From Clostridia bacterium (GTDB lineage: Bacteria > Bacillota > Clostridia > Peptostreptococcales > JAAYPU01): a stretch of 64,000 nucleotides of DNA. Location of the stretch: positions 33,628-97,627 of the forward strand of contig JANQMT010000105.1 of the NCBI GenBank assembly GCA_028279945.1. The letters are read 5' to 3'. Made by a program: the position numbers and the translations under genes. The notes under the pieces were generated by a model. That model was not told where the DNA came from. It did no database searches and was given only the letters and a program-made list of their open reading frames with translations. Below are positions 1 to 64,000 of this stretch, piece after piece (positions within the stretch are counted from its first letter, which is position 1; every line of letters begins with the position of its first letter).

Positions 1-408
1 GCAGCCATTGCACATAACATAGCACCAATCTTATGTGTGGGAGAATCACTAAAAGAAAGAGAAACCAATCAAACAGAAGCTGTTATTAACCGTCAAATCA
101 CAAAAGACTTAGAAGGTTTAAGCAACGAGCAGGTTGCCAATTTGGTTATTGCATATGAACCAGTCTGGGCCATTGGAACCGGTAAAACAGCTACACCTGA
201 GCAAGCTAATGAAACCATAGCTTACATAAGAAAAGTAGTGTCCGATATGTATAATGAGGATGTATCGGAAAAAGTAAGAATACAATACGGTGGAAGTGTT
301 AAACCTAACAATGCATCGGAAATTATGAATCAAGAAGATATTGACGGTGCTTTAGTAGGTGGCGCAAGCTTAAAACCACAAGATTTTATAGAAATTGTTA
401 ATTTTTAA
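1..408 (+). CDS. tpiA: triosephosphate isomerase, C-terminal part (5' end upstream of window)
   Basis: Frame 1 is open from base 1. Translation carries the TIM signature [15 protein letters not shown] and C-terminal GGASLKP. Lies directly upstream of eno as in glycolytic operons. Confidence 0.9.
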
Positions 409-1710
<1,302 letters not shown>

Positions 1711-1765
1711 ATTTTCAGACAACATGGATGAATCAAAATTCTCCCCTTTATAATTAATATATGAT

Positions 1766-1790
1766 GAGAGAGCAGAAATGCTCTCTTTTC
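1766..1790 (+). terminator. rho-independent terminator after eno
   Basis: Stem GAGAGAGC / GCTCTCTT with a 6-nt loop, followed by a T-run. Confidence 0.6.
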
Positions 1791-2002
1791 AGATGAAACA
1801 GAATTTAACCCATTTTTTACTTCTAAAAATATTTTAAATAATTCTTTAAAGACTGTTGTAACTTTTTAAAGTAAAGGGTATGCTAAAATTACCTGCAAAT
1901 TTAATGTTTATAGCATAATTCTTTTTAAAATCTGTTATGTATTTTAATACAATACAATGGAACAGATTGATTTTAAATAATACATATGATAGAATTTTGC
2001 TG

Positions 2003-2031
2003 TTGACTTGGAGAGAGAAATTATTTATATT
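2003..2031 (+). promoter_or_regulatory. candidate sigma-A promoter for secG
   Basis: TTGACT, 17-nt spacer, TATATT. Confidence 0.4.
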
Positions 2032-2096
2032 AATAATGGTCCAATAAAAATAACAGTAAAATTATTTTATGGATCATCATAATGGAGGTGTTAGAG

Positions 2097-2327
2097 ATGA
2101 GAATGGTTTTTATGATCTTTCAGGTGATTGCAAGTCTTATTCTAATTGCAAGTATTTTATTGCAGTCAGGAAAAAGTGCAGGCTTATCCGGATCAATTGG
2201 TGGCGGTGCCGAGCAGTTACTTGGTAAGAAAAAAGGAAGAGGCTATGATGCGCTTTTAAGCAAAGTCACTACTGCCGGAGCAATCATATTCATTATTTGT
2301 TCATTAATTTTAGTGACTTTTGAATAA
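2097..2327 (+). CDS. secG: preprotein translocase subunit SecG
   Basis: Small two-TM protein with LLQSGKSAGLSGSIGG signature. Start moved from 2082 to ATG 2097, which is 5 nt after GGAGGTG. Confidence 0.85.
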   Translation: MRMVFMIFQVIASLILIASILLQSGKSAGLSGSIGGGAEQLLGKKKGRGYDALLSKVTTAGAIIFIICSLILVTFE

Positions 2328-2408
2328 AAAATGACATCTTAGAGTATATTCTACTCTATAAGATAAAAGGAATTATTGACAAATTCATATTAAGGAGGAA
2401 GTATTAAA

Positions 2409-4400
2409 ATGGGTTATGAGGTGTTAGCACCTATCGTAGGAGTAGTTGCTCTTATTTTTGCGTTCACTTTAGCAAACTACATTAGTAAAGTGGATGAAGG
2501 TACAGACAGAATGAAAGAAATCGCTGCTTACATACGTGAAGGTGCCATGGCATTCCTAACTAGGGAGTACAAATCACTGGTTATTTTTTCAGCAATATTA
2601 TTTGTTGTACTTGGTTTTGGGATAGGCTGGAGTACAGCAGGAACTTTCTTATTAGGAGCATGCTTTTCTGCACTGGCAGGCTTTTTTGGCATGAGAGTCG
2701 CAACAAAGGCCAATGTTAGAACTGCTAATGCAGCTCGTGAGGGCGGCATGAATAAAGCACTAAATGTGGCATTCAAAGGCGGCGCTGTCATGGGAATGTG
2801 CGTTGTTGGTTTAGGATTATTAGGTATAGGCTCGTTATTGGTTTTCTTAGGTGTAGAAAAAATTGACGTTATTACAGGCTTCAGTCTAGGGGCATCTTCT
2901 ATTGCACTATTTGGTCGTGTGGGCGGCGGTATCTATACGAAAGCGGCAGATGTTGGCGCTGACTTAGTAGGAAAAGTAGAAGCCGGAATACCGGAAGATG
3001 ATCCAAGGAACCCTGCTGTAATAGCAGATAATGTTGGCGATAATGTTGGCGACGTAGCTGGAATGGGAGCAGACCTATTTGAGTCTTATGTAGGGTCTAT
3101 CATTGCTGCTGTTACACTTGCGTTCGCAATAGAAGAAATACCAACAGCTGAAGGCGCATTGTTTCCACTTGTTTTAGCATCTGCGGGGATTATTGCTGCC
3201 ATTATCGGTACACTTTTTGTTAAAGGAAAAGAAGGCTCAAACCCAGCTAAAGCACTTGATAGAGGAACATACGTCAGTGGACTTATTGTACTCATTACCG
3301 CATTTTACTTAAGCAATCAATTCTTTGATGATTTAAATGGATTTTATACAGTAGCCATTGGTTTAATTATAGGAATTCTAATCGGTAAAGTAACAGAATA
3401 TTATACTTCCGATGAATACGCACCGGTTAAAAAGATTGCTCAACAATCAGAAACCGGACCGGCTACAACCATTATTAGTGGTTTTGGCGTTGGTATGATT
3501 TCAACAGCCATTCCCATTCTTCTAATTGCTGTAGGTATATTAGCATCTAACATGCTGTTTGGACTTTATGGGATTGCCCTTGCTGCAGTTGGTATGCTTT
3601 CTACAGCCGGGATAACCATAGCAGTAGATGCATATGGTCCTATTGCAGACAATGCAGGTGGTATTGCAGAAATGGCTGAACTTCCAGGAGAAGTAAGAGA
3701 AATTACGGACAAGCTGGATTCAGTTGGAAATACTACAGCTGCAATCGGTAAAGGCTTTGCAATTGGTTCCGCTGCACTGACAGCATTAGCTTTATTCGCA
3801 TCATATTCACAAGTTGTAGGACTTACAGCAATCGATATTCTGAATGCTAAAGTAGTAGCAGGATTATTTATTGGCGGCATGTTACCTTTCCTTTTCTCTG
3901 CATTCACGATGGATTCTGTAGGAAAAGCAGCATTTCAAATGATTGAGGAAGTAAGAAGACAATTTAGAGAAATTCCAGGCGTAATGGAAGGAACAGCAAA
4001 ACCTGAATATGCTAAATGTGTTGATATCAGTACAGCAGCAGCACTAAAAGAAATGCTTGTTCCAGGAATTATGGCTGTAGTAGCACCGATTGCCGTAGGT
4101 ATTGTTCTTGGTACGGAAGCTTTAGGTGGACTTCTAGCCGGAGCATTGGTATCCGGTGTATTAGTAGCTATCATGATGGCAAATGCCGGTGGTGCTTGGG
4201 ATAATGCTAAAAAGTATATCGAAAGCGGTAATCACGGTGGAAAAGGCAGTGAAGCACATAAAGCTGCCGTAACGGGTGATACCGTAGGAGATCCTTTTAA
4301 GGATACTTCCGGACCTTCTATTAACATATTGATCAAATTAATGACAATTGTAGCAGTCGTATTCGGACCATTATTCCTTGAAATTGGCGGATTACTGTAA
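2409..4400 (+). CDS. hppA: membrane-integral K+-stimulated/ion-translocating pyrophosphatase
   Basis: 663 aa polytopic protein. Motifs [29 protein letters not shown] and [22 protein letters not shown] Shine-Dalgarno. Confidence 0.93.
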
Positions 4401-4432
4401 GCTTTATTGTAAAATTTTATAGATGAAAATAA

Positions 4433-4477
4433 AAGGCAATGGTCATACTAAAAAGAATGGCTGTTGCCTTTATTTGA
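4433..4477 (+). terminator. rho-independent terminator after hppA
   Basis: AAGGCAA ... TTGCCTT stem followed by TATTT. Confidence 0.5.
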
Positions 4478-4678
4478 TTGAATTTTTCAATATAATTTCA
4501 TTTCTATCCTAAAATAAATTTCAAAACGATTATTGATTTATGTCTTCAAAAGGAAAAAAATTATAATTCATCTAAAAATAGAAAGTGTATTATTTATATA
4601 AAATTAGTGAAAAACGATTAAAAATTTTAAAAAAAGCCATAATATTGATAAAGTTAGTAAATAGGAGATGATGAAATA

Positions 4679-4921
4679 ATGAAAAATAAGAAATTAATTT
4701 TAACAATTTTAATTCTTGTAACTATGGTGATGGTATTGGGTTGTGCTCAAGAACCGGTTGAAGAAGAAAGTCCTGAATTAAACCCTGATAATAATAATGT
4801 TGTCGAAGATAATGACCCCGGCATGGAAGATGATATGAATATGGATAACAATACAGAGCCCTTTGATGACAACATGGACAATATGGACAATATGGACAAT
4901 ATGAACAATACGACAGAATAA
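4679..4921 (+). CDS. small acidic Met/Asp/Asn-rich lipoprotein
   Basis: Signal peptide plus lipobox (VLGC followed by AQEP). The mature part is almost entirely D/E/N/M/P. Contains an in-frame 9-bp tandem repeat. Confidence 0.6.
   Translation: MKNKKLILTILILVTMVMVLGCAQEPVEEESPELNPDNNNVVEDNDPGMEDDMNMDNNTEPFDDNMDNMDNMDNMNNTTE
4865..4909 (+). repeat. in-frame 9-bp tandem repeat (ATGGACAAT), 3 perfect and 2 degenerate flanking units
   Basis: gatgacaac atggacaat atggacaat atggacaat atgaacaat, encoding DDN(MDN)3MNN. Confidence 0.9.
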
Positions 4922-4943
4922 AATGTCATAGGAGATGGTATTC

Positions 4944-5303
4944 TTGAAAAATAAAAAAATTTTCCTATTATTATTGTTTATTTTAATCATTGCCATCTTT
5001 GCATTGGGATGTGCTCAAGAACCCACTGAAGATGAAAACAATGAGACTGATGTAGAAGATAATATGGATGACCAAAACGAACCCATGGAAACCGATGTAG
5101 AAGAAACTATTGAAGGAGAATTTGTCGGATGGGTGGATTCCAATAGCTTTGAAGTCATGAAAGATGATACGCCTTATGTCATAAGGACCAGCGAGGCAGT
5201 TATGATGCCTGATGATGCTTTGGATGGCAGGACTGTTAGAGTAACATATGTTAGGAATGATCAAGGACAAAATATAATCAAAACCATAGAAGTTTTGGAA
5301 TAA
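4944..5303 (+). CDS. lipoprotein with acidic linker and small C-terminal globular domain (tandem paralog of 4679..4921 at the N-terminus)
   Basis: Signal peptide plus lipobox (ALGC followed by AQEP), near identical to the upstream gene. TTG 4944 gives MKNKKIFLL, parallel to MKNKKLILT, and lies 9 nt after AGGAG. The ORF-track start ATG 4935 abuts the SD. Confidence 0.6.
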   Translation: MKNKKIFLLLLFILIIAIFALGCAQEPTEDENNETDVEDNMDDQNEPMETDVEETIEGEFVGWVDSNSFEVMKDDTPYVIRTSEAVMMPDDALDGRTVRVTYVRNDQGQNIIKTIEVLE

Positions 5304-5326
5304 ATTTATAAGAAAACACATTATAG

Positions 5327-5363
5327 AGGCATCCACTTATGTTTAAATGGATGCCCTTTTTTT
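5327..5363 (+). terminator. rho-independent terminator
   Basis: GGCATCCA / TGGATGCC stem followed by a 7-T run. Confidence 0.75.
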
Positions 5364-5509
5364 AACTTCAATTTATTATATATTTTATAATAAATATTTT
5401 TTTAATATGCTATAATGAAATAGCAAAAATTGCTAATACTAATATTTGGAGACTTTACAATCTTAATATTGGATATATTACTTTGTTCGCTTCGGGATTG
5501 GAGGAAATT

Positions 5510-7645
5510 ATGGAATTTAAAGATCGTATTATTGAAATTTTAAGCAATAAAAATTATAGTCCATTGAATGATGAATCGATTCTTAAAGTATTAAAAGTTG
5601 AAAGATCAGATATAGGACAATTCTTTGCCGACTTAGACAATATGGAAGCCCAGGGCTTAATATTTAAAACAAGAAAAAATAAATATGTATTGCCAAATAG
5701 AATAAATTTGGTTGTAGGCATATTGAAGAAAAATAGAAAAGGTTTTGGGTTTGTTATATCTGAAAGTGATGACAAAGGCGACGTATATATTTCATCATCT
5801 GAGATGAATAGTGCTATGCATGGTGACAGGGTTGCTGTACGTCTAATGTTTGATGAAGAAGGAGATAAGAGCAGAGAGGGAGAAGTTGTAAAGGTTATTA
5901 AAAGAAACAATTATGAAGTCGTTGGAACTTTTGATCGAAGTGATAAATTTGGTTTTGTCATTCCTGATGACCCTAGAGTAGGGCATGATATTTTTATACC
6001 TCAAGATCAAATAAACGGTGCTGTAACTGGGGATAAAGTGGTTGCCAAAATAAAAGTTTGGCCCCAGAAACAAAGAAATCCTGAAGGTGAAATTACTGAA
6101 GTTCTTGGAAGCAGCGAAGACATAGGCACTGATGTTGCAGCTATTATTAGAAATTATAAACTATCAGAGACTTTTCCGCCAAAAGTAATTGCTGAAGCTG
6201 AAAGCATTCCTTCTGAGATATCTGATGAAGAGTGGAAAAAAAGAACAGATCTAAGACATAAGGCCATCATAACCATTGATGGTGCAGATGCAAAAGACTT
6301 GGATGATGCCGTATCCGTTGAAAAATTAGATAACGGCAATTATCTTCTCAGCGTACATATTGCTGATGTCAGCCATTATGTTAAAGAAGACAGCTTTTTA
6401 GATAAGGAAGCATTAAAACGTGGATGCAGCGTTTATTTAATCAATAAAGTATTACCCATGCTTCCGGAAAAATTATCCAATGGATTATGCAGTTTAAACC
6501 CCAAGATAGACCGTCTAACCCTATCGATAGAAATGCAAATCGACTCTAGCGGCAACATTATTGCGCATAACATATTTAACAGCATTATCAAAACGACTGA
6601 GAGAATGATCTATACAGATGTATCGAATATTTTAGAAGATAAAGATGAAGGGTTAATAGAAAAATATAAACACATTTATGACGACTTATTACTCATGGAA
6701 GAATTAGCAAAGATTTTAAATAATGCAAGAGTTGAAAGAGGCAGCATCGATTTTAATTTTGATGAAGCCTATATAGAACTCAATGATGAAGGTGTCCCAT
6801 TGAATGTTGGTATCGCTGAAAGAAGAATTGCAAACAGAATCATCGAAGAATTTATGTTGAAAGCCAATGAAACCATTGCAGAACACTTCTATTGGATGGA
6901 AATTCCATTCCTATATCGAAATCATGAAGAGCCCAGTATAGATAGAATCAATGAATTTAGACAATTTATATATAATTTTGGGTATTCATTAAAAGGCAAT
7001 ACAGAAACGGTTCACCCAAAAGCACTGCAAGAAATCACAACCAAAATAAAGGGTGAACGAGAAGAAAATATTATTAATTCCGTTATGTTGAGGTCGTTGA
7101 AGAAAGCGAATTATGCACCACAAAACCTTGGACATTTTGGACTGGCTGCGGAATATTATAGTCACTTTACTTCTCCAATCCGACGGTATCCCGATTTAAT
7201 GATTCATAGAATTATTAAAGAAATCATTGAATTTGGAAGCCTAAGTGATGAAAGATTAAAAAAATTATATACGAAAGTTGAAGATGCAGCAAAAATATCC
7301 TCAGAAGCAGAAGTCGTTTCGGAAGAAATTGAAAGGGAAGTGGATGATCTTAAGAAAGCAGAGTATATTTCAAAACATATTGGTGAAACATTTGATGGGA
7401 TTATCAGCGGTGTTACTTCCTTTGGCATATTTGTTGAATTAGAGAACACCATAGAAGGATTGGTTAGGATTGGAAGTATTGATAATGACTACTACATTTA
7501 CGAAAAAGAAAAATATCGTTTAATTGGAGAAAGAACCAAAACCATATTTACCTTGGGAAGTCCGGTAAAAATTAAAGTCATTAACGTTAATTTACCTAAT
7601 AAAGAAATAGATTTTGAATTAGTAAGTTTAGCTAAAGAGAGCTAA
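5510..7645 (+). CDS. rnr: ribonuclease R
   Basis: OB/cold-shock N-terminus, RNB catalytic domain (ITIDGADAKDLDDAVS) and C-terminal S1 domain. ATG 5510 follows GGAGG. Confidence 0.93.
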   Translation: MEFKDRIIEILSNKNYSPLNDESILKVLKVERSDIGQFFADLDNMEAQGLIFKTRKNKYVLPNRINLVVGILKKNRKGFGFVISESDDKGDVYISSSEMNSAMHGDRVAVRLMFDEEGDKSREGEVVKVIKRNNYEVVGTFDRSDKFGFVIPDDPRVGHDIFIPQDQINGAVTGDKVVAKIKVWPQKQRNPEGEITEVLGSSEDIGTDVAAIIRNYKLSETFPPKVIAEAESIPSEISDEEWKKRTDLRHKAIITIDGADAKDLDDAVSVEKLDNGNYLLSVHIADVSHYVKEDSFLDKEALKRGCSVYLINKVLPMLPEKLSNGLCSLNPKIDRLTLSIEMQIDSSGNIIAHNIFNSIIKTTERMIYTDVSNILEDKDEGLIEKYKHIYDDLLLMEELAKILNNARVERGSIDFNFDEAYIELNDEGVPLNVGIAERRIANRIIEEFMLKANETIAEHFYWMEIPFLYRNHEEPSIDRINEFRQFIYNFGYSLKGNTETVHPKALQEITTKIKGEREENIINSVMLRSLKKANYAPQNLGHFGLAAEYYSHFTSPIRRYPDLMIHRIIKEIIEFGSLSDERLKKLYTKVEDAAKISSEAEVVSEEIEREVDDLKKAEYISKHIGETFDGIISGVTSFGIFVELENTIEGLVRIGSIDNDYYIYEKEKYRLIGERTKTIFTLGSPVKIKVINVNLPNKEIDFELVSLAKES

Positions 7646-7751
7646 ACCCAGATTATTCACGATAAACTACAAAAATTCATGATTAATCAGGGTTAAAATT
7701 ATACAAAATTGCACATCCTAAGAAAGAAAGATCGATCTTAGGAGGAAAAGA

Positions 7752-8174
7752 ATGAAAGTAAAAGATTTAATGACAACAAATGTTTTGTATGCAAAACCTG
7801 ATGCATCTTTGGAGCAAGTTGCTAATTATATGAAGCAACAAAACGTTGGATCTATTCCTGTTTGTGATGATAACGGACATGCTTTAGGGATTATTACAGA
7901 CAGAGATATTGTTTTAAAAGCTGTTTCTCAAGGTAGAAATGATTTGAAAGCCAAAGATGTTATGAGTACCAATTTGGTTTATGCAACATCCGATATGACT
8001 GCTCATGAAGCATCTAACTTAATGGCTAAAAATCAAATAAGAAGATTGCCGGTAGTCGATAACAATCAATTGACAGGAATATTGGCCATGGCCGATATTG
8101 CAAGGAAAAATATTTATGTAGACGAAGCAGGTGATGCTTTAAGTGCTATATCAAAACCTAATCAACTCAATTAA
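7752..8174 (+). CDS. CBS-pair domain protein
   Basis: 140 aa with two CBS repeats (GSIPVCDDNGHALGIITDRDI and IRRLPVVDNNQLTGILAMADI). Confidence 0.85.
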   Translation: MKVKDLMTTNVLYAKPDASLEQVANYMKQQNVGSIPVCDDNGHALGIITDRDIVLKAVSQGRNDLKAKDVMSTNLVYATSDMTAHEASNLMAKNQIRRLPVVDNNQLTGILAMADIARKNIYVDEAGDALSAISKPNQLN

Positions 8175-8284
8175 ATACCTTTTTTAAAAGCATATGGGAA
8201 ACTATATACTACCAAGATTAAAATAACTTTTATTTTCCAACAAGGTCTTCCTTTCAAATCTTCATATAAGATCTTGTTCCAAGT

Positions 8285-8321
8285 AATAATGCTCCTGTTG
8301 TTAGGAGCATTATTATTTTTG
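8285..8321 (+). terminator. rho-independent terminator after CBS gene
   Basis: AATAATGCTCCT / AGGAGCATTATT 12-bp stem with a 6-nt loop and a T-run. Confidence 0.8.
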
Positions 8322-8381
8322 TTAAAAAATTCTAGTTGACCAGTTATATTGAAACATATTTTGTTATAATATATGTAATAT

Positions 8382-10076
8382 TTGATGATTGAGGTGATGA
8401 TATTGAATAAAACAATTAAAGTATCTATTCATCATGATGGACAGAGCTTTCATAAGACATTAGATCAAGGAACAACATTAGGAACGCTTTTAACAACCAT
8501 GAAAATAAATGAAAAATATAAAATTGTTGCGGGAAAAGTCAACAATCAAATGAGAGAATTAACATATGCCTTAAATGAAGACAGCCAAATAGAATACTTA
8601 GATATTTCCCATCAAGACGGCAATAGAATATACCAAAGAGGGCTTATCTTTGTTTATATCAAAGCTATAAAAGAAATTTTAGGAGACTGCTCCGTTATTA
8701 TTGAGCATTCATTAAGCAAAGGATTATATACAGAAATTAAGTATATCAGACCTATTAATCAAAAAGACATAGAAGACATTAAGGAAAGAATGCAGGAAAT
8801 TATCGAAGAAGATATTCCCTTTGAAAAAGATCAAATACCCGTTGAAGAAGCAATGAAAATTTTTAAAGAGCAAGGGATGGAGGCAAAAGTAAAGCTTTTA
8901 AAATTCAGAAAAGAAAAAACCATTAATGTATATACTTGCGGATGGCTTAAAAACTATTTCTATGGGTATATGGTACCCAGTACAGGTTATTTAAATAAAT
9001 TTGATTTAAAACTTTATAAACAGGGCGTCATTATTAGATTTCCAAACATAAAAAACCCAGATCAGATACCTGAATTTGAAGAGCACAAAAAGCTGGCGGA
9101 AATCTTCAAAGAAGCTGAAAACTGGGGAGACTTGATGGAGCTGGGTTTTGTTGCTGACTTAAATGAAAGAATAGAAACCAATACTTATCATGAGATCATA
9201 AGAGTAGCTGAAGCACTTCAAGAAAAAAAGATCGCCTATATAGCAGATCGAATTACCAAAGAAAAAAAGAGGATTATATTAATTGCCGGTCCTTCCTCAT
9301 CCGGGAAGACAACGTTTGCACAAAGGCTTTCTATACAGCTCATGGCCAATGGACTTTCACCCATTGCTTTTTCAACAGATGATTACTTTGTTGAGCGGTC
9401 TGAGACACCAAGAGATGAAAATGGTAACCCTGATTTTGAATCATTAAATGCCTTGGATTTAAAATTATTCAATCAGCAGCTTAAGGATTTATTAGCCGGT
9501 AAAGAAGTGGATATACCCAGTTTTAACTTTAAAACAGGACATAAAGAATTCGGGAAAAGATTTCTTAGGGTTGCAGAAGATCAATTAATCATTATTGAGG
9601 GCATACATGGATTGAATCCCGAATTGACAAAAGAAATTGAGGATAGTGAGAAATTTGAAATTTATATCAGCGCTTTGACTCAACTGAATATAGATAATCA
9701 CAATCGAATACCTACAACAGATTCCAGACTCATAAGAAGAATCGTCAGAGACAGTCAGTTTAGAGGGCACACTGCGAAAACAACGCTTCAATTGTGGCCT
9801 GCAGTAAGACGAGGAGAAGAAAAAAATATTTTTCCTTTTCAAGAAGAAGCAAATGTAATGTTTAATTCTGTTTTAGTGTATGAACTAGCCGTACTTAAAA
9901 AATATGCAGAACCATTATTAAAAGAAATTAAAGAAGATGAAATAGAATATATGGAAGCAAAGCGGCTGCTTAAATTTTTAAGTTACTTTTTATCTATAGA
10001 AAACGAATGTGCCATATTGAACAATTCAATTATAAAAGAATTTATAGGAGGCAGTTGCTTCTTCGACTCAGAATAA
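8382..10076 (+). CDS. TGS-domain / uridine-kinase-family (PRK/Udk) nucleoside kinase-like protein
   Basis: ThrRS-like TGS N-terminus. The C-terminal half has a P-loop (IAGPSSSGKTT) and a Udk/PRK-like core (IIEGIHGLNP). True start is probably TTG 8403, 6 nt after GAGGTG. Confidence 0.75.
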   Translation: MMIEVMILNKTIKVSIHHDGQSFHKTLDQGTTLGTLLTTMKINEKYKIVAGKVNNQMRELTYALNEDSQIEYLDISHQDGNRIYQRGLIFVYIKAIKEILGDCSVIIEHSLSKGLYTEIKYIRPINQKDIEDIKERMQEIIEEDIPFEKDQIPVEEAMKIFKEQGMEAKVKLLKFRKEKTINVYTCGWLKNYFYGYMVPSTGYLNKFDLKLYKQGVIIRFPNIKNPDQIPEFEEHKKLAEIFKEAENWGDLMELGFVADLNERIETNTYHEIIRVAEALQEKKIAYIADRITKEKKRIILIAGPSSSGKTTFAQRLSIQLMANGLSPIAFSTDDYFVERSETPRDENGNPDFESLNALDLKLFNQQLKDLLAGKEVDIPSFNFKTGHKEFGKRFLRVAEDQLIIIEGIHGLNPELTKEIEDSEKFEIYISALTQLNIDNHNRIPTTDSRLIRRIVRDSQFRGHTAKTTLQLWPAVRRGEEKNIFPFQEEANVMFNSVLVYELAVLKKYAEPLLKEIKEDEIEYMEAKRLLKFLSYFLSIENECAILNNSIIKEFIGGSCFFDSE

Positions 10077-10108
10077 AACCTAGGGGCAGTCATGAAAGGA
10101 GAAATATT

Positions 10109-10945
10109 ATGTACAAACTAGGATGTCATCTGTCAACATCTAATGGATTAACGAAAATGGGAAAAACAGCAGTAAAAATTAATGCCAATACATTTCAGTT
10201 TTTTACCAGAAATCCTAGAGGAGGTAAGGCTAAAACATTAGATCAATCTGATGTGAAAGGATTAGAGGATATTTTAGTCAAACATAAATTTGGTGATATA
10301 CTAGCCCATTCCCCTTATACATTAAACATGGCATCTGCCAATCCCAAAACCAGAGAATTTGCTAAAATGGTATTCAAAGATGATTTAGAGAGAATGAAAG
10401 TTATGCCGTGTCATCTTTATAACATTCATCCGGGCAGCCATACGGGTATAGGCGTTGAAGAGGGCATTAAGTCAATTGCAGAGATTATAAATGATGGCCT
10501 TACAGAAGAGATCGAAACATGGGTTCTCCTTGAAACCATGTCGGGAAAAGGAAGTGAGATAGGCTATACGTTTGAAGAAATAAGACTTATTATTGATCAA
10601 GTCAATTATCCTGAGAAAATGGGTGTTTGTATGGATACCTGCCATTTGTTCAGTGCAGGGTATGATATCGTCAATGATTTAGAGGGCGTTTTAGAAAAAT
10701 TTGATAAGCTCCTTGGGATAGATAGAATTAAGGCAGTTCATCTCAACGATAGCATGAATCCTTTCAATAGTCGTAAAGACCGCCATGCGGGTGCAGGAGA
10801 AGGTGAAATAGGATTGGATGCTTTGATACAATTTATAATCCATCCAAAGTTAAAGCACCTGCCTTTTATACTGGAAACCCCATATGATACGGAAGGTCAT
10901 GCCAGAGAGATTAGGGCATTAAGAGAAATACTGGATAATGAATAA
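10109..10945 (+). CDS. nfo: deoxyribonuclease IV (endonuclease IV)
   Basis: AP-endonuclease-2 motifs HSPYTLN, HPGSH, LETMSGKG, DTCHLFSAGYD and HLNDS. ATG 10109 follows AAGGAG. The ORF-track extension from 10007 overlaps the upstream gene. Confidence 0.9.
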   Translation: MYKLGCHLSTSNGLTKMGKTAVKINANTFQFFTRNPRGGKAKTLDQSDVKGLEDILVKHKFGDILAHSPYTLNMASANPKTREFAKMVFKDDLERMKVMPCHLYNIHPGSHTGIGVEEGIKSIAEIINDGLTEEIETWVLLETMSGKGSEIGYTFEEIRLIIDQVNYPEKMGVCMDTCHLFSAGYDIVNDLEGVLEKFDKLLGIDRIKAVHLNDSMNPFNSRKDRHAGAGEGEIGLDALIQFIIHPKLKHLPFILETPYDTEGHAREIRALREILDNE

Positions 10946-10981
10946 AACTACCATAAAATATAACGATGTTCAAAAACCAAT

Positions 10982-11021
10982 AAGAACCAATCTTTTATTT
11001 TTTAGATAAAGATTGGTTCTT
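10982..11021. terminator. bidirectional-type terminator hairpin
   Basis: AAGAACCAATCTTT / AAAGATTGGTTCTT 14-bp stem, with T-rich sequence in the loop and an A-run after the 3' arm. Confidence 0.75.
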
Positions 11022-11423
11022 AAAAAAACTCTGTAATCTCATTCATTTTTGGTGGAATCACCTTCCTTCGTGTAAATTCAACTCAATCGATTTTTGTCGA
11101 TCACCTCACTTTGGTGATAATCTGTAATTTTCCATTAGCCAACATTTAAAAATTAAGGATGTTAATCGTCTCATTTTTGGTTGACTATTTGGTTAATCAT
11201 ATTATAGCAAACTCCAATGAAGATTTCAATATATATTTTTAATTTTCTGAATATACGCCGTGTAAATATTACAAAATTCGAGAATGTTCGCAATTTTGCT
11301 GCTGGTATCCACCCAATATCATAGAGCAGATCATGGTTAGATTCTCTTTAATAATTACCATATAAAGACTTATTTATAGTATAATATAATGGTGTGAGAA
11401 TAAGGGGATAAGGAGTTAAGAGA

Positions 11424-12344
11424 ATGTTCCAAGCAACCGTAATAGGCGGCATCACAGTAGATATCGAAGGCGTTCCGTATAGCCCGCTTATAAAAAAAGA
11501 TTCTAATCCTGGAACTGTACATATTTCCTTTGGCGGAGTAGGAAAAAACATTGCTGAAAACCTTATTAATTTAGGGTTGTCAACACATTTTATATCAACG
11601 GTAGGTAATGATTTTTTTGGTAAATCTGCTTTAGATTATTTAAAACAAATAGGATTTGAAACAAAAAATATTACCATTGAAGCTAAGGGTTCTACAGCTT
11701 CATATGTTTCTATTTTAAATGACAAGAGAGATATGGAATTGGCGCTTAATGATATGGCTATATTTGATGATTGGCAATGTGACTTAAAAGCTATTGACCA
11801 GGTCATAGGATCTTCGGATATTATTGTTCTGGATACCAACATTTCCATATCATTGATTAACCATATTTTGGACCGATATAAGAGTAAAAAGTTTCTGGTG
11901 GACCCGGTATCTGTAACAAAAGCAGCAAAGGTTAAAAATAGAATAGGTGCTTTTGAGATGGTTAAGCCCAATAAATTAGAAGCTCAGATGTTAGCAGGCA
12001 TTCAAATAGATAGTCGGCAGCAATTAGAAAAAGCAGGAGAGATTCTATTGAACCAAGGTGTAAAAAAAGTGTTTATTACATTAGGAGAAGAAGGCGTTTA
12101 TTATAAAGATAATAAGGAACAGGGGATTGTTAAGATACCGTGCTGTACGGTTCAAAGTGCAACAGGAGCAGGGGATGCTTTTACAGCCGGTATTGTGTAT
12201 GGTCTTTCCCGTTGGTTGAGTATAAAAGAATTGGCGCATTATGGATGTACGGCTGCATATTTTGCATTGCAGAGTGAAAAAACAGTTAGTGACCAATTGT
12301 CTTCACAGGAAATTGAAGAAAATGTAAAGGAGATATTTTATTAA
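11424..12344 (+). CDS. psuK: PfkB-family carbohydrate kinase, probable pseudouridine kinase
   Basis: PfkB motifs GGVGKNIAENL and GAGDAF. Stop overlaps the start of psuG (TAATG). Confidence 0.7.
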   Translation: MFQATVIGGITVDIEGVPYSPLIKKDSNPGTVHISFGGVGKNIAENLINLGLSTHFISTVGNDFFGKSALDYLKQIGFETKNITIEAKGSTASYVSILNDKRDMELALNDMAIFDDWQCDLKAIDQVIGSSDIIVLDTNISISLINHILDRYKSKKFLVDPVSVTKAAKVKNRIGAFEMVKPNKLEAQMLAGIQIDSRQQLEKAGEILLNQGVKKVFITLGEEGVYYKDNKEQGIVKIPCCTVQSATGAGDAFTAGIVYGLSRWLSIKELAHYGCTAAYFALQSEKTVSDQLSSQEIEENVKEIFY

Positions 12345-13261
12345 TGTATGAAAAGGTTTTGGAGATCAGCTCTGAAGTAAAAGAAGCCCTAAATAATCAT
12401 CAACCTGTTGTTGCTTTGGAATCTACTATTATTTCTCATGGAATGCCTTATCCTGCAAATGTTGAGACCGCTTTAAATGTATGTGAAATAGTGAGAGAAA
12501 ATGGAGCAGTGCCGGCAACCATAGGTATTGTTAAAGGAAAATTGAAAGTGGGTATGACCGAAGAAGATATAGAATATTTTGCTCAAGCAAAAGATATTCT
12601 GAAAATCAGCAGAAAAGATATGCCATATGCGGTATCCCAAGGGATGAATGGTGCTACTACAGTAGCCGGGACTATGATCATTGCACATATGGCGGGAATT
12701 CAAGTATTTGTGACAGGCGGGATAGGCGGCGTCCATAGGGGTGCATCAGAGAGCTTTGATATATCGGCAGATTTAATGGAATTAGCCAATACCGATGTAG
12801 TGGTTGTATGCGCCGGCGCCAAGTCCATTTTAGATATAGGCGCTACCTTAGAATATCTTGAAACCAATGGGGTACCTGTTTTGGGATACCAAACAACCCA
12901 GTTTCCTGCTTTTTACAGCAGAAAGAGTGGATTCAAAGTGGATTATTCTATGAATAACATTGATGAAGCAGCCAGCTTTATAAAAGCAAAAAAAGAACTG
13001 AATTTAAAAGGCGGCGTTGTTCTTGGATGCCCAATCCCACAGGAATTTGAATTAGACTCTAAAATCATTGAAGCGGTGATTCAACAGGCATTGCATAAGC
13101 TAAATGAAAAAAGTATATCGGGAAAAGAAGTAACACCATTTCTATTAAATGAGATAAAAGAAATTACAAAAGGAGATAGTTTGGCTGCTAATATACAGTT
13201 GGTATTTAACAATGCGCAAATAGGTGCTCAACTATCATATAAGTTACAAACAATATCATAA
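12344..13261 (+). CDS. psuG: pseudouridine-5'-phosphate glycosidase
   Basis: IndA/PsuG family. N-terminal VALESTIISHGMPYP and GGIGGVHRG motifs. Confidence 0.88.
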   Translation: MYEKVLEISSEVKEALNNHQPVVALESTIISHGMPYPANVETALNVCEIVRENGAVPATIGIVKGKLKVGMTEEDIEYFAQAKDILKISRKDMPYAVSQGMNGATTVAGTMIIAHMAGIQVFVTGGIGGVHRGASESFDISADLMELANTDVVVVCAGAKSILDIGATLEYLETNGVPVLGYQTTQFPAFYSRKSGFKVDYSMNNIDEAASFIKAKKELNLKGGVVLGCPIPQEFELDSKIIEAVIQQALHKLNEKSISGKEVTPFLLNEIKEITKGDSLAANIQLVFNNAQIGAQLSYKLQTIS

Positions 13262-13277
13262 TATTTGGAGGAGAAAT

Positions 13278-13730
13278 ATGGAAGATAAAATTCTAATGAA
13301 AAAAAACAAAAGTATTGCTCTTGTAGCACATGATCATAGAAAAGGAGATTTATTGAACTGGGTTAAACGTAACAGAGAGAAATTAGAAAAACACCACTTA
13401 CATGGAACCGGAACGACAGCAAGGCTAATCCAAGAGGAGACATCGTTAAATGTAACCGCATTTATGAGCGGACCATTAGGCGGTGACCAACAGATCGGTT
13501 CTAGAATCGTAGAAGGGGATATAGACTTTATTGTTTTCTTCTGGGATCCGCTATGTGCACAGCCTCATGATCCGGATGTAAAAGCGTTATTGAGAATTGC
13601 GGTATTATATGATATTCCTATTGCTATGAATCAATCCACTGCCGACTTTGCCTTTACATCACCATATATCGATCAAGAATATGAAAGAAAAGTCATTAAT
13701 TACTCAGCTAGATTAAAAAATAGACCATAA
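13278..13730 (+). CDS. mgsA: methylglyoxal synthase
   Basis: ALVAHDHRK, GTGTT, GPLGGDQQIG and PHDPDV motifs. ATG 13278 follows GGAGGAG. Confidence 0.92.
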   Translation: MEDKILMKKNKSIALVAHDHRKGDLLNWVKRNREKLEKHHLHGTGTTARLIQEETSLNVTAFMSGPLGGDQQIGSRIVEGDIDFIVFFWDPLCAQPHDPDVKALLRIAVLYDIPIAMNQSTADFAFTSPYIDQEYERKVINYSARLKNRP

Positions 13731-13742
13731 GAGGTGAATGAA

Positions 13743-14180
13743 ATGGGAAGCTTAATGGGAATCATACTGGCTATATGTATAGGAATGTGTGTCTGCATGC
13801 AGCCTGTTTTTACTAATAATATTTCCAAAGCTACTGGTACATTTGAAGCTGCATTTGTCAGTATATCTACAACTTTTATTCTAATAACCTGTATTGTTTT
13901 TATTTTTGGGAAAGGGGACCTGACTAAAATCGTTGAGGTGCCTAAATACTTTTATTTTGCAGGTGCTATGGGTATAGTTGTAGTAGTGGGCTCCATTTTT
14001 ACCATAAGGATTTTAGGACCCGCAATGTCCATTTCTATTGTAATAGCAGCTCAAATAGGAATGTCTGTTATTCTGGAGCATTTTGGATTGTTTGGGGTTG
14101 AGCAAGTTTCAATCAGTATGAGTAGAATTTTAGGCATTTTATTGATGATAGGAGGCATTATTTTTATTAAAGGCTTCTAA
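13743..14180 (+). CDS. small DMT-superfamily membrane protein (YdcZ/DUF606-like)
   Basis: About 145 aa with 4-5 TM helices. ATG 13743 follows GAGGTG. Confidence 0.6.
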   Translation: MGSLMGIILAICIGMCVCMQPVFTNNISKATGTFEAAFVSISTTFILITCIVFIFGKGDLTKIVEVPKYFYFAGAMGIVVVVGSIFTIRILGPAMSISIVIAAQIGMSVILEHFGLFGVEQVSISMSRILGILLMIGGIIFIKGF

Positions 14181-14250
14181 AAAGCAGGGGTTTATTGTAT
14201 AGCCCAAGTATTATTAAGCAACCTTTATTATATAATATAGGAGAAAAATC

Positions 14251-15003
14251 ATGGACGTTTATCAATATATTATACTTGCTGTGGTTGGTATTATAGCAGG
14301 TTTTATCAATACGGTAGGCGGCGGGGGTTCTGTTATCGTCATATCGATTATGATATTTTTTGGTATGCCTTCTGCTGTCGCTAACGGTACCAATAGAGTA
14401 GCACTATTATTTCAAAATGGTTCTGCTGTCTATAATTTTAAAAGAATGGGCTATTTTGACCTTAAGACCAGCTTAATATTTGCATTACCTGCGGTTGTCG
14501 GGTCAATTGCCGGGTCAAATATAGCGGTTAACATACCTGATAGTATTTTTAACAAGTTGCTTGCAGGCGTTATGGTTGTTGTATTATTACAAATCATATT
14601 TCAACCGGAAAAGAAGCTTAAAATAAATCAAGAAGACGAAATGACAAAAAAGCATCAAATCATTGGTGGTATTGTTTTCTTTTTTGTTGGCATATATGGC
14701 GGTATGATTCAAGCAGGAGTAGGGTTTGTCATCATAGCAGCCATGACTGTCATTACCAACTACACATTAGTGCGCATTAATTCAGTAAAAGTATTTGTTG
14801 TTGGATTATATACCATTTCATCTTTAGTGGTTTTTTTAATGAATGGCAAAGTCAATATCATTTTAGGACTTTGTATTGCGGCCGGCAACGTACTAGGGGC
14901 TTATTTAGGCAGTCGTTTTGCTGTTTTGAAGGGCGACAAATGGATAAAAATTATCCTGGCCATAACCATATCGGGACTGGTCATCAGGCTTTTATTACAA
15001 TAA
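14251..15003 (+). CDS. TauE/SafE-family anion exporter-like membrane protein
   Basis: 250 aa polytopic protein with duplicated GGGGS/GxxGG-type helices typical of the TauE/SafE family. Confidence 0.75.
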   Translation: MDVYQYIILAVVGIIAGFINTVGGGGSVIVISIMIFFGMPSAVANGTNRVALLFQNGSAVYNFKRMGYFDLKTSLIFALPAVVGSIAGSNIAVNIPDSIFNKLLAGVMVVVLLQIIFQPEKKLKINQEDEMTKKHQIIGGIVFFFVGIYGGMIQAGVGFVIIAAMTVITNYTLVRINSVKVFVVGLYTISSLVVFLMNGKVNIILGLCIAAGNVLGAYLGSRFAVLKGDKWIKIILAITISGLVIRLLLQ

Positions 15004-15124
15004 AAAAGGGACACAGGAATAATATTTTGCTTTGCAAAATATAAATTAACCACGAACTCTACCTAATTATGCTATACTAATTAGGTGTGCTGAAAAACAT
15101 AGATACTATTTTGGGGAGGTTAAG

Positions 15125-17341
15125 ATGGACTTAAGTATGCTGAATGAACGACAGAGAGAAGCTGTTTTACATATAGAAGGGCCCTTATTGATATTAGCCG
15201 GAGCAGGCTCCGGGAAAACCAATACGATGACACATAGAATCGCTTACATGATTGAAGAAAAAAACATACAACCATACGAGATATTAGCAGTAACATTTAC
15301 CAATAAAGCTGCGGCAGAAATGAAGGCAAGAGTGGAGAAGCTTATTGGGGCTAATTTTAATATATGGATGACCACCTTCCATTCCGCTTGTATGAGAATA
15401 TTAAGACAACAAATAGAAGCCTTAGGTTATAGCAAGGACTTTACCATATACGATAGTACCGACCAAAAGACCGTCATAAAAGAATGTATCAAACAAGAAA
15501 ATTTAGATGATAAAGTCATTACGATTCCATATGTACAAAAAATAATAGGGGATTGTAAAGACAAAGGGATGTCACCAAAAGAATTTGAAAAGCCTCTGAA
15601 TGTGAATACAAAAGAATATAAAATTGCCAAAGTCTATGAAAGATATGAAAATACACTCAGAAAAAATAATGCTTTGGATTTTGACGATTTGATTCTTAAA
15701 ACCGTTGAATTATTTGAGAAATTTCCTGAGATATTGGAACATTACCAAAATCGATTCAGATACATCATGGTAGATGAGTATCAGGATACCAACTATATGC
15801 AATATCGATTTGTTTACCTTCTTGCTCAAAAGAATAAGAATATCTGTGTTGTGGGTGATGATGACCAATGTATATACGAGTGGAGAGGTGCAGATATTCG
15901 AAATATATTAGACTTTGAGAAGGATTTTAGTGATACCAAGACTATTAAATTAGAGCAAAACTATAGATCTACCGGGACTATTTTAGATGGCGCACATTCT
16001 GTCATTAGAAACAACTCAGGAAGAAAAAGGAAAAAACTGTGGACAAGTAAAGAAGAAGGCAATAAAATCAACTATTTCAGAGGCATGACTGAAAAAGATG
16101 AGGCCATGTATATTGCAAGAGAAATAGAAAGGCAAAAAGGCATTGAACTCAGCTATTCTGATTTTGCAGTTTTGTATCGAACACATGCACAATCCAGATC
16201 TCTGGAAGACGCCTTATCGATGTATGATATTCCTTATAGAATTTTCGGCGGACTAAGATTCTATGATAGAAAAGAAGTAAAGGATTTATTGGCTTATCTT
16301 AAACTGGTGCAAAATCCTATAGATGAACTCAGTATAAAAAGAGTTATCAACGAACCCAAAAGAGGGATTGGTCTAAAGACCATGGAAAAATTATCTAACT
16401 TGGCAGGGCTTAGAAATGATGATCTTTTTCACACCATGCTGAATGAAGAAGTAGTAGAAGGATTATCTGCTAAAATATCTAAAGGCATCAAGCATTTCAC
16501 AGGAATTATTGCTCGTCATCATAATAAGAAAGAGACATTAAAGGTGTCGGAGATATATGAAGGGCTGTTAGATGAATCCGGATATATAAGAGATTTAGAA
16601 GCACAAAATACGGTTGAAGCAAAAAGTAGAATAGAAAACCTTATGGAATTAAAATCTGTTATATATGAATATGAACAATCTTCAGAGAATCCGAACCTAT
16701 TTGAATTCCTTGAAAAGATATCCTTAATAACAGATATTGATAACTATGACCCATCGGAAGAAGCGGTTTTGTTAATGACGCTGCATAGTGCAAAAGGATT
16801 AGAATTTCCGGTGGTATTTATGCCGGGAATGGAAGAAGGACTTTTTCCGGGAAGGCGTGCCCTCGATTCGCAGGAAGGCTTAGAGGAAGAACGAAGACTA
16901 TGTTACGTCGGCATGACAAGAGCTAAAGAAAGATTACACTTGTCCCACGCCGACCAAAGAATGCTTTATGGTCGAACGGAATATACCAGAGTATCCAGAT
17001 TCATGAATGAGATAGATCAGAGCCTCCTGGAAGGCTATGAGCCGGCTAAGGAGAAACCTAAACCAAACCCATATTACGAAGAAAGCAGAAATCATTTTTC
17101 TCCATTTCAACAGATGAAATATATAAAAAATGGGGAGAATAAAATTGTAAAACCGAATACTGCAAATAATAGCACCAATAGTGAAGTCAGAACCGGTGAT
17201 AAAGTAAAACATAAAACATTTGGCGAAGGTTTGGTGGTATCCCTAGAAAAAAAAGACAATACCATGGTGACCATCGTATTCGATAAAGTAGGCATAAAGA
17301 CACTGGCATTAGAATTTGCCCCACTGGAAAAAATCGGCTAA
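15125..17341 (+). CDS. pcrA: ATP-dependent DNA helicase PcrA
   Basis: UvrD/PcrA motifs AGAGSGKT, VDEYQDTN, YRS and TLHSAKGLEF. Conserved pcrA-ligA pairing. Confidence 0.93.
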   Translation: MDLSMLNERQREAVLHIEGPLLILAGAGSGKTNTMTHRIAYMIEEKNIQPYEILAVTFTNKAAAEMKARVEKLIGANFNIWMTTFHSACMRILRQQIEALGYSKDFTIYDSTDQKTVIKECIKQENLDDKVITIPYVQKIIGDCKDKGMSPKEFEKPLNVNTKEYKIAKVYERYENTLRKNNALDFDDLILKTVELFEKFPEILEHYQNRFRYIMVDEYQDTNYMQYRFVYLLAQKNKNICVVGDDDQCIYEWRGADIRNILDFEKDFSDTKTIKLEQNYRSTGTILDGAHSVIRNNSGRKRKKLWTSKEEGNKINYFRGMTEKDEAMYIAREIERQKGIELSYSDFAVLYRTHAQSRSLEDALSMYDIPYRIFGGLRFYDRKEVKDLLAYLKLVQNPIDELSIKRVINEPKRGIGLKTMEKLSNLAGLRNDDLFHTMLNEEVVEGLSAKISKGIKHFTGIIARHHNKKETLKVSEIYEGLLDESGYIRDLEAQNTVEAKSRIENLMELKSVIYEYEQSSENPNLFEFLEKISLITDIDNYDPSEEAVLLMTLHSAKGLEFPVVFMPGMEEGLFPGRRALDSQEGLEEERRLCYVGMTRAKERLHLSHADQRMLYGRTEYTRVSRFMNEIDQSLLEGYEPAKEKPKPNPYYEESRNHFSPFQQMKYIKNGENKIVKPNTANNSTNSEVRTGDKVKHKTFGEGLVVSLEKKDNTMVTIVFDKVGIKTLALEFAPLEKIG

Positions 17342-17365
17342 CTATCTCTGTAACCTGTAATCTAA

Positions 17366-19363
<1,998 letters not shown>

Positions 19364-19402
19364 TACCAATTCGTTCAGCTTGCTATAATTAATAAATGTA
19401 TG

Positions 19403-19460
19403 AAAAAAACCTCCAATGGTAATGTGGTTAGAAAGAACACACCACCAAGGAGGTTTATTT
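19403..19460. terminator. long imperfect hairpin between convergent ligA and regulator genes
   Basis: AACCTCC ... GGAGGTT outer stem, with an A-run 5' and a T-run 3'. Confidence 0.5.
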
Positions 19461-19468
19461 TATTGTTA

Positions 19469-20020
19469 TCACAGTGTACCTTTTATAGAAAACCAATAAG
19501 AAACAGATGTTTCGCTGGAGGGATTGCGATACTTATGAGGGGTGTTTTTGGGAATATAAATGGTATCGCCTTGGCATAAGGTGTGAATCTCGTTATTAAT
19601 GTGAATCTCCATAGTGCCTTCGGTGATTAAGCCTACCTCATCGGTACTGTGACCCCAAGAATTTTTACTTAACTGGCTGTTGCCCTCTGTTATAATACAT
19701 ATACCATTGAGTTCCGAATAGTCAGGAACCACCAACTCGTATTTAATGGGAGATCCTTCTTCTGTCAATATATCATCTCTCTCATCACTTCGAATAACCA
19801 TAGCGGTAGGTGCTTTAGTGGATTCAAAAAATTCTACGATGTTGATATCCAATGCTTGACATATCAATTGCAGATTCGCTACAGACGGAGAGTTTTGATT
19901 TCTTTCTAAATTACTTATAAAACCAATTGATAAATCAGTCATTTCAGCCAATTCTTTTATTGTAATGTTCCGTTCTTTTCTTAATTCTTTTATTTTGTTC
20001 CCTAAATTCATAATGTTCAC
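19469..20020 (-). CDS. XRE-family HTH regulator with C-terminal cupin domain
   Basis: HTH_3 N-terminus (IKELRKERNITIKELAEMTDLSIGFISNLERN) and a cupin C-terminus. Divergent from the 20374 operon. Confidence 0.85.
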   Translation of the reverse strand: MNIMNLGNKIKELRKERNITIKELAEMTDLSIGFISNLERNQNSPSVANLQLICQALDINIVEFFESTKAPTAMVIRSDERDDILTEEGSPIKYELVVPDYSELNGICIITEGNSQLSKNSWGHSTDEVGLITEGTMEIHINNEIHTLCQGDTIYIPKNTPHKYRNPSSETSVSYWFSIKGTL

Positions 20021-20268
20021 CTATTTTTTTATTTTATTATGACATCATTATATCATTTTCAGTATTTTGAATCAAATGAATAAAATGGTGAATTTTTGAT
20101 TATGAATGAAAAACTTAAATGAAGGAAATTCTATGGATAAACGTGAGTCAATATAGGTACTATTATAGATGCTTATGACATGGAAAAAGGCAGAATCACC
20201 ATAAACCTTATTTAGAATGAAAAGGTTAAAACATTTCAATAAAATGAAATATATTTAAGATAATCATT

Positions 20269-20280
20269 AAAATAGTGAAA
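20269..20280 (+). promoter_or_regulatory. operator-like box AAAATAGTGAAA, copy 1, abutting the -35
   Basis: Exact 12-mer repeated at 20325..20336. A related AAAATGGTGAA lies at 20082..20092. Confidence 0.4.
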
Positions 20281-20286
20281 AAAATA

Positions 20287-20315
20287 TTGACAATGTTGTC
20301 TTTAAGATTTAGAAT
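20287..20315 (+). promoter_or_regulatory. candidate sigma-A promoter of the proline-racemase-family/TRAP operon
   Basis: TTGACA, 17-nt spacer, TAGAAT. Confidence 0.55.
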
Positions 20316-20324
20316 AAAGTTAAT

Positions 20325-20336
20325 AAAATAGTGAAA
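20325..20336 (+). promoter_or_regulatory. operator-like box AAAATAGTGAAA, copy 2, just downstream of the -10
   Basis: Exact repeat of 20269..20280, 56 bp away. Confidence 0.4.
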
Positions 20337-20373
20337 TAGTTTTCAAAAAAATGAAAAAAGATGGGGAGGATGT

Positions 20374-21414
20374 ATGCAGTGGTCTAAAATACTTACGCTT
20401 TATGGTGTTCATGCTGAAGGTGAAGTAGGTAGAGTTATTACGGGTGGCGTTATAGATATCCCAGGAAAAACAATGCTTGATAAAATGCGCTATATCAATG
20501 AGGAAAACGACTGGCTTAAGAGATTCACCCTTTATGAGCCAAGAGGTAGTGCACAGATGTCAGCCAATGTTCTGGTACCACCGGTCAATGAGGAAGCGGT
20601 TGCAGGTTTTATTGTTTTACAGCCGGATCAGGCACATGCATTAAGTGGATCTAATACGATGTGTGTGACAACGGTACTGTTAGAGACAGGCATGGTTCCA
20701 ATGAAAGAACCTTTTACAGAATTTAAATTAGATACTCCGGCGGGGTTGATACCGGTTAAGGCTGAGTGTAAGGGCGGCAAAGTTTTAAACGTGACCATTG
20801 ATGTCTGCCCAAGCTTTGCAGAGTGTCTGGATACGGAGATTACCGTTGAAGATATTGGTAACATAACAGTAGATATAGGCTTTGGCGGATGTTATTTTTG
20901 TATGGTAGATGTGAAACAACTGGGTTTTGAAATTTCACCCCAAAATGCAAGGAAAATGGTGGAGGTAGCAAAAAAGTTAAAGAAAGCTGCTGATGAGCAG
21001 ATAAAAGTTCAACATCCTGAAGAACCGCTTTTTAATCATATAGAGTATATGATGTATACAGATGTTAATGGTGACGAAGCGCATGTTTATAAAAATGGAA
21101 CCATTATTTATCCGGGAAGAGTTGATCGTTCCCCATGTGGAACAGGCTCGTCATCTAGGATGGCAGTGATGCATGCTAAAAAAGAATTGAAATGCGGTGA
21201 AACAGTATGGATGGAATCAACAATAGGCGGCCGATTTAAGGCAGAAATTGTTGAAGAACTTGAATTATGCGATGGCAGAAAAGCAATTATCCCAAGGCTG
21301 TCCGGAAGATGCTGGATCTATGCTATTGAGCATTTTGGAGTGGATCCTTCCGATCCGTTTCAAACAGGATATGTCATGGCAGATACTTGGGGGCCTGATG
21401 TAGAAACAATTTAA
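20374..21414 (+). CDS. proline racemase superfamily protein (Ser/Cys active-site variant)
   Basis: 346 aa. HAEGE N-terminus and DRSPCGTGSS second catalytic motif. The first catalytic motif reads LSGSNTM instead of MCGH. Confidence 0.85.
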   Translation: MQWSKILTLYGVHAEGEVGRVITGGVIDIPGKTMLDKMRYINEENDWLKRFTLYEPRGSAQMSANVLVPPVNEEAVAGFIVLQPDQAHALSGSNTMCVTTVLLETGMVPMKEPFTEFKLDTPAGLIPVKAECKGGKVLNVTIDVCPSFAECLDTEITVEDIGNITVDIGFGGCYFCMVDVKQLGFEISPQNARKMVEVAKKLKKAADEQIKVQHPEEPLFNHIEYMMYTDVNGDEAHVYKNGTIIYPGRVDRSPCGTGSSSRMAVMHAKKELKCGETVWMESTIGGRFKAEIVEELELCDGRKAIIPRLSGRCWIYAIEHFGVDPSDPFQTGYVMADTWGPDVETI

Positions 21415-21429
21415 TTTGGAGGGGAAAAA

Positions 21430-22458
21430 ATGAGAAAATTTTATAAGACGATTCTTGCAATGGTACTGGTTATATGCATGCTAAGCGTATCAGCGTGCTC
21501 TGGAGAAAAACCTGATGAAGCCGTAGAAAAAGAAGTCATTAAATTAAGGCTTGCCGGGCAGCACGCAGCTGAACATCCTGCAACAGAAGCACTTAATAGG
21601 ATTGCAGATAAAATAATGACAGATTCCAATGGAGAGATTGAAATAATGGTTTATCCATCCAACCAGCTTGGGGATTATACACTTGTATATGAGGAAGTCA
21701 TGACAGGTTCAATTGATATGGCACATATCTTTGTACCAAGTCAATATGATGAAAAACTTGAAATCAACTCTATTCCATATTTGGTTGAAAATTATGAAGC
21801 TATGGAGAAAGTATTTTCTGAAGGTTCCAATTTCTACAGAATTTATTCAGAACTTCATCAGAATCTCGGGGTGCATCTATTGGGTATATATGCAGAAGGG
21901 TTCATTGGTTATGGTATGAAAGAAATGCCGGAAAACTATTTAGATCCTACTAAGACTAAAACGAATCTAGTGAGAACGCCTGCTATGGATGTATACAAGC
22001 TGGCAACTGAAGATATGGGGTATCCATCCACGACTATTGCTTATGCCGATCTTTACACTGCTTTGCAAACAGGTGTGGCTGACGGATGGGTAGGCGGAAC
22101 GGCTCTTATGAATTATCTTTGGTTTAGGGATGTTGTTGATTATTTTATCCCATACAACATATTCGTAGAAAATACAGCTTATCTCATCAACCAAGAAACA
22201 TGGAATTCTTTATCTTCTGAACATCAGGCAATTATTGAAGAAGCATTTGAAATAGAATCTAAAAAAAGTTTTGAAATCTGTGAATCCGAAGAAATGCAAG
22301 CCAAAGAAGATTTAATTGCAGACGGCAATGAAGTGATTGAAATAAACGAAGAAGACAGAGTAGCACTAGCCGATTATATTAGAAATACAACGTGGCCTAA
22401 ATTAGAAGCAAAATTTAGTAAAGAAATCATGGATGAACTTAAAAAAGACGTAGAGTAA
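21430..22458 (+). CDS. TRAP transporter substrate-binding protein (DctP family), lipoprotein
   Basis: Lipobox SACS. DctP-like core (IKLRLAGQHAAEHPATEAL, VYPSNQLGD). Confidence 0.8.
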   Translation: MRKFYKTILAMVLVICMLSVSACSGEKPDEAVEKEVIKLRLAGQHAAEHPATEALNRIADKIMTDSNGEIEIMVYPSNQLGDYTLVYEEVMTGSIDMAHIFVPSQYDEKLEINSIPYLVENYEAMEKVFSEGSNFYRIYSELHQNLGVHLLGIYAEGFIGYGMKEMPENYLDPTKTKTNLVRTPAMDVYKLATEDMGYPSTTIAYADLYTALQTGVADGWVGGTALMNYLWFRDVVDYFIPYNIFVENTAYLINQETWNSLSSEHQAIIEEAFEIESKKSFEICESEEMQAKEDLIADGNEVIEINEEDRVALADYIRNTTWPKLEAKFSKEIMDELKKDVE

Positions 22459-22530
22459 TTGAATGAGCCTGGCATTTGCTGGGCTTATTTAAAAAGCAAT
22501 AGCGGGATTATAGACAGAGAGGAGTATCCA

Positions 22531-23058
22531 ATGGAACAATTTACTTCAAAAATAAAGCATAGTTTTCTATGGCATATTTTGAAAAAAGTACAGCAGATTA
22601 TATTGATCATTTGCAGTATTGCAGCAGTAAGTATTATAGTTCTTGCCGTAGTTATGCGTTATATCTTTGGCACAGATTTATATGGAATGGAAGAAATCAT
22701 AGTTATTGTGGCATTTTGGCTTTATTTCATTGGTGGTGCATATGGCAGCTATGAAAAAAGCCATATAAAAGCAGATATTATATCAGTATACGTTAAAAAT
22801 GAAAAAATAAAAGTCATATTGGCTGTTATAACGGGTGCAATTGAAACCATAGTATCAGCTGTACTTACACATTGGGGTTATGGATATTTCATGTGGGGAA
22901 TTGAGAAAGGCGCAAAATCACCTGGATTAAAAATTCCACTGGTTTTTTCTCAGAGCGTCATTTTTTTCGGATTATTCTTAATGACATTTTATTTCTTAAT
23001 TTACTTTATTGACGCCATTATTATTGCAAAAAATAGACTTGCCAATGGTAATGAGTGA
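22531..23058 (+). CDS. TRAP transporter small permease (DctQ family)
   Basis: About 175 aa with 4 TM helices. ATG 22531 follows GAGGAG. Lies between the DctP and DctM genes. Confidence 0.75.
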   Translation: MEQFTSKIKHSFLWHILKKVQQIILIICSIAAVSIIVLAVVMRYIFGTDLYGMEEIIVIVAFWLYFIGGAYGSYEKSHIKADIISVYVKNEKIKVILAVITGAIETIVSAVLTHWGYGYFMWGIEKGAKSPGLKIPLVFSQSVIFFGLFLMTFYFLIYFIDAIIIAKNRLANGNE

Positions 23059-23077
23059 TGATATTTAAGGAGGCACA

Positions 23078-24379
23078 ATGGAATTATTAATTAGTATTTT
23101 AATTTTAATGGTTACATTAATCATTGGTGTACCGGTTCCCTTTTGTTTCGGTGCATCGGTTATATGGTTAGTGGTTACCTTAGGATACGATCCAAGTTTT
23201 TTATTGCCGGTAGGATATAGTAAAATGTCTTCTATTGTTTTACTAGCGATTCCCTTATTTATCTTAGCAGGTGGGCTGATTGAAAAAGGGAAAATAGGTG
23301 AAGCGCTGGTTAACTTTGTTGAGCTGTTTGTAGGAAGAATAAAGGGCGGCCTTGGAGCTGTTGCCGTAATAAGCTGTGCTATTTTTGGTTCAATATCCGG
23401 AAGCGCATCGGCTACGCTTTCCTGTATAGGGTCAATTATGTTCCCAAAACTAGATGAGGCAAAGTATCCCAGAGGATTGTCTGCTGCATTGATTTCAAAT
23501 GCCGCACCATTAGGGTTATTGATACCGCCAAGTTCAATACAGATTTTATATGCTTGGATCGGTAATCAATCTGTATTAGCCTGCTTTTTAGCAACCATCG
23601 TTCCGGGACTAATTCTTACAGCCTTACTTTGCATCGTCAATTTTTATTTTGCAAGAAATAATAAGGAAATAGTTGTTCAGGAACCAGTTTCCAAACAAGC
23701 CTATAAAAAAATGTTTGTAAAACGAACTAAAAGAGTTGCACCCGCTATGTTCATGCCATTTGTTGTACTGGGAGGCATATATGGTGGTATCATGACACCA
23801 ACTGAAGCGGCTGCAGTGGCTGTTTTGTATTCTGTTCCTGTAGGGTTTTTGGTATATAGGGGCTTAAATATGAAGAATTTTAAATCGGCATTGGTAGAAA
23901 CAGCTACAACAACAGGCGTTATTATGGTCATGTTCTACGTGGTAATGATATTGAGCAGATTATTTATTATGGAGAATCTTCCCAATAAGATGATTGATAT
24001 TTTGACGGCTATTTCTCCAAATAAATATGTCATATTAGTGATGGTGAACATTTTTATGGTAATCATCGGAATGTTAATGGATGACGTAAGCGGCGTATTA
24101 TTAGCAACACCTGTGTTATTGCCTCTTGTAACAGAATTAGGAGTAAGTCCTGTGCACTTCGCAGCCATATTGGGCGTTAATTTAGGAATGGGTAACATAA
24201 CACCACCTACGGCACCACTATTATATCTTGGTGCAAGAATTGGAAAAGCGAAAATAAATGAGATGATGACACCAACTATGGCAATGATCCTATTTGCTTG
24301 GATACCAACTTTAATCATTACTACTTATTTCCCACAAGTAGCACTGTTCTTGCCAACAAAACTATTGGGTGCTTTATAA
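23078..24379 (+). CDS. TRAP transporter large permease (DctM family)
   Basis: 433 aa polytopic protein with typical DctM motifs (GSISGSASAT, MTPTEAAAVAV). Confidence 0.88.
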   Translation: MELLISILILMVTLIIGVPVPFCFGASVIWLVVTLGYDPSFLLPVGYSKMSSIVLLAIPLFILAGGLIEKGKIGEALVNFVELFVGRIKGGLGAVAVISCAIFGSISGSASATLSCIGSIMFPKLDEAKYPRGLSAALISNAAPLGLLIPPSSIQILYAWIGNQSVLACFLATIVPGLILTALLCIVNFYFARNNKEIVVQEPVSKQAYKKMFVKRTKRVAPAMFMPFVVLGGIYGGIMTPTEAAAVAVLYSVPVGFLVYRGLNMKNFKSALVETATTTGVIMVMFYVVMILSRLFIMENLPNKMIDILTAISPNKYVILVMVNIFMVIIGMLMDDVSGVLLATPVLLPLVTELGVSPVHFAAILGVNLGMGNITPPTAPLLYLGARIGKAKINEMMTPTMAMILFAWIPTLIITTYFPQVALFLPTKLLGAL

Positions 24380-24393
24380 GCAGGGAGGTATAA

Positions 24394-25962
24394 ATGCAAG
24401 ACATAAATACGGTAAGCATATTTAACGATGTAATCGGTCCGATTATGGCCGGACCTTCAAGCTCTCATACAGCAGGGCCGGCGAGAATTGGGAAGATAAT
24501 TTATAATCTTTTTAACGAAGAAATTAGTCATATAGATATATGTTTTGATATAAATGGGTCCTATCCCGCAACTTATAGAGGACAGGGAAGTGACAAAGGA
24601 TTTATTGCGGGATTAATGGGCTGGGATGCTGAAGATGAACGGTTACCATATGCATTAGAGGCAGCGGGCGAAAACAATATCAGCTATCACTTCCATTCTG
24701 CTGACCTTGGTGCAGCACATCCAAATGCATCTAAGATTACTGTCACATCAAAAAACGGCAGGACAATGGAAGTGGATTCACATTCTACAGGTGGAGGGGC
24801 ATTTGAGATTGTTGGCATTGATGGCTTTTTAGTTCAGATGTGTGGTGATTTTTATGAGTGTATTTGTATTTGCCAAAACAATGACCAACAAGTATTAGAA
24901 ATAATGCATCCATATGTTGAAAATAAAAAAAATAGTCATATCGTCGTCAGACAGCAAGGTAATAAAAAAATGATCCAGCTTTCAAGCAGCAGCCCATTTG
25001 ATGAAGACTTTATAGAAAAAGTAAAGGCATTTGAAGATACAAAAGTATTAACAACAGATTTAATAATGCCTATAGCTTCCTTCAAAAAGGTAGAAATACC
25101 CTTTAGAACAGCCCAGGAAGCTCTCAATTACAGCTGTCATAATCATATACATTCTTTAGCTGAGCTGGCATATATATATGAATGTACTCGCAGTGGATTG
25201 GAAAAATCGGTTATAAAAGAAAAGGCACGTACCATATATCAAGCCATGAAACAATCTATCAATAACGGAATAAAATCTGATTTTAAGATGAGAGGATTTT
25301 TAGAACCAAAAGCTTCAAAAATGAGGCAGAACTTACTTGAAAGAAAAACGACTGATATTGGTGTCTTAAACAGCATCATGATCTATGCAACGGCAGTGAT
25401 GGAATACAATAGTTCTATGGGAACCGTTGTAGCTGCGCCAACAGCAGGGTCGTGTGGTGTTTTGCCGGCGGTATTATGTACAATGGAGGAAAACAACTAC
25501 CCACTTGAAAAAGTAATAGATGGACTGATGGTAGCAGGTTTGATAGGTGTTTTTATCAGCCATCAGGCGACTTTTGCTGCTGAAGTTTGTGCATGCCAAG
25601 CGGAGAATGGATCAGCATCTTCTATGGCTGCTGCTGCTATGGTGTATTTATGTGATGGCACAATAGAAGAAGGATTTTCGGCTGCAGGACTGGCCCTGCA
25701 AAATATGTTAGGGCTGATTTGTGACCCTATTGGAGGGCTGGTTGATATTCCTTGTGTTAACAGAAATGCTGCGGCTGCTTCAAATGCGCTGACTTCAGCC
25801 AATATGACACTAACCGGTTTTGATTCTGTTATACCCCTTGACGAGGTAATTATTGCAATGAGAGAGACTGGAAAACTATTACCGAGTGAGTTGAAGTGTA
25901 CCGGTAAAGGCGGGTTATGTATCACACCGACTGCAATGAGAATTGCTGAAGGTATAACATAG
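24394..25962 (+). CDS. Fe-S L-serine dehydratase family protein, fused beta-alpha single chain
   Basis: N-terminal FNDVIGPIMAGPSSSHTAGP, an ACT-like middle domain, and an alpha domain with conserved Cys (GSCGVLPA, EVCACQAENGSAS). Confidence 0.85.
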   Translation: MQDINTVSIFNDVIGPIMAGPSSSHTAGPARIGKIIYNLFNEEISHIDICFDINGSYPATYRGQGSDKGFIAGLMGWDAEDERLPYALEAAGENNISYHFHSADLGAAHPNASKITVTSKNGRTMEVDSHSTGGGAFEIVGIDGFLVQMCGDFYECICICQNNDQQVLEIMHPYVENKKNSHIVVRQQGNKKMIQLSSSSPFDEDFIEKVKAFEDTKVLTTDLIMPIASFKKVEIPFRTAQEALNYSCHNHIHSLAELAYIYECTRSGLEKSVIKEKARTIYQAMKQSINNGIKSDFKMRGFLEPKASKMRQNLLERKTTDIGVLNSIMIYATAVMEYNSSMGTVVAAPTAGSCGVLPAVLCTMEENNYPLEKVIDGLMVAGLIGVFISHQATFAAEVCACQAENGSASSMAAAAMVYLCDGTIEEGFSAAGLALQNMLGLICDPIGGLVDIPCVNRNAAAASNALTSANMTLTGFDSVIPLDEVIIAMRETGKLLPSELKCTGKGGLCITPTAMRIAEGIT

Positions 25963-26002
25963 TCATATAAAAAAATCTCCTCTATACACATATAGTACTA
26001 TG

Positions 26003-26036
26003 AAAATGATGAGGCTTTTTTCACCTCATCATTTTT
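26003..26036 (+). terminator. rho-independent terminator ending the TRAP operon
   Basis: AAAATGATGAGG / CCTCATCATTTT 12-bp stem plus a T-run. Confidence 0.8.
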
Positions 26037-26101
26037 ACATTCAGATTTAAAGAAAATGAATGTAAAAAGTTAAATTGTATCAGTAATAAGAAGTACTAAG
26101 T

Positions 26102-26130
26102 TTGATTTTAGCTTTGGACTTTATTATAAT
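26102..26130 (+). promoter_or_regulatory. candidate sigma-A promoter
   Basis: TTGATT, 17-nt spacer, TATAAT. Confidence 0.55.
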
Positions 26131-26169
26131 GATAACGAAATATAACAACATATAAGGAGGCTAATCTCT

Positions 26170-26232
26170 ATGGCAATAAAGAGATATCTCATCATTTTAG
26201 TTGAGATGTCTGTTGTAGCGGCAGTTAAGTAA
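26170..26232 (+). CDS. candidate 20-aa hydrophobic small ORF (MAIKRYLIILVEMSVVAAVK)
   Basis: AAGGAGG lies 9 nt upstream of the ATG. Sits downstream of a near-consensus promoter and upstream of the GNAT gene. No homology evidence. Confidence 0.3.
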   Translation: MAIKRYLIILVEMSVVAAVK

Positions 26233-26270
26233 TATAAGTTTGTAATATGGGGTTAAAGTGGGAGGAGGAC

Positions 26271-26774
26271 ATGAATTTTCAATTAAATGATTGGCAGATA
26301 GAATATGCCAAAAGTATTGCGAAATATGCAAACAACAAAAAAATATCAAACAATCTCAGAAATATTTTTCCGTATCCATATACCATTGAAGATGCCAGAT
26401 GGTACGCTAACGAGTGTATCCATGCAGATCCAACCCGTCAATGTGTCAAAGTGATTACCGTTGAAGGCCAGGCAGTAGGCTGTATAGGTGTTTCAATCCA
26501 AGATGATGTACATTGTAAAAGTGCAGAAATAGGGTATTGGCTGGGGGTACCTTTTTGGAATAAAGGTATTATGACCAAAGCAATTCGGCAGATGTCTAAA
26601 ATCGCCTTTGAACAACTGGACATCGTACGAATTTTTGCAGAACCTTTCGCCTATAACACGGGCTCACGAAAATCACTTGAGAAAGCAGGCTATCAATTGG
26701 AAGGTGTTATGAGGAAAAGTATTTATAAGAATGGGAATATCTATGATTCATGTATCTATTCACTCATTAAATAG
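26271..26774 (+). CDS. GNAT N-acetyltransferase (RimJ/RimL-like)
   Basis: Acetyltransf_3-like core (IGYWLGVPFWNKGIMTKA, NTGSRKSLEKAGY). ATG 26271 follows GGGAGGAGG. Confidence 0.8.
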   Translation: MNFQLNDWQIEYAKSIAKYANNKKISNNLRNIFPYPYTIEDARWYANECIHADPTRQCVKVITVEGQAVGCIGVSIQDDVHCKSAEIGYWLGVPFWNKGIMTKAIRQMSKIAFEQLDIVRIFAEPFAYNTGSRKSLEKAGYQLEGVMRKSIYKNGNIYDSCIYSLIK

Positions 26775-26783
26775 CTTAAAATT

Positions 26784-26815
26784 AAAATCCGATAATAATT
26801 TATCGGATTTTTTAA
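26784..26815 (+). terminator. rho-independent terminator after GNAT gene
   Basis: AAAATCCGATAA / TTATCGGATTTT perfect 12-bp stem with a 4-nt loop and a T-run. Confidence 0.8.
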
Positions 26816-26886
26816 TATAAAAATCTTTAATGTGTTGTCACACCTGATTTGTTTTGTGTCAAAACCAAACGAGTATTATGGAGGAA

Positions 26887-27585
26887 TTATAATTTTCTAA
26901 GCAATTCATAAAGTTTGTCTAACTGTTCTTTTGATAAACTACGAGAGAGTTTGGTTATTTCTTCATCCAAAGGTTCATGAATCTTTTCTCCTTTTTTGTT
27001 TTCTTCAAATGGACACTGTATATTCAGCGAAGCCAGGAAGAAGTTTATACAATCTTCTGTAGCAAAAGAATTATCTATGAAGAATAAACCCAGGTTCATT
27101 TCTAATCTGCTTATAATTAAAAGAATATAGAAATTGAGTTTAGAAATATTCAAAGTGAAAGTAAACGGATCAAGTATTGCATTTCCATTGGAATAAACTA
27201 AGGAAAGACTAGGAAAAAAATTTTCATCTATTATTGGTGGGTTCTGCAATGTTTCATGTATAAATGCATTGATTTCTTTGTTGGAATGGATCATACAATC
27301 CTGGTCATATGTTATAATACCAACTTGAACTTGATTTATAAATAATCCTATGATAAACGTTGATAAGCTGATTTGAATATTGGCGGCGACTGTGCTGGCA
27401 TTAAATTGAGTAGATGGATTTATGGTTGATGCGCTAATGAAATAAAATAATCTATTCAAATTTCGAAAAATAAGCTTACCATCTTTTATGATAGGGTTGC
27501 TATTATCTAAAAAAGCACTACATGGTGGAATTTCTCCACCTTCATAAAGATTACAATCTGGTTTTTTCATAGTATTCACTTCCAC
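26887..27585 (-). CDS. hypothetical protein, no recognisable family
   Basis: 232-aa ORF (alternative start at 27570) with no competing ORF. N/I/F-rich, no TM helices, helical acidic/basic C-terminus. Divergent from the AraC gene. Confidence 0.55.
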   Translation of the reverse strand: MEVNTMKKPDCNLYEGGEIPPCSAFLDNSNPIIKDGKLIFRNLNRLFYFISASTINPSTQFNASTVAANIQISLSTFIIGLFINQVQVGIITYDQDCMIHSNKEINAFIHETLQNPPIIDENFFPSLSLVYSNGNAILDPFTFTLNISKLNFYILLIISRLEMNLGLFFIDNSFATEDCINFFLASLNIQCPFEENKKGEKIHEPLDEEITKLSRSLSKEQLDKLYELLRKL

Positions 27586-27721
27586 ATAAAAAATACTAGT
27601 AGTTTCACAATATGATTTTGTATAGAGAGCTGTTACAGGTGTGGATAAACCTTTTGAAAAATGTCGTTGGTATTTATGATATAATTATATATTATTTAGA
27701 GTATTAATTTTGTAGGCATAA

Positions 27722-28735
27722 ATGATGAGTGATTATTCAGAGAATGAAGGTGATTGGTTGAACTCTGCAATTTTTATTAACCAGATGGATGATTATTATG
27801 GCATTTTAAAGAGAAAATATGGTTTTACCCATTTAGAGGATGAAAATACAGGTAGGCTTATTGTTCCAAAGGAACTTGGAAGGGGTTACATAAGTGCAAT
27901 ATCACCTTGCTGTGATGTAGAGATTTCCATAATGCATTTAAGACTTCTTCATCCACTTGTTATGTGCTATGAGAATTTCGACTGTATGTTTGAAGCAACC
28001 TACTGTTTTAGTGGATATATCTCGTGTTCGGAAACGGGTGTAATCGATACCTGCCTTAGCCGGAATGAATTGGGTATTTATATTAAACCTAATAGTCGTG
28101 GTATGATGATGTACCCATCAGGGGAGGAAATCTTTGCGGTTTCAATTTTGGCCAAAAATCAATTATATAAGCAACTCCCTTATAAGGACGATTTTAGACG
28201 ACACAACAGTACTTGTCATAATTTGACCAACGCTCTTATGAGTCCAAAGAAAACGAGTGTACAGATACAGAATTTATTTAGTCAGATTATTGAGAATCAA
28301 ATTGATGACCAGCTGCAGCCATCCTTTTTAGAAGGGGCATCAAAGATGATTTTATCTTTATTGTGGCAAAACAATGTCGTGAATACTTTTAAAGGCGTAA
28401 AGTCTTGCAGCTATTGTTCTGCAGATCAAAAGGCAATACAGGAAGTGGAGCATATATTAAGGCGTGATTATATGAACCCTCCAACCACCGGCCAACTTTC
28501 TAAAATGGTTGCAATTAATGAGTATAAGCTTAAAAATGGTTTTCGGGAGATGTTCGGAAAGACCATTTATGAATATATACGCCAACTACGGATGAGCAAT
28601 GCAAAAAACCTGCTGGAAAATGATGATCTGAGCATCAGTCAAATTGCATATATGGTAGGATATATCAATACCAGTCATTTTGCCAGGGCGTTTAGAAAGG
28701 AATATGGTGTAAATCCTAGTGATTTGCGTAGCTGA
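27722..28735 (+). CDS. AraC-family transcriptional regulator
   Basis: C-terminal double HTH (LSISQIAYMVGYINTSHFARAFRKEYGVNPSDLR). The roughly 230-aa N-terminal sensor domain belongs to no family I recognise. Confidence 0.85.
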   Translation: MMSDYSENEGDWLNSAIFINQMDDYYGILKRKYGFTHLEDENTGRLIVPKELGRGYISAISPCCDVEISIMHLRLLHPLVMCYENFDCMFEATYCFSGYISCSETGVIDTCLSRNELGIYIKPNSRGMMMYPSGEEIFAVSILAKNQLYKQLPYKDDFRRHNSTCHNLTNALMSPKKTSVQIQNLFSQIIENQIDDQLQPSFLEGASKMILSLLWQNNVVNTFKGVKSCSYCSADQKAIQEVEHILRRDYMNPPTTGQLSKMVAINEYKLKNGFREMFGKTIYEYIRQLRMSNAKNLLENDDLSISQIAYMVGYINTSHFARAFRKEYGVNPSDLRS

Positions 28736-28929
28736 GGAGGATGCAATAAAGGAATATAATCTGGACGATAGGTGTTGCAAGAAAATATAATTGAGTGGTG
28801 CAAAACACAAAATTTTTCAATCAGAGTGTATATATTCCTTCTCGGAGCGGAACTGAAAAGAGTGTGTTGATAGAATGAGTATTGAGAGAATCAATGCTCA
28901 TTTAAAGTTTTTGAAAGGTGGGAAGTAGA

Positions 28930-30687
28930 ATGCTTCAAAGTATAAAACGCTTATTTCAGTTTACCGAAGAATACAAAAGAAAGATGATCTTGTCCATATT
29001 TTTAGCAATTGGCAGTGTTGCAGCGGGAATCCTTCCATACTTTCTAGTACATCGGTTTGTTTTGGAAATATTATATCCGTCTATTCCAAAAACAGAATTG
29101 ATGGTTATTGCAATAGCTATAGGTGTGTTATTAATCTTGAAGACAGTATTGTTTATTTTTTCTACCATGCTGTCCCATCAGGCTGCATATTGCATTCTGC
29201 GAAATATTCGATTAAAACTTGCAAATAAGCTTACCAGATTACCTCTTGGATATGTTCTTGAAAGAGATTCAGGTGTTATAAAGAAGGTAATGGAAAATGA
29301 TGTGGAGGAATTGGAGCGGTTCTTAGCCCATAACATTCCCGAAACCATATCCAGTGTTCTTGTACCGGTTCTTGTTTTGATTTATCTTGTTTTCATTGAT
29401 TGGCGCATGGCTGCTGCTATGCTCATATTTATACCTATTGCAGCTTTCTTCTATGTATTGATGATGCGTATTAACAAAGAAAAGCTGGATAAGTATTACC
29501 GTGCAGTTGATAAGATGAATGCTGTAGTTGTAGAGTATGTAAATGGGATGAAAGAAATAAAAGCATTTAACCAATCTGAAGGAGCATTTTTTCGGTTTCG
29601 GGAGGCAATAAACGATTATCGTCGATATGTCTTAGACTGGTATAAAGCATGCTGGCCCCTTATGTCTGCCTATTTTGTATTGATACAGGCATCTGTTGTT
29701 TCGGTACTCCCCTTAGGATTATATTTGACCATTAATGGCAGCCTTGATGTTTCGGTGCTTGTTCTGTTTCTTTTGATTTCTATGGGCTTTGCCGCACCGC
29801 TGATGAAATTATCGGAATTTGCGGACGGAATTATTGCAGTGACAAATGCAGAGAAGAATGTGCATGGGATTTTATCTGAGACTGAAATACCTATCAAAAC
29901 CCAAAATGTAAGTCCTAAAAATCACACCGTGAAGTTTAAAAATGTTTCCTTTGCTTATGATAACGAATTTGTATTGAATCATGTGTCCTTTGAGGCAGTT
30001 GAAGGAAAATCTCTTGCTATTATAGGGCCATCAGGAAGTGGTAAGTCAACGATAGCAAAACTTATCTGCCGTTTTTGGGATATAGAAAAAGGAGAGATTT
30101 GCATTGGCGATGTTAACATCCGTGATATAAAGCCGGATAACCTGATGGATATGGTCAGTTTTGTTTTTCAAGATACATTCTTATTCAACATGTCCATAAG
30201 AGAGAACATACGGGTTGGTAAACCGGAAGCTTCTGACGGGGATATCATTGCGGCTGCAAAAATGGCTAAATGTCATGACTTCATCATGAAAACAAAAAAT
30301 GGCTATGACACTTTAGCCGGGGATGCAGGTAACCGTTTAAGCGGCGGTGAAAGACAGCGAATATGTATTGCTAGAGCGATTCTGAAAAATGCTCCAATTT
30401 TAATTTTGGATGAAGCAACTTCAAGTATTGACCCTGATTCTGAAGAACAAATACAAGAGGCACTTGGTGAATTGGCAAAGGGAAAAACTCTGATTGTTAT
30501 TGCACATCGTATTCGTACTATTATGGGCTTTGATAATATTATAGTGCTGCAAGATGGTGAAATATGTGCCTCAGGAAAGCATGAGAAGCTTTTGGAGACC
30601 AGCAGTGTATATCAATGCATTTTCCAGGCTTATACTTTTACTGAAAGCTGGACTATAAAGTCGGGAAAGGAGATGAGAAAATGCTAA
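28930..30687 (+). CDS. ABC exporter, fused permease/ATPase (heterodimer half 1)
   Basis: 6-TM domain plus NBD with Walker A GPSGSGKST, signature LSGGERQR and Walker B ILILDEATS. Confidence 0.9.
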   Translation: MLQSIKRLFQFTEEYKRKMILSIFLAIGSVAAGILPYFLVHRFVLEILYPSIPKTELMVIAIAIGVLLILKTVLFIFSTMLSHQAAYCILRNIRLKLANKLTRLPLGYVLERDSGVIKKVMENDVEELERFLAHNIPETISSVLVPVLVLIYLVFIDWRMAAAMLIFIPIAAFFYVLMMRINKEKLDKYYRAVDKMNAVVVEYVNGMKEIKAFNQSEGAFFRFREAINDYRRYVLDWYKACWPLMSAYFVLIQASVVSVLPLGLYLTINGSLDVSVLVLFLLISMGFAAPLMKLSEFADGIIAVTNAEKNVHGILSETEIPIKTQNVSPKNHTVKFKNVSFAYDNEFVLNHVSFEAVEGKSLAIIGPSGSGKSTIAKLICRFWDIEKGEICIGDVNIRDIKPDNLMDMVSFVFQDTFLFNMSIRENIRVGKPEASDGDIIAAAKMAKCHDFIMKTKNGYDTLAGDAGNRLSGGERQRICIARAILKNAPILILDEATSSIDPDSEEQIQEALGELAKGKTLIVIAHRIRTIMGFDNIIVLQDGEICASGKHEKLLETSSVYQCIFQAYTFTESWTIKSGKEMRKC

Positions 30688-32420
30688 ATATTATCAAAAG
30701 AATGCTTTTTTTGTCTGGAAAATACAAAGGGAAACTGATTTTTTCCTTTGTAATGAGTATTCTGGAAAACATAATGGCTTCATTGTCAATGTTTGCAATT
30801 TTTGTTGCGCTTCAGTGGATTGCTATAGGAGAACTGACCTATCAACGCATTAAATTGCTGGCCGTCATATTGCTGGCATCTCTTTTATTCCGATTCATTT
30901 TTAAACTTTTGGAATATATATTTCAAAGCGGCGTAGGCTATGAAATTGTATGCGGCAAAAGATTAAAGCTTGGCGAAAAGCTGATACATCTTTCTATGGG
31001 CTTTTTTAGCAATACAGACGCAGGCAATATTTCTTCGGTCATTAACAATGATCTTGTTTTTATAGAAAATTTAGCTATGAATTTTCTATCAAAAATTATT
31101 GGTGGAATGATCAGTGCAGTATTAATGATGGCTTTTTTGTTTATTGTAGACTGGCGGATTGGCTTGATTGCTTGTATTTGGTATCCAATTGCATTGCTGT
31201 TCAACTGCAAAGTACAAAGCACTTTTAAAAAGCGTTCCTATGAAAGACAGGAAATGCATTCCCGGACTTCTTCCGTTATGCTAGAATATTTGCAGGGAAT
31301 ATTTGTCATAAAATCCTTTAACCTTGCTGGAAATCAAGAGTTCAGGTTGAAAGATGTATTAAGGAGGCTGGAAATTGCATCCTATGATTTTGAAATAAAG
31401 GTACTTCCATGGATCGCGTTGTACCTTTCTTGTTTTCATGTGGGGATTGCTTTTATATTAACTGCTGTGACTTATTTTTTCTTTGGAGGCACTATGACAC
31501 TTTCTATAGCACTATTTTTTGTTGTCATGATTTTTACATTTTATATGCCTATGGAGCTGATAGGATTATTTTCAGGGTTCATGCGACTTATGAATGCTTG
31601 TCTCGATCGTATGCATTTGTTGCTGGACCAACCCATCATGGATAATGACGGCAAATCAATCAAGCTTTCTCGATATGATGTGACATTTAATGATGTAACT
31701 TTTTCATATGGTGATAAACCAGTGCTGAATAATATCAGTTTCTATGCGCCTGAACGTTCTATGACTGCCATAGTAGGACCTTCTGGCAGCGGAAAAAGTA
31801 CAATTCTTAACTTGATTTCTAGATTTTGGGACGTTGATAAAGGCAACATTGAAATTGGCGGGGTTAAAGTAAGAGAAATGAAATGTGACAGTATACTGGA
31901 AAATATCAGTGCCGTATTCCAAAAAGCTTATTTATTTCATGATACCGTATTTCATAATATTCAATTTGGAAATCCAAACGCTACAAAGGAAAGAGTTTTG
32001 GAAGCCGCAAAAAAAGCACATTGTCATGAATTCATCATGAAACTGGAAAAGGGGTATGATACGGTTATTGGTGAAGGCGGGGACACGCTTTCCGGAGGGG
32101 AGCGGCAAAGAATTTCCATTGCGCGTGCTATACTAAAAAATGCACCCATTGTACTTTTGGATGAAGTAACTGCTAATATTGATCCGGAAAATGAAATGTT
32201 GATACAACAGGCCATTAATGAGCTTGTACAGGAAAAAACTGTTTTTATTGTTGCCCATAAGCTTGCAACCATACAAAATGCCGATCAGATTTTAGTGTTA
32301 AGCCATAAAGGCGAAATTTGTGAACTAGGGACACATGATGATTTGGTAAAAAACAATAAGATGTATGCTTTACTTTGGGAAAAATCACAAAAGATAAGCA
32401 ATTGGTCAATTGTTGTATAA
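30681..32420 (+). CDS. ABC exporter, fused permease/ATPase (heterodimer half 2)
   Basis: Overlaps the upstream gene by 7 nt. Walker A GPSGSGKST, LSGGERQR, VLLDEVTA. Confidence 0.9.
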   Translation: MLNIIKRMLFLSGKYKGKLIFSFVMSILENIMASLSMFAIFVALQWIAIGELTYQRIKLLAVILLASLLFRFIFKLLEYIFQSGVGYEIVCGKRLKLGEKLIHLSMGFFSNTDAGNISSVINNDLVFIENLAMNFLSKIIGGMISAVLMMAFLFIVDWRIGLIACIWYPIALLFNCKVQSTFKKRSYERQEMHSRTSSVMLEYLQGIFVIKSFNLAGNQEFRLKDVLRRLEIASYDFEIKVLPWIALYLSCFHVGIAFILTAVTYFFFGGTMTLSIALFFVVMIFTFYMPMELIGLFSGFMRLMNACLDRMHLLLDQPIMDNDGKSIKLSRYDVTFNDVTFSYGDKPVLNNISFYAPERSMTAIVGPSGSGKSTILNLISRFWDVDKGNIEIGGVKVREMKCDSILENISAVFQKAYLFHDTVFHNIQFGNPNATKERVLEAAKKAHCHEFIMKLEKGYDTVIGEGGDTLSGGERQRISIARAILKNAPIVLLDEVTANIDPENEMLIQQAINELVQEKTVFIVAHKLATIQNADQILVLSHKGEICELGTHDDLVKNNKMYALLWEKSQKISNWSIVV

Positions 32421-32452
32421 ATCAAACTATGAAATCAACACAAAATGTGTAA

Positions 32453-32659
32453 GTCATTATATTTTTTCAAGCTATCGGCAAAGGGAGCAGCGCTCCCCTT
32501 TTGGTTACGGCAAGACAATTATTATTTTTTATTCCAATTATATTAATTTTACCAAGATTTATAGGAGAAACAGGAGCTTGGCTTGCAATGCCTCTAGGAG
32601 ATTTGTTCACCATTCTGCTCAGTATCTTTCTTCTTATTAAAAGAATTCATAGTTTTTAA
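32453..32659 (+). pseudogene. C-terminal remnant of a MATE-family efflux transporter
   Basis: Frame 2 translation VIIFFQAIGKGSSAPLLVTARQLLFFIPIILILPRFIGETGAWLAMPLGDLFTILLSIFLLIKRIHSF. It opens right after a stop, has no start codon or SD, and begins 32 nt after the ABC gene stop. Confidence 0.55.
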
Positions 32660-32716
32660 TAGCAGAAAAACTAAAGATTATAGCAATGATAAGCTAATAG
32701 AAGAAGAATTTTGATG

Positions 32717-32730
32717 GTGATTAATTTCAC
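32717..32730 (+). promoter_or_regulatory. inverted repeat GTGA-N6-TCAC upstream of the peptide-transporter promoter
   Basis: gtgattaatttcac lies about 30 bp upstream of the -35. It shares the GTGAAAT word (reverse strand) with the boxes at 20269 and 20325. Confidence 0.25.
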
Positions 32731-32759
32731 AAATAGCATAATTGATTGATTGAATTATG

Positions 32760-32788
32760 TTGACAATGTAAATGGATTCTGATATAGT
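32760..32788 (+). promoter_or_regulatory. candidate sigma-A promoter of the peptide ABC operon
   Basis: TTGACA, 17-nt spacer, TATAGT. Confidence 0.55.
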
Positions 32789-32863
32789 TTTTTGTAAATT
32801 ACATAAGCTTTTGGAATTTTTTATTAGTGTTAAACTGTTAGATTATTATTGAAAACGATAATG

Positions 32864-32895
32864 AAGTCATTTCTGTATAGCAGAAGTGACTTTTT
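32864..32895 (+). terminator. terminator-like hairpin inside the 5' leader (possible attenuator)
   Basis: AAGTCATTTCTG / CAGAAGTGACTT 12-bp stem (one G-U) with a 5-nt loop and a TTTTT tract. Ends 5 nt before the AAGGAGG SD of the first gene. Confidence 0.45.
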
Positions 32896-32911
32896 CATTA
32901 AGGAGGATGAC

Positions 32912-33898
32912 ATGAGTTCACATGAGCCGCTATTGGATATACAAAAGTTAAGTGTAGAATTTAACACAAGTGAAGGGACCGTATATGCCGTCAATGAACT
33001 TAGTTATTCCTTGGAAGCAGGAGAGACACTTGGTATTGTTGGTGAAAGTGGGAGTGGAAAAAGTGTATCTTCATTAGGAATAATGAAGCTGATTCCTAAT
33101 CCGCCGGGAAAAATAGTTAAAGGAGAAATTCTTTATGACGGCAAGGATTTGGTGCAGATTTCAGAGAAAGAAATGAAAAAAATACGCGGCAATGAAATAT
33201 CCATGATTTTTCAAGAACCCATGACATCTTTAAATCCAATTATAACGTGTGGCAAACAAATTGCCGAATCCCTCATTCTTCATAGAGGTATGAAAAAGAA
33301 AGAAGCGATGCAGCATGCCATTGAGATGATGGAAAAAGTCGGAATTGCTAATCCTGTGCAGCGTGCTCATGAATACCCACATCAAATGTCCGGCGGAATG
33401 AAGCAACGTGTGATGATTGCCATGGCCCTAGCTTGCAGCCCGAAAATACTAATCTGTGATGAGCCAACGACAGCATTAGACGTTACAATTCAAGCACAAA
33501 TCCTTGATTTGATACGTCAGCTTAACAAAGAAACCGGAACATCTGTACTGATGATTACCCATGACCTTGGTGTTATAAGCGAATTGTGTCAACGCGTAAT
33601 CGTTATGTATACCGGTAGAATTGTAGAGGAGGCATCATCAGAGGATATATTCAAAAAGCCATTACATCCATATACCATAGGGCTGATGGGTGCAATTCCC
33701 AAAATCACTAAAGACCGACGGCCGTTAAAAACCATTGAAGGTGTTGTGGCGAATCCAATGGAAAAATTCACCGGATGTACTTTTTATCCAAGATGCCCCT
33801 ATGCAAAAGATATATGCCGGCAAAAAGAACCTCCACTGATCAATGTTACAAAAAAACGCAAAGTGAAATGTTGGAATTATAGTGGAAATGAGGAATGA
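32912..33898 (+). CDS. oligopeptide/dipeptide ABC transporter ATP-binding protein (OppD/DppD-like)
   Basis: Walker [17 protein letters not shown], and a C-terminal Cys-containing oligopeptide-NBD extension. ATG 32912 follows AAGGAGG. Confidence 0.9.
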
Positions 33899-34895
33899 GA
33901 TGAAACACTCACAAGTAAATGAAAATTTGTTGTTAAAAGCAAATGACGTAAAAATACATTTTAATGATAAAAACAATGGTAAATACATAGTAAAAGCAGT
34001 TGACGGAGTTGATTTAAATATATATCGTAACGAGATATTCGGGGTTGTAGGTGAGAGTGGCTGTGGTAAGAGTACGTTAGGAAGAGGCTTAATTCATCTT
34101 CTTCCTCTTACTTCCGGAAGTGTTGAGATTAACGGAAAGGATTTAACCACCTTATCTAAAAATGAACTGAAAAAAATGCGAAATAAAGTTCAAATTATCT
34201 TTCAAGATCCTTCGGCCTGTCTAAACCCTCGAAGAAAAATTATCGACATTTTGAAAGAGCCTTTTAAGATTCATGGCATAAGGGATCAGCAAGTCGTTGA
34301 AAAACGGATTGTTGAACTTGTTCAATTGGTTGGGCTTGCCCAGTATCATTTGAACCGATATCCCCATGAACTTTCAGGAGGGCAAAAACAAAGAATTGGC
34401 ATAGCCAGGGCATTGGCCCTTGAACCGGAGTTGATTATATGTGATGAAGCGGTATCGGCGCTGGATGTATCCGTACAAGCCCAGGTATTGAATCTTTTGA
34501 CAGAGTTAAAAGAAAAATTAGGATTAACATATTTTTTTATTTCCCATAATCTAAATGTGGTCTATCAGATAAGCGATCGTGTAGGTGTTATGTACTTAGG
34601 CCGGATGGTAGAAGTAGCAACCTATGAGAGTTTGTATGAACATCGCTATCATCCTTATACAGAAGCCTTATTATCAGCCATACCGCAAGTGGAGAAAGAA
34701 AAACAACAGGAACGCATTATTTTAAAAGGAGAAGTGCCAAGTCCCTCTGACCCGCCTTTAGGGTGTACTTTTCATACACGGTGCCCAAAAGCTTTTGAAC
34801 GCTGCAGTTTGGAAAGCCCCAAGACCTACGAGGTTGAGCCGGAACACTTTGTAACCTGTCATCTATATGAACAGATAATTCAATACAATATATAA
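33882..34895 (+). CDS. oligopeptide/dipeptide ABC transporter ATP-binding protein (OppF/DppF-like)
   Basis: Walker A GESGCGKST, LSGGQKQR, ICDEAVSALD. Overlaps the upstream gene. Confidence 0.9.
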   Translation: MEMRNEMKHSQVNENLLLKANDVKIHFNDKNNGKYIVKAVDGVDLNIYRNEIFGVVGESGCGKSTLGRGLIHLLPLTSGSVEINGKDLTTLSKNELKKMRNKVQIIFQDPSACLNPRRKIIDILKEPFKIHGIRDQQVVEKRIVELVQLVGLAQYHLNRYPHELSGGQKQRIGIARALALEPELIICDEAVSALDVSVQAQVLNLLTELKEKLGLTYFFISHNLNVVYQISDRVGVMYLGRMVEVATYESLYEHRYHPYTEALLSAIPQVEKEKQQERIILKGEVPSPSDPPLGCTFHTRCPKAFERCSLESPKTYEVEPEHFVTCHLYEQIIQYNI

Positions 34896-34947
34896 TTAAA
34901 AAATTATATAAGTAATCATTAATTGTAATAATGAGGAGGAGATAAGT

Positions 34948-36582
34948 ATGAGAAAGAAAAGTTTAGTTTTATTGTTAACAGTCCTTTTGGCTATGAGCTT
35001 AGTGGCTTGTGGTTCAAACCCTGCAGATGATGCAGGAGCCAGCGGCGGCGGGCAGGAAAGTGGCTCAACGCCGGAAGAAAGTTCAAATACCGTGGTAATA
35101 GCTATGGGTTCGGGTTTTTCTACTCTTGATCCTGCATATATGTATGAACAAAATCCTACATTAGTTGCAAATGCTTGCTATGAGACTCTTTTTAAATTTG
35201 TTGCAGGAAGTGATGAGCCTCAAGCCAGCTTGGCAGACACTTATGCCTTTTCAGAAGATGGATTAGCATTGACCATTACATTAAAAGAAGGTGCTGCTTT
35301 TGCCAGTGGTAATCCGGTGACCTCCGAAGATGTTAAATTCTCTTTGAACCGCACCAAAAATCTCAAAGGGAATCCATCTTTTATAGTAGATACAATTGAA
35401 AGCATCGAAACACCGGATGCCTCTACGGTTGAACTGATATTGAATGGTCCTGACAGTGCCATTTTATCAAAGCTTTGCTATGCTGCATGCAGTATTGTAG
35501 ACAGCAAAATTGTAAAAGAAAATGGCGGTACAGATGCTGAAGATGCATCCACTGCGGATACAGCTCAAAGCTACCTGGATTCAACAAGTGCCGGTTCAGG
35601 GATGTTTGTATTAAAAAGCTATACGCCGGATGAAGAAATTATCTTAGAAAAAAATAAAAACTATTGGGGCGATGCAACAAACGTAGATAAATACATCATC
35701 AAATTACAAGACAATTCAAATGCCCAAATGATGGGACTGTCAAGCGGGGATATTGATATTGCTTTAAATCTTACAGACGATACCGTTAGTGAGTTGGAAG
35801 GTAAAGACAATATCAGTTTAATCAATACACCCACAAAAACAGTCGGTTTTATTTTGATGAATATGGACGCGTCAATTGGCGGACCGGTTTCAAACACAAA
35901 AGTGCAGCAAGCCATAAAATATGCGGTGGATTATGAAGGTATTCAATTAATCTGTGGTTCAGGTTCATTGACACCAAAATCCATTATCCAAGTAGGCTTT
36001 ATGGGAAGCAAGGGTGCACTGGATGCTTCAACAGCAAGAGATTTAGATAAAGCAAAAGCATTATTAGCAGAAGCTGGGTATGAAAATGGATTTGATATTG
36101 ATTTGACAATGAGTGAACTTGATTTTGAAGGGGTTCCTTTGTTAGACTTGGCTCAAAAAGTAAAGGATGACCTGGCTGCAGTCAATATTAATGTCAACAT
36201 CGTTCAAAAAGATTGGGGTGCCGGTTACGGTGACGATTATCGTAATGGAGACTTGGCATGTACCATTATCTACTGGGGAATTGATTACAACGATCCAAAT
36301 GTTCAGTTAGTATTTTTACCTGGCAAAAAAGTAGGTCTTCGTGCGAATTGGACAGCAGAAGGGCATGAAGATTTAACAGCGCTATATGACCGTATTCTAT
36401 CAGAAACAGATAATGAAAAGCGTGGGTTGTTATTTGAAGAAGTTCAAGACAAATTAGAAGAGGAATCACCATTTGTTATGCTTGCTCAAGCAGCTTCTCA
36501 CGTTGGATATAATAGTCAACTTAGCGGGGTAAGTTTTTCTGATACCTATCGCATTGATGTAACTGAAGTGAATGTAAAATAA
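34948..36582 (+). CDS. ABC transporter substrate-binding lipoprotein, family 5 (peptide/nickel)
   Basis: Lipobox LVAC followed by GS. 544 aa SBP_bac_5-like protein. Confidence 0.88.
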   Translation: MRKKSLVLLLTVLLAMSLVACGSNPADDAGASGGGQESGSTPEESSNTVVIAMGSGFSTLDPAYMYEQNPTLVANACYETLFKFVAGSDEPQASLADTYAFSEDGLALTITLKEGAAFASGNPVTSEDVKFSLNRTKNLKGNPSFIVDTIESIETPDASTVELILNGPDSAILSKLCYAACSIVDSKIVKENGGTDAEDASTADTAQSYLDSTSAGSGMFVLKSYTPDEEIILEKNKNYWGDATNVDKYIIKLQDNSNAQMMGLSSGDIDIALNLTDDTVSELEGKDNISLINTPTKTVGFILMNMDASIGGPVSNTKVQQAIKYAVDYEGIQLICGSGSLTPKSIIQVGFMGSKGALDASTARDLDKAKALLAEAGYENGFDIDLTMSELDFEGVPLLDLAQKVKDDLAAVNINVNIVQKDWGAGYGDDYRNGDLACTIIYWGIDYNDPNVQLVFLPGKKVGLRANWTAEGHEDLTALYDRILSETDNEKRGLLFEEVQDKLEEESPFVMLAQAASHVGYNSQLSGVSFSDTYRIDVTEVNVK

Positions 36583-36606
36583 GAAAGTTGTGTAAAGAGG
36601 TGGATC

Positions 36607-37626
36607 ATGGAACACCTAAGATTTATTGCAAAACGATTGTTTTTACTCATAGTGATGCTGTTTGGTGTAGCTACAATCGTATTTATTCTGATACAAATTG
36701 TACCTGGTGATCCCGCTGTAGCCAATTTAAGTCAACGAAGTCTAAGCGACCCTGAAATTGTTGCGGCTTATAAAGAAAAACATGGATTAGACCGGCCTAT
36801 CGTCATGCAGTATTTTATTCACATAAAGAATGTGGCTCAATTTGATTTAGGAACATCTACAAGAACCAATAATGCAGTAATGGATGAATTAAAGCGCTGT
36901 TTTCCTGCCACAATTGAATTAGCAGGATTTGCCATTATTCTTGCTGCATTATTTGGAGTCTTTTTTGGAATTATCTCTGCAATGAAGCGTAATAGTATTA
37001 TCGATCAGCTGGTTCGAGCAATATCCGTTGTTGGCGTCAGCGTTCCCAGTTTCTGGTTCGCCTTGATTGCACTTTATATCTTTTATTTCAAATTACAAAT
37101 TCTCCCTGGGCCGGGGAGATTAAGTTCAAGCCTTTCGGCACCGGTATTAATAACAGGATTATACACCATTGATGCCTTGCTGGAAGGCGATATACAGAAG
37201 TTTTTTGATGCATTAAAGCATTTGATTCTGCCGGGCAGTGTATTGGCTGCCTTTACAATGGGACTTATAACACGGACAACCAGATCCAATCTGTTAGATG
37301 TGATGACCATGGACTATATCCGAACAGCTAAGGCAAAAGGTCTTTCCGGGATGAAGATGATATTTGGACATGCCCTTGGAAATGCACTGATTCCTGTGCT
37401 TACCGTTATCGGTTTGGGATTTGGGAACCTGCTTGGAGGTATGGTTCTGGTAGAAACCATATTCAGTTGGCCGGGGCTTGGACAGTTTGCTTTTAACTCT
37501 GTAAAAGCTTTAGATTACCCGTCAATAATAGGTGTCTCCATGTTAATTGCTTTAAACTATATCATTATCAATACCATAGTGGATATATTATATGGTGTTA
37601 TTGATCCGAGAGTGAGGTGTAAATAG
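36607..37626 (+). CDS. ABC transporter permease (OppB/DppB-like)
   Basis: BPD_transp_1 core with the EAA-like loop YIRTAKAKGLS. Confidence 0.9.
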   Translation: MEHLRFIAKRLFLLIVMLFGVATIVFILIQIVPGDPAVANLSQRSLSDPEIVAAYKEKHGLDRPIVMQYFIHIKNVAQFDLGTSTRTNNAVMDELKRCFPATIELAGFAIILAALFGVFFGIISAMKRNSIIDQLVRAISVVGVSVPSFWFALIALYIFYFKLQILPGPGRLSSSLSAPVLITGLYTIDALLEGDIQKFFDALKHLILPGSVLAAFTMGLITRTTRSNLLDVMTMDYIRTAKAKGLSGMKMIFGHALGNALIPVLTVIGLGFGNLLGGMVLVETIFSWPGLGQFAFNSVKALDYPSIIGVSMLIALNYIIINTIVDILYGVIDPRVRCK

Positions 37627-38462
37627 TGATAAAATCATTACTTAAATTAATGAAGTCGAATTATCTATTTACCCTAGGATGTATGATTTGTGTTTTTTGG
37701 ATTTTAGCTGCCCTACTGGCACCTATCATTTCATCTTACGATCCCATTGTACAAGATTTAACCGTTCGATTAAACGGACCAAGCATAGAACATTTGTTTG
37801 GAACAGATCATTTTGGACGAGATATTTTTAGTCGTGTCATCTATGGGGGACGGTATTCTTTACTGGCAGGATGCATTACGGTTATTCTTGCAGGAGCAAT
37901 AGGTTCTATTTACGGATCGGTAGCGGGCTATGCAGGTGGATATATAGATGATATTATGATGCGTATATCAGAAATGATTCTTTCATTTCCATCGTTAATC
38001 TTGGCAATGTGTATCAATGCAACGCTGGGTTCAAGCTTATTTAATACCATGTTTGCTCTGGTTATCGTAGCCTGGCCGTCTTATGCAAGACTGATGAGAA
38101 GTGTGGTATTATCCGTTAAAGAAAGAGAATTTGTTGAAGCGGCAAAAGCGTTAGGTGCTTCAAAATGGAGAATACTATTAACAGAAATAATACCTAACAG
38201 TATTGGCTCTGTGCTGATAATGGCAACAACCGATTTAGGTAATCAAATACTCATGTTTTCAACCTTGAGTTTCTTAGGACTTGGATCAGCACCGCCAACA
38301 CCCGAATGGGGTATGATGGTATCGGATGGGGTCAATTATTTTAATAAATTCTGGATTGCCGGATTCCCAGGGCTGGCTATTTTGACTATGGCTGTGGGGG
38401 CAAATTTTATTGGTGATGGATTAAGAGATCTTATGGATCCAAAGCTGAGAAAAAATTTTTAA
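37626..38462 (+). CDS. ABC transporter permease (OppC/DppC-like)
   Basis: GTG start overlaps the upstream stop. Contains the EAAKALGAS loop. Confidence 0.9.
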   Translation: MIKSLLKLMKSNYLFTLGCMICVFWILAALLAPIISSYDPIVQDLTVRLNGPSIEHLFGTDHFGRDIFSRVIYGGRYSLLAGCITVILAGAIGSIYGSVAGYAGGYIDDIMMRISEMILSFPSLILAMCINATLGSSLFNTMFALVIVAWPSYARLMRSVVLSVKEREFVEAAKALGASKWRILLTEIIPNSIGSVLIMATTDLGNQILMFSTLSFLGLGSAPPTPEWGMMVSDGVNYFNKFWIAGFPGLAILTMAVGANFIGDGLRDLMDPKLRKNF

Positions 38463-38551
38463 AGCAGCATAGAATGAGATTTCCAGGCATTTAACGAAAT
38501 TTTATTTTTTATATATGATGACAAAACAAAGCGGATAGGGGGGCGCCTCAG

Positions 38552-39631
38552 ATGGTGGAACATCGTGTCAAAAGAGTGGTTAATAAAATGAAAGATTTGG
38601 GATTAAGCCAATTGCTTATCAGCAATCCTTTATCCATTTATTATTTAACAGGCTATCTTGAACATCCGGGTGAACGATTTTTTGCCCTTTATCTCAATAC
38701 CAAGGGTGAACATAAGATATATGCCAATCAGTTGTTTTCATTGGAAGACGATTTAGGCATAGATATAGAATGGTATAGTGATACAGATGATATCATGAAA
38801 AAAGTAGCCAAGAATATGATATCAGATGATTTTCTGGGTGTTGATAACGAGTTGCCTGCGAAGTTTCTCATTCCTCTAATCAGATTATCGGCAGCTGTTG
38901 ATTACAAGTTAGGCTCCTATTGTGTGGACTATGTTAGAGGAATAAAAGATTTAGAAGAACAAGAAAAAATGAGAATAGTTTCTCATCTAAATGATTCAGC
39001 CATGGATAAGCTGAAAGACCTTGTCCAAGAAGGTGTTACCGAAAAAGAAATGGAAGCAAAGCTTCTTGATATTTATAAAAGCTTAGGTGCTGATGGATAT
39101 TCATTTGAACCTATAATAGCTTTTGGAGGAAATGCGGCTGTGCCCCATCATTTTCCGGATGAAAGTGTTTTAAAAAAAGGACAATGCATATTATTGGATA
39201 TAGGGTGTAAAAAAGATATGTATTGTGCAGATATGACCCGAACTTTTTTTTATAAAAGTGTGTCGGAGGAACATCGTAAAATATATACCTTGGTTCAAAA
39301 GGCTAATGAAAAAGCTATTGAAGCCATAAAACCTGGAATGAAATTAAAGGATATCGATAAAATAGCCAGAGATATTATTGATGAAGGTGGTTATGGAAAA
39401 TATTTTACCCATCGCTTAGGTCATTTTATTGGTATGGATGTCCATGAATACGGGGATGTATCTTGGAAGAATGAAAATCATGTAGAAGAAGGGATGATTT
39501 TTTCCATAGAACCGGGTATTTATCTGGAGGATAATCTTGGTGTTCGTATTGAAGATTTAGTTTTGGTAACATCTAACGGATGTGAACGATTGAATCAATA
39601 TCAAAAAGATTTGCAGATTATCGGGGCATAA
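38552..39631 (+). CDS. M24-family Xaa-Pro peptidase (PepP/PepQ-like)
   Basis: Creatinase-like N-domain plus pita-bread domain with metal ligands in LLDIGCKKDMYCADMTRTF, HRLGHFIGMDVHE, FSIEPGIY and VRIEDLV. Confidence 0.85.
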   Translation: MVEHRVKRVVNKMKDLGLSQLLISNPLSIYYLTGYLEHPGERFFALYLNTKGEHKIYANQLFSLEDDLGIDIEWYSDTDDIMKKVAKNMISDDFLGVDNELPAKFLIPLIRLSAAVDYKLGSYCVDYVRGIKDLEEQEKMRIVSHLNDSAMDKLKDLVQEGVTEKEMEAKLLDIYKSLGADGYSFEPIIAFGGNAAVPHHFPDESVLKKGQCILLDIGCKKDMYCADMTRTFFYKSVSEEHRKIYTLVQKANEKAIEAIKPGMKLKDIDKIARDIIDEGGYGKYFTHRLGHFIGMDVHEYGDVSWKNENHVEEGMIFSIEPGIYLEDNLGVRIEDLVLVTSNGCERLNQYQKDLQIIGA

Positions 39632-39673
39632 TATAATATCCCCAATGAAATATAGAAACGAAAGGGGATCTCA

Positions 39674-40258
39674 ATGAATCCTTATGCAATCATTACGATG
39701 AAGAACGGTGCGAAAATAATTATAGAGTTATTACCGGAAGCAGCCCAAAACACAGTCAATAGCTTTATAAATGCTGCTTCAGCAGGTGTTTATAATCAAC
39801 ATTCAATTGAACGTATAGTTCCCGGGTCATGGATTGATGCAAGCTATACGGCTTTCGGAAAGGAAGCTGCGAAATACTTGATTCCTTACGAAAGTGAGCT
39901 GCATCCTGAAATAGAGCCACAACCGGCCCACCTGGGTGTGATATGTATGGGTGGCTATGATGAATTAGGTTTATCCGGATGTGAATTCTTTTTTCCTTTA
40001 AGGGACTGTTCAGAACATAAAGGCATGTATCCTGTATTTGGCAAAGTCATTCAAGGGTTAGAAGAAATTATTCGCATATCAAAAGAGCCGGTAGTGCCTG
40101 TTACGGATTTTCCTTATGGCGACATTGAAATTAATCGACCCGTTAAGCCTCAAATTATAGAAAAAGTTGAATTGGAATTACATGGGTACATTTCGGACAA
40201 ACCAATCTTAAAAACAGACCAAATATTACCACCATGTTGGAAAGCTAACCAAATTTAA
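39674..40258 (+). CDS. divergent cyclophilin-like domain protein
   Basis: The Pro_isomerase-like layout is recognisable (ITMKNGAKIIIELLPEAAQNTVNSF, ERIVPGSW, FFFPL, VFGKVIQGLE). The central catalytic motif is altered. Confidence 0.6.
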   Translation: MNPYAIITMKNGAKIIIELLPEAAQNTVNSFINAASAGVYNQHSIERIVPGSWIDASYTAFGKEAAKYLIPYESELHPEIEPQPAHLGVICMGGYDELGLSGCEFFFPLRDCSEHKGMYPVFGKVIQGLEEIIRISKEPVVPVTDFPYGDIEINRPVKPQIIEKVELELHGYISDKPILKTDQILPPCWKANQI

Positions 40259-40343
40259 GCTTATAATTTGTAGACGTTGTGTAATAGATAAAATAGAATA
40301 TGGATGTATTTGGAGTGATATGATTAGAAAGTGAGATGAAACA

Positions 40344-40892
40344 ATGGAAGAAGAAGTACATGTTAAAATTAAAAAAATTAGAAAACAAAAAAACATGACA
40401 TTAAAAGATATGAGTGAAAAAACAGGTTTTTCCATTAGCTTTTTGTCTCAAATGGAAAGAGGTATTTCACCGATTACCATGGTGTCATTAAAAAAGATAG
40501 CATCTGCTTTGGATATACAGATGAAAAGTTTGTTTGAAGAAGAAGACTCATGTGAGGAATATTATCGAAGGGGTAATGATGCAGTTTTACTTGGATTGCA
40601 GCGAAATTATAAGTACTTTAAAATTTTGAGCGGACGCTTTGACAATCGTAAACTCGATAGTTTTTTTCTTGCAATGGATCCCAAGTCCACAGGATTTGAA
40701 GCCGGTAGTCATGAAGGAGAAGAGTTTTTTTATATTCTCAAAGGGTGCGCAACTTTTATTGTGGATGGTGAAAAACATGTCATCAAAGCAGGCGAATCTA
40801 TCCATTATCCGTCCACAAAATCTCACACAGTGTACAACCATGAAGATGAAGAACTGGAGATGTTGTGTATACTAACACCACTATTGTTTTAA
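40344..40892 (+). CDS. XRE-family HTH regulator with C-terminal cupin domain (paralog type of 19469..20020)
   Basis: HTH_3 (IRKQKNMTLKDMSEKTGFSISFLSQMERG) plus cupin (GEEFFYILKG, HYPSTKSH). Confidence 0.85.
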   Translation: MEEEVHVKIKKIRKQKNMTLKDMSEKTGFSISFLSQMERGISPITMVSLKKIASALDIQMKSLFEEEDSCEEYYRRGNDAVLLGLQRNYKYFKILSGRFDNRKLDSFFLAMDPKSTGFEAGSHEGEEFFYILKGCATFIVDGEKHVIKAGESIHYPSTKSHTVYNHEDEELEMLCILTPLLF

Positions 40893-41013
40893 TAGTTGGA
40901 TCAATAAGTTGGAAGAAGAGCATGAGTAATGAAATGCTATTTATGGGCTAATTTCATTTTGTATTGAAGATTGATAGATATATGAGGTTATGTGCATATA
41001 ATAATGATAGGAG

Positions 41014-41292
41014 ATGAGCGTGTTGTTAATAAAATCCTCTACGTCACTTAAAAATGACTATAATGAAATTTCAAAATATTGTAAAGAGAAAAAAGAACCT
41101 GTTTATTTAACGAAAAATGGAGAAGGGGATTTAGTTGTAATGAGTATAGATGCATTTGAAATGCGAGAAGAAATGCTGGATTTAAGACAGAAATTATTAG
41201 AAGGAGAGGCACAGAGATTATCAGGATGTAAGACTTTTACTATAGACGAAGTTAGAAATCGTTTAAAAGGATTAATGAATGAAGAACTATAA
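41014..41292 (+). CDS. type II antitoxin, Phd/YefM family
   Basis: About 90 aa with a PVYLTKNGEGDLVVMSIDAFE core. Overlaps the toxin gene by 14 nt. GTG 41020 is an alternative start. Confidence 0.75.
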   Translation: MSVLLIKSSTSLKNDYNEISKYCKEKKEPVYLTKNGEGDLVVMSIDAFEMREEMLDLRQKLLEGEAQRLSGCKTFTIDEVRNRLKGLMNEEL

Positions 41293-41590
41293 TGTTAGGT
41301 TTTTACAACCTGCACTTGATGATCTCGAAGAAATCGTATTATTTATTGCAAAGGATAGTATAGAGGATGCATTAAAGTTCCATGACCAAATGATAGAGAA
41401 TGCGCATAAACTCGTAGGATTTTCAAAATTAGGAAGATTGGTACCAAACAAAAAGATTAGTTCATTAGGCTTTAGGGTGTTACAGATATCTTCATATATA
41501 ATTTTTTATAGAGTCATGGATGAAGGTGTTATAATCTATAGGGTCATACATGGTGCAAGAAATTATCCAATGTTATTGAAACACTGTTAA
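41279..41590 (+). CDS. type II toxin, ParE/RelE family
   Basis: 103 aa. N-terminal ALDDLEEI and C-terminal IIYRVIHGARNYP, typical of ParE-like toxins. Confidence 0.75.
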   Translation: MKNYNVRFLQPALDDLEEIVLFIAKDSIEDALKFHDQMIENAHKLVGFSKLGRLVPNKKISSLGFRVLQISSYIIFYRVMDEGVIIYRVIHGARNYPMLLKHC

Positions 41591-41617
41591 CTTTCATGCA
41601 CCCTTCTCGTTTATTTT

Positions 41618-42016
41618 TTATTCACCAGGGGTAACTTCAAATATCGAACCCTCTCGGCGATAACCTAACTTTTTATAATATTCATCCACATCACTCATGA
41701 CATAAATTTCATTGTTTGGGAAATCGGTACATACTCTTTCCATAAGCATGCGTCCGATACTGTTTCCTCGATATGTTTTTTTCACGAGTAAATCATAAAC
41801 ATAAACACCAAAGCCGTCATCGTCTCTACAACGCGCATATCCACACAGTTCATTGCCCTCATATGCCACATAGGTTAAGGAATTAGCAAGAGCAGCCTTG
41901 TATTTTTCAATGCCGGATTCACCCCAATAGCATTCCCAATCAGAACCATCTTCTCGCATCATGTCAAACAAATTTGCTTCATCATTTTTTGTATAGATTC
42001 TTATCTCCATAGACAC
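41618..42016 (-). CDS. GNAT N-acetyltransferase
   Basis: 132 aa with an acetyl-CoA motif region (YRGNSIGRMLMERV) and YYKKLGY. Confidence 0.8.
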   Translation of the reverse strand: MSMEIRIYTKNDEANLFDMMREDGSDWECYWGESGIEKYKAALANSLTYVAYEGNELCGYARCRDDDGFGVYVYDLLVKKTYRGNSIGRMLMERVCTDFPNNEIYVMSDVDEYYKKLGYRREGSIFEVTPGE

Positions 42017-42168
42017 CTCTCAAAATATAATTAATTTTTTGCTTTGTAGTATAAAATAATTACAAAACATCTTACATTTTATATGATAACACAAAAACCC
42101 AATAATTCAAATTTTTTTCAATTCCAGAAAAGAAATGAGAAAGTGATACACATGGGAAAATCATGGTA

Positions 42169-42918
42169 TCACTTTTGTTTTGATTCATCAAAAGTAGCAT
42201 TATTGTCATTGATTGCTTTAATCTTTTGAAGGTATTGAATAATTTCCTCCATAAAGATGAAAAAAACAGTTCTGGATTTTTCGTAAGGCAGCAAATGACT
42301 TGGTTGAGGGTTTTTGGATAACCAGAAAATTCGATCACATTGAGTAAACAGGGATGTATTATACTCTTCAACTACCATTGCTACTTCGCAGCCTTTGGCT
42401 TTGGATGCCTTATATATATTTTCAAAGGAACGAAAAGTACCTGTTACCGTGAATATGACCAATAAGGTTGTATCATTCACCATAGATTCGACAGAAATTT
42501 CGTCCGATAAAGCAACAATCATTTTGTCTGAACAAGTTCGCAATTTATATTCAAAGTATTGGGCACAGATGGCCGATGGCCCAAACCCGAACAGAACAAT
42601 CTTTTCATGTGAATCCATCAGTTCGATAAACTCATCAACCATTGATACGTCAAAATCCTCAATAAATTGTTTGATTCGATTCAGTTCGTTTGAATGCTTA
42701 GTCTGAGGAATTTCTTTCCCGTATAAAAAATCCATATATTGCTTATAGTTATTGAAACCAAGCTTTTTAACATACTTGGAAATTTTAGAAATTGAACAAT
42801 TACATATTTCCGCAGCTTTACTGATACCAAAAGCAGAATTGTTTTGGGAATACATAAGGAGTTTGTCATATATCTGTTTTTCAAAGGAATTTAAGTTACT
42901 AAAATCAATATTTATCAT
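42169..42918 (-). CDS. RpiR/MurR-family transcriptional regulator (HTH + SIS)
   Basis: HTH_6 N-terminus (ISKAAEICNCSISKISKYVKKLGF) and a SIS domain (VLFGFGPSAICAQYF). Divergent from the 43272 operon. Confidence 0.85.
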   Translation of the reverse strand: MINIDFSNLNSFEKQIYDKLLMYSQNNSAFGISKAAEICNCSISKISKYVKKLGFNNYKQYMDFLYGKEIPQTKHSNELNRIKQFIEDFDVSMVDEFIELMDSHEKIVLFGFGPSAICAQYFEYKLRTCSDKMIVALSDEISVESMVNDTTLLVIFTVTGTFRSFENIYKASKAKGCEVAMVVEEYNTSLFTQCDRIFWLSKNPQPSHLLPYEKSRTVFFIFMEEIIQYLQKIKAINDNNATFDESKQK

Positions 42919-43109
42919 AATGTTTACAAGTCCTTTTTTTTATGGATTTTTTAATACTATTTATCTGATTTTAGCATTGACCATTTAGTTTGTAAAGTCA
43001 TCATAATTTCTAACCTGGTATCTATTGTTGACATAAAGCTGAGGAATAAACTTTGTTCATTTAGAAAATTCTAATATATCAGACAACTATTAAAATGGTC
43101 AATTACAAT

Positions 43110-43121
43110 GGAAAATTTTCC
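43110..43121. promoter_or_regulatory. perfect 12-bp palindrome GGAAAATTTTCC (candidate RpiR operator)
   Basis: Self-complementary. A second 11/12 copy lies at 43150..43161. Confidence 0.45.
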
Positions 43122-43149
43122 AATAGTGATGAAGTTCGACAAGATATAT

Positions 43150-43161
43150 AGAAAATTTTCC
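43150..43161. promoter_or_regulatory. palindrome AGAAAATTTTCC (second operator copy) abutting the -35
   Basis: 11/12 match to 43110..43121, 40 bp downstream, immediately 5' of TTGACT. Confidence 0.45.
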
Positions 43162-43190
43162 TTGACTCAGCCAAGTTTGCTTCATATAAT
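43162..43190 (+). promoter_or_regulatory. candidate sigma-A promoter of the flavoenzyme/Etf operon
   Basis: TTGACT, 17-nt spacer, TATAAT. Confidence 0.6.
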
Positions 43191-43271
43191 ATACATAAAT
43201 AAAGAATTGCTTGGTTGTAGGTAAAAGCCAAGTGAAATTTTAAAGACTATTAATTTGGGAGGCAAAGGATA

Positions 43272-44744
43272 GTGACTAGTGATAAAGTAATTGAAAGTTT
43301 GGTGAAACTGCTTTCAGAAGATCAGGTGAATACAAATTATGATGATTTGTATGATGCTTCTGCGGACAGGTACAAAAAATATGCAAAGGCACGCAAGGTG
43401 CTGGATGTGCCATTGCCCACAGCAATTGTATATCCCAATACGGCCCAAGAGGTAAGTGATGTTCTAAAATTCTGTAATGACTATCATATCAATGTGATTG
43501 CAAGAGGCGGAAAAACAGCGACAGAAGGCGGATTGGAAAACTGGAAGGATCTGACGGTGATCATCGATGCTGACAATATGAACAAGATCATTAAGATTGA
43601 TTCATACAATATGCAAGCCACAGTAGAAGCGGGCGTATCGTTGCAATCCTTAGAAGACGAATTGCGAAAAATTGGCTTAACTACAGGGCATTCACCTCAG
43701 TCAAAGCCCGTTGCTAAACTTGGTGGTCTTGTTGCAACGAGAAGTATTGGACAGTTTTCAACTTTATACGGCGGTATAGAAGATATGGTTGTGGGTTTGG
43801 AATGTGTATTTCCTAACGGGCACATTTCAAAAATCAAAAATGTCTGCAGAAGATCCGGTGGACCGGATATTCGTCACATTGCTATCGGAAATGAAGGAAC
43901 CCTTTGTTACATTACAGAGGTTACGGTTAAAACTTTCAGGTATTATCCGGAAAATAATAAATTCTATGGTTATTTAACAAAGGACATTGAAACTGGAATC
44001 AGTATTCTCAGAGAGGTTATGGCCAATGGCTATCGTCCATCTGTAGCAAGAGCTTATTCGGAAGAGGATGCCAAGCAGCATTTTTATCATTTCCATAAGG
44101 ATAAGTGTGTATTGATCTTTATGGCAGAAGGACCAAAGGGTATTGCTGATGCAACTTGCCAAGGCATTGAAGCGGCAGTTGAAAAATTCAAAGACGGCAT
44201 TATTGAACAGGTTGACAGCAGTCTGATTGAGGATTGGTTCAACCACTTGAACTGGTCGCAGCAAGATATTGATGATGAAATTGAAGGCATGATTGAAAAT
44301 GACTACCATGCAGGTTTTACAACTGAGATTTCAGCTGATTGGGAAACCATTCCGGTTATTTACAACAATGTCATCAAAAGAATCAGAGAAGAATTTCCAC
44401 GAGCTCATGATTTGACCATGTTGGGTGGACATTCATCTCACAGCTATATTAATGGAACCAATATGTATTTTGTTTACAATTATGAGATCCGCTGTGCTCC
44501 GGAAGATGAGATGAGGATATACCATCACCCGTTGCAAACCATTATTGTTGAAGAAACACTGAAGCAGGGCGGTTCAATGTGTCATCATCATGGAATTGGA
44601 AAGTATCGAAACCAATGGACGAAAGAAGAACATGGCTCGGCATATTACATGATGGAGAAGCTTAAAGAAGTATTTGATCCCGAGGGTATCATGAATTTCG
44701 GTACCATCTTTCCACAAGAAGATGGTTTGAAATATCAAAAATAA
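43272..44744 (+). CDS. FAD-linked oxidase, alkyl-DHAP-synthase-like (YgcU-like)
   Basis: 490 aa. PCMH-type FAD-binding N-domain (PTAIVYPNTAQEV, ARGGKTAT). The C-terminal motif HHHGIGKYR matches the AGPS-type motif, not the GlcD-type EHGIG. Confidence 0.8.
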   Translation: MTSDKVIESLVKLLSEDQVNTNYDDLYDASADRYKKYAKARKVLDVPLPTAIVYPNTAQEVSDVLKFCNDYHINVIARGGKTATEGGLENWKDLTVIIDADNMNKIIKIDSYNMQATVEAGVSLQSLEDELRKIGLTTGHSPQSKPVAKLGGLVATRSIGQFSTLYGGIEDMVVGLECVFPNGHISKIKNVCRRSGGPDIRHIAIGNEGTLCYITEVTVKTFRYYPENNKFYGYLTKDIETGISILREVMANGYRPSVARAYSEEDAKQHFYHFHKDKCVLIFMAEGPKGIADATCQGIEAAVEKFKDGIIEQVDSSLIEDWFNHLNWSQQDIDDEIEGMIENDYHAGFTTEISADWETIPVIYNNVIKRIREEFPRAHDLTMLGGHSSHSYINGTNMYFVYNYEIRCAPEDEMRIYHHPLQTIIVEETLKQGGSMCHHHGIGKYRNQWTKEEHGSAYYMMEKLKEVFDPEGIMNFGTIFPQEDGLKYQK

Positions 44745-44769
44745 CAAAATAATATTTATGGAGGGGCGT

Positions 44770-46065
44770 ATGAACAAAGAAAATTTAAAAAGGTATTTTC
44801 AGTTCTTACTTGTTGTATTAGCAGCGGGTGCAATTTATCCATTAATTTATTTAAAGACCAATTATCAAGAGACGATTTTAGAAGTCTTTGGTATGACCTT
44901 GCCTCAATTGAATACCATCTATTCAATTTTAGGTATGGTATTTGTTATAGGTTATTTCCCCAGTGGATTGCTCAGCGATAAATTTTCTGCAAAGAAATTG
45001 TTGGGTATTTCACTGCTGGGTACAGCCATAGGTGGTTTTTGGTTTGCGCAAGTACCGAGCTATTCTTCAGTTGTATTGATCTTTTGTATATGGGGAACTT
45101 TTTCAGTTTTCACCTTCTGGAGTTCTCACATGAAGATTGTCAAGATGCTTGCTAAAAAAAGCGAAGAAGGAAAATTCTTTGGAATCCTTGATGGCGGCCG
45201 TGGTGTTGTTGAAGCGGTTCTTGCCAGTGTGGCCTTGGTAATATTCTCAGGAGTTATTGGAACAAGTCTGGAATTTGCCGATAAAAAAGCAGCATTGGTT
45301 GCAGTTATTTATATGTATTCTATTGTACTATTTGTGGCTTCCATCTTGGTATTCATCTTTGTTGAAGATGACAAGAAGCTGTTGGCACGCTCAGAGAACA
45401 AAGACTCTGGAATAAAAGAATCAAAAATGAAACTTTCCGATATTAAAAAATTGCTGAAAAACAAGTACGTCTATCTGCAAGGCGGCATTATTTTCATGGG
45501 GTACTCAGTATTTTGGACGGTTTATTACTTAGGCGGCTTCCTTGAGTCCAATATTGGTATTGACCCTGTAACGGTTAGTACAATTATGGTAGTTGTACTA
45601 TGGATGAGACCGGTTGGTGGTTTTATTGGGGGCTTCTTGGCAGATAAGATTGGTAAAGCCGTAACCATTATGGGTGCGCTTATAGGTGCGGCCATTTGTC
45701 TTGCTGCAGCGGCACTTATGCCTGTGACAGCTTCCCCCACGGCGTTTTCTGTTATAATTGTAATCCTAGGTATATTCCTTTACGCAATTCGAGGAACCTA
45801 TTGGTCATTGCTGGGCAATTCCAAAATAGATGCGGTTATTATGGGCACCGCTATTGGTGTCATATCTTTTATCGGTTACCTGCCGGATATTGTCTTGCCG
45901 CAATTCAATAGTTTCTTGTGGAATACCTTTGGCGGAAATGGCGGTTATAATGCCTATTTCATTTCCAGTGCGGTTCTTGGAATAATAGGTGTTGCTATCA
46001 CCTTGACTTACCGTAAACTTAACCGTAAAGAAGAAGGACTAAAAGAGGAAGAGAAAGTGGCTTAG
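44770..46065 (+). CDS. MFS transporter
   Basis: 12-TM profile. ATG 44770 follows GGAGGGG. Confidence 0.85.
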   Translation: MNKENLKRYFQFLLVVLAAGAIYPLIYLKTNYQETILEVFGMTLPQLNTIYSILGMVFVIGYFPSGLLSDKFSAKKLLGISLLGTAIGGFWFAQVPSYSSVVLIFCIWGTFSVFTFWSSHMKIVKMLAKKSEEGKFFGILDGGRGVVEAVLASVALVIFSGVIGTSLEFADKKAALVAVIYMYSIVLFVASILVFIFVEDDKKLLARSENKDSGIKESKMKLSDIKKLLKNKYVYLQGGIIFMGYSVFWTVYYLGGFLESNIGIDPVTVSTIMVVVLWMRPVGGFIGGFLADKIGKAVTIMGALIGAAICLAAAALMPVTASPTAFSVIIVILGIFLYAIRGTYWSLLGNSKIDAVIMGTAIGVISFIGYLPDIVLPQFNSFLWNTFGGNGGYNAYFISSAVLGIIGVAITLTYRKLNRKEEGLKEEEKVA

Positions 46066-46073
46066 TAAATATT

Positions 46074-46868
46074 ATGAAAATTATATGTATGTTAAAATTT
46101 GTACCGGATGTGGACAACTTTAAATATGATTATGACAGAAATGTCTTGATTAGAGAAAATGTAAAAATGATTCTCAATCCGGATGATGCCAGTGCCTTGG
46201 CTTTTGCTTTGAAGATCAAAGGGAAGAATCTCGATACTTTTATTGAAATTGTCACAATGGCACCGAAATCAGTAATTCCGCTTGTGGAGGATTTACTGAG
46301 GTTGGATGTAGATAAAGCAACAATCATTTCTGACAGGTTATATGCAGGAAGTGACACTTATGTGACCAGTAAAATACTTGCTGGTTATTTAGCAGCGGAG
46401 TCTTTTGATTGCATCCTAACCGGAACCCATGCTTTGGATGGAGATACATCCCATGTGCCATCCCAGTTAGGTGAGCTTCTTAAGTTGAACCAAATGCCTA
46501 ACATCGTTAAAATTGATGATAGGTCCTTCAGTAAAGAACATGCGGTCTTTGAAGTTGACAAAGAAGATACGGTTTTAACTTATGAGATGGCATTGCCGGC
46601 AATCCTGAGTCTTCAAAAGGAGAGCAGCTACAAATTGCCATATGTAAGATTTGATGATTTATCACTGGACGTCAGTCATAAACTGAACATCATCTCAAAT
46701 CTTGAGCTTGCTTTTAATGAAACAAGCGTTGGTATTGAAGGCTCTCTTACTAAGGTAGCAAAAGCATATAATAAGAAGCTTGATAAAAAAAACAAATTGC
46801 TGCTGAAAAACGATGACCAAGGAATTGAAGCTGTCTATTCTTTTTTGAAGGATAAAGGATTGATATGA
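46074..46868 (+). CDS. etfB: electron transfer flavoprotein beta subunit
   Basis: N-terminal MKIICMLKFVPD, LNPDDASALAFALKIK, and GTHALDGDTSHVPSQLGELL (the Etf-beta signature region). Confidence 0.85.
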   Translation: MKIICMLKFVPDVDNFKYDYDRNVLIRENVKMILNPDDASALAFALKIKGKNLDTFIEIVTMAPKSVIPLVEDLLRLDVDKATIISDRLYAGSDTYVTSKILAGYLAAESFDCILTGTHALDGDTSHVPSQLGELLKLNQMPNIVKIDDRSFSKEHAVFEVDKEDTVLTYEMALPAILSLQKESSYKLPYVRFDDLSLDVSHKLNIISNLELAFNETSVGIEGSLTKVAKAYNKKLDKKNKLLLKNDDQGIEAVYSFLKDKGLI

Positions 46869-46869
46869 T

Positions 46870-47811
46870 ATGAAAAAATGTTTGATATATTTGGATACAG
46901 AGAATCTTCAAAATTCAATAGATTTGCTGGAAGTAGCCAATCAAATTTATGATAAAGGCGAAAGTGAAACCTATGGCATTTCCATAAATCAAAAGTGCAG
47001 TGAAGCAGAAGGCGATTTTAACATATTGATCAATGTTGTTGATGAGCAGATAAATAGTTATGATCAAATAGCGGTAACAGATGTTATGGAAGCCTTGCAT
47101 AATGAGCATAACTTTGACAGCATACTCATACCTGCAACTTATTTTGGCAGAATGTTGGCACCAAGACTGGCCATGCGTCTTCATACGGGATTGGTTGCCG
47201 ATGTAACAAGTATTCATCATGAAGACGGCGTGCTTGAAATGACTAGACCCGCATTTAGCGGAAAAATGATGGCGGGAATTGTTAAAAACGGACCGGGGCC
47301 CATTATGATGAGTGTGCGGCAAAATGTATTTTCATATAAAACCAAATATAAAAAAGATACAAAAGTAATCAATTTTAGGCCGGAAAGTTATCAAGACGGT
47401 AAAATAAAACAACTGGGAATAAGAGAGAAACCAAAATCTTATGACATTCGAGTGAGTGAGGTCTTGATATCCGGCGGCGGCGGAACCATAAACAACTTTC
47501 AGCACCTTAAGCTGTTAGCGGATGAATTGAAAGGACAGGTTTCGGCCAGCAGAAGAATTGTGGACAGCGGCATTGCACCTCGACGAATACAGGTGGGACA
47601 ATCCGGTAAAACAGTAAGTCCAAGGCTTTATATAGCCCTGGGGATCAATGGATCATTACAACATATCGAAGGTCTGAAAAATGTAGAATATATTATTTCC
47701 GTAAATAAAAATAAAAATGCGCCTATTTGCAGCCTTTCAGATATTGTTGTCCAAGGTGATGCCATTGAATTTATTGATAAACTGGTAGAAAAAATTAAAA
47801 ACAGCAAATAA
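46870..47811 (+). CDS. etfA: electron transfer flavoprotein alpha subunit
   Basis: Starts 1 nt after the etfB stop. C-terminal FAD motif VGQSGKTVSPRLYIALGINGSLQHIEG. Confidence 0.85.
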   Translation: MKKCLIYLDTENLQNSIDLLEVANQIYDKGESETYGISINQKCSEAEGDFNILINVVDEQINSYDQIAVTDVMEALHNEHNFDSILIPATYFGRMLAPRLAMRLHTGLVADVTSIHHEDGVLEMTRPAFSGKMMAGIVKNGPGPIMMSVRQNVFSYKTKYKKDTKVINFRPESYQDGKIKQLGIREKPKSYDIRVSEVLISGGGGTINNFQHLKLLADELKGQVSASRRIVDSGIAPRRIQVGQSGKTVSPRLYIALGINGSLQHIEGLKNVEYIISVNKNKNAPICSLSDIVVQGDAIEFIDKLVEKIKNSK

Positions 47812-47833
47812 AAATCTTTTAGGAGGAATGACC

Positions 47834-48613
47834 ATGAATATTATGGATTTTAATATGGATTTCTTTTCATTGAAAGGCAAAAATGCAGTTGTAACTGGAG
47901 GAAACAGCGGCTTAGGTCAAGCTTTTTCTACTGCTTTAGCAAAAGCCGGTGCAAATGTAATGGCAGCCAGCATTATGGAAGATGATAGTGAAACCAGAGA
48001 AATGGTTGAATCCTGCGGCGTGGCATATAAATATGTTTATGCGGACATTACGGCTGAAGGTGAATGTAAAAGAGTTGTGGATGAATGTGTCAATACATGG
48101 GGAAGTATCGACATTTTAGTAAATTGTGCAGGTATTTGCATCAACATTCAAGATGTAACACAATTTACTAGAAAAGAGTGGGACAAAATGGTTGCGGTGA
48201 ATTTAACGGCTGCATTTGAAATGACCCATGAAGCCTGTAAATACATGATCAAACAACAAAGCGGAAAAGTTGTCAATATTGCATCTTTATTCTCTTTTCT
48301 TGGAGGGCAATGGTCACCGGCTTATGCCGCTACAAAACATGGGATAGTAGGTCTTACAAAATCAATGTGCGATGAATTGGCGCAATTTAATATTCAGGTC
48401 AACGCCATTGCACCGGGATACTTCGCTACAAAGCTGACAGAAAAAACCAGAAGTGATGAAAAGAGAAATGCAGAGATATTGTCTCATATTCCGGCAAATC
48501 GATGGGGATATGTAGCAGATCTTATGGGTGCATGCGTGTTTTTATCAAGTGATGCAGCCAACTATGTAAATGGAACAGTTCTAACAGTGGATGGCGGTTA
48601 TTTAATGAGATAA
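47834..48613 (+). CDS. SDR-family oxidoreductase, KduD/2-deoxy-D-gluconate 3-dehydrogenase-like
   Basis: TGGNSGLGQA cofactor motif, NCAG, and the YAATKHG catalytic YxxxK. Confidence 0.88.
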   Translation: MNIMDFNMDFFSLKGKNAVVTGGNSGLGQAFSTALAKAGANVMAASIMEDDSETREMVESCGVAYKYVYADITAEGECKRVVDECVNTWGSIDILVNCAGICINIQDVTQFTRKEWDKMVAVNLTAAFEMTHEACKYMIKQQSGKVVNIASLFSFLGGQWSPAYAATKHGIVGLTKSMCDELAQFNIQVNAIAPGYFATKLTEKTRSDEKRNAEILSHIPANRWGYVADLMGACVFLSSDAANYVNGTVLTVDGGYLMR

Positions 48614-48658
48614 AACCTCATTATAAATCATCTTGATCATAGGCATAGGGGAGGACAT

Positions 48659-50101
48659 ATGATGAATCAATATATTGTAGCAATTGATGGCGGGACACAA
48701 AGTACGAAAGTAGCCATTTTTGACATATTTGGGACTGAGGTTTGCTCACATACGGTTAAGCTTCGAGAAATCCAATTGTCTGAGAATGAAAGAGCAGAGC
48801 ATCCCGATGATGACTTATGGGACAGCTTGAAACTGGCTTGCAATGAAATGTTCAAAAAATTTAATGGGGTTAAAAAAGATATCATTGGGGTTGGATTAGG
48901 CTCAATCAGATGCTGCCGCGCTTTGGTAAAGGAGAATGGTGATCTGGCCTCTCCTGTGCAAAGCTGGATGGATCTCAGACTATCCAGGCCTTATGAACAT
49001 GAAGACGACAGCGTAAGGTATGTGACCACAACGACGGGGTATTTGACCTATAGGTTGACAGGGGAGACAAAGGATACCAGGGCAAATTACGTAGGCCCTT
49101 GGCCCATAGACCCCATGACTTTGGACTGGTTTGAGGATCAAGAAAAATTTGATGCATTTACAACACCAAGAGAAATGCTATTTGATCTAGTAGATCCTTC
49201 AACCATATTGGGGACAATAACAGAAAAAGCCAGTGAAGCCACAGGCATTCCCGTTGGAGTTCCTGTTGTGGCTACGGCCAATGACAAAGCAGTGGAAGGC
49301 TTAGGAGCAGGTCTTGTAAATGATGGAACCGTTCTTGTATCTTTAGGAACGTATATCACCTCAATGATGGTTGGTAAAGATAACAATTCCAATACAGTAA
49401 ACTATTGGAGTAATCCCGGTGCCACAAAAGGGGAATATCTATATGAAAGCAGCGGCATTCGAAGAGGGATGGTTACGGTTACATGGATTAAGGAACTTTT
49501 AGGCAGCGATATCGAAATTGAAGCTGCAAAACGAGACATGACACCGGAAGGATATTTGAATTTATTGGCTTCGGAAGCTCCCGTAGGATGTGACGGCTTA
49601 TATACGGTATTGAACTGGTTGGCTCGTCCTGACAAATTATATGAGCGGGGAATGATGATAGGGTTTAATGGAACACACAAGGGACCCCATATGTTCCGTT
49701 CTATACTTGAAGGCATTGCCTTCACTATGAAAAATTATGCTCAGGCCATGTGCGATGAATGCGGTATCGCTTTATCCAATATCATTGTCAGCGGAGGCGG
49801 CTCAAACGGTGAGCTTTTTATGCAAATATTTGCCGATGTCTTCGGTGTACCGGCCCGTCGAAATGTTGTCAATGGTTCCGCAAGCATGGGTGCAGCAATA
49901 TGTACAGCTTTAGCTCTCGGTGTTTATAAGGACAGGCAAGAAGCCATAGAGCATATGGTGAAACGGCGGGATACTTTTATGCCCATTGAAAAAAGTGTTA
50001 AGCTGTATAAAGAAATAAACGAAAATGTATACAAGCACATTACGTCATATACGGATGAGCTTTTGAAGAAATCTCACGCCATTTTTGAAGAAAAGATATA
50101 A
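48659..50101 (+). CDS. FGGY-family carbohydrate kinase
   Basis: N-terminal AIDGGTQSTK and C-terminal GGGSNGELFMQIFADVFG motifs. Confidence 0.88.
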   Translation: MMNQYIVAIDGGTQSTKVAIFDIFGTEVCSHTVKLREIQLSENERAEHPDDDLWDSLKLACNEMFKKFNGVKKDIIGVGLGSIRCCRALVKENGDLASPVQSWMDLRLSRPYEHEDDSVRYVTTTTGYLTYRLTGETKDTRANYVGPWPIDPMTLDWFEDQEKFDAFTTPREMLFDLVDPSTILGTITEKASEATGIPVGVPVVATANDKAVEGLGAGLVNDGTVLVSLGTYITSMMVGKDNNSNTVNYWSNPGATKGEYLYESSGIRRGMVTVTWIKELLGSDIEIEAAKRDMTPEGYLNLLASEAPVGCDGLYTVLNWLARPDKLYERGMMIGFNGTHKGPHMFRSILEGIAFTMKNYAQAMCDECGIALSNIIVSGGGSNGELFMQIFADVFGVPARRNVVNGSASMGAAICTALALGVYKDRQEAIEHMVKRRDTFMPIEKSVKLYKEINENVYKHITSYTDELLKKSHAIFEEKI

Positions 50102-50155
50102 GGCTTATTTTAAAAAGAAGTAATAAAACTTTTCTCTTTCTTAGGAGGTGCTATT

Positions 50156-51727
50156 GTGGTAAATCAAAATTTTAATAGCGAAAGAAATTCAAAGAAACAA
50201 AAACTCAGGCTTGCGGTGTTTTTTCCGGCATTCATTTTATTACTTCTTACTATTCTGTTCAACTTTGTGAATGAGGAAGCTTTCTTAAATGCTACAACCA
50301 TTGCGAAGGATTTCATGGTTGTTGATATGGGGTGGGTATTTAGTATAGCAGGCGTTTTGAGTCTGATTCTCATTGTTATCGTCTATGTGTCACCCCTTGG
50401 GAATGTGAAACTTGGAGGCCCTGATGCCAAGCCTCTGTTGAAAAAAAAGACCTGGTTTTCTGTAACCCTTTGTACGACCATTGCAGCAGGTATCTTGTTT
50501 TGGGGAACTGCCGAACCCATGTGGCATTTGGCATACCCGCCGGAATCTCTTGGGATTGAACCCATGTCTCCTGAGGCTGCAAAATTTGCCATGGAAACCA
50601 TGTTTTTGCACTGGACCTTTGTGCCTTATGCGTTATATGCGGTTCCCACCATTGTTTTTGGTTTTGCTTATTATAATATGAGACGCTCCTTTAGTGTCGG
50701 TTCACAAATCGCACCAATTGTAACCCCTGGCAGGCAGAAGAGATTCAATGCTTTCATTGATGCCGTGGTTCTTTTCACAGTGGCAGCGGGTATATCCTCG
50801 TCTTTTGGAACAGCAGTCATGAATATGGGCGGTGGTATGAATGCCCTTTTTGGAGTGAACAACGATAAATTCCTTTGGATTATCATAACGGTTATTGGTA
50901 CGGCAGCATTTATTATTTCATCCAGTACGGGTTTAATGAAAGGGATAAGAATTTTATCGGATATAAATGTATATCTTTATTATATAATCATTGCTGTATT
51001 GTTAGTTTTAGGACCCTCCGTTTACTTTTTTAGCATGGGGACTGAAGCTTTTGGTGGTTTTTTGGACAATATTTTTAGTAAAGCCCTTTTTACCGGTGCT
51101 GCCGCAGGGGATACATGGGCATCAGGGTGGACCATGTTTTACTGGTCTAATTGGATGGCTTGGGCACCTGTATCAGCCGTATTTCTCGCAAGGATTGCCT
51201 ATGGTTACAAAATCAGAGAAGTTGTTATGATGAATTTTGTTATTCCAAGTATATTCAGTACCATTTGGATGACCATATTATCCGGAACCACAATCAATTT
51301 CCAATTAACCGGTAAGGTGGATATCTTGGCTAAAATGAATGAACAGGGTTCAGCAGCTGCAGCCTATACGGTGCTGGGTGAATTGCCATTGTCAGGATTG
51401 ATTATCGGCATTTATCTCATTGCTGTCATAATATCCTTCATTACGGCCACCGACTCTACAACCAACGCTATGGCCAGCATCTGTACGACAGGAATCACTG
51501 ATGGCAAGCAGGAAGCCCCGTTATTGATTAAAGTGGCTTGGGGTATGATTGTTGGTGCAGTGGCGCTTGTATTCATTGCAACATTGGGCTTGGACGGCAT
51601 TAAAATGATGTCTTATCTGGGAGGATTTCCGGCACTGTTCCTCGGCCTTCTCAGCTTAGTATCCTTGATGGTCATTATGAGAAAACCAGAAAAATATGAT
51701 GTGTATTCCAAAAATAAAGAAGCATGA
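50156..51727 (+). CDS. BCCT-family transporter (betaine/carnitine/choline type)
   Basis: Signature WTMFYWSNWMAWAPVSAVFLARIAYGYKIREV. GTG start 9 nt after AGGAGG. 54-nt gap to the kinase gene with no hairpin. Confidence 0.9.
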   Translation: MVNQNFNSERNSKKQKLRLAVFFPAFILLLLTILFNFVNEEAFLNATTIAKDFMVVDMGWVFSIAGVLSLILIVIVYVSPLGNVKLGGPDAKPLLKKKTWFSVTLCTTIAAGILFWGTAEPMWHLAYPPESLGIEPMSPEAAKFAMETMFLHWTFVPYALYAVPTIVFGFAYYNMRRSFSVGSQIAPIVTPGRQKRFNAFIDAVVLFTVAAGISSSFGTAVMNMGGGMNALFGVNNDKFLWIIITVIGTAAFIISSSTGLMKGIRILSDINVYLYYIIIAVLLVLGPSVYFFSMGTEAFGGFLDNIFSKALFTGAAAGDTWASGWTMFYWSNWMAWAPVSAVFLARIAYGYKIREVVMMNFVIPSIFSTIWMTILSGTTINFQLTGKVDILAKMNEQGSAAAAYTVLGELPLSGLIIGIYLIAVIISFITATDSTTNAMASICTTGITDGKQEAPLLIKVAWGMIVGAVALVFIATLGLDGIKMMSYLGGFPALFLGLLSLVSLMVIMRKPEKYDVYSKNKEA

Positions 51728-51805
51728 TTTCAGAGTTAATATAATCTTTACGCCAAAAAGAATAGGATAGGGGTTAAGGGAAATAATAGTTGTAAGTCAA
51801 TTTAA

Positions 51806-51854
51806 CAAAAAAGTCTTGAGTAAAAAGATATTTTACCAAGACTTTTTTGTTTTA
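51806..51854 (+). terminator. rho-independent terminator ending the operon
   Basis: CAAAAAAGTCTTG / CAAGACTTTTTTG 13-bp stem followed by a T-run. Confidence 0.8.
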
Positions 51855-51934
51855 TGTGTATGGTATAAGGAGGACTTGGTTTTGTAGTGGGGAGAATTAA
51901 CCAAAGGAGAAATAAATAAGAGCATCAAATCGTA

Positions 51935-52636
51935 CTACAGTGCAGACTTGATTTCAATATCTTCTACCATACTTTTAAGTTCACTTGTGAATTCTTGTTT
52001 TCCTTCTGCAGTTACTTCCATTACGCATTGTAACATGGGCATGTTTCCGTTGTGAGTGTGTTTTATGCCCAAACCGGTGGCTGCAGCCTGAATATAATCA
52101 AAGAAACTACAGTAAGGAATTAATTCGGGAATATCATTTACTGCTTGAAATTTCCTTACAGCACACTCATTGATGTCAAGAACATACCCTTTTTGTGGAC
52201 ATGTATCTCGACATGTCCATACATAATTATCTTTATATTCTCTTTTTTGAGTCTCATCTCCAAATTTCTTCAGTTTGTTAATCCAAAATTTAGTAGTTGT
52301 AGTAAAACCAATTATCTTTCTAATGAATTTAGGAATCCGCTCAAACATTCTATCGGATAGTTTATATAAAAGTCTAACACTTGTTCTAATTGGATAGCCA
52401 TTGGCCTTCAAAGCCTTGTAAAATGCAATAAATGTAACATTGAGATTCATAATAAATGACATGAGATTACGCTTTCCGATGTCAATTAACTGAACCTTCT
52501 CAATATTAGCATAGCCTTCGTCAATGATCTTCTGTGCTTCTTCTGAAGATTTAACTTCTGTTTCAATGACATCTTTATTCCTGCTGACAAAATTATTATA
52601 GGTTTTTTGAAATTTAGCAAGTTCTTTAGTCTTCAT
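51935..52636 (-). CDS. hypothetical protein, Cys-containing C-terminal half (possibly ATC-hydrolase-like)
   Basis: 233-aa ORF with no competitor. The region CRDTCPQKG..INECAVRKF..IPELIPYCSFFDY resembles my memory of the L-2-amino-thiazoline-4-carboxylate hydrolase family. Unverified. Confidence 0.5.
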   Translation of the reverse strand: MKTKELAKFQKTYNNFVSRNKDVIETEVKSSEEAQKIIDEGYANIEKVQLIDIGKRNLMSFIMNLNVTFIAFYKALKANGYPIRTSVRLLYKLSDRMFERIPKFIRKIIGFTTTTKFWINKLKKFGDETQKREYKDNYVWTCRDTCPQKGYVLDINECAVRKFQAVNDIPELIPYCSFFDYIQAAATGLGIKHTHNGNMPMLQCVMEVTAEGKQEFTSELKSMVEDIEIKSAL

Positions 52637-52922
52637 ATAAATCCTCCTCTCTAATTGGTATAAAAATCAAAATAACAATCTTAAAATATGACTTAACGAA
52701 AAGTAAGCTGCCAGCTAAATGAAAAGTTACAGTTTTAATGATTGATCTTTTGTTACAAATAACTTACCTTCCGTTAAGTAAAATATATTATAATTTTCGG
52801 TTTATGTCAATATGAATGCTAAAAGAATTTAAAACAACATAAAAAAAGTTTGACAACTTATTATAATGGTCTGCTAACCCATATAATAGAGATATCGTGA
52901 CATCAGATAAATCCTTAGTTTT

Positions 52923-52950
52923 TGAATTGTTATATTGAATTGTCACAATT
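52923..52950 (+). promoter_or_regulatory. cluster of TGAATTGT half-sites (two direct, one inverted)
   Basis: tgaattgt tatat tgaattgt cacaatt, including the palindrome AATTGTCACAATT. Lies 65 bp upstream of the PRD-regulator start. Confidence 0.3.
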
Positions 52951-53014
52951 AGTTTCTTCTTCAGGTGAAAACACTTAACGTTGTACGGTTTGAATTTTCA
53001 AAATATAATTTGAG

Positions 53015-55060
53015 TTGAGAAATGGGGTGAGAAACATATTCTATTTAAATAAACGTCAGCAGCAAATCTTAGAATTTCTGATATTAAAAAAAGACAAAAT
53101 CAATTATGAGGAAATAAGTAAAAGGTTTCTTGTTTCAAAAAGGACAATAAGAAATGATTTGGATCTCATTGGTGATTTTTTGTCTTCAAGAAATATTAAA
53201 TTGTCTCGTGATAATGCAGGGGCATTTTATATTGAAAATGCTAATGCCGATCAGCTGGCTGAGTTAATGTCTTCCGATGCAATCCTGATTTTAAATCAAA
53301 ACGAACGTCAGCAGTTAATAATATTGTCCTTACTTGAAAAAGAGCATCCTTTAACCATCGAAGATATCTCCAATTTTCTCGGTGTCAGTTACTCAACCGT
53401 GGCAAACGATATAAAAAATATTCATGGTTTACTTACGGAATTGGGATTAACCATTTTCAAGAAACCCAATTACGGAATCAGTCTTAGCGGTGATGAGAAA
53501 ACAATAAGAGCATCCATTATTAAAATAATAACATCCAATGTAGATTCAAGACTTTTAAACGGGCTGATAAATTGGCGAGATTTTTCATTAAATAACAAAG
53601 TGATGGATACTTTTTTTGAGATTGATTCTCTGAGAGAAATCAGAAGCTTTTTCTACGAAATGTGCCTGAATTATCGCTGTGGTTTCCCAGATAGTGACAG
53701 TATTTTATTGGTTTTGGGGTTAGCCATAAAATTAAAAAGAATAAGTATTGGCAGGGTACTTAACAATAATCTTTCAACAGAAAATTCTGAAGAGGTTACA
53801 AATAATGATCTATATTTTAAAATGGCCGAATTCGTGGCGCAAAGAGTAGAAGCCAGTTACGGTATCAAGATGAGTGAATATGAATTAAATGATTTTGTTG
53901 TGTTAATAAAAAGCACTCGTTTTATATTCTTTGATGATTTTGAAATAGCAGATTACCAGCAATACTTAGCACATAGCATGAAAAAAGCAGAGTTGGTTAC
54001 TTGGGGCGTCCTTAAAAAGATGGAAGCTTTGTATGGAATTGACTTGATGAATAACCATCAACTCATTACATCTTTAAAGAATCATCTGGCTATATCATTA
54101 TATCGAGTGGAGAACCGTGTTTTAATTTATAATCCTCTTACGGATGAGATAAAGCAAAATTATCCATATTTATTCAATTTAATCAGTTTCATGATTGAAG
54201 ATTTAATGAAAACCTATGGCTATATAAAAATGCCGGATGATGAGATCAGCTATATCGTCATTTATCTTCAGGTAGCTTTTGAAAATATGAAGAAAAATAA
54301 GCTTCCCCCAAAGCCCAAAGTATTAGTAATCTGCAACACATCCAATATAATAGCAAACTACCTTAGAGTTAAGTTAGAAAAAGAGTTCCCGGAATTAGAC
54401 TTAATCGGTCCTGTACTTTTAGGAATAGGTGATAACAATGTTATAAACAACAACCGGCCTGAATTGATCATCTCTACTGAACCCTTAAAATCAGCAGAAT
54501 GCCCGGTATGTATAATTAGTCCCTTAGTTACTGAAAGCGATATCGATAAAATTAATACAGCGCTGACCGATTTGGCAAAATCAGATGGGTTTAAAGGAGT
54601 GAATCAATACGTGCTTAAAGATTTATTACGCCGAGATGCAATAAAGCTTAGAGTTAAAGCAGAAAATTGGGAAGAAGCCATAAGAAAATCCGGTGAAATG
54701 TTGTTGAAGCTGGACTATATTGAAGAAAAATATATAGATGCTATGATTCAAACGGTCCATAAACTTGGTCCCTATATCGTTATTGCCCCGGGAATAGCTT
54801 TAGCCCATGCCCGACCCGAAGAGGGCGTCATTAAAACAAGTTTTTCTTTAATTACTTTAGAAGATCCGGTCCAATTTGGAAACAAAGACAATGATCCGGT
54901 AAATCTGGTGGTAACAATAGCTGCGCTTGATCACAACAGTCATATTAAAGCTATTAGTGAACTCATTGATATCATCGGAAACAAAGAAAAGTATAAAATA
55001 ATAACTTCTTCCAATGACCTCAATGAGGTTTTTGAATTGCTTTATGGAACGTTGGTGTGA
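53015..55060 (+). CDS. PRD-domain transcriptional activator (MtlR/LicR/ManR type): HTH-HTH-PRD-PRD-EIIB-like-EIIA
   Basis: 681 aa. Two N-terminal wHTH modules, two PRD regions, an EIIB-like segment (KVLVICNTSN) and a C-terminal PTS EIIA type-2 domain (GIALAHARPEEG). The start codon is non-ATG and uncertain. Confidence 0.85.
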   Translation: MRNGVRNIFYLNKRQQQILEFLILKKDKINYEEISKRFLVSKRTIRNDLDLIGDFLSSRNIKLSRDNAGAFYIENANADQLAELMSSDAILILNQNERQQLIILSLLEKEHPLTIEDISNFLGVSYSTVANDIKNIHGLLTELGLTIFKKPNYGISLSGDEKTIRASIIKIITSNVDSRLLNGLINWRDFSLNNKVMDTFFEIDSLREIRSFFYEMCLNYRCGFPDSDSILLVLGLAIKLKRISIGRVLNNNLSTENSEEVTNNDLYFKMAEFVAQRVEASYGIKMSEYELNDFVVLIKSTRFIFFDDFEIADYQQYLAHSMKKAELVTWGVLKKMEALYGIDLMNNHQLITSLKNHLAISLYRVENRVLIYNPLTDEIKQNYPYLFNLISFMIEDLMKTYGYIKMPDDEISYIVIYLQVAFENMKKNKLPPKPKVLVICNTSNIIANYLRVKLEKEFPELDLIGPVLLGIGDNNVINNNRPELIISTEPLKSAECPVCIISPLVTESDIDKINTALTDLAKSDGFKGVNQYVLKDLLRRDAIKLRVKAENWEEAIRKSGEMLLKLDYIEEKYIDAMIQTVHKLGPYIVIAPGIALAHARPEEGVIKTSFSLITLEDPVQFGNKDNDPVNLVVTIAALDHNSHIKAISELIDIIGNKEKYKIITSSNDLNEVFELLYGTLV

Positions 55061-55063
55061 AAA

Positions 55064-56086
55064 ATGAAAATATTTAAAGAGCCTGAGCAGGTTAAATGTG
55101 AGATTATTAATCTGCTTCTGAAGTGTAAAGCCAGTTGTGAGAATGCCGAGATAGTTGCCGACTCATTGGTTTTTGCGGATATGCGGGGTACAAAATCTCA
55201 TGGATTGAATATGTTGGAAGCGTATTTACAAAGAATTAATGCCGGCGGTATGTGTCCTCAAGCTTCACCGAAAATATTAAATGAAACCGGGGTGACGGCG
55301 GTAGTTGACGGACAAAATGGTTTTGGACAAATTGCAGCACAAAAAGCAGTTGAGATTGCCATAAGAAAAGCAAAAGAAAACCATATTTCCGGAATAAGTA
55401 TTCGAAATTCAAACCATTGCGGAGCCTTGTCATATTATACCAAACAGATTGCTGAAAACGGAATGATTGGTTTTATGTATGCAAATGTAAATCCAAACGT
55501 GGCTGCTTTTGGGGGAATGGAAGCCGTTCTTGGGACCAATCCTCTTGCCATAGCCATGCCTTGCCCCAAGGCACCCATTATACTGGATATGGCGACAAGC
55601 ACGGTTGCCAAAGCAAAAATATATCACGCCCGGGAATTAGGGCAGAACATTGATCCGTCTTGGGCAATTGATGTTGACGGAAATCCGACTACTGACCCTG
55701 ATGCTGCTATAAAAGGGGTTCTTACGGCAGCAGCGGGGCCTAAAGGCTATGGATTGGCAGTGGCAGTTGAAGTACTTGCAGGCGTCATGACCGGAGCAGG
55801 AATGACCAAAGAGGTTCCCTCCGTACATCGGGGCGTTGACAGAGGCATGAATGCGGGTGCATATATGATGGCGGTCAACCCCGGAGCATTTATTGAAGCA
55901 AGTGAATATATGGAACGTGTAGATGGGTTATCTTCTGAAATAAAGAATTCAAAGCCTCAACCCGGTAAAACAATATTTTTACCTGGGGAAATTGAAGAAG
56001 AAAATTACAAAAAAGCACTTCGCGATGGCATTGAGTATGAAGAAAGCTTCTATACGCATGCTTTAGGAGGGGATACAAAGACATAA
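55064..56086 (+). CDS. Ldh_2-family (malate/L-lactate/sulfolactate/diketogulonate-type) NAD(P)H oxidoreductase
   Basis: Motifs RGTKSHGLNMLEAY, IRNSNHCGAL and LGTNPLAIAMP. Starts 3 nt after the regulator gene. Confidence 0.85.
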   Translation: MKIFKEPEQVKCEIINLLLKCKASCENAEIVADSLVFADMRGTKSHGLNMLEAYLQRINAGGMCPQASPKILNETGVTAVVDGQNGFGQIAAQKAVEIAIRKAKENHISGISIRNSNHCGALSYYTKQIAENGMIGFMYANVNPNVAAFGGMEAVLGTNPLAIAMPCPKAPIILDMATSTVAKAKIYHARELGQNIDPSWAIDVDGNPTTDPDAAIKGVLTAAAGPKGYGLAVAVEVLAGVMTGAGMTKEVPSVHRGVDRGMNAGAYMMAVNPGAFIEASEYMERVDGLSSEIKNSKPQPGKTIFLPGEIEEENYKKALRDGIEYEESFYTHALGGDTKT

Positions 56087-56191
56087 ACAAATTGTATTGA
56101 ATTAAAAACGGCGAGAATTGTTTTATGATGACATTTTTTAATAACAGCTGTCAAAGTGCAATGGAGAATAATGATAGAAAGGAGGAGGAAT

Positions 56192-56491
56192 ATGAAAGTT
56201 TTAGCTGTTTGCGGATTAGGAATAGGTTCCAGCGTCATTCTAAAAATCAGTGTCGGTAAAATTCTGGATGACATTGGCATTAAGGATTACAGTATCGATG
56301 TGGCAGACATTGGTACAGCGAAGTCCATTCCTTTTGATATGGCCGTTACAAATGTAGAGTTGGCTGATGTATTAAAAAAAGGAATTCCGTTAGAGAAGCA
56401 TTTGAGGGTAGTAACCGTCAATAATTTTGTGGATAAAGATGAAATGAAATCTAAGATTTCGGCATGTCTAAAAGAGATTGGCGAAATCTGA
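56192..56491 (+). CDS. PTS ascorbate-family EIIB component (UlaB/SgaB-like)
   Basis: MKVLAVCGLGIGSS with the phospho-Cys. ATG 56192 follows AAGGAGGAGG. Confidence 0.85.
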   Translation: MKVLAVCGLGIGSSVILKISVGKILDDIGIKDYSIDVADIGTAKSIPFDMAVTNVELADVLKKGIPLEKHLRVVTVNNFVDKDEMKSKISACLKEIGEI

Positions 56492-56538
56492 GGGGGGCTT
56501 CACACAAAAATTATAAATATTAAGGAGTGTGACATTGA

Positions 56539-57816
56539 ATGAGTTTTTTATGGAGTTTAATCAATAACGTGCTGACAAATGCAAACATATTGATCGGTTT
56601 GGTAGTATTTATCGGGTTGCTTGCTCAAAAAAAATCGTCGGATCAGATCATTACAGGCACCCTCAAAACAATTATGGGCATTATAATTCTCAGTACCGGC
56701 GCAGGCGTAATGGCCGGTGTAATCTCAAATTATCTGGCACCTCTTATGACTCAAGCTTTCGACGTTAAAGGCATTGTGCCAATGACGACATCCGTTGTTT
56801 ATCTTGCAACAGAGGCTTATGGTTCAACCGTTGCATATATTATCCTTGGCTCCTTTCTAGTTAATTTAATACTGGCAAGGTTTACGCCTCTAAAATATAT
56901 ATTTCTTTCAGGGCATCATTTTCTTTATGTCGCTTCAACTATTGCGGTGGCCTTTGCGGCAGCAGGAGTCTTTGGAATGTCAGCCATTATTATGGGTTCA
57001 CTTATTGCAGGCTTTGCTTATGCGGCGCTTCCTGCCATTAATAACAAGTTTATGCGGAATATTACGGGAGATCAGCCCCTGGCAATGGGGCACTTTGGCG
57101 CCACTGGTTACTGGTTGGGAGGACAAGCAGGAAAGCTGTTCAAAAAAGATAAGGATAACAGCACTGAATCCTTAAAGCTTCCAAAAGCGTTCAGTTTTGC
57201 CAAAGAAGTGATCTGTGCGACAACACTGATTATCGTTATTCTTTTAGGCATATGTGTGGCAATAGCAGGTACAGGTTATCTAGTCAATGATCTTAACATT
57301 TCGGATAATATAGTCGTGTTTATTCTAATGCAGGGTATTACTTTTGGTGCAGGGCTTACGATACTGATGCAGGGTGTCAGAATGTTAATTACCGAAATTC
57401 TCTCAGCCTTTGAGGGCATTGCTTCCAAAGTCGTTCCCAACGCCGTACCGGCACTTGACTGTCCGGTAGTATTTCCCTATGCGCCCAATGCCGTCTTAAT
57501 CGGTTTCGTTTCAGCTACAGTAGTGGGCATTCTCACCTCAGTCGTATTCGGTTTGGCTACCGGAGTGGGTGTGGTACCTCCTATGATAGAGTTTTTCTTT
57601 ATGGGTGGTGCGGCAGGTGTTTTCGGTAATTCAACCGGCGGGGTCAAGGGTGCAGTCATAGCCGGAGCAATTCAAGGTGTACTATTCATCATTCTGCCTG
57701 CCCTATATTTTGAAGCCTGTGCTTCCATATTAGGACCGGTAAACGTTACTGTTGTTGACCCTGACTTTTGCTGGTCAGGACTTATTGCCAATACAATCGG
57801 CAGATTCATTAACTGA
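56539..57816 (+). CDS. PTS ascorbate-family EIIC component (UlaA/SgaT-like)
   Basis: 425 aa polytopic protein with an UlaA-like N-terminus (NANILIGLVVFIGLLAQKKS). Confidence 0.88.
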   Translation: MSFLWSLINNVLTNANILIGLVVFIGLLAQKKSSDQIITGTLKTIMGIIILSTGAGVMAGVISNYLAPLMTQAFDVKGIVPMTTSVVYLATEAYGSTVAYIILGSFLVNLILARFTPLKYIFLSGHHFLYVASTIAVAFAAAGVFGMSAIIMGSLIAGFAYAALPAINNKFMRNITGDQPLAMGHFGATGYWLGGQAGKLFKKDKDNSTESLKLPKAFSFAKEVICATTLIIVILLGICVAIAGTGYLVNDLNISDNIVVFILMQGITFGAGLTILMQGVRMLITEILSAFEGIASKVVPNAVPALDCPVVFPYAPNAVLIGFVSATVVGILTSVVFGLATGVGVVPPMIEFFFMGGAAGVFGNSTGGVKGAVIAGAIQGVLFIILPALYFEACASILGPVNVTVVDPDFCWSGLIANTIGRFIN

Positions 57817-57836
57817 TTGGTTGAAGGTTGAAGACG

Positions 57837-58472
57837 ATGGAATTTATAGATATTTCACAGGCGTATAAGCCTGGGATGAAACGCTACAGGAGCATGGATG
57901 ATTTTAAATACGAATGGATCAGGCATTACGACAAAGGCTCCGGCATGGCGCTCTCACGCTCAGTCATTCCGAGCCATCTCGGTACACATATTGATTCACC
58001 TTACCATTTTATTAAAAACGGTAAAAAAATAGGTGATATCCCCATTAAAACGTTGTGCGGAAAAGCTCAGGTGATAAATGCAACGGGCAGGTTGTATATT
58101 GACAGCCATTTTTTAAAAAGTCTCACAATAACTTGCCCAAGACTTATCTTTAAGACCGATAATACGGAAAAACTTAAAATCGAAACGGACTTTGACAATG
58201 TATATTTCACTGATGATGCCTGCCAGTACCTTGCATCACAAAATATATTGCTTGTGGGCACGGACTACTTTAATGTAGATGCCAGAGGCGACAAGAATCG
58301 CAAAGCGCACAGGATACTATTAAAAAATGACATCGTTATATTGGAGGGGGCTGTACTTGATGAAGTCTTTGAGGGCGAATACGATCTGTACTGCCTGCCC
58401 CTAAAGGTTAACGAATTGGAAGGTGCGCCATGCAGAGCTGTACTTAAAAAGTTGAAAAAGAATGGAGCTTGA
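57837..58472 (+). CDS. cyclase-family protein (kynurenine formamidase-like metal hydrolase fold)
   Basis: HLGTHIDSPYH motif (HxGTHxDxPxH). Confidence 0.8.
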   Translation: MEFIDISQAYKPGMKRYRSMDDFKYEWIRHYDKGSGMALSRSVIPSHLGTHIDSPYHFIKNGKKIGDIPIKTLCGKAQVINATGRLYIDSHFLKSLTITCPRLIFKTDNTEKLKIETDFDNVYFTDDACQYLASQNILLVGTDYFNVDARGDKNRKAHRILLKNDIVILEGAVLDEVFEGEYDLYCLPLKVNELEGAPCRAVLKKLKKNGA

Positions 58473-58473
58473 T

Positions 58474-59358
58474 ATGAAAGTTATTGTAACCGGAGCATCG
58501 GGACTGCTCGGTTCAGATGTTTCGGATGTATTTGATAATGCTGGATACAGCGTAGTGAGGCTAATGGGCAGAAAATCCGTCAATATACAAAATACAAAGG
58601 AAATTGTCAAATTTATAGAGAAAGAGAATCCTGAACTAATTGTGCACTGTGCAGGGTATCGTGATATTGACGAGATGGAAAAGAACGAGGCGGAAGGTTA
58701 CACGCTGAATACCTTCGGTACAAAAAATATAGCACTTGCTGCATGGCGGTTAGGCTGTAAGCTCATTTATATAAGCAGCGATACAGTCTATGACGGAGAA
58801 AAGGAAACAGGCTACCACGAGTATGACACATTAAACCCTGTCAATGTTTATGGCAGAAGCAAGCTAATGGCGGAACATGAAATTAAGGCCTTATGTAATT
58901 GTTTTTTTATCATAAGGACGGCACTGTTGTTTGGGTACAAAGGGCATGGTGAAAATAATCTCATTTTAAATATTATCAATCAATTAAAGGCAGGTAAGGC
59001 GGTTTATGCCAGCACCAATCAGATCTGCTGCCCGTCCTATACGAAGGATCTTGCAGAAGTACTTTTAAAGATTTCACAAACAGAGTATTTTGGCACATAT
59101 CTGATTGCAAACACAGGGACTGCTTCTCGTTATGAAGTAAACCGCGCCGTTGCAGAACTTGCAGGCCTGGACAAATCTCTGGTATGCCCTATGGACGAAA
59201 ATAACACTAGACCGGCAAAAAGGTCACGTAATACAGTCTTTGAGTCCATTGCGTTTCCCAACACCTTTGGAATCGAAATGGCAGACTGGCATGACGCCCT
59301 TCAACGGTGCATGTCTGAAATATTAAAATTGGAAAGGACGGCCGGTGATGACCAATAA
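58474..59358 (+). CDS. RmlD-like NAD(P)-dependent reductase (dTDP-4-dehydrorhamnose reductase fold)
   Basis: MKVIVTGASGLLGS Rossmann motif, YGRSK catalytic YxxxK, and length of about 295 aa. Confidence 0.8.
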   Translation: MKVIVTGASGLLGSDVSDVFDNAGYSVVRLMGRKSVNIQNTKEIVKFIEKENPELIVHCAGYRDIDEMEKNEAEGYTLNTFGTKNIALAAWRLGCKLIYISSDTVYDGEKETGYHEYDTLNPVNVYGRSKLMAEHEIKALCNCFFIIRTALLFGYKGHGENNLILNIINQLKAGKAVYASTNQICCPSYTKDLAEVLLKISQTEYFGTYLIANTGTASRYEVNRAVAELAGLDKSLVCPMDENNTRPAKRSRNTVFESIAFPNTFGIEMADWHDALQRCMSEILKLERTAGDDQ

Positions 59359-60271
59359 GAGAGTTCTAGTGGCTTCAAAGACCTGCCGTACAGTGATGCC
59401 GGAAAATGAGATGCGAATACTGTTTTTAGAACACGGTATGGAACCTGACTTTCGTTTTCTTTGCGACAGTATGGGTGACTTAAGCGAGTTCGATGCTGTA
59501 ATCATAGGCACGGAATATATTGGAGAAAATGAGCTTAGGCTTATGAAAAAAGTACGGGTTATTGAGAAATTCGGTGTGGGCACGGACAATATCGACTTAA
59601 GAGCTGCCCAAAAGCGCAATATTGAAATTCTCAATATGCCGGGTATAAACAGTGAATGTGTAGCCGAAATGGCGCTGAGCCTGATGATGGCCGCTGCACG
59701 CTGTATAACCGTATCGGACAGGAGCGTAAGATCCGGCAGTTGGCCGAGAATTATCGGGTCATCTATGTGTGGGAAAACGCTGGGCATTATTGGCACCGGC
59801 GCTATTGGAAGAGCGGTATGCAGCCTTGTATCAGGGTTTCATATGGATGTTTTGGGTTTCGACCCTATGGAGAATACCGAGTTTACAAAACTTGGCGGAC
59901 GCTATGTTTCGTTTCACACACTGCTTGAAAACTCCGATTTTATTAGCCTTCACGTACCTCTATTAGACGCTACTCGTCATTTGATAGGTAAAAGTGAGCT
60001 TTCTATTATAAAAGAAAATGTTGTCATTATCAATACGGCAAGAGGCGGATTAATAGATGAAGCTGCACTTTATGAGTTTCTTCTGAAACACGGCAGTGCT
60101 CGTGGGGGGCTGGATGTCTTAGAGCATGAGCCGCCATTAAACAGTCCCCTTTTAAGTCTTTCCAATGTGATTATCACGCCTCATATTGCTGCATACGATG
60201 ACGGGACACTGAGGAGAATGCTGACTATGTGTATCAATAATCTTGAAGCGTTCTTTAATAAATTAGGATAA
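59345..60271 (+). CDS. D-isomer-specific 2-hydroxyacid dehydrogenase family protein
   Basis: GIIGTGAIGRAV NAD motif, NTARGGLID and ITPHIAA catalytic His region. Confidence 0.85.
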   Translation: MMTNKRVLVASKTCRTVMPENEMRILFLEHGMEPDFRFLCDSMGDLSEFDAVIIGTEYIGENELRLMKKVRVIEKFGVGTDNIDLRAAQKRNIEILNMPGINSECVAEMALSLMMAAARCITVSDRSVRSGSWPRIIGSSMCGKTLGIIGTGAIGRAVCSLVSGFHMDVLGFDPMENTEFTKLGGRYVSFHTLLENSDFISLHVPLLDATRHLIGKSELSIIKENVVIINTARGGLIDEAALYEFLLKHGSARGGLDVLEHEPPLNSPLLSLSNVIITPHIAAYDDGTLRRMLTMCINNLEAFFNKLG

Positions 60272-60400
60272 GACATGAAGAAAAAGAAGTTAAAAGCAAT
60301 GATATGGCGTAGAAACTTGCTGCGACAATACATTTAAAGATGGTAAAGATTACTTATGTAATCATCAAATATACCAATACATAATATGGAGGGAAACATA

Positions 60401-61300
60401 ATGAAAGCAAAAGAATTTATTGGAATTATTCCACCGGCACTATCATCATTTGATAAAAATGGTGAGCTATACGAAAAGGGAATTCGTGAGAACATCCGCT
60501 TTTTACTGCCATATGTAAACGGTCTTTACCCTATTGGAACATATGGCTGCGGTCCATGCATGGGAATTGACGAACGCAAGCAAGCGTTGGAAATCATTTT
60601 GGATGAAGTAAATGGGAAGGTTCCGGTTGTTGCACATGTAGGAACTGCCGATACAAAAACCACGTGTGAGCTTGCAAGGCATGCTAAAAGTGCCGGTGCA
60701 TCAGGTGTTGGAGCGATATCACCCTACTACTCTCCCAACCTATCTGAAGAAGCGTTGTATGCGCATTTTTCCAAGCTTTTGGATGCAGTTAATGAAGAAG
60801 AATTTCCGGTATTTGTGTACAACAATCATCATCTCTCACAGAATACCATCACGCCTAAGCTTTTATATAAGCTGGCTGAAAATGGATTACGCGGCTGCAA
60901 GGACAGTTCATTTGATATCGTAAATTATTATGCATTCCATGAGGCAATTAAAGAGTTTAAAGATTTTAACCTGATTGTTGGAACCGAGGCTATTTTTGTT
61001 GCTGCATTTGATGCAGGTGCAACCGGCTGCGTGTGCGGTATGGCAAACGCTTTCCCAGAGATTATGAAAGACTTGTACGATGCATATATCAAAGAAGAAA
61101 AGGAGAAAGCAATGGAGCTTCAGTACAGGGTTCTTGAAATGCGCAAGGTCATAAAGTCCGGACCCACGGTTCCTATTTTACATGCAATCCTTGCTATGCG
61201 AGGCATTGACTCAGGAGTTCCGAGAAGTCCATACATTGATGTCAGCGACGAGTTGAAAGCCAATGTTGCACAGAGCCTTAAAAAGATGAACCTGTTATAA
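60401..61300 (+). CDS. DapA/NAL-family class I aldolase (atypical N-terminal motif)
   Basis: Schiff-base lysine context GCKDSS, SPYY and VYNN tyrosines retained. GTYGCG stands in place of GTTGE. ATG 60401 follows GGAGGG. Confidence 0.8.
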   Translation: MKAKEFIGIIPPALSSFDKNGELYEKGIRENIRFLLPYVNGLYPIGTYGCGPCMGIDERKQALEIILDEVNGKVPVVAHVGTADTKTTCELARHAKSAGASGVGAISPYYSPNLSEEALYAHFSKLLDAVNEEEFPVFVYNNHHLSQNTITPKLLYKLAENGLRGCKDSSFDIVNYYAFHEAIKEFKDFNLIVGTEAIFVAAFDAGATGCVCGMANAFPEIMKDLYDAYIKEEKEKAMELQYRVLEMRKVIKSGPTVPILHAILAMRGIDSGVPRSPYIDVSDELKANVAQSLKKMNLL

Positions 61301-61392
61301 ACAAACATAGAGCGGTAGCGGATGTAATAACGCTGCCGCAATTACAATTAGTAATCAATCGCCTTGATTGACAGTAAAAAGAGGTAAGTTTT

Positions 61393-61653
61393 ATGGTAAA
61401 GCAAGATGTACTTATTACAAATCCCACAGGTATCCATGCAAGGCCTGCTACCATGCTTGTGGATCTTTCAAAAAAGTTTGAATCAAATATTGTTATTGAA
61501 TTTGAAGGAATAAAGATCAACCCTAAGAGCATTCTCAGCGTACTTTCAGGGGAATTGAAGTCAGGAAAAAAGATATCCGTTGATGCAAGCGGCCCAGATG
61601 CCAACGAGGCTGTAAATGCAATTTGTAATTTCATTCGAACATTGAAGGAATAA
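61393..61653 (+). CDS. HPr-family phosphocarrier protein (locus-specific copy)
   Basis: 86 aa. GIHARPA with His15, and KSILS with Ser46. Confidence 0.9.
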   Translation: MVKQDVLITNPTGIHARPATMLVDLSKKFESNIVIEFEGIKINPKSILSVLSGELKSGKKISVDASGPDANEAVNAICNFIRTLKE

Positions 61654-61760
61654 AAAGTGTAATATTGAATTATTTATAAAAAGAGCATTGTAGAACAAGC
61701 GTAATCCTGTTATGACATATTATTATTGAACTATAAAAATTATTTGGAGGTGTGCTAAAT

Positions 61761-62675
61761 ATGCATGCATGGGAAGCAATTCAAAAAACAGTAGATTATA
61801 TTGAGGATAATTTGTCAGAAAAGATTACGACAGAAGAACTTGCAGCAATTGCTGCACTTTCTCCTTTTTATTTCCAAAGGCTCTTCACTCGATTAGTAAA
61901 TAAACCGGTAGGCGAGTATGTCAAATTGAGACGACTGGCTAGATCCTGTGAAGCATTAAAGAACAAGAACAAACGAATATTAGATGTTGCACTGGATTTT
62001 GGCTTTAACAGTCATGAAAGTTATACGAAAGCCTTTAAGATGGCATTTGATATCACACCTGATGAATACCGCAAAAATCCTATTCGTCTCAATCAAATTG
62101 TAAAACCAGAATTATTACTAAACTATACAATGATTGATGAAGATGTTCCGTTAATTACTGATAACATTGTTATAGAAATCACACGTAAGACACTGGATTT
62201 TCCTGAGAAATATGTAGGTATTACCGGTCAGGTAGCCATTTCCTCACAATTACCATTAGGCGAAACAACCGGTGTTGATACGCCAGGCGCACTTTGGGAT
62301 ACCTTTCATGAGAATAAACCAAACATCTTAGGCTTAATTCCTGACGGCATAGAGCTTGGAGCATCTATGATGGATGAATCCGGTGGTGAAACCTTCACTT
62401 ATTTTGCAGGTGGCACAGCTGATGATGATGCTTGTGCAGATGAAAAACTTACTATATGGGAATTACCTGCAGCTGAATATGTGGTGTGCTGCTTTGAGGC
62501 AGAAAGCTTTTCGGAGCTTACCACTTCAGCATTGAATAAAGCAATGAAATACCTCTTTGGAACATGGCTCCAAGTACACGACTTAGTCACACAGCCTTTT
62601 TCTGCTGAAAAGTATTATAAAACAACACCTGATGCAACGTATATGGAGATTTGGGTTATGCCTGTTCCTAAGTAA
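61761..62675 (+). CDS. AraC-family regulator with GyrI-like effector-binding domain
   Basis: N-terminal double HTH (LSPFYFQRLF, FGFNSHESYTKAFK) and a C-terminal GyrI-like/AraC_E_bind half. ATG 61761 follows GGAGGTG. Confidence 0.85.
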   Translation: MHAWEAIQKTVDYIEDNLSEKITTEELAAIAALSPFYFQRLFTRLVNKPVGEYVKLRRLARSCEALKNKNKRILDVALDFGFNSHESYTKAFKMAFDITPDEYRKNPIRLNQIVKPELLLNYTMIDEDVPLITDNIVIEITRKTLDFPEKYVGITGQVAISSQLPLGETTGVDTPGALWDTFHENKPNILGLIPDGIELGASMMDESGGETFTYFAGGTADDDACADEKLTIWELPAAEYVVCCFEAESFSELTTSALNKAMKYLFGTWLQVHDLVTQPFSAEKYYKTTPDATYMEIWVMPVPK

Positions 62676-62725
62676 AAATATAAGATTAAAGAATACGCAG
62701 TTTGGTCTGCCTACCTATTGCCCTT

Positions 62726-62759
62726 AGCTTTCAATCATTCATTGATTGAAAGCTTTTTA
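62726..62759 (+). terminator. rho-independent terminator
   Basis: AGCTTTCAATCA / TGATTGAAAGCT perfect 12-bp stem with a 5-nt loop and a T-run. Confidence 0.8.
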
Positions 62760-62760
62760 T

Positions 62761-62922
62761 ATTATTCCAAATGTCTGTATGGCAGCCGCATGGGGGGACG
62801 CTGTTACAAATTTAATTCAGTCATTCTGGGCATTGCCTTTGTTAGCCATTGCAAAATTAAAAATTAGAGATATTATGGGGCTGTCAACCAGATTTAATAG
62901 CTCGCATCATGTCATTGGATGA
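62761..62922 (+). pseudogene. C-terminal remnant of an AtoE-like short-chain fatty acid transporter
   Basis: Translation IIPNVCMAAAWGDAVTNLIQSFWALPLLAIAKLKIRDIMG matches my memory of the conserved AtoE-family C-terminal block up to about 62880. No SD or plausible full-length ORF. Confidence 0.45.
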
Positions 62923-62956
62923 TTGAGTTAACTTTAACTTTTTAAAACAGATTGAC

Positions 62957-62985
62957 TTGATTTAAACGGTTGATGCGTATATAAT
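62957..62985 (+). promoter_or_regulatory. candidate sigma-A promoter of the MerR-family gene
   Basis: TTGATT, 17-nt spacer, TATAAT. Confidence 0.55.
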
Positions 62986-62989
62986 GAAA

Positions 62990-63013
62990 CCCTCCACTAT
63001 AACACCAGACTTT
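62990..63013 (+). repeat. 24-nt direct repeat, left copy (CCCTCCACTATAACACCAGACTTT)
   Basis: 23/24 identical to 63809..63832. Begins 5 nt after the -10 and forms the 5' arm of an imperfect hairpin with CCGGTGATAT. Confidence 0.85.
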
Positions 63014-63053
63014 TAGCCGGTGATATGATTTAAGCGTTGGAGGTGAGTATAAA

Positions 63054-63821
63054 ATGAAGACCTATACCACATCAGAAATTGCACGGATAATTGGTATACA
63101 TCCGAATACGGTAAGACTTTATGAGAAATATGTGCTGATACCAAAACCAAAGCGACAGGAAAATGGCTACCGCGTGTTTACGGATTTTCATGTGGCGCAA
63201 TTTAGACTTGCAAGAGCAGCCCTAAAAGTACCGGTTTTACAAAACGGTTTGCGGAAAAAAGCCATTGATATTATTAAAACTTCAGCCACCGGAGATTTTG
63301 ATCAAGCCATTGGCCTTACTGAGAGTTATCTGCAACAAATCGGTAAAGAACAGATGAATGCTGAAGAAGCTATCACAATTGTAAGGCAAATATTATGCGG
63401 CGATATGGCTAAAGAAAAAATGGACCAACGATTCCTTACCCGGAAGGAAACGGCTGATTATCTGCAAGTTACAATAGATACCTTAAGAAATTGGGAATTA
63501 AATGGTCTGCTGACGGTTAAACGAAAGCAAAATGGTTATCGTATTTATACAGGAGAAGATATCAAACGGTTGAAGGTTATACGAACACTCCGTTGTGCCA
63601 ACTATTCCCTTGCGTCTATTTTGCGAATGTTGAGGGCATTATCCGGTAATCCTCAAGTAAATATAAGAAAGGTGATAGACACACCTCAAGAAAGTGAAGA
63701 CATTGTATCTGTTTGTGATGAATTGTTGACATCATTAAAAGCTGCTGAGAACAATGCACAAAATGTGTTAGCGCACCTTCTAAAGATGAAAAAGAAATAT
63801 AAAAACGACCCTACACTATAA
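63054..63821 (+). CDS. MerR-family regulator with two tandem MerR-type HTH domains
   Basis: First HTH: YTTSEIARIIGIHPNTVRLYEKYVLIPKPKRQENGYRVF. Second HTH: LTRKETADYLQVTIDTLRNWELNGLLTVKRKQNGYRIY. Confidence 0.85.
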   Translation: MKTYTTSEIARIIGIHPNTVRLYEKYVLIPKPKRQENGYRVFTDFHVAQFRLARAALKVPVLQNGLRKKAIDIIKTSATGDFDQAIGLTESYLQQIGKEQMNAEEAITIVRQILCGDMAKEKMDQRFLTRKETADYLQVTIDTLRNWELNGLLTVKRKQNGYRIYTGEDIKRLKVIRTLRCANYSLASILRMLRALSGNPQVNIRKVIDTPQESEDIVSVCDELLTSLKAAENNAQNVLAHLLKMKKKYKNDPTL

Positions 63822-63832
63822 CACCAGACTTT
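63809..63832 (+). repeat. 24-nt direct repeat, right copy (CCCTACACTATAACACCAGACTTT)
   Basis: Overlaps the last codons and stop of the MerR gene and the 5' arm of its terminator. Confidence 0.85.
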
Positions 63833-63854
63833 GCTCTGGTGTTATTATTTTTTT
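63818..63854 (+). terminator. rho-independent terminator of the MerR gene
   Basis: ATAACACCAGA / TCTGGTGTTAT perfect 11-bp stem with a 6-nt loop and a T-run. Confidence 0.8.
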
Positions 63855-63939
63855 GCAAGAGGGGGAGGAAACGCTATGCAGCACAGCATTGAAATAAAAC
63901 GTACAAAATGCTGGATAAAAAATAAGGAGGAAAAAAAGT

Positions 63940-64000
63940 ATGGAAGTAACAATAAAAGTAGAAAAGCTGACCAAAGCCTATGCCGGCATCAAGGCAATCG
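63940..64000 (+). CDS. ABC transporter ATP-binding protein, N-terminal 20 codons (continues past window)
   Basis: MEVTIKVEKLTKAYAGIKAI is a typical ABC NBD N-terminus. AAGGAGG lies 9 nt upstream. Confidence 0.6.
   Translation, partial: MEVTIKVEKLTKAYAGIKAI

Follow-up and report, generated by a model that had tools for sequence, protein, structure and literature searches.

The predicted five-gene operon described here, part of a 64,000-nt stretch of a Clostridia bacterium contig (the window), ends in a gene for a 522-aa single-chain relative of the Fe-S L-serine dehydratases that belongs to a large uncharacterised subfamily without the canonical catalytic histidine. The loss of this histidine and the hydroxyproline or proline-peptide gene neighbours of the family, found across six phyla, lead us to posit, tentatively, that the enzyme dehydrates an isomer of hydroxyproline and not serine. 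It would thus be an Fe-S 3-hydroxyproline dehydratase acting after an epimerase, in an operon that imports and de-hydroxylates an isomer of 3-hydroxyproline.

All six open reading frames of the region were found where the original prediction had placed them, and Pfam and NCBIfam assignments agree with its divergent XRE-cupin regulator preceding a proline-racemase-superfamily (PRS) gene, dctP-dctQ-dctM and the SdaA-family gene. The regulator (19469–20020, minus strand) combines an XRE-family helix-turn-helix (HTH_3, residues 10–64) with a cupin (Cupin_2, residues 121–172) and has a weak PuuR-like NCBIfam match under the cut-off. In the 280-bp intergenic control region (20057–20336), two exact copies of AAAATAGTGAAA (20269–20280 and 20325–20336) flank the promoter on both sides, and a copy with one mismatch lies on the opposite strand (20057–20068). 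At no more than one mismatch the window holds six matches against 1.8 expected, three of the six in the control region, and we regard these copies as putative operators. The promoter, a sigma-70-type TTGACA-17-TAGAAT (20287–20315, plus strand), is the region's top match at 11 of 12 positions, as a consensus match only. Downstream on the same strand follow the PRS gene (20374–21414; Pro_racemase, 378 bits), the genes for the TRAP solute-binding lipoprotein DctP (21430–22458; DctP, 146 bits; TRAP_S1, 118 bits against a cut-off of 50), the small membrane subunit DctQ (22459–23058; DctQ, 78 bits, residues 57–186) and the large membrane subunit DctM (23078–24379; TIGR00786, 338 bits against 268), and the SdaA-like gene (24394–25962; SDH_beta and SDH_alpha). 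The spacing is as close as had been described, with gaps of 15, 72, 19 and 14 nt, the second falling to 0 with the TTG start of dctQ; the true start is probably ATG 22531, and the corresponding Met25 precedes the hydrophobic core of the translation. The strong terminator proposed at 26003 coincides with an intrinsic-terminator-like hairpin (26001–26037, plus strand; 14-bp stem, U-rich tail) that folds at −16.4 kcal/mol (z = −5.66, none of 200 shuffles equally stable), although the list of a consensus scan of the same region lacks it. The five genes thus read as a tight operon with one promoter and one terminator hairpin.

An AlphaFold model of the fused protein (mean pLDDT 95.4) and Foldseek searches with it bear out the succession of beta, ACT-like and alpha domains in one chain. 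The model matches the L. pneumophila L-serine dehydratase 4RQO (E = 2e-21), and also the ASB/ACT region of M. tuberculosis PGDH (3DC2) and the ACT protein TM1266; residues 154–221 form a beta-alpha-beta-beta-alpha-beta unit. With the Legionella type 2 enzyme it shares the fold, the three cluster cysteines (Cys401, Cys443 and Cys454), the GPSSSH loop and the APT threonine (Thr290 equivalent), and its beta and ACT-like domains together match the split beta subunit of the Bacillota SdaAA/SdaAB enzymes. The C-terminal inhibitory Cys tail is absent from its sequence. Beyond the single 522-aa chain, the protein departs from the canonical enzymes at two positions: Gln64 aligns to Legionella His61, with the numbering offset checked on Cys385 and Cys396, and Cys502 takes the place of the invariant Glu of the K/R-E-T motif. 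Among the fused members, 159 of 161 have Gln at position 64, where all 16 canonical enzymes sampled have His, and all 161 have Cys at position 502, where the same 16 have Glu. His61 is the reported catalytic base, and the H61A variant inactive, in the passages of PMC12647591 that cite Thoden 2014. The loop, threonine and cluster cysteines retained here are all needed for serine dehydration, which counts against the 3-hydroxyproline reading.

The fused proteins form a clade apart from the split and type 2 enzymes (support 99), and the top NCBIfam matches of the window's member are L-serine ammonia-lyase models, yet it scores under all their equivalog cut-offs. As had been expected for Firmicutes, relatives from the same order carry separate sdaAB and sdaAA genes (35–42% identity), and the fused gene is present in none of five genomes of the same family.

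The family's gene neighbourhoods set it further apart from the canonical enzymes. Of the fused-family loci, 126 have 8 kb or more of flanking sequence, and 61 of these contain hydroxyproline-pathway genes (PRS, OCD of the Pyr2C-reductase type, DHDPS, DAO or ALDH) or genes for proline-specific peptidases; the pathway genes occur in 29 loci and DPP-IV or aminopeptidase-P genes in 45, with an S15 X-Pro peptidase gene in five. About half of the loci show no proline theme. In a set of ten genomes, none of 16 canonical serine-dehydratase loci carries these families, against six of ten fused loci. As examples of fused-gene operons, L139 and L141 have the order DHDPS-ALDH-4HypE-DAO-SDH and L066 has ALDH-SDH-t3HypD-OCD, while OCD adjoins the fused gene without another 3-hydroxyproline dehydratase in L010, L015, L104, L147, L069, L071 and L121. 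The OCD proteins of L066 and L069 exceed the Pyr2C/Pip2C reductase equivalog cut-off.

The PRS enzyme is a predicted hydroxyproline 2-epimerase. It scores under every NCBIfam equivalog cut-off, and its closest solved relative, matched over the full length at 310 bits, is 4LB0 (B9JQV3) of Agrobacterium vitis, a Ser/Cys 4-Hyp 2-epimerase of cluster 9 that promiscuously epimerises 3-Hyp as well (Zhao et al. 2014, PMC4113996). Alignments give the window's enzyme a Ser91/Asn94/Cys255 arrangement, and the Ser-x-x-Asn motif and opposite-face Cys are common to both proteins; the mark of PRS dehydratases would be Thr in place of that Cys. Both 3-Hyp and 4-Hyp are candidate substrates. The genes around B9JQV3, however, are those of the aerobic 4-Hyp route (DAO, DHDPS, ALDH), whereas in the window the PRS gene is accompanied by TRAP genes and an Fe-S dehydratase gene, and the genome, which carries six PFL-like genes, is of an anaerobe type. 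The nearest relative, 68% identical and with the same Ser/Cys dyad, is encoded in L001, in an operon with an Asp/Glu-type racemase, the large and small subunits of AcnX and a fused SDH-like gene. For the importer, the solved relatives of DctP are distant (at most 80 bits), and DctM is 62–63% identical to DctM encoded upstream of fused genes in the Desulfovibrio-type loci L002 and L092, where a related TRAP system is followed by a canonical dehydratase as well as the fused one, with no PRS gene.

We suggest that the TRAP system would import an imino acid whose C2 the PRS enzyme would invert, most economically converting trans-3-hydroxy-L-proline to cis-3-hydroxy-D-proline, the isomer that we infer as substrate. 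Its beta-hydroxyl would bind the free iron of the [4Fe-4S] cluster of the fused enzyme, and elimination of water would yield delta1-pyrroline-2-carboxylate (Pyr2C), which an unlinked ketimine reductase would convert to proline. The alpha-proton would have to be taken by a base other than the canonical His, replaced here by Gln64, and the clade-specific Cys502 is a candidate. The idea of one module in which an importer and two enzymes serve a hydroxylated cyclic amino acid thus gains from the epimerase-type dyad, the distinct clade and the hydroxyproline loci, and loses from the TRAP loci without PRS, from a genome without another Fe-S serine dehydratase, and from the operon's lack of a Pyr2C reductase gene, the genome's OCD-family genes lying elsewhere and scoring under the equivalog cut-off. 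A literature search found no published assignment of the fused SdaA-type clade to a hydroxyproline role, in line with the earlier remark that no characterised pathway was known to use an SdaA-type enzyme in this way.

A doubtful but serious contender is a genuine single-chain L-serine dehydratase with an alternative base, recruited to loci for the breakdown of peptides and collagen because the glycine and serine released there are channelled into pyruvate, and in the window merely co-expressed with hydroxyproline-handling PRS and TRAP genes. The best family matches and the 4RQO-like fold and cluster ligands suit this explanation, as does the tandem with a canonical enzyme behind the TRAP system in L002 and L092. 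Since no second Fe-S SdaA-family gene was found in the window's genome (96% complete), a plain L-serine role is possible there. Clade B, very abundant and with about 70% conservation throughout Bacteroidota, fits the pattern expected of a core enzyme, and Xu and Grant reportedly found in 2013 that single-chain Fe-S enzymes of 'type 3' and 'type 4', which may be members of the fused clade, act on L-serine in vitro. Nevertheless, an L-serine enzyme would have exchanged, in nearly every member, the base whose loss in H61A abolishes Legionella activity in the account cited above, and would score under every L-serine equivalog cut-off. The canonical enzyme is also kept in nine of the ten genomes checked, its loci lack the proline and hydroxyproline surroundings, and glycine-cleavage and SHMT genes are not among the recurrent neighbours of the fused loci. 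The recurrence of a Ser/Cys PRS with the fused gene in two otherwise different operons, those of the window and L001, would be left unexplained.

It is unlikely that the enzyme instead converts another beta-hydroxy amino acid to a 2-oxo acid and ammonia, be it 3-hydroxyglutamate (which would arise from 3-hydroxyproline by a proline-dehydrogenase-type oxidation), L-threonine, allo-threonine, D-serine or 3-hydroxyaspartate. The family chemistry would suit any alpha-amino beta-hydroxy acid, Gln64 and Cys502 are compatible with a different stereochemistry, the L002 and L092 tandems suggest two related substrates entering by one TRAP system, and genes for DHDPS-family and ThrC-like PLP enzymes recur beside clade B genes without PRS. 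Yet the partner in the window and L001 is a PRS enzyme, whose known substrates are all proline-ring compounds, OCD-type Pyr2C reductases recur next to the gene, and nothing points directly to any single alternative substrate. Very unlikely is a fortuitous order of unrelated, merely co-transcribed pathways: the exact PRS-TRAP-SDH order was seen in the window only and is rare, given closest PRS relatives at most 40% identical in 400 Bacillota genomes, but spacing is tight between a single promoter and terminator, and PRS (L001, L024, L031, L038, L066, L139, L141), TRAP (L002, L092) and a homologous XRE-cupin gene (L187) are each linked to the fused gene elsewhere.

The proposed 3-hydroxyproline dehydratase would resemble two other systems. 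Aconitase-X (AcnX) is a metal-dependent dehydratase, reportedly shown by Watanabe et al. in 2014 to act on cis-3-hydroxy-L-proline, and we take the AcnX of L001 to belong to that family. It holds the same kind of place in hydroxyproline clusters, beside Pyr2C reductases, as the fused, likewise metal-dependent enzyme, but the folds are unrelated. Known 3-hydroxyproline dehydratases occur together with the fused gene in L001, L038 and L066, the last two with a PRS-type trans-3-Hyp dehydratase, so that the fused enzyme is no simple replacement and would need another isomer there. Hydroxyectoine utilisation genes (EutA/EutB/EutC) are found with a TRAP importer and follow the same logic, in steps themselves only proposed, of a racemase-type enzyme, a dehydratase and an OCD-type reductase that de-hydroxylate an imported cyclic amino acid; their racemase is of the Asp/Glu type and their dehydratase of the PLP type, both non-homologous to the window's enzymes.

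Using the ORF list together with Pfam and NCBIfam matches, we recovered every gene named in the original prediction: a regulator joining an XRE-type helix-turn-helix to a cupin domain (19469-20020, minus strand) and, on the plus strand, a proline-racemase superfamily (PRS) protein (20374-21414; Pfam Pro_racemase, 378 bits), dctP, dctQ and dctM (21430-24379; Pfam DctP, DctQ and DctM, with TIGR00786 above its cut-off) and a fused serine dehydratase-like protein of 522 aa (24394-25962; SDH_beta and SDH_alpha). The P, Q and M components of the TRAP transporter are all present and adjacent, and the plus-strand intergenic gaps are 15, 72, 19 and 14 nt with the dctQ start taken as ATG 22531. The mechanical dctQ ORF opens with a TTG immediately 3' of the dctP stop, its family match and hydrophobic core beginning further in, and ATG 22531 (Met25) is more likely to be the real start than the TTG at 22459. 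The best promoter match in the region is TTGACA-17-TAGAAT (20287-20315, plus strand), and a 14-bp terminator-like hairpin (26001-26037, plus strand; -16.4 kcal/mol, z = -5.7) closes the unit where the original prediction had placed a terminator, at 26003. Two exact copies of AAAATAGTGAAA lie either side of the -35/-10 elements of the operon promoter (20057-20336), and a third, with one mismatch, lies on the opposite strand close to the regulator's own promoter; these repeats are likely, predicted operators of the XRE-cupin protein. With pcrA and ligA on its upstream side and a GNAT gene on its downstream side, the module is self-contained.

The PRS protein has as its best solved relative 4LB0 (310 bits, full length), a 4-hydroxyproline 2-epimerase with a Ser/Cys and not a Cys/Cys dyad, whose catalytic Ser is oriented by an Asn at +3 and whose cluster is also promiscuous for 3-hydroxyproline epimerisation (Zhao et al. 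2014, PMC4113996). Our alignments locate the motifs Ser91-Gly-Ser-Asn94 and DRSPC255GTG in the window protein, the same Ser-x-x-Asn and opposite-face Cys as in this Agrobacterium-type epimerase. Ser91/Asn94 with Cys255 therefore points to the two-base epimerase type, and by its Pro_racemase fold and its predicted acid/base residues on opposite faces the protein is of the epimerase/racemase class. The trans-3-hydroxy-L-proline dehydratases carry Ser/Thr or Cys/Thr, the second-site Thr being the mark of a dehydratase (PMC4113996); this activity, the top NCBIfam match of the PRS protein, is ruled out by Cys in place of Thr at the second catalytic site. A Stickland proline racemase role is likewise ruled out, no PrdA scoring above cut-off in the genome, where the PRS gene is single copy. 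The protein falls below every NCBIfam equivalog cut-off for proline racemase, 4-hydroxyproline epimerase and trans-3-hydroxyproline dehydratase (NF047722, 371 vs 550; PRK13969, 284 vs 556; PRK13971, 230 vs 376), and a search of 400 Bacillota genomes for close orthologues gave matches of at most 40% identity.

The AlphaFold model of the 522-aa protein (mean pLDDT 95.4) consists of a beta domain, an ACT-like unit (residues 154-221, modelled as beta-alpha-beta-beta-alpha-beta) and an alpha domain, in agreement with the make-up first read from the sequence, as are the Foldseek matches: 4RQO (L-serine dehydratase of Legionella), the ASB/ACT portion of a mycobacterial PGDH, and an ACT protein. Its [4Fe-4S] cysteines, Cys401, Cys443 and Cys454, correspond to Legionella Cys343, Cys385 and Cys396 and do not vary in any of the 161 fused or 16 canonical sequences. 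The fused clade likewise shows no variation in the GPSSSH loop or the APT threonine, and cluster chemistry is clearly predicted to be retained. Position 64, which is Gln in 159 of the 161 fused sequences and His in all 16 canonical ones, aligns to Legionella His61 (a numbering offset of 18 residues, checked against Cys385 and Cys396), and position 502, in the C-terminal K/R-E-T-x-x-GG motif, is Cys in 161/161 against Glu in 16/16. His61 is described as the base that removes the alpha proton in the Legionella enzyme, H61A being inactive, in a passage of PMC12647591 citing Thoden et al. 2014. Compared with canonical Fe-S L-serine dehydratases, the fused protein thus keeps the cluster cysteines but lacks both the catalytic-base His and the invariant Glu. 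Because of Gln64, Cys502 and scores below the L-serine ammonia-lyase equivalog cut-offs (TIGR00720, 232 vs 345.1; TIGR00718, 221 vs 243.2; TIGR00719, 133.8 vs 161.2), we regard a defining catalytic feature of the Fe-S serine dehydratases as missing from it.

Homologues of about 525 aa form a large family, which in a FastTree phylogeny of 224 sequences is a clade (support 99) apart from the split and type-2 enzymes. Sub-clade A comprises the window protein, other Bacillota, Desulfovibrionales and Victivallales; the larger sub-clade B comprises Bacteroidota and several other phyla. Close to home the gene is rare: relatives of the same order have split sdaAB and sdaAA, 35-42% identical to the fused gene, which occurs in 0/5 genomes of the same family and in only 11 of 399 of the same class. 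A single query from the clade matches more than 7,500 clusters at 90% identity, and clade entries are uniformly annotated as L-serine ammonia-lyase. A metagenome scan with a single fused protein as query gave no matches; in a rescan with an alignment the matches listed were mostly clade B loci at 40% identity. Haliscomenobacter hydrossis, like Amphibacillus xylanus the source of an enzyme studied by Xu and Grant (2013), was not named among the matches listed in a search seeded with a Haliscomenobacteraceae member. Fold and cofactor have precedents; what sets this widespread clade apart is its catalytic signature and genomic role.

For genomic context we clustered the neighbours of 172 family loci, a set without the gene contexts of the closest relatives P0005-P0009 (56-60% identity), and named the recurrent clusters with Pfam and NCBIfam. 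Recurrent neighbours are DPP-IV (37 of 172 loci), aminopeptidase P of family M24 (27), a TauE-like permease (23), the DHDPS family (22), OCD/mu-crystallin (11), PRS (8), ALDH (7), DAO (5) and S15 X-Pro peptidase (5). Of the 126 loci flanked by 8 kb or more, 29 have a core hydroxyproline-pathway family, 45 a proline-specific peptidase and 61 at least one of the two. In a control on ten genomes, these families occur at 6/10 fused loci against 0/16 canonical serine-dehydratase loci taken with equal flanks. The counts give a trend and not a formal test, since relatives among the genomes are not independent samples and the query families had been picked from fused loci. The theme spans Bacteroidota, Verrucomicrobiota, Gemmatimonadota, Chloroflexota, Pseudomonadota and Bacillota in these 126 loci.

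Individual arrangements ('>' and '<' marking reading direction) include AraC< DHDPS> ALDH> 4HypE(Cys/Cys)> DAO> SDH> in L139 and L141, where 4HypE is a 4-hydroxyproline epimerase, and DAO< 4HypE< DHDPS< AraC< SDH> in L024 and L031. With a trans-3-hydroxyproline dehydratase (t3HypD) we find DHDPS-ABC-ALDH-SDH-t3HypD(Ser/Thr)-OCD in L066 and, beside a PFL-like enzyme, t3HypD(Cys/Thr)< OCD< SDH> in L038. The order OCD> DHDPS< ThrC-like PLP enzyme< SDH> is a conserved unit in L069, L071 and L121 (Verrucomicrobiota and a metagenome contig), and OCD< TauE< SDH> recurs in L010, L015 and L104. In L066 and L069 the OCD protein scores above the reductase cut-off for delta1-pyrroline-2-carboxylate (Pyr2C)/Pip2C. 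A role for the fused enzyme as stand-in for the DAO or DHDPS-type deaminase of the 4-hydroxyproline route was considered and set aside, both co-occurring with the fused gene in the same operons. The ThrC-like enzyme of the conserved unit scores 615 bits on the 'threonine synthase' equivalog, yet the cluster around it looks catabolic. At some 23 clade B loci the gene for the TauE/SafE-family permease (for instance L010:9042-9929 and L067:9026-9880) adjoins the fused gene; as a rule it shares an operon with OCD or DHDPS and is transcribed away from SDH. The permease may be the substrate carrier where TRAP and ABC systems are absent.

The nearest analogue is L001, from a Clostridia MAG, with a PRS protein that is 68% identical to that of the window and has the same Ser/Cys dyad. 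After this PRS gene come genes for an Asp/Glu-type racemase, for both aconitase-X subunits (large and small), for a fused SDH-like protein (47% identity) and for an amino-acid permease. We take aconitase X to be the cis-3-hydroxy-L-proline dehydratase of Watanabe et al. The two epimerase-type and two dehydratase-type genes of L001 would suit the four stereoisomers of 3-hydroxyproline, taken as two pairs of C2 epimers; the window would hold the genes for a single pair. In L187 (Clostridia genome, 3549-14506) the fused gene adjoins a homologous XRE-cupin regulator and an Asp/Glu-type racemase, along with a pair each of BCCT carriers and MttB-family methyltransferases. This gene set hints at a substrate resembling proline betaine, and the locus may serve anaerobic (hydroxy)proline-betaine use.

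We tentatively put forward, at somewhat less than an even chance, the most coherent reading of the window operon: the TRAP system would take up a 3-hydroxyproline, the Ser/Cys PRS enzyme would invert C2, the Fe-S fused enzyme would dehydrate the epimer to Pyr2C, and a reductase from another locus would convert Pyr2C to proline. As dehydratase substrate we favour the D-epimer, cis-3-hydroxy-D-proline, on three inferred grounds: the epimerase gene heads the operon, other loci have PRS-type dehydratases of the trans-3-L isomer alongside the fused gene, and the catalytic base has been exchanged. It is possible, if rather doubtful, that the Gln64/Cys502 single-chain clade is a previously unrecognised Fe-S 3-hydroxyproline dehydratase, represented in the window by a cis-3-hydroxy-D-proline dehydratase that is fed by a Ser/Cys 2-epimerase and uses Cys instead of His as proton-abstracting base. 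The clade would then be a third, widespread solution to 3-hydroxyproline breakdown in thousands of Bacteroidota, Verrucomicrobiota, Gemmatimonadota, Chloroflexota, Pseudomonadota and Bacillota, now annotated as L-serine ammonia-lyase.

The main rival, which we consider unlikely although still a serious contender, takes the clade for genuine L-serine dehydratases that employ another base and are regulated together with the breakdown of peptides and collagen. It is favoured by the window's genome, which holds no canonical gene or other Fe-S SdaA-family gene (only a weak 20-bit match), and by single-chain 'type 3' and 'type 4' Fe-S enzymes, which are reportedly active on serine. Of the 10 control genomes, 9 encode both a canonical and a fused enzyme. 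Two Desulfovibrio-type loci, L002 (1-3926) and L092 (3888-11557), bear on both sides: a sigma-54 response regulator and DctPQM (DctM 62-63% identical to the window's, DctP only 36%) precede two tandem SdaA-family genes, the first canonical (408-411 aa, His and Glu kept) and the second of the fused Gln/Cys type, and no PRS gene is present at either locus. Judged by gene content, this pairing shows that the canonical and fused paralogues would not be redundant, yet serine-like substrates stay in play. A different beta-hydroxy amino acid, such as 3-hydroxyglutamate, threonine isomers or D-serine, is an improbable substrate, and a fortuitous arrangement of the PRS, TRAP and dehydratase genes is very improbable.

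The literature searched, which did not take in Xu and Grant 2013, Thoden 2014 or Yan 2015 on the enzyme types, offered no link of an SdaA-type enzyme to hydroxyproline or Pyr2C, and serine dehydratase is not mentioned among the neighbours in the PRS genome-neighbourhood study of Zhao et al. 2014 (PMC4113996). Should a hydroxyproline isomer prove to be the clade's substrate, this step is wrong in many genome annotations and metabolic models, the Fe-S dehydratases gain a new mechanistic variant in which Cys replaces His as base, and the anaerobic fate of 3-hydroxyproline becomes testable with three components: binding protein, epimerase and dehydratase. Collagen, plant cell-wall proteins and peptides make 3-hydroxyproline and 4-hydroxyproline large pools of carbon and nitrogen. 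To our knowledge, the known 3-hydroxyproline dehydratases, of the PRS, aconitase-X and enolase types, do not cover all isomers or organisms.

Elsewhere in the genome, a Pyr2C reductase (OCD or MLD2) being absent from the window operon, we find three OCD-family genes on other contigs, none of which reaches the cut-off for Pyr2C reductase. A second TRAP operon (C7:14884-18823; DctP, DctM and DctQ 32-42% identical to the window's) begins with one of them, which is a candidate for the missing ketimine reductase or a related imino-acid route. The genome also has six PFL-like genes and, on contig C166 (L204:4709-12760), an operon governed by a PrpR-type sigma-54 activator in which an AcnX large/small pair accompanies an arylmalonate-decarboxylase/Asp-Glu-racemase-like gene, an SDR, 2-oxoacid dehydrogenase E2 and E3, and a TRAP system. 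Within the window, an M24 Xaa-Pro-type peptidase at about 38921-39592, some 13 kb downstream of the operon, belongs to the same family as the one recurring beside fused genes in other phyla.

Follow-up and report, generated by a model that had tools for sequence, protein, structure and literature searches.

Organization and distribution of the cluster

The window, by which we mean the whole 64,000-nucleotide stretch of DNA analysed, contains eight open reading frames at exactly the coordinates given in a preliminary description of this sequence, and their families were confirmed in every case by Pfam and NCBIfam (Table 1). A divergent RpiR/MurR-type regulator precedes genes for an FAD-linked oxidase, an MFS carrier, the two subunits of an electron transfer flavoprotein (ETF), an SDR, an FGGY kinase and a BCCT carrier, and the gaps from the oxidase to the BCCT gene are 13, 8, 1, 16, 45 and 54 nt. 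The last of these contains an AGGAGG Shine-Dalgarno sequence; a stable hairpin was sought in it and none was found (-7.4 kcal/mol), as had been claimed. The spacing, the HHHGIGKYR motif (oxidase residues 438-446) and the terminator were likewise found where they had been placed. The terminator was overlooked by a consensus scanner and was found from its sequence and folding energy. With its upstream A-tract it is potentially bidirectional, serving also the convergent ORF at 51935-52636.

Table 1. Features of the cluster, in window coordinates.
Feature	Position	Strand	Remarks
RpiR/MurR-type regulator (HTH_6 + SIS)	42169-42918	-	Divergent from operon; Pfam
Operator candidate 1	43110-43121		Perfect 12-nt palindrome GGAAAATTTTCC
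Operator candidate 2	43150-43161		AGAAAATTTTCC; 40 nt from copy 1, abuts -35 box
Best sigma-70-like promoter	43162-43190	+	TTGACT-17-TATAAT, 11/12 matches; consensus match only
AGPS-like FAD-linked dehydrogenase, YgcU orthologue	43272-44744	+	490 aa; FAD_binding_4 + FAD-oxidase_C
YqcE-like MFS carrier	44758-46065	+	MFS_1; weak anion:cation-symporter/organophosphate-antiporter profile
EtfB, ETF small subunit, group-2-like	46074-46868	+	Best PDB matches
EtfA, ETF large subunit	46870-47811	+	313 aa; ETF + ETF_alpha domains
KduD/IdnO-like SDR, YgcW orthologue	47828-48613	+	61% identity to YgcW
FGGY kinase, YgcE orthologue	48659-50101	+	49% identity to YgcE, full length
BCCT carrier, cluster-specific subfamily	50156-51727	+	BCCT domain 398 bits
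Intrinsic terminator	51804-51858	+	~21-bp hairpin 51804-51851, dG -22.4 kcal/mol, into T-tract

The gene order was repeated in all 80 genome loci retrieved, and hundreds of bacterial species have the operon, E. coli in the variant form of its ygc genes. This eight-gene arrangement far exceeds chance and is a genuine operon. Among 44 well-flanked loci, mostly from anaerobes, the SDR and kinase were present in every one, a group-2-like ETF in 43 and an RpiR homologue, in the same position, in 42. The loci examined in Ilyobacter, Vibrio, Bacillus, Streptomyces and Halobacillus likewise contain the trio of SDR, kinase and oxidase, and the universal core is this trio together with either an RpiR or a GlpP-like regulator. 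Oxidase identity is 73-83% across Firmicutes, Spirochaetes, Desulfobacterota, Chloroflexi, Fusobacteria and Alphaproteobacteria, and the cluster is also borne on plasmids. These two observations indicate horizontal spread, and to call the route conserved across phyla, as was done at first, was if anything an understatement. Many of the organisms that bear the cluster are halophilic or marine.

The core enzymes

The oxidase is 55% identical to E. coli YgcU over its full length, and its closest solved homologue is AGPS. It scores 178 bits against AGPS, 101 against glycolate oxidase and 77 against LctD, and its residues R260, Y399 and H438-440 are the conserved equivalents of AGPS R419, Y578 and H615-617. 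The original assignment to the AGPS type, and not to the GlcD/LctD type, is therefore upheld. In AGPS these active-site residues handle the DHAP moiety, and we count their conservation in favour of the explanation proposed below.

JGI and KEGG-style names label the oxidase an alkyl-DHAP synthase, and this label, the best match to AGPS and the retained catalytic residues would all be expected if the operon served genuine ether-lipid (alkyl-DHAP) synthesis. Alternatively, the layout of an oxidase beside EtfBA, which resembles lctBCD, might denote an LctBCD-type lactate or glycolate dehydrogenase-ETF system. We find either of these barely credible. The alignment to AGPS begins only at about AGPS residue 204, leaving most of the AGPS N-terminal region without a counterpart (the region that presumably holds the gating helix and lipid tunnel), and neither acyltransferase nor lipid genes are present in the operon. 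As for lactate, the LctD score falls far short of that for AGPS, a lactate permease and racemase are absent, and a kinase, an SDR and a phosphosugar-type regulator would make no sense.

Against NF005390 the SDR scores 332.7 bits and E. coli YgcW 347.5 bits, and the nearest solved structure of the SDR is KduD. The kinase fell under the cutoff of every NCBIfam equivalog profile; its nearest solved structure is the AI-2 kinase LsrK (101 bits). The role given to the SDR below and its place in the pathway are guesses.

The ETF and the direction of electron flow

The top PDB matches of EtfB, at 78-114 bits, are CarD, EtfB of C. difficile and of A. fermentans, the T. maritima protein and LctB, with only 30-35 bits against non-bifurcating ETFs, and the five best matches of EtfA are all bifurcating ETFs. 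The EtfB motifs DGDT, RENV and GSLTKV are conserved within the family, and RPAFSG in EtfA keeps the Arg of the group-2 RPxFGG motif, a residue that is essential (PMC10734219). RENV, GSLTKV and RPAFSG each depart from a group-2 motif, and EtfA has no N-terminal ferredoxin domain. By its grouping with five solved electron-bifurcating ETFs and its retention of the critical Arg, this ETF is assigned to the bifurcating lineage, a possibility already raised in the preliminary description. It is also a dedicated ETF, as first thought, but not an orthologue of E. coli YgcRQ, to which it is 20-25% identical and which has no group-2 motif at all. Since YgcRQ is not orthologous, the ETF represents lineage-specific electron disposal and not ancestry shared with the E. 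coli protein. A FixCX-type partner was sought at this locus, where its absence had been noted, and in the 44 relatives, and it was absent from all of them.

The ETF is present in anaerobes and missing in aerobes, and in E. coli its place is taken by YgcRQ together with FixCX-like proteins. No ETF was found in the Bacillaceae, Vibrio, Streptomyces and Halobacillus cluster loci examined. That the electron outlet (group-2 ETF, YgcRQ plus FixCX-like proteins, or none) tracks lifestyle argues that the oxidase carries out a net dehydrogenation and not the redox-neutral exchange of AGPS.

It is conceivable that electrons flow the other way. NADH would then reduce the bifurcating ETF, which would feed a flavoenzyme that reduces an activated onium compound or cleaves it reductively, much as CaiA/FixABCX acts on crotonobetaine and CarCDE on caffeyl-CoA; energy would be conserved by ferredoxin reduction and the BCCT carrier would be a CaiT-like substrate/product antiporter. 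The pairing of BCCT and ETF does mirror E. coli caiT-fixAB, and AGPS chemistry, in which a leaving group is expelled from C1 of the DHAP moiety, also favours this reading. A reductive direction is moreover usual for characterised group-2 ETF complexes (Bcd, Car; PMC6085437). However, aerobes retain the oxidase without an ETF or other donor, which fits an oxidase or dehydrogenase direction, and both the ATP-consuming kinase and the CRP control of the E. coli genes (see below) fit carbon catabolism. We judge a reductive or respiratory system decidedly improbable.

The carriers

The MFS carrier, previously equated with YgcS, matches YqcE instead (27% identity over the whole length, with TIGR00893 matched by both), and YgcS has no counterpart here. 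A homologue was present in 30 of the 44 loci. The BCCT carrier had been set aside as an unexplained extra, a view that its sequence does not bear out. Its signature consists of FYWSNW, with a TM8 Asn for BetP Trp373, TLCTTIAAG, and YGY for RGR. Signature elements were found in 30 of 30 cluster-linked BCCTs (the Asn in 29, Val in one) and are lacking in BetP, CaiT, BetT and YeaV, and all seven close homologues whose gene neighbourhood was looked up lie inside the cluster. Judged by this signature and these neighbourhoods, the carrier belongs to a distinct subfamily, dedicated to and diagnostic of the cluster. It retains most of the BetP aromatic-box residues. Because the canonical Trp is replaced by Asn and TM3 has Thr-Thr, the cluster BCCTs may bind no classical quaternary amine at all. 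In several relatives a SurE-type phosphatase is translationally coupled to the BCCT gene, an arrangement for which a simple catabolic scheme does not account.

A BCCT or OpuC-type carrier is found in 30 of the 44 loci, and in other lineages OpuC-type ABC systems take the place of the BCCT. Against B. subtilis OpuCC the binding protein of E. gilvus reaches 322 bits, and it has Y/F/Y/Y at four positions that we take to be the OpuCC aromatic (onium) cage. These transporter types suggest a solute with an onium or zwitterionic head group. The E. coli and Streptomyces variants have no onium-type carrier, and the substrate is possibly anionic or neutral, since the commonest carrier is the MFS protein with its anion-symporter-like profile.

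The same carriers bear on whether the operon is simply a polyol pathway, for erythritol or another C4-C5 alditol, resembling EryA/EryB of Brucella. The FGGY kinase would yield a polyol phosphate, the flavoenzyme and ETF would replace a quinone-linked GlpD-type dehydrogenase, the SDR would act on an isomer, and the BCCT or OpuC system would either have evolved to transport an uncharged polyol osmolyte or do no more than import osmoprotectants. We know of no BCCT or OpuAC member that carries an uncharged polyol, and the OpuC-like binding protein keeps aromatics at the presumed onium-cage positions. Erythritol routes also require three tetrulose/tetrose isomerases, which are not conserved in the cluster, and erythritol use by E. 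coli is reported to have needed engineering (bioRxiv 10.1101/2022.10.03.510612). On the other hand, alditol pathways classically pair an SDR with an FGGY kinase, the BCCT site is rendered more polar by its Asn and Thr-Thr substitutions, and many carriers of the cluster come from halophilic or marine settings, where polyols are osmolytes. Halanaerobium polyolivorans has the cluster; it grows on meso-erythritol, glycerol and G3P, not on betaine, and has neither the known ery genes nor the known erythritol kinases (PMC10536098). Taken together, we consider a plain polyol pathway unlikely.

Regulation

The Pfam scores of the regulator are weak (SIS, 26.5 bits with a cutoff of 25; HTH_6, 25.4 bits, below the cutoff of 28.3). 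When up to two mismatches are allowed, all but one of 65 regulator-oxidase spacers from different phyla (64 of 65) contain the GGAAAATTTTCC motif, whose background frequency is 0.18 per kb, and it is also seen in Ilyobacter, Vibrio, B. thuringiensis and E. gilvus loci. A second copy at a spacing of 39-41 nt is repeated in most loci. We regard the motif as a candidate pan-phylum operator of the RpiR regulator. The sigma-70-like promoter lies about 80 nt upstream of the oxidase start.

A homologue of the G3P-responsive antiterminator GlpP accompanies the cluster in six lineages (E. coli, Enterococcus, Blautia/Schaedlerella, Streptomyces, Halobacillus and Anaeromicrobium). RpiR-SIS and GlpP-like regulators both sense phosphorylated ligands, and this we count in favour of a phosphorylated inducer. 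A carbon-catabolic role is supported by the CRP site within the E. coli ygcW-yqcE divergent spacer (PMC3105977, PMC1794230).

The AGPS-type site and the GlpP and SIS regulators indicate that the flavoenzyme substrate is phosphorylated, so that the kinase would act before the oxidase. This order is the reverse of that expected for an epimerisation-and-trap route of the L-idonate (IdnD/IdnO/IdnK) or DprE1/DprE2 kind, in which a hydroxy acid or polyol is oxidised at one stereocentre by the flavoenzyme and reduced again, now to the epimer, by the KduD/IdnO-like SDR with ETF-regenerated NADH, after which the kinase traps it as a central phosphate ester. Such a route has attractions: the SDR is nearest to KduD and gluconate-5-dehydrogenase models, the MFS carrier resembles D-galactonate/ACS anion symporters, three enzymes would be enough without an aldolase or isomerase, and a closed redox loop could explain the private ETF. 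It nevertheless leaves the onium-type carriers unexplained, and we think it rather improbable.

A model for the pathway

The explanation that we favour, and to which we give an even chance, is that the operon is inducible and serves the catabolism of a small, hydroxylated, glycerol-like solute, following the logic of glpP-F-K-D. We propose that the solute is glycerol-like and probably onium-bearing, and that it is broken down through a phosphorylated intermediate; the earlier guess that it is a polyol, a ketose or a derivative of glycerol is plausible but unproven. Uptake would be by the dedicated BCCT carrier, the YqcE-like MFS carrier or both, and by the OpuC-type ABC system in other lineages. 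The KduD-like SDR would perform an NAD-linked oxidoreduction of a secondary alcohol adjoining a CH2OH group, and the FGGY kinase would phosphorylate this terminal CH2OH, giving a glycerol-3-phosphate-like intermediate. This intermediate would be the inducer, sensed by the SIS domain of the RpiR regulator bound at the operators, or acting through the GlpP-type antiterminator elsewhere. The AGPS-like flavoenzyme would then oxidise it to a dihydroxyacetone-phosphate-like product, a couple presumably too positive for NAD alone (compare G3P/DHAP or lactate/pyruvate), and in this anaerobe the electrons would pass to the dedicated group-2 ETF, NAD+ being reduced with the help of reduced ferredoxin by analogy with Ldh-EtfAB. 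The order of steps, the nature of the substrate and the confurcation are what we infer, starting from the gene set, orthology, conservation, candidate operator, ETF lineage and transporter specificity signature seen in the sequences. We know of no well-known natural compound that joins an onium head to a glycerol-like diol and requires exactly an SDR, an oxidase and a kinase.

Comparison with known systems

The E. coli K-12 cluster ygcN-O-P-Q-R-S-U-W/yqcE-ygcE exists as stated in the preliminary description; every gene is still annotated "putative", and a substrate assignment for the system was not found in the literature searched or in the K-12 annotation. As a counterpart it is valid for the enzyme trio (oxidase 55%, SDR 61% and kinase 49% identical, with matching NCBIfam profiles) but not for the pairings of the MFS carrier with YgcS and the ETF with YgcRQ. 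Both systems have a YqcE-like MFS carrier (27%) and pair the flavoenzyme with an ETF. The E. coli ETF, however, is of another lineage, FixC/FixX-like YgcNO are added, a GlpP-like antiterminator stands in for RpiR, and there is an extra sugar-porter-type MFS (YgcS) and no BCCT carrier.

B. subtilis glpP-glpF-glpK-glpD corresponds to the present cluster part for part: each has a transporter, an FGGY kinase, an FAD-dependent dehydrogenase that acts on the product of the kinase, and control by a protein that senses the phosphorylated intermediate. GlpP homologues recur in six lineages of the present cluster. Here, in contrast, the kinase is of the YgcE clade and not GlpK, the dehydrogenase has the VAO/AGPS and not the GlpD/DAO fold, an SDR is added, active carriers (BCCT, OpuC, MFS) replace the channel, and electrons exit through an ETF instead of quinone. 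The confurcating Ldh-EtfAB (LctBCD) of A. woodii is likewise found in an anaerobe, has no FixCX and sets an FAD_binding_4/FAD-oxidase_C dehydrogenase beside a group-2 EtfBA, and its purpose is likely the same, namely to couple a high-potential alcohol oxidation to NAD+ by using ferredoxin. It differs in that its dehydrogenase is LctD-type (77 bits here, against 178 for AGPS) and LctC (418 aa) has the N-terminal ferredoxin domain that the 313-aa EtfA lacks; three group-2 motifs deviate here, and a kinase, SDR and carriers are added.

AGPS (EC 2.5.1.26), the best solved homologue, shares its fold and the equivalents of Arg419, Tyr578 and the HHH loop (DHAP moiety) with the oxidase. Unlike AGPS, the oxidase lacks most of the N-terminal region and is paired with an external electron acceptor of its own, which implies net redox chemistry, in a context of soluble catabolism and not lipid synthesis. 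The Brucella erythritol pathway (EryA, EryB) similarly relies first on an FGGY-type kinase and then on a flavin-dependent enzyme that oxidises the polyol phosphate, but EryB is GlpD-like and quinone-linked, and its three isomerases are absent here. Finally, carnitine respiration in E. coli (caiTABCDE-fixABCX) resembles the present system in having a BCCT carrier and a dedicated ETF that serves one flavoenzyme; it differs in its CoA-ester chemistry, in its acyl-CoA-dehydrogenase-type reductase and in CaiT itself, which has the canonical WW/RGR motifs missing from the cluster BCCTs.

Organization and genomic setting of the operon

An ORF map of the window reproduced exactly all the gene coordinates of the preliminary description, in which a divergent regulator gene is followed by seven closely spaced, co-directional genes (see the table). 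Based on Pfam and NCBIfam, these genes encode a SIS/HTH_6 regulator (with weak scores), an oxidase with FAD_binding_4 and FAD-oxidase_C domains, an MFS_1 carrier, an ETF small subunit, an ETF large subunit (ETF and ETF_alpha), a KduD-like SDR of the adh_short family, an FGGY_N/C kinase and a BCCT carrier. The motif HHHGIGKYR that had been attributed to the oxidase was found in its sequence. The spacer between the kinase and BCCT genes contains a good Shine-Dalgarno sequence and, as had been described, no stable hairpin (-7.4 kcal/mol). The strong terminator said to follow the operon was missed by a consensus terminator scan and was recovered by folding. Neither a riboswitch nor a leader was detected by an Rfam scan of window positions 41000-53500.

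The window is chromosomal DNA of low GC content (about 37% GC) that also encodes enolase, H+-pyrophosphatase, RNase R, PcrA and LigA. Several operon proteins have their best named relatives in Vallitaleaceae/Petrocella, which are marine anaerobic Clostridia. A convergent ORF of 233 aa, which shares the operon terminator, has no Pfam or NCBIfam match and falls in no recurrent neighbour-ORF cluster among 80 related loci. Just downstream lies a separate sugar system with a PRD/EIIA-containing activator of the Mga/DeoR type, an Ldh_2-family dehydrogenase, a galactitol/ascorbate-type PTS EIIC and a putative cyclase. Upstream lies what looks like a unit for peptide uptake: an Opp/Dpp-type ABC transporter (ATPase, SBP_bac_5 and two permeases) and, after it, an M24 prolidase-like peptidase and a cyclophilin. 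Elsewhere in the window a TRAP DctM permease adjoins a fused serine dehydratase (alpha + beta).

Coordinates of the features discussed (window positions unless another locus is named)
Feature	Position	Strand	Remark
RpiR/MurR-type regulator	42169-42918	-	ORF map and Pfam
Seven co-directional genes	43272-51727	+	intergenic gaps 13, 8, 1, 16, 45 and 54 nt
Perfect palindrome GGAAAATTTTCC	43110-43121		divergent regulator-oxidase spacer
Near-copy of GGAAAATTTTCC	43150-43161		abuts the -35 box of the best promoter match
Best promoter match	43162-43190		consensus scan
Terminator	51804-51858		hairpin of ~21 bp (dG -22.4 kcal/mol), then T-tract
Convergent ORF	51935-52636	-
Separate sugar system	53015-58472
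ABC transporter, peptidase and cyclophilin	32849-39631
TRAP permease and serine dehydratase	23078-25962
ygcW-yqcE spacer, E. coli K-12 ygc region (L001)	10275-10592		CRP site by published data
Trio with fae and aldehyde dehydrogenase genes, Streptomyces sp. NBC_01562 plasmid (L087)	4608-8068
SurE-family gene, L092	10574-11353		follows BCCT
SurE-family gene, L093	10608-11399		follows BCCT
SurE-family gene, L095	10591-11403		follows BCCT
FrhB/FdhB-like protein, L095	11464-12780		after SurE

A widespread gene set built on three enzymes

Relatives of the oxidase were collected by scanning one genome for each GTDB species with a pattern and tblastn, and were confirmed in at least 583 species-level genomes. 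The best 80 of these loci (73-83% identity) were kept for a study of gene neighbourhoods and belong to Clostridia, Erysipelotrichia, Enterococcus, Bacillaceae, Halanaerobium, Spirochaetes, Desulfobacterota, Chloroflexi and Alphaproteobacteria. Copies carried by plasmids were seen in Ilyobacter, Enterococcus, Bacillus, Priestia, Vibrio and Streptomyces. The gene set around the oxidase was verified at these 80 loci and at 13 more that came from plasmid and reverse look-ups; it is carried by, among others, gut Enterococcus, Blautia and Dorea, E. coli, anaerobes of marine and hypersaline habitats, Vibrio, Bacillaceae and Streptomyces. In the 44 loci with enough flanking DNA for composition to be counted, the SDR and the kinase are always present, the ETF is found in 43 and the RpiR regulator in 42. 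A YqcE-like MFS carrier accompanies 30 of them, a BCCT carrier 16 and an OpuC-type ABC system 14, with a SurE phosphatase in 6 and a GlpP-like antiterminator in 3. Clustering of the neighbour ORFs of the 80 loci yielded no recurrent aldolase, isomerase, lyase or TMA-utilisation genes, only transporters and the SurE-type phosphatase.

The SDR, oxidase and kinase (the trio) are kept without any ETF in the aerobic or facultative Mesobacillus, Neobacillus, B. thuringiensis, Vibrio pelagius, Streptomyces and Halobacillus, so that the minimal functional unit consists of three enzymes, a regulator and a carrier. Taken as a whole, the cluster represents a real orphan pathway that is very widespread and moves horizontally.

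Two loci depart from the usual arrangement. In Anaeromicrobium sediminis (L090/L091, NIBG01000004.1) there is a second oxidase-EtfB-EtfA set in tandem, together with two BCCT paralogues and a GlpP-like gene; the extra set is a lineage-specific duplication of the redox module. On the Streptomyces plasmid the trio is flanked by a fae (formaldehyde-activating enzyme) gene and by a succinate-semialdehyde-type aldehyde dehydrogenase, a single case that hints at a C1 or aldehyde by-product.

Relation to the E. coli ygc cluster

The K-12 region contains ygcN and ygcO (FixC/X-like), ygcP (GlpP-like antiterminator), ygcQ and ygcR (ETF), ygcS (MFS), ygcU (FAD dehydrogenase), ygcW (SDR), yqcE (MFS) and ygcE (kinase), every one of which is currently annotated as "putative". 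The preliminary description had matched the operon to this cluster gene by gene, and a BLASTP comparison of the window proteins with those of E. coli bears this out for the enzymes. The oxidase is 55% identical to YgcU over 484 of 490 residues (E = 0), and over their full lengths the SDR is 61% identical to YgcW and the kinase 49% identical to YgcE. The other pairings did not hold. The MFS carrier gives no match to YgcS, which has a profile of the aromatic-acid/sugar-porter type in NCBIfam, and matches YqcE instead (27% identity, 6e-43), while EtfB is 20% identical to YgcR over 91 residues (E = 3e-4) and EtfA only 25% identical to YgcQ. Homologues of ygcN/ygcO were found neither in the window, as had been noted, nor in any of the 44 loci. 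Ranking by NCBIfam profiles gives the same order for the oxidase and YgcU, the same top match (NF005390, below its equivalog cutoff) for the SDR and YgcW, and XylB ahead of LsrK, again below the equivalog cutoffs, for both the kinase and YgcE. Because the profiles of the E. coli and window proteins mirror each other in this way, and in view of the BLASTP results, we consider that, as judged from sequence, the SDR, oxidase and kinase are orthologous to YgcW, YgcU and YgcE and that the ETF module is not orthologous to its E. coli counterpart.

In the literature searched, no functional assignment was found for the ygc/yqcE genes or for systems joining AGPS with ETF or FGGY with BCCT and ETF, in keeping with the earlier statement that this cluster has no assigned substrate. 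The relevant reports concern only a CRP site: the spacer between ygcW and yqcE binds CRP in genomic SELEX (PMC3105977) and a site was predicted there by PhyloScan (PMC1794230), which fits a role in carbon catabolism.

An AGPS-like flavoenzyme that probably oxidizes its substrate

The oxidase consists of a VAO-type FAD domain plus cap (Pfam PF01565 and PF02913), and its closest solved homologue is AGPS (178 bits), followed by glycolate oxidase (101 bits), LctD (77 bits) and D-lactate dehydrogenase (76 bits). A lactate dehydrogenase/ETF system of the LctBCD type was rejected on the difference between the LctD and AGPS scores and on gene context; neither a lactate permease nor a racemase lies beside the oxidase in the 80 loci. 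When the oxidase is aligned to 4bby, R260, Y399 and H438-440 coincide with Arg419, Tyr578 and His615-617 of AGPS, and in the family alignment these residues are invariant from the window protein to YgcU. It is plausible that the active site is built for a DHAP-like moiety. The N-terminal region of AGPS is mostly without a counterpart, oxidase residue 47 aligning to AGPS residue 204, so that 46 residues precede the FAD domain in the oxidase compared with about 200 in AGPS. This region, which we take to contain the gating helix and the fatty-alcohol/lipid tunnel, is largely missing from the oxidase, and a lipid substrate therefore seems unlikely.

Is the enzyme nevertheless an alkyl-DHAP synthase in function? 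On the alignment and the gene context this was rejected as very unlikely for the operon. The electron outlet of the system differs with lifestyle: anaerobes have an ETF of their own, E. coli has YgcRQ and YgcNO, and aerobes have nothing dedicated to the task. Of all the arguments for a net two-electron oxidation by the flavoenzyme, as opposed to a redox-neutral exchange like that of AGPS, this pattern is the strongest. From the near-universal presence of an adjacent ETF in anaerobes, and of FixCX in E. coli, we likewise infer that such an exchange is unlikely.

An ETF of the bifurcating lineage

The suggestion that the ETF may be of the bifurcating type was supported by similarity scores; the motifs give a mixed picture. 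All five solved bifurcating ETFs rank first for both subunits: CarDE, C. difficile Bcd-Etf, LctBC and those of A. fermentans and T. maritima. EtfB scores 78-114 bits with CarD, the EtfB proteins of C. difficile and A. fermentans, T. maritima and LctB, versus 30-35 bits with the canonical ETFs of P. denitrificans and M. methylotrophus, and the top five structure matches of EtfA are all bifurcating ETFs. Around the bifurcating FAD, group-2 proteins carry the motifs RPxFGG, with an essential Arg, RxGV and GxxSPTxV (PMC10734219). In the operon the first reads RPAFSG in EtfA and keeps the essential Arg, the second reads RENV (Gly to Asn) and the third GSLTKV (Pro to Leu); DGDT is found here as it is in CarD. 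The whole family shares the deviations, which places the operon ETF, as far as motifs can tell, in a distinct subclade. YgcRQ contains no group-2 motif, including DGDT and RPxF. LctC and CarE possess a ferredoxin domain, whereas EtfA of the operon (313 aa) does not.

Dedicated carriers for the pathway

The BCCT carrier, a full-length domain (PF02028, 397.7 bits, positions 1-484 of 485), had been regarded as an unexplained extra. Several observations show instead that it belongs to the system. BetP, CaiT, BetT and YeaV keep the canonical TM8 signature FYW-x-W-W...SRGR(S/T)IRE, whereas the window protein reads FYWSNW...AYGYKIRE. Among 30 cluster-linked BCCTs, Trp373 of BetP is replaced by Asn in 29 (TM8 FYW-x-N-W) and by Val in one, and the basic RGR is replaced throughout, mostly by YGY, the second residue being H or Q in a few. 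TM3 reads TLCTTIAAG, compared with a glycine-rich stretch in BetP. This signature is shared despite mutual identities of 35-83% and an origin in at least five phyla. BCCT or OpuC-type systems stand beside 30 of the 44 clusters, while the chance expectation, for genomes with one to a few genes of this kind, is estimated at a few per cent. Conversely, all seven homologues of the window BCCT that were looked up on long contigs (66-79% identity; from Halobacillus salinarum, Anaeromicrobium sediminis with two paralogues, Alkalibacter saccharofermentans, Halanaerobium saccharolyticum and two other genomes) have an SDR-FGGY-oxidase cluster immediately next to them. The position of the BCCT or OpuC-type genes varies, after EtfA in Blautia and Schaedlerella and beside the ETF-less trio in Mesobacillus, Vibrio and Halobacillus. 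From this association and the signature we conclude that the BCCT protein is a dedicated carrier of the system, and the cluster-linked BCCTs form a newly defined subfamily.

In E. gilvus the carrier gene shares an operon with a GlpP-like gene and a second SDR. The binding protein of this species is closely homologous to OpuCC of B. subtilis (322 bits), and four of its positions, presumably those of the OpuCC aromatic cage, read Y/F/Y/Y. The substrate, a co-substrate or a product is probably recognised via a cation-pi box, yet is unlike the classical betaines.

A SurE-family phosphatase gene follows the BCCT gene in L092, L093 and L095 and also in the compared loci L002, L005, L009, L010, L018, L039, L050 and L081. 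In L092 and L093 it overlaps the stop codon of the BCCT gene, and in L095 it follows 3 nt after that gene, suggesting translational coupling. After SurE, Halanaerobium saccharolyticum (L095) encodes an FrhB/FdhB-like protein whose 4Fe-4S motifs make it a possible additional partner in electron transfer, and Halanaerobium polyolivorans (L039) has an ORF of 445 aa at this position. The presence of a SurE-type phosphatase beside a kinase, and of MFS and BCCT carriers together in many operons, is unexplained by the scheme proposed below.

A conserved presumptive operator

The Pfam matches of the regulator are weak (SIS 26.5 bits, cutoff 25; HTH_6 25.4 bits, cutoff 28.3); its E. gilvus orthologue is annotated MurR/RpiR by RefSeq. 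A comparison of spacers from L002-L081, L083, L084, L086 and L088 revealed GGAAAATTTTCC, with at most two mismatches, in 64 of 65 regulator-oxidase spacers from at least six phyla, against a background of 0.18 per kb. There are usually two copies, 39-41 nt apart. The motif is also found in the Ilyobacter, Vibrio, B. thuringiensis and E. gilvus loci and is absent from the Streptomyces loci, which are without RpiR, and from the E. coli ygcW-yqcE spacer. The conservation of a palindromic operator supports a DNA-binding role for the RpiR-type protein, and we presume that GGAAAATTTTCC, newly defined here, is the site at which it binds. A GlpP-type "glycerol-3-phosphate-responsive antiterminator" is added or substituted in E. 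coli (YgcP), Enterococcus, Blautia/Schaedlerella, Streptomyces, Halobacillus and Anaeromicrobium. Both RpiR-SIS and GlpP regulators sense phosphorylated small molecules, a property that suggests the kinase product as the inducer.

Candidate substrates and comparison with known systems

The nearest solved relatives of the kinase and the SDR are LsrK (101 bits) and KduD, respectively, which fits small, linear keto-diol or diol substrates. Erythritol was considered as a candidate. To our knowledge E. coli does not use it natively, which counts against it, and the isomerases needed for an erythritol route are absent from the cluster. H. polyolivorans, which carries the cluster, grows on meso-erythritol, glycerol and G3P and not on betaine, reportedly without known ery genes (PMC10536098); we regard this growth as a weak lead. 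Carnitine, choline, glycerophosphocholine, DHPS, tetronates and AI-2 were weighed on chemical grounds alone and none was adopted, each leaving at least one universal component unexplained, be it the kinase, the ETF, the onium carriers or a missing phosphodiesterase.

A more specific reading, which we consider improbable, is that the cluster degrades a class of compounds not recognised before, the C1-substituted glycerols X-CH2-CHOH-CH2OH, in which X is an onium-bearing or other good leaving group, ending in the release of DHAP. Such compounds may be betaine/ether-lipid head-group remnants or glycerol-linked osmolytes. The kinase and SDR may convert them to X-substituted DHAP, mirroring in reverse the eukaryotic alkylglycerol-kinase and acyl-DHAP-reductase steps, and the AGPS-like enzyme may then remove X by covalent flavin-N5 chemistry, releasing DHAP, perhaps coupled to a bifurcating ETF complex of a new type. 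If this is true, flavin-based electron bifurcation would gain a new class of partner, a new reaction that cleaves C-O or C-N bonds would have been found, and YgcU, YgcW and YgcE would have a first function.

Whatever its identity, the substrate, once known, would give about ten E. coli y-genes a function. It would also bring to light a nutrient connecting carbon cycling in marine, hypersaline and gut habitats, possibly an abundant osmolyte or a derivative of lipid head groups. An AGPS-type flavoenzyme could also join the short list of bifurcating-ETF partners. The pathway, which includes long-standing E. coli y-genes, is now directly testable, with a pan-phylum operator, a BCCT-subfamily signature, an OpuC-like binding protein and culturable carriers as experimental handles.

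Our main proposal is the catabolism of a glycerol-like solute, because the parts list maps onto glpP-F-K-D. By analogy, a presumably glycerol-like solute would be catabolised via a G3P-like phosphate, which the AGPS-type enzyme would oxidise to a DHAP-like product. The SDR and the kinase would both act on this route, with a presumptive order of the two steps. In anaerobes, electrons would pass to NAD+ by the group-2 ETF with the help of ferredoxin, presumably by confurcation, as in Ldh-EtfAB. The correspondence with glpP-F-K-D is one-to-one for the sensor of a phosphorylated intermediate, the transporter, the FGGY kinase and the flavin dehydrogenase, and the KduD-like SDR is extra. The system is a variant both of a glp-like catabolic regulon and of an ETF-coupled dehydrogenase of the VAO family.

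Follow-up and report, generated by a model that had tools for sequence, protein, structure and literature searches.

Which substrate is taken up by a phosphotransferase system (PTS) of the L-ascorbate type if the enzymes encoded beside it are not those of ascorbate breakdown? This question is raised by a locus at positions 53015-61653 (+ strand) of the window, i.e. the whole 64-kb stretch of DNA analysed here, which stems from an uncultured gut-type Clostridia bacterium. An earlier interpretation made from the letters alone (the sequence-only reading) had described a co-directional block of nine genes. All ORFs were verified, and Pfam and NCBIfam scores bear out the families that it had named (Table 1). 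It had also noted that the catabolic enzymes of the Ula/Sga pathway are absent, rightly so: in Pfam scans of the window ORFs of at least 150 aa, neither an MBL lactonase of the UlaG type nor a UlaD-type decarboxylase or a sugar-acid dehydratase was detected, and none of UlaG/D/E/F, a kinase or a dehydratase is encoded inside the block. Searches by tblastn with ILVD_EDD dehydratase and DGOK kinase queries gave no match in the window. The nearest sugar kinase, an FGGY gene (48659-50101), is a member of another cluster; a BCCT transporter gene and a gene on the opposite strand lie between that cluster and the PTS block. As had been proposed, a block without a kinase fits phosphorylation by the PTS; non-PTS relatives of the DHDPS-like enzyme usually have a sugar kinase nearby.

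We consider it somewhat probable, at slightly better than even confidence, that the nine genes make up a catabolic operon, inducible by its substrate, for a PTS-fed Entner-Doudoroff-like route, with an aldono- or keto-aldonolactone or a related acidic or deoxy-keto sugar as the most likely candidate substrate. A phosphorylated lactone or keto-sugar acid would undergo ring opening and redox tailoring to a phosphorylated 2-keto-3-deoxy acid, which would be cleaved to pyruvate and triose phosphate. Full-text literature searches found no described pathway with this gene set, in agreement with the earlier statement that none of this composition is known. Probably, the operon encodes a previously undescribed route of sugar-acid/lactone breakdown.

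Table 1. Genes of the PTS block, with coordinates in the window and supporting family matches.
Gene product	Coordinates	Strand	Family evidence
PRD/EIIA regulator	53015..55060	+	HTH_11/Mga + PRD + PTS_EIIA_2 (Pfam)
Ldh_2 dehydrogenase	55064..56086	+	Pfam Ldh_2, 368.6 bits
EIIB, UlaB type	56192..56491, longest ORF from 56156	+	Pfam PTS_IIB 4.6e-07
EIIC, asc type	56539..57816	+	Pfam EIIC-GAT 352 bits; NF006919 428.5 bits
Cyclase-fold metallohydrolase	57837..58472, alternative start 57828	+	Pfam Cyclase (PF04199) 5.9e-18
RmlD-like extended SDR	58462..59358	+	Pfam RmlD_sub_bind 226.9 bits
PGDH-like D-2-hydroxyacid dehydrogenase	59345..60271	+	Pfam 2-Hacid_dh_C 183 bits
DHDPS/NAL-superfamily lyase	60401..61300, alternative start 60386	+	Pfam DHDPS 162 bits
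HPr	61393..61653	+	Pfam PTS-HPr 87 bits

The genes are spaced by -14 to about 129 nt, and three junctions overlap or almost abut. From this spacing alone we infer that all nine are co-transcribed; scans of the locus for promoters, terminators and cre sites gave no signal above chance. An AraC/GyrI gene 3' of HPr (61752-62675) is not conserved with the block, and locus L001 has a different gene there. Comparison of genomic neighbourhoods showed that the enzyme set recurs in shuffled order in unrelated lineages, namely Treponema MAGs, Oscillospiraceae, among them the isolate Pseudoflavonifractor sp. AF19-9AC, and other Clostridia. L001 has the gene order of the window (74-84% identity). In Treponema/Spirochaetaceae MAGs (L002-L004, L010) the order is IIB-IIC-cyclase-RmlD-HADH-EIIA-Ldh_2-DHDPS-regulator-HPr-EI, and L005/L006 and L146 show further arrangements. 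In the L092/L093 group the DHDPS shares a 90%-identity cluster with that of Pseudoflavonifractor sp. AF19-9AC, and in L094/L095 a DeoR regulator takes the place of the PRD protein. A diverged sister module with another EIIC subfamily and a paralogous DHDPS2 is carried by Acidilutibacter cellobiosedens (CP035282.1), by one MAG of Dorea, by MAGs of the Tissierellales, by L007 and by a MAG with the label Thermofilaceae.

A PTS lying by chance beside unrelated housekeeping or biosynthetic genes, such as those for the synthesis of rhamnose (RmlD) and lysine (DapA), is strongly disfavoured and the least probable of the readings considered here. The RmlD-like protein does score 223.4 bits with the RmlD equivalog TIGR01214 (cutoff 224.05), and co-transcription is deduced from spacing. 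However, genes overlap or abut, the DHDPS-like enzyme falls far short of the dapA and nanA equivalog cutoffs (see below), and neither the block nor the window ORFs of at least 150 aa yielded a match to an rmlA, rmlB or rmlC family. Chance juxtaposition is rejected because the full set is kept across phyla despite the shuffled order, not on the basis of sequence statistics. Judged from these comparisons, the nine genes belong together in a coherent functional unit that has been conserved.

The regulator is of the MtlR/LicR/ManR PRD type and, by its family, would be a transcription activator. Its DNA-binding region (HTH_11/Mga) and PRD (residues 332-419) are followed by a C-terminal EIIA domain of the Mtl/Fru/Asc type (PTS_EIIA_2, residues 537-676), which is the sole EIIA of the window. 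The stand-alone EIIA proteins of L002 and L005 share 44-48% identity with this domain; over the whole length of the regulator, identity to the Treponema regulator is only 23%. With the 'ascorbate IIA' model NF007694 the regulator scores 122.8 bits, under the cutoff of 187. EIIB comprises 99 aa if translated from the ATG at 56192, the length at which its orthologues are likewise called; the longest ORF opens with a GTG. It carries the UlaB-like motif KVLAVCGLGIGSS/LAVCGLGIGSS and matches NF007094 (5.6e-13). HPr exceeds the TIGR01003 cutoff (80.2 versus 47.9 bits), has the expected surroundings of both His15 (GIHARPA) and Ser46 (KSILS), and its gene accompanies the module in L001-L004 as well as in L092. 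With these parts, phosphate would flow from EI via the operon HPr, EIIA and EIIB to the asc-type EIIC, resulting in import and phosphorylation of the substrate. The EIIA would be either the regulator domain or a protein encoded elsewhere. By analogy to MtlR and LicR, the PRD regulator may tie transcription to the phosphorylation state of the PTS.

The EIIC is a member of the L-ascorbate (SgaT/UlaA) family and scores above the cutoff of 380 bits of NF006919 ('PTS ascorbate transporter subunit IIC'). Together with the UlaB- and UlaC-like EIIB and EIIA domains this could indicate utilisation of ascorbate, its stereoisomer D-erythorbate or dehydroascorbate, with non-homologous enzymes substituting for UlaG and UlaD-F. 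Hydrolysis of ascorbate-6-phosphate would then fall to the cyclase-fold enzyme, and the three oxidoreductases would handle 3-keto-L-gulonate-6-phosphate or 2,3-diketogulonate without decarboxylation. 2,3-Diketo-L-gulonate reductase YiaK indeed belongs to the Ldh_2 family. However, NF006919 is a model that groups proteins by sequence, not by tested specificity, and the EIIC is only 28% identical to E. coli UlaA (4rp8). Among 11 alignable ascorbate contacts of UlaA, seven are kept (T86, H135, H194, R288, D314, I358 and F362), the kept set, H135, H194 and D314 included, being in line with ascorbate, whereas four are altered (Y87T, I136H, Q139Y and Q195F). This pattern is unchanged in eight orthologues, with I358L in L005 as the sole exception. 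In UlaA, Ala or Ser substitution at contact residues including Y87, I136, Q139 and Q195 has been reported to cripple or abolish ascorbate binding (PMC6048161). Hence, the four replacements disfavour ascorbate as substrate. Furthermore, no simple chemistry is apparent to us that would lead from 3-keto-gulonate-6-phosphate to a substrate of a pyruvate-type class I aldolase, and YiaK is a far more distant relative of the Ldh_2 enzyme than are sulfolactate and malate dehydrogenases. Its best PDB matches (those of the Ldh_2 enzyme) are L-sulfolactate dehydrogenase 2x06 (3e-71) and 1vbi, compared with 4e-26 for YiaK. L-ascorbate itself is probably not the substrate, and use of an ascorbate-like compound appears unlikely overall.

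In the favoured Entner-Doudoroff-like route, import would be followed by ring opening. The cyclase-fold enzyme is a kynurenine-formamidase-like binuclear metallohydrolase with the motif HLGTHIDSPYH. A search of a 5.8-billion-protein collection returned 68 protein clusters at E <= 1e-10, only about 21 of them at least 45% identical. The metal ligands of KynB (H47, H51, D53, H57, H158 and E170) are invariant across 19 orthologues, as are W27, R29, Y31, R102, N109, C199 and R200. The predicted model, the mean pLDDT of which is only 74, matches the fold of KynB, of the Mn hydrolase 8hmo, of isatin hydrolase and of the cyclase-phosphotriesterase 8f9x. In Mesotoga prima, an orthologue of the DHDPS-like enzyme (69% identical) is clustered with ILVD_EDD, an ABC sugar transporter, a glucose-1-dehydrogenase-like SDR, a cyclase, an FGGY kinase and IclR. 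The layout reads as an oxidative path from sugar via lactone and aldonate to a keto-deoxy acid, in which the cyclase is the sole candidate lactonase. The analogy is weak since the two cyclases are only remotely related, with local similarity around the metal motif. Nevertheless, this lactonase-like slot, the intact metal site and the tight pairing with the RmlD-like gene suggest that the enzyme opens the ring of a phosphorylated lactone, yielding an acyclic phospho-sugar acid. Ring opening, as put forward in the sequence-only reading, is plausible by analogy also to the lactam- and phosphotriester-hydrolysing members of the fold. Our searches returned no sugar lactonase among characterised PF04199 members, and we know of none.

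The match to 8f9x could alternatively point to a phosphoesterase that removes or shifts the PTS phosphate, giving non-phosphorylated keto-deoxy acids that are re-phosphorylated by DGOK in some lineages. The sister modules L007 and L061 have a 2-keto-3-deoxygalactonate-kinase-family gene despite their PTS. However, the module of the window type (module I) is wholly without a kinase, futile phosphorylation and dephosphorylation would be uneconomical, and 8f9x is remote (sequence E-value about 1e-3; 17-19% identity once the folds are aligned). We regard this explanation as very improbable.

The RmlD-like gene shares 11 nt with the cyclase gene, and the two are almost always neighbours. The RmlD-like protein keeps GxxGxxG, the catalytic Ser and YxxxK. 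Its subfamily departs from two true RmlDs by a 3-aa insertion (KGHxEN) and by the exchanges SW->SR and RPKYS->R(A/S)(R/K)NT. With a score practically at the equivalog cutoff, the protein could conceivably act on a nucleotide sugar. In the lactone route, this translationally coupled SDR would catalyse the step adjacent to ring opening in either direction, reducing a ring keto group or acting as a C1 dehydrogenase that yields the lactone.

The Ldh_2 enzyme, the gene of which begins 3 nt past the regulator stop codon, is an NAD(P)-dependent L-2-hydroxyacid/2-ketoacid oxidoreductase that scores under the cutoff of every NCBIfam equivalog. The D-specific enzyme is of the phosphoglycerate-dehydrogenase/glyoxylate-reductase type (best NCBIfam PGDH, 234.7 bits, under the cutoff of 454; best PDB match PGDH 1wwk, 1e-53), and in clusters that lack a PTS, orthologues with 40-46% identity are neighbours of the same subfamily of DHDPS. 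The two dehydrogenases may adjust oxidation state or configuration at C2 and so funnel both C2 epimers to the 2-keto acid. The sequence-only reading had called for hydrolysis, three redox steps and aldol cleavage, in a conjectural order. Not all three oxidoreductases are obligatory: L092 is without the D-2-hydroxyacid dehydrogenase and L007 without both, and because one or both are absent from some module versions they are presumably accessory. As a whole, the sequence-only interpretation is borne out in part.

The DHDPS-like lyase is of the class I (Schiff-base) type and belongs to a widespread, strongly conserved subfamily (motif YPIGTYGCGP; 65-90% identity across phyla; 485 matches at E < 1e-30). 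Lys167 (GCKDSS) and Tyr140 are invariant. The predicted model (mean pLDDT 92) superimposes with a TM of 0.9 on NAL, YagE and DHDPS. The subfamily lies equally far from DapA, NanA, YagE and KD(P)G aldolases, and every equivalog scores under its cutoff, among them dapA (118 versus 206), nanA (125 versus 281) and archaeal KD(P)G aldolase (121 versus 390). From its family and the neighbours of its orthologues, the enzyme would split a KDPG-like acid into pyruvate and a phosphorylated aldehyde, e.g. glyceraldehyde-3-phosphate.

NAL-type lyases among the top structural matches could also suggest an amide substrate, such as an N-formyl/N-acyl amino-sugar acid or a nonulosonic-acid-like compound, with the cyclase-fold enzyme as deacylase and the DHDPS-like enzyme as NanA-type lyase. 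The hydrolase has its nearest solved relatives among kynurenine formamidases (1e-30) and among isatin (lactam) hydrolases, and aminotransferase genes adjoin the L094 and L146 modules. On the other hand, the hydrolase scores far under the cutoff of the arylformamidase equivalog TIGR03035 (144 versus 223 bits), and the module is without a deaminase, an N-acetyl-sugar kinase/epimerase or other amino-sugar genes. Elsewhere, the DHDPS subfamily accompanies sugar-acid dehydratases, KDG-type kinases, UxaC, UxaE and LarA-like genes, i.e. neutral or acidic sugar chemistry. An amide is a decidedly improbable substrate.

The main mechanistic problem of the favoured keto-deoxy acid route is the origin of the 3-deoxy group. 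A class I pyruvate aldolase requires a 3-deoxy-2-keto acid, a need that was overlooked in the sequence-only reading. Since the operon lacks a dehydratase, the 3-deoxy function would come from the substrate itself, from an eliminative ring opening or from an enzyme whose gene lies in another part of the genome. The DHDPS-like enzyme could, by its sequence relationships, also be a dehydratase/decarboxylase of the KdgD or L-KDA-dehydratase type rather than an aldolase. In 34 non-redundant metagenome loci surveyed for the window's subfamily, an ILVD_EDD dehydratase is present in eight, a cyclase-fold gene in 16 and a PGDH-like dehydrogenase in 17. An FGGY, PfkB or DGOK kinase lies at most eight genes away in 25 of the 34, and in neither of the two PTS-type loci. 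PfkB kinases that adjoin this subfamily have their top scores as KDG and 5-dehydro-2-deoxygluconate kinases.

The nine co-directional genes that the sequence-only reading had taken as one PTS block between 53015 and 61653 were borne out by the ORF list and by profile scans. The gaps between them measure, in order, +3, ~105, 47, ~20, -11, -14, ~129 and 92 nt. Scans of these gaps for sigma-70 promoters, terminators, cre-like patterns and inverted repeats returned nothing exceeding chance, and the only strong terminator-like hairpin (62726-62754) lies beyond the downstream AraC gene. The latter (AraC/GyrI, 61752-62675) was considered as a further member of the block and rejected, because it is not conserved.

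Genes of the PTS block in the window
Gene product	Position	Strand	Assignment
Regulator, 681 aa	53015-55060	+	HTH_11/Mga, PRD, C-terminal PTS_EIIA_2
Ldh_2-family oxidoreductase	55064-56086	+	profile scan
UlaB-like EIIB	56192-56491 (longest ORF from 56156)	+	profile scan
EIIC, ascorbate/SgaT family	56539-57816	+	profile scan
PF04199 "cyclase" protein	57837-58472	+	carries HLGTHIDSPYH
RmlD_sub_bind extended SDR	58462-59358	+	profile scan
D-2-hydroxyacid dehydrogenase	59345-60271	+	profile scan
DHDPS/NAL-family protein	60401-61300	+	profile scan
HPr	61393-61653	+	profile scan

The cyclase-fold protein has few close relatives. From a collection of 5.8 billion proteins, 68 protein clusters were returned at E <= 1e-10, about 21 of them with at least 45% identity. 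Among 185,579 species-representative genomes at least one close orthologue was found, in a Treponema MAG, and the same scan surfaced distant sister modules. Every close relative of the cyclase-fold protein with enough flanking DNA lies within the same gene set. The set recurs in shuffled order across Firmicutes and Spirochaetes. Since it is retained despite this shuffling, the block bears the mark of a selected pathway and is, on this comparative evidence, a functional unit. A chance juxtaposition of genes is effectively excluded by the same conservation. The tightest pair is cyclase and RmlD-like protein, whose genes are adjacent in almost all loci and overlap in the window.

Arrangement of the module in comparison loci from other genomes and metagenomes (HADH, D-2-hydroxyacid dehydrogenase)
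Locus	Arrangement	Remark
L001	window gene order	74-84% identity
Treponema and Spirochaetaceae MAGs	IIB-IIC-cyclase-RmlD-HADH-EIIA-Ldh_2-DHDPS-regulator-HPr-EI	
L005/L006	regulator-IIB-IIC-cyclase-RmlD-HADH-EIIA-Ldh_2-DHDPS	
L092/L093 type	without D-2-hydroxyacid dehydrogenase	DHDPS in one 90%-identity cluster with that of the isolate Pseudoflavonifractor sp. AF19-9AC
L094/L095	DeoR regulator replaces PRD protein	

A full-text literature search found no description of this gene set, nor of a PF04199 sugar lactonase. The component families are already known, as is the general kind of operon, in which a PRD regulator stands over catabolic genes linked to a PTS; the gene combination, the carbohydrate context of the PF04199 enzyme and the DHDPS subfamily were not described in the literature searched. 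In one PTS-type variant from another genome or metagenome (L132), a GH4 glycoside hydrolase and a peptidase-C45/AAT-family protein stand among the module genes (5156-6400 and 8918-10078 of that locus), which hints that some versions of the module import a glycoside or conjugate of the sugar acid.

The EIIC protein matches PF03611 with 352 bits, exceeds the cutoff of the "ascorbate IIC" family NF006919 (428.5 vs 380 bits) and aligns with E. coli UlaA (4rp8) at 4.9e-42. The UlaA contact residues were mapped onto it by HMMER and MAFFT alignments, a moderately reliable procedure at 28% identity. Seven of the 11 aligned contacts are kept (T86, H135, H194, R288, D314, I358 and F362) and four are replaced (Y87T, I136H, Q139Y and Q195F). 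This pocket signature is invariant in eight orthologues of the window type (module I), apart from I358L in L005, and the EIIC of the sister module represents a third pocket type. Swaps of the vitamin-C-contacting residues listed for UlaA to Ala or Ser are reported to impair ascorbate binding (PMC6048161). Because of this and the four replacements, the substrate of the EIIC is probably not ascorbate, but it is likely to be of ascorbate-like size and to carry a phosphorylatable hydroxyl group. Judged from the attached enzymes, too, the annotation of the module EIIC as "ascorbate" transporter is probably wrong. An ascorbate or erythorbate system made of non-homologous enzymes would agree with the family score and the seven kept contacts; it is nevertheless unlikely, since no full route from ascorbate-6-phosphate to a substrate of a pyruvate aldolase could be drawn up from the encoded enzymes without a dehydration or elimination.

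The EIIB protein carries a CGxGxGSS motif and scores below the equivalog cutoffs. The sole EIIA of the window forms the C-terminal end of the regulator (residues 537-676; 122.8 bits vs a cutoff of 187); a stand-alone EIIA is missing from the window and from L001, and tblastn of the window with ILVD_EDD, DGOK, EI and stand-alone EIIA queries matched solely this domain. The stand-alone EIIAs of the Treponema and L005 versions share 44-48% identity with it, compared with only 23% for the regulators overall. Owing to this closer similarity, the domain may serve both transport and regulation in the lineage of the window and L001. The domains of the regulator (HTH_11, Mga, PRD and PTS_EIIA_2) match those of PRD-containing PTS regulators, and we regard it as a putative activator of the MtlR/LicR/ManR type.

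The block shares the PF03611 EIIC with the Ula/Sga system of E. coli (UlaABC PTS with UlaG, UlaD, UlaE and UlaF), while its EIIB and EIIA domain resemble UlaB and UlaC at scores below the equivalog cutoffs. As in that system, a kinase is missing because the PTS phosphorylates the substrate, and the first intracellular step is plausibly a metal-dependent opening of a phosphorylated lactone. The enzymes differ, as the sequence-only reading had stated: the block contains no UlaG (MBL fold)/Lactamase_B, UlaD, UlaE or UlaF. The block and the scanned window ORFs of at least 150 aa (64 kb in all) yielded no Lactamase_B-family protein, nor did the scan of these ORFs reveal genes for UlaG, UlaD, UlaF or a sugar-acid dehydratase. 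The only xylose-isomerase-like TIM-barrel protein, i.e. of the fold family of UlaE, is encoded 42 kb away at 10007-10945, beside a uridine-kinase-family gene. In contrast to Ula/Sga, the hydrolase has the PF04199 fold, the regulator is a PRD protein rather than the DeoR-type UlaR, four UlaA ascorbate contacts are replaced, and the proposed products would be pyruvate and a triose phosphate formed by a Schiff-base lyase rather than xylulose-5-phosphate.

Judged by their conserved motifs, all enzymes of the block appear catalytically competent. The cyclase-fold protein contains HxGTHxDxPxH, and the six metal ligands of KynB (H47, H51, D53, H57, H158 and E170) are invariant in 19 orthologues, as are R29, R102, N109 and C199-R200, among others. 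Its fold matches KynB (4co9), and it scores 144 bits against TIGR03035 (cutoff 223). The predicted model has a mean pLDDT of 74, with values below 50 in the N-terminal third including the metal motif; it confirms the fold, nothing more. Tryptophan dioxygenase and kynureninase families were found in none of the annotated loci, the context being PTS and sugar-acid enzymes. Solved relatives of this fold act on a formamide, on the lactam isatin and, according to one entry, on phosphotriesters. An amide-bearing substrate, on which the hydrolase would act as a deacylase, would follow the first two activities; we consider it quite improbable. A phosphoesterase, for which the phosphotriesterase entry could serve as precedent, is less probable still.

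Within the set, conservation is highest for the DHDPS-like enzyme, with 76-84% identity between the window and the full-length orthologues of the PTS modules L001-L006; a deposited protein from a "Clostridia bacterium" MAG is identical to it. Proteins of Mesotoga and of MAGs labelled Deltaproteobacteria and Corynebacteriales are 65-70% identical, and 485 matches were obtained at E < 1e-30. The enzyme matches PF00701 with 162 bits and has the (beta/alpha)8 fold; the Schiff-base Lys167 and the catalytic Tyr140 are invariant in 21 members of the subfamily. Its predicted model (mean pLDDT 92) superimposes with a TM score of 0.9 on NAL, YagE and DHDPS. All equivalog scores lie below the cutoffs: 118 vs 206 for dapA, 125 vs 281 for nanA (NF003164), 121 vs 390 for archaeal KD(P)G aldolase and 84 vs 374 for KdgD. 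Membership in a characterised subfamily was therefore rejected. Since single-sequence, profile and fold searches against the PDB place the enzyme equidistant from DapA, NanA, YagE and the archaeal KD(P)G aldolases, it represents an uncharacterised subfamily. The carboxylate-binding motif G-[ST]-[ST]-G-E is replaced by G-T-Y-G-C-G, and only the TYGC segment (residues 47-50 of GTYGCGP) falls below a pLDDT of 50 in the otherwise confident AlphaFold model. Characterised relatives bind the pyruvate carboxylate at this site.

The context of this subfamily was sampled in 34 non-redundant metagenome loci. A sugar kinase lies within eight genes in 25 of them and in neither of the two PTS-type loci. ABC transporter genes occur in 20 loci, a PGDH-like dehydrogenase in 17 and a cyclase-fold gene in 16; a LarA-like gene (nickel-pincer 2-hydroxyacid racemase/epimerase family) was present in nine and an ILVD_EDD dehydratase in eight. 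In Mesotoga prima (L090/L091) the cluster comprises ILVD_EDD, DHDPS, an ABC sugar transporter, a glucose-1-dehydrogenase-like SDR, cyclase, FGGY kinase and IclR. The genes are arranged as for an oxidative route from sugar via lactone, aldonate and keto-deoxy acid to cleavage, and the cyclase-fold protein is the only lactonase candidate. The Mesotoga cyclase is only remotely related to that of the window; consequently, the argument for a lactonase is the recurring association of the fold with the lyase and not orthology. As a separate observation, clusters of at least four types without a PTS include the GTYGCGP subfamily (L090/L091, L097, L113, L125 and others within L096-L174); they contain ILVD_EDD dehydratases, FGGY, PfkB and DGOK kinases, a paralogous DHDPS2, PGDH-like, LarA-like, UxaC/UxaE and cyclase-fold proteins and DUF362. 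We know of no pathway that matches these layouts.

The RmlD-like protein reaches 223.4 bits against TIGR01214 (cutoff 224.05) and keeps the GxxGxxG motif and the Ser/Thr-Tyr-Lys triad. An insertion specific to the subfamily sets it apart from two true RmlDs, as do the changes of SW to SR (Trp to Arg) and of RPKYS to RxxNT. Wherever the flanking sequence of an orthologous locus is long enough, its gene adjoins cyclase-fold and PTS genes, and none of these loci has rmlA, rmlB or rmlC. A role in rhamnose biosynthesis was rejected for lack of these rml partner genes. The D-2-hydroxyacid dehydrogenase is closest to phosphoglycerate dehydrogenases, and the nearest relatives of the Ldh_2 protein are sulfolactate dehydrogenase (2x06, 3e-71) and malate dehydrogenases. 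The Ldh_2 protein was also considered as an orthologue of the ascorbate-related YiaK, and this was rejected because the sulfolactate and malate dehydrogenases are much closer. The kinships of the D-2-hydroxyacid dehydrogenase and of Ldh_2 both fit 2-hydroxy acids with a distal anionic group, e.g. a phosphate. In Chromohalobacter salexigens, the two-dehydrogenase "racemase" SlcC/ComC for sulfolactate combines an Ldh_2-family enzyme with another dehydrogenase whose stereospecificity is opposite, the substrate being a 2-hydroxy acid with a distal anionic group. The block likewise pairs Ldh_2 with a second 2-hydroxyacid dehydrogenase, here a PGDH-like enzyme, although the operon has no sulfonate chemistry. 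By analogy, the D- and L-specific dehydrogenases could interconvert or funnel C2 epimers via the 2-keto acid, a role that the LarA-like enzyme might fulfil in the non-PTS clusters.

The evidence best supports a PTS-fed, Entner-Doudoroff-like route. Gene content, its conservation and the catalytic motifs are observed, and we infer the order of the steps, the redox directions and the nature of substrate and products as follows. The PTS would take up and phosphorylate the substrate, the cyclase-fold metallohydrolase would open the ring, and the RmlD-like SDR would carry out a coupled redox step. C2 could then optionally be adjusted by the two 2-hydroxyacid dehydrogenases, before Schiff-base cleavage of a phosphorylated 2-keto-3-deoxy acid would yield pyruvate and a phosphorylated aldehyde. 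With the Entner-Doudoroff (ED), semi-phosphorylative ED and DeLey-Doudoroff routes this model shares the proposed sequence from sugar or lactone via aldonate and 2-keto-3-deoxy acid phosphate to pyruvate and glyceraldehyde-3-phosphate. Routes of the ED type employ a sugar dehydrogenase, a lactonase, a dehydratase, a KDG/KDGal kinase and a KD(P)G aldolase. Further likenesses are an aldolase of the DHDPS superfamily, as in archaeal ED, and the ILVD_EDD dehydratases and KDG-type, FGGY and DGOK kinases adjoining orthologues of the window lyase. Unlike in ED routes, the phosphate would come from the PTS instead of a kinase, the operon has no dehydratase and three extra oxidoreductases, and the lyase lies far below the equivalog of the archaeal KD(P)G aldolases. 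The fold of the lactonase candidate is, to our knowledge, not known in this role.

The main gap of the Entner-Doudoroff-like model is the missing dehydratase: neither the block nor the window contains ILVD_EDD, UxuA or an enolase-superfamily dehydratase, and tblastn with the Mesotoga ILVD_EDD gave no match. Three solutions are chemically reasonable. Firstly, the substrate might already be 3-deoxy, e.g. a 3-deoxy-aldonolactone or a 3-deoxy-dicarbonyl sugar; in that case the route would need no more than a C1 dehydrogenase, a lactonase and an aldolase, in line with the minimal core. Secondly, the ring opening might be eliminative. In the oxidative uronate pathway of Agrobacterium and Pseudomonas, which consists of the extended-SDR dehydrogenase Udh, the lactone isomerase/cycloisomerase Gci and KdgD of the DHDPS family, an eliminative opening of the lactone leads straight to the keto-deoxy acid, and a separate dehydratase is not involved. 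The galactarolactone cycloisomerase is thus a precedent for solving the 3-deoxy problem of the block, which likewise combines an extended-SDR oxidoreductase, a candidate lactone-processing enzyme and a DHDPS-family enzyme. That pathway, however, is not known to involve a PTS or phosphorylated intermediates, Gci is an enolase-superfamily enzyme rather than one of the cyclase fold, the lyase of the block is far from KdgD in score, and an alpha-ketoglutarate-semialdehyde dehydrogenase is missing here. Thirdly, an unlinked dehydratase might be used.

A sister architecture (module II) was found at 30-48% identity; its EIIC is of another subfamily, and its lyase is a paralogue, DHDPS2 (motif GSYG[SA]G). 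In the complete genome of Acidilutibacter cellobiosedens (CP035282.1) its order is regulator-IIB-IIC-EIIA-HADH-Ldh_2-DHDPS2-cyclase-RmlD. Further carriers are a mouse-gut Dorea MAG (L012), Tissierellales MAGs (L061 and L167), L007, and L011 from a MAG labelled Thermofilaceae. A DGOK gene (2-keto-3-deoxygalactonate kinase family) is added in L007, L061 and L167. In ABC-transporter clusters, too, DHDPS2 adjoins DGOK, and the window subfamily adjoins PfkB (KDG-kinase-like) or FGGY kinases; this pairing suggests that modules I and II represent two stereochemical series. The Tissierellales module of L061 is headed by a 420-aa protein with two tandem PF04199 cyclase domains (9344-10606 of that locus). 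In L011 (MAG labelled uncultured Thermofilaceae archaeon, CAZCTW010000001.1), genes for HPr, EIIB, an asc-type EIIC, a 2-hydroxyacid dehydrogenase, a cyclase and a DHDPS-like protein are grouped beside a luciferase-like monooxygenase and a regulator of the HTH_10 (haloarchaeal) type. Provided that the contig is binned correctly, the module has a PTS-linked version in archaea.

A wider reading, which we put forward tentatively and consider possible rather than probable, would join these elements into a dehydratase-free PTS-fed route with new chemistry or a new substrate class. In it, the cyclase-fold metalloenzyme would act on a phosphorylated sugar lactone, perhaps with eliminative opening, as the first carbohydrate role for the fold. 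The product would feed a new, widespread Schiff-base aldolase subfamily with the motif G-[TS]-Y-G-x-G. The substrates would belong to a class without a known bacterial pathway, such as 3-deoxy-aldonolactones or 3-deoxy-dicarbonyl sugars, among them 3-deoxyglucosone and related Maillard or degradation products, and module I (EIIC-I, DHDPS subfamily 1) and module II (EIIC-II, DHDPS2, sometimes DGOK) would correspond to C4-epimeric gluco and galacto series.

L-ascorbate is, as far as we know, the only established substrate of the ascorbate-family PTS. Many genomic "ascorbate" EIIC genes have no known real substrate, and the module offers a conserved and testable case. Its function would give the PF04199 "cyclase" enzyme a first role in carbohydrate metabolism. 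It would also give a role to the DHDPS-like subfamily, several hundred database clusters which automated pipelines currently label "dihydrodipicolinate synthase family protein" and whose members remain 65-90% identical in lineages that include Clostridia, Spirochaetes and Thermotogae. With Pseudoflavonifractor sp. AF19-9AC for the window type and A. cellobiosedens for the sister type, two carriers are cultured; hence the substrate is open to direct search and the module is experimentally tractable. A sugar acid or lactone that stems from the diet, from plants or from the host is a possible substrate, with relevance to gut, rumen or termite-gut and digester ecosystems.

The rest of the window is ordinary chromosome, with enolase, H+-pyrophosphatase, RNase R, PcrA, LigA and transporters among the scanned ORFs of at least 150 aa. 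Upstream of the PTS block lies a separate co-directional cluster (43272-51727) with genes for an FAD-linked oxidase of the glycolate/D-lactate oxidase type, an MFS transporter, ETF beta and alpha, an SDR, an FGGY kinase and a BCCT transporter; an opposite-strand gene without Pfam match (51935-52636) parts it from the block. The FGGY kinase (48659-50101) was rejected as a "missing kinase", since it belongs to this other cluster, the BCCT transporter gene and the opposite-strand gene intervene, and it is not kept beside the block in L001. At 20374-25962, genes for a TRAP transporter (DctP/Q/M) and a serine-dehydratase-like alpha/beta fusion come after one of the proline-racemase family, with a divergent HTH/cupin regulator; this looks like a cluster for utilisation of (hydroxy)proline-type compounds or amino-acid derivatives. 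A PfkB kinase followed by an Indigoidine_A-family protein (11424-13261) forms a YeiC/YeiN-type pair of pseudouridine kinase and glycosidase. Finally, a 255-aa protein at 63054-63821 contains two MerR-type HTH regions (residues 5-42 and 131-195), an unusual duplicated architecture.
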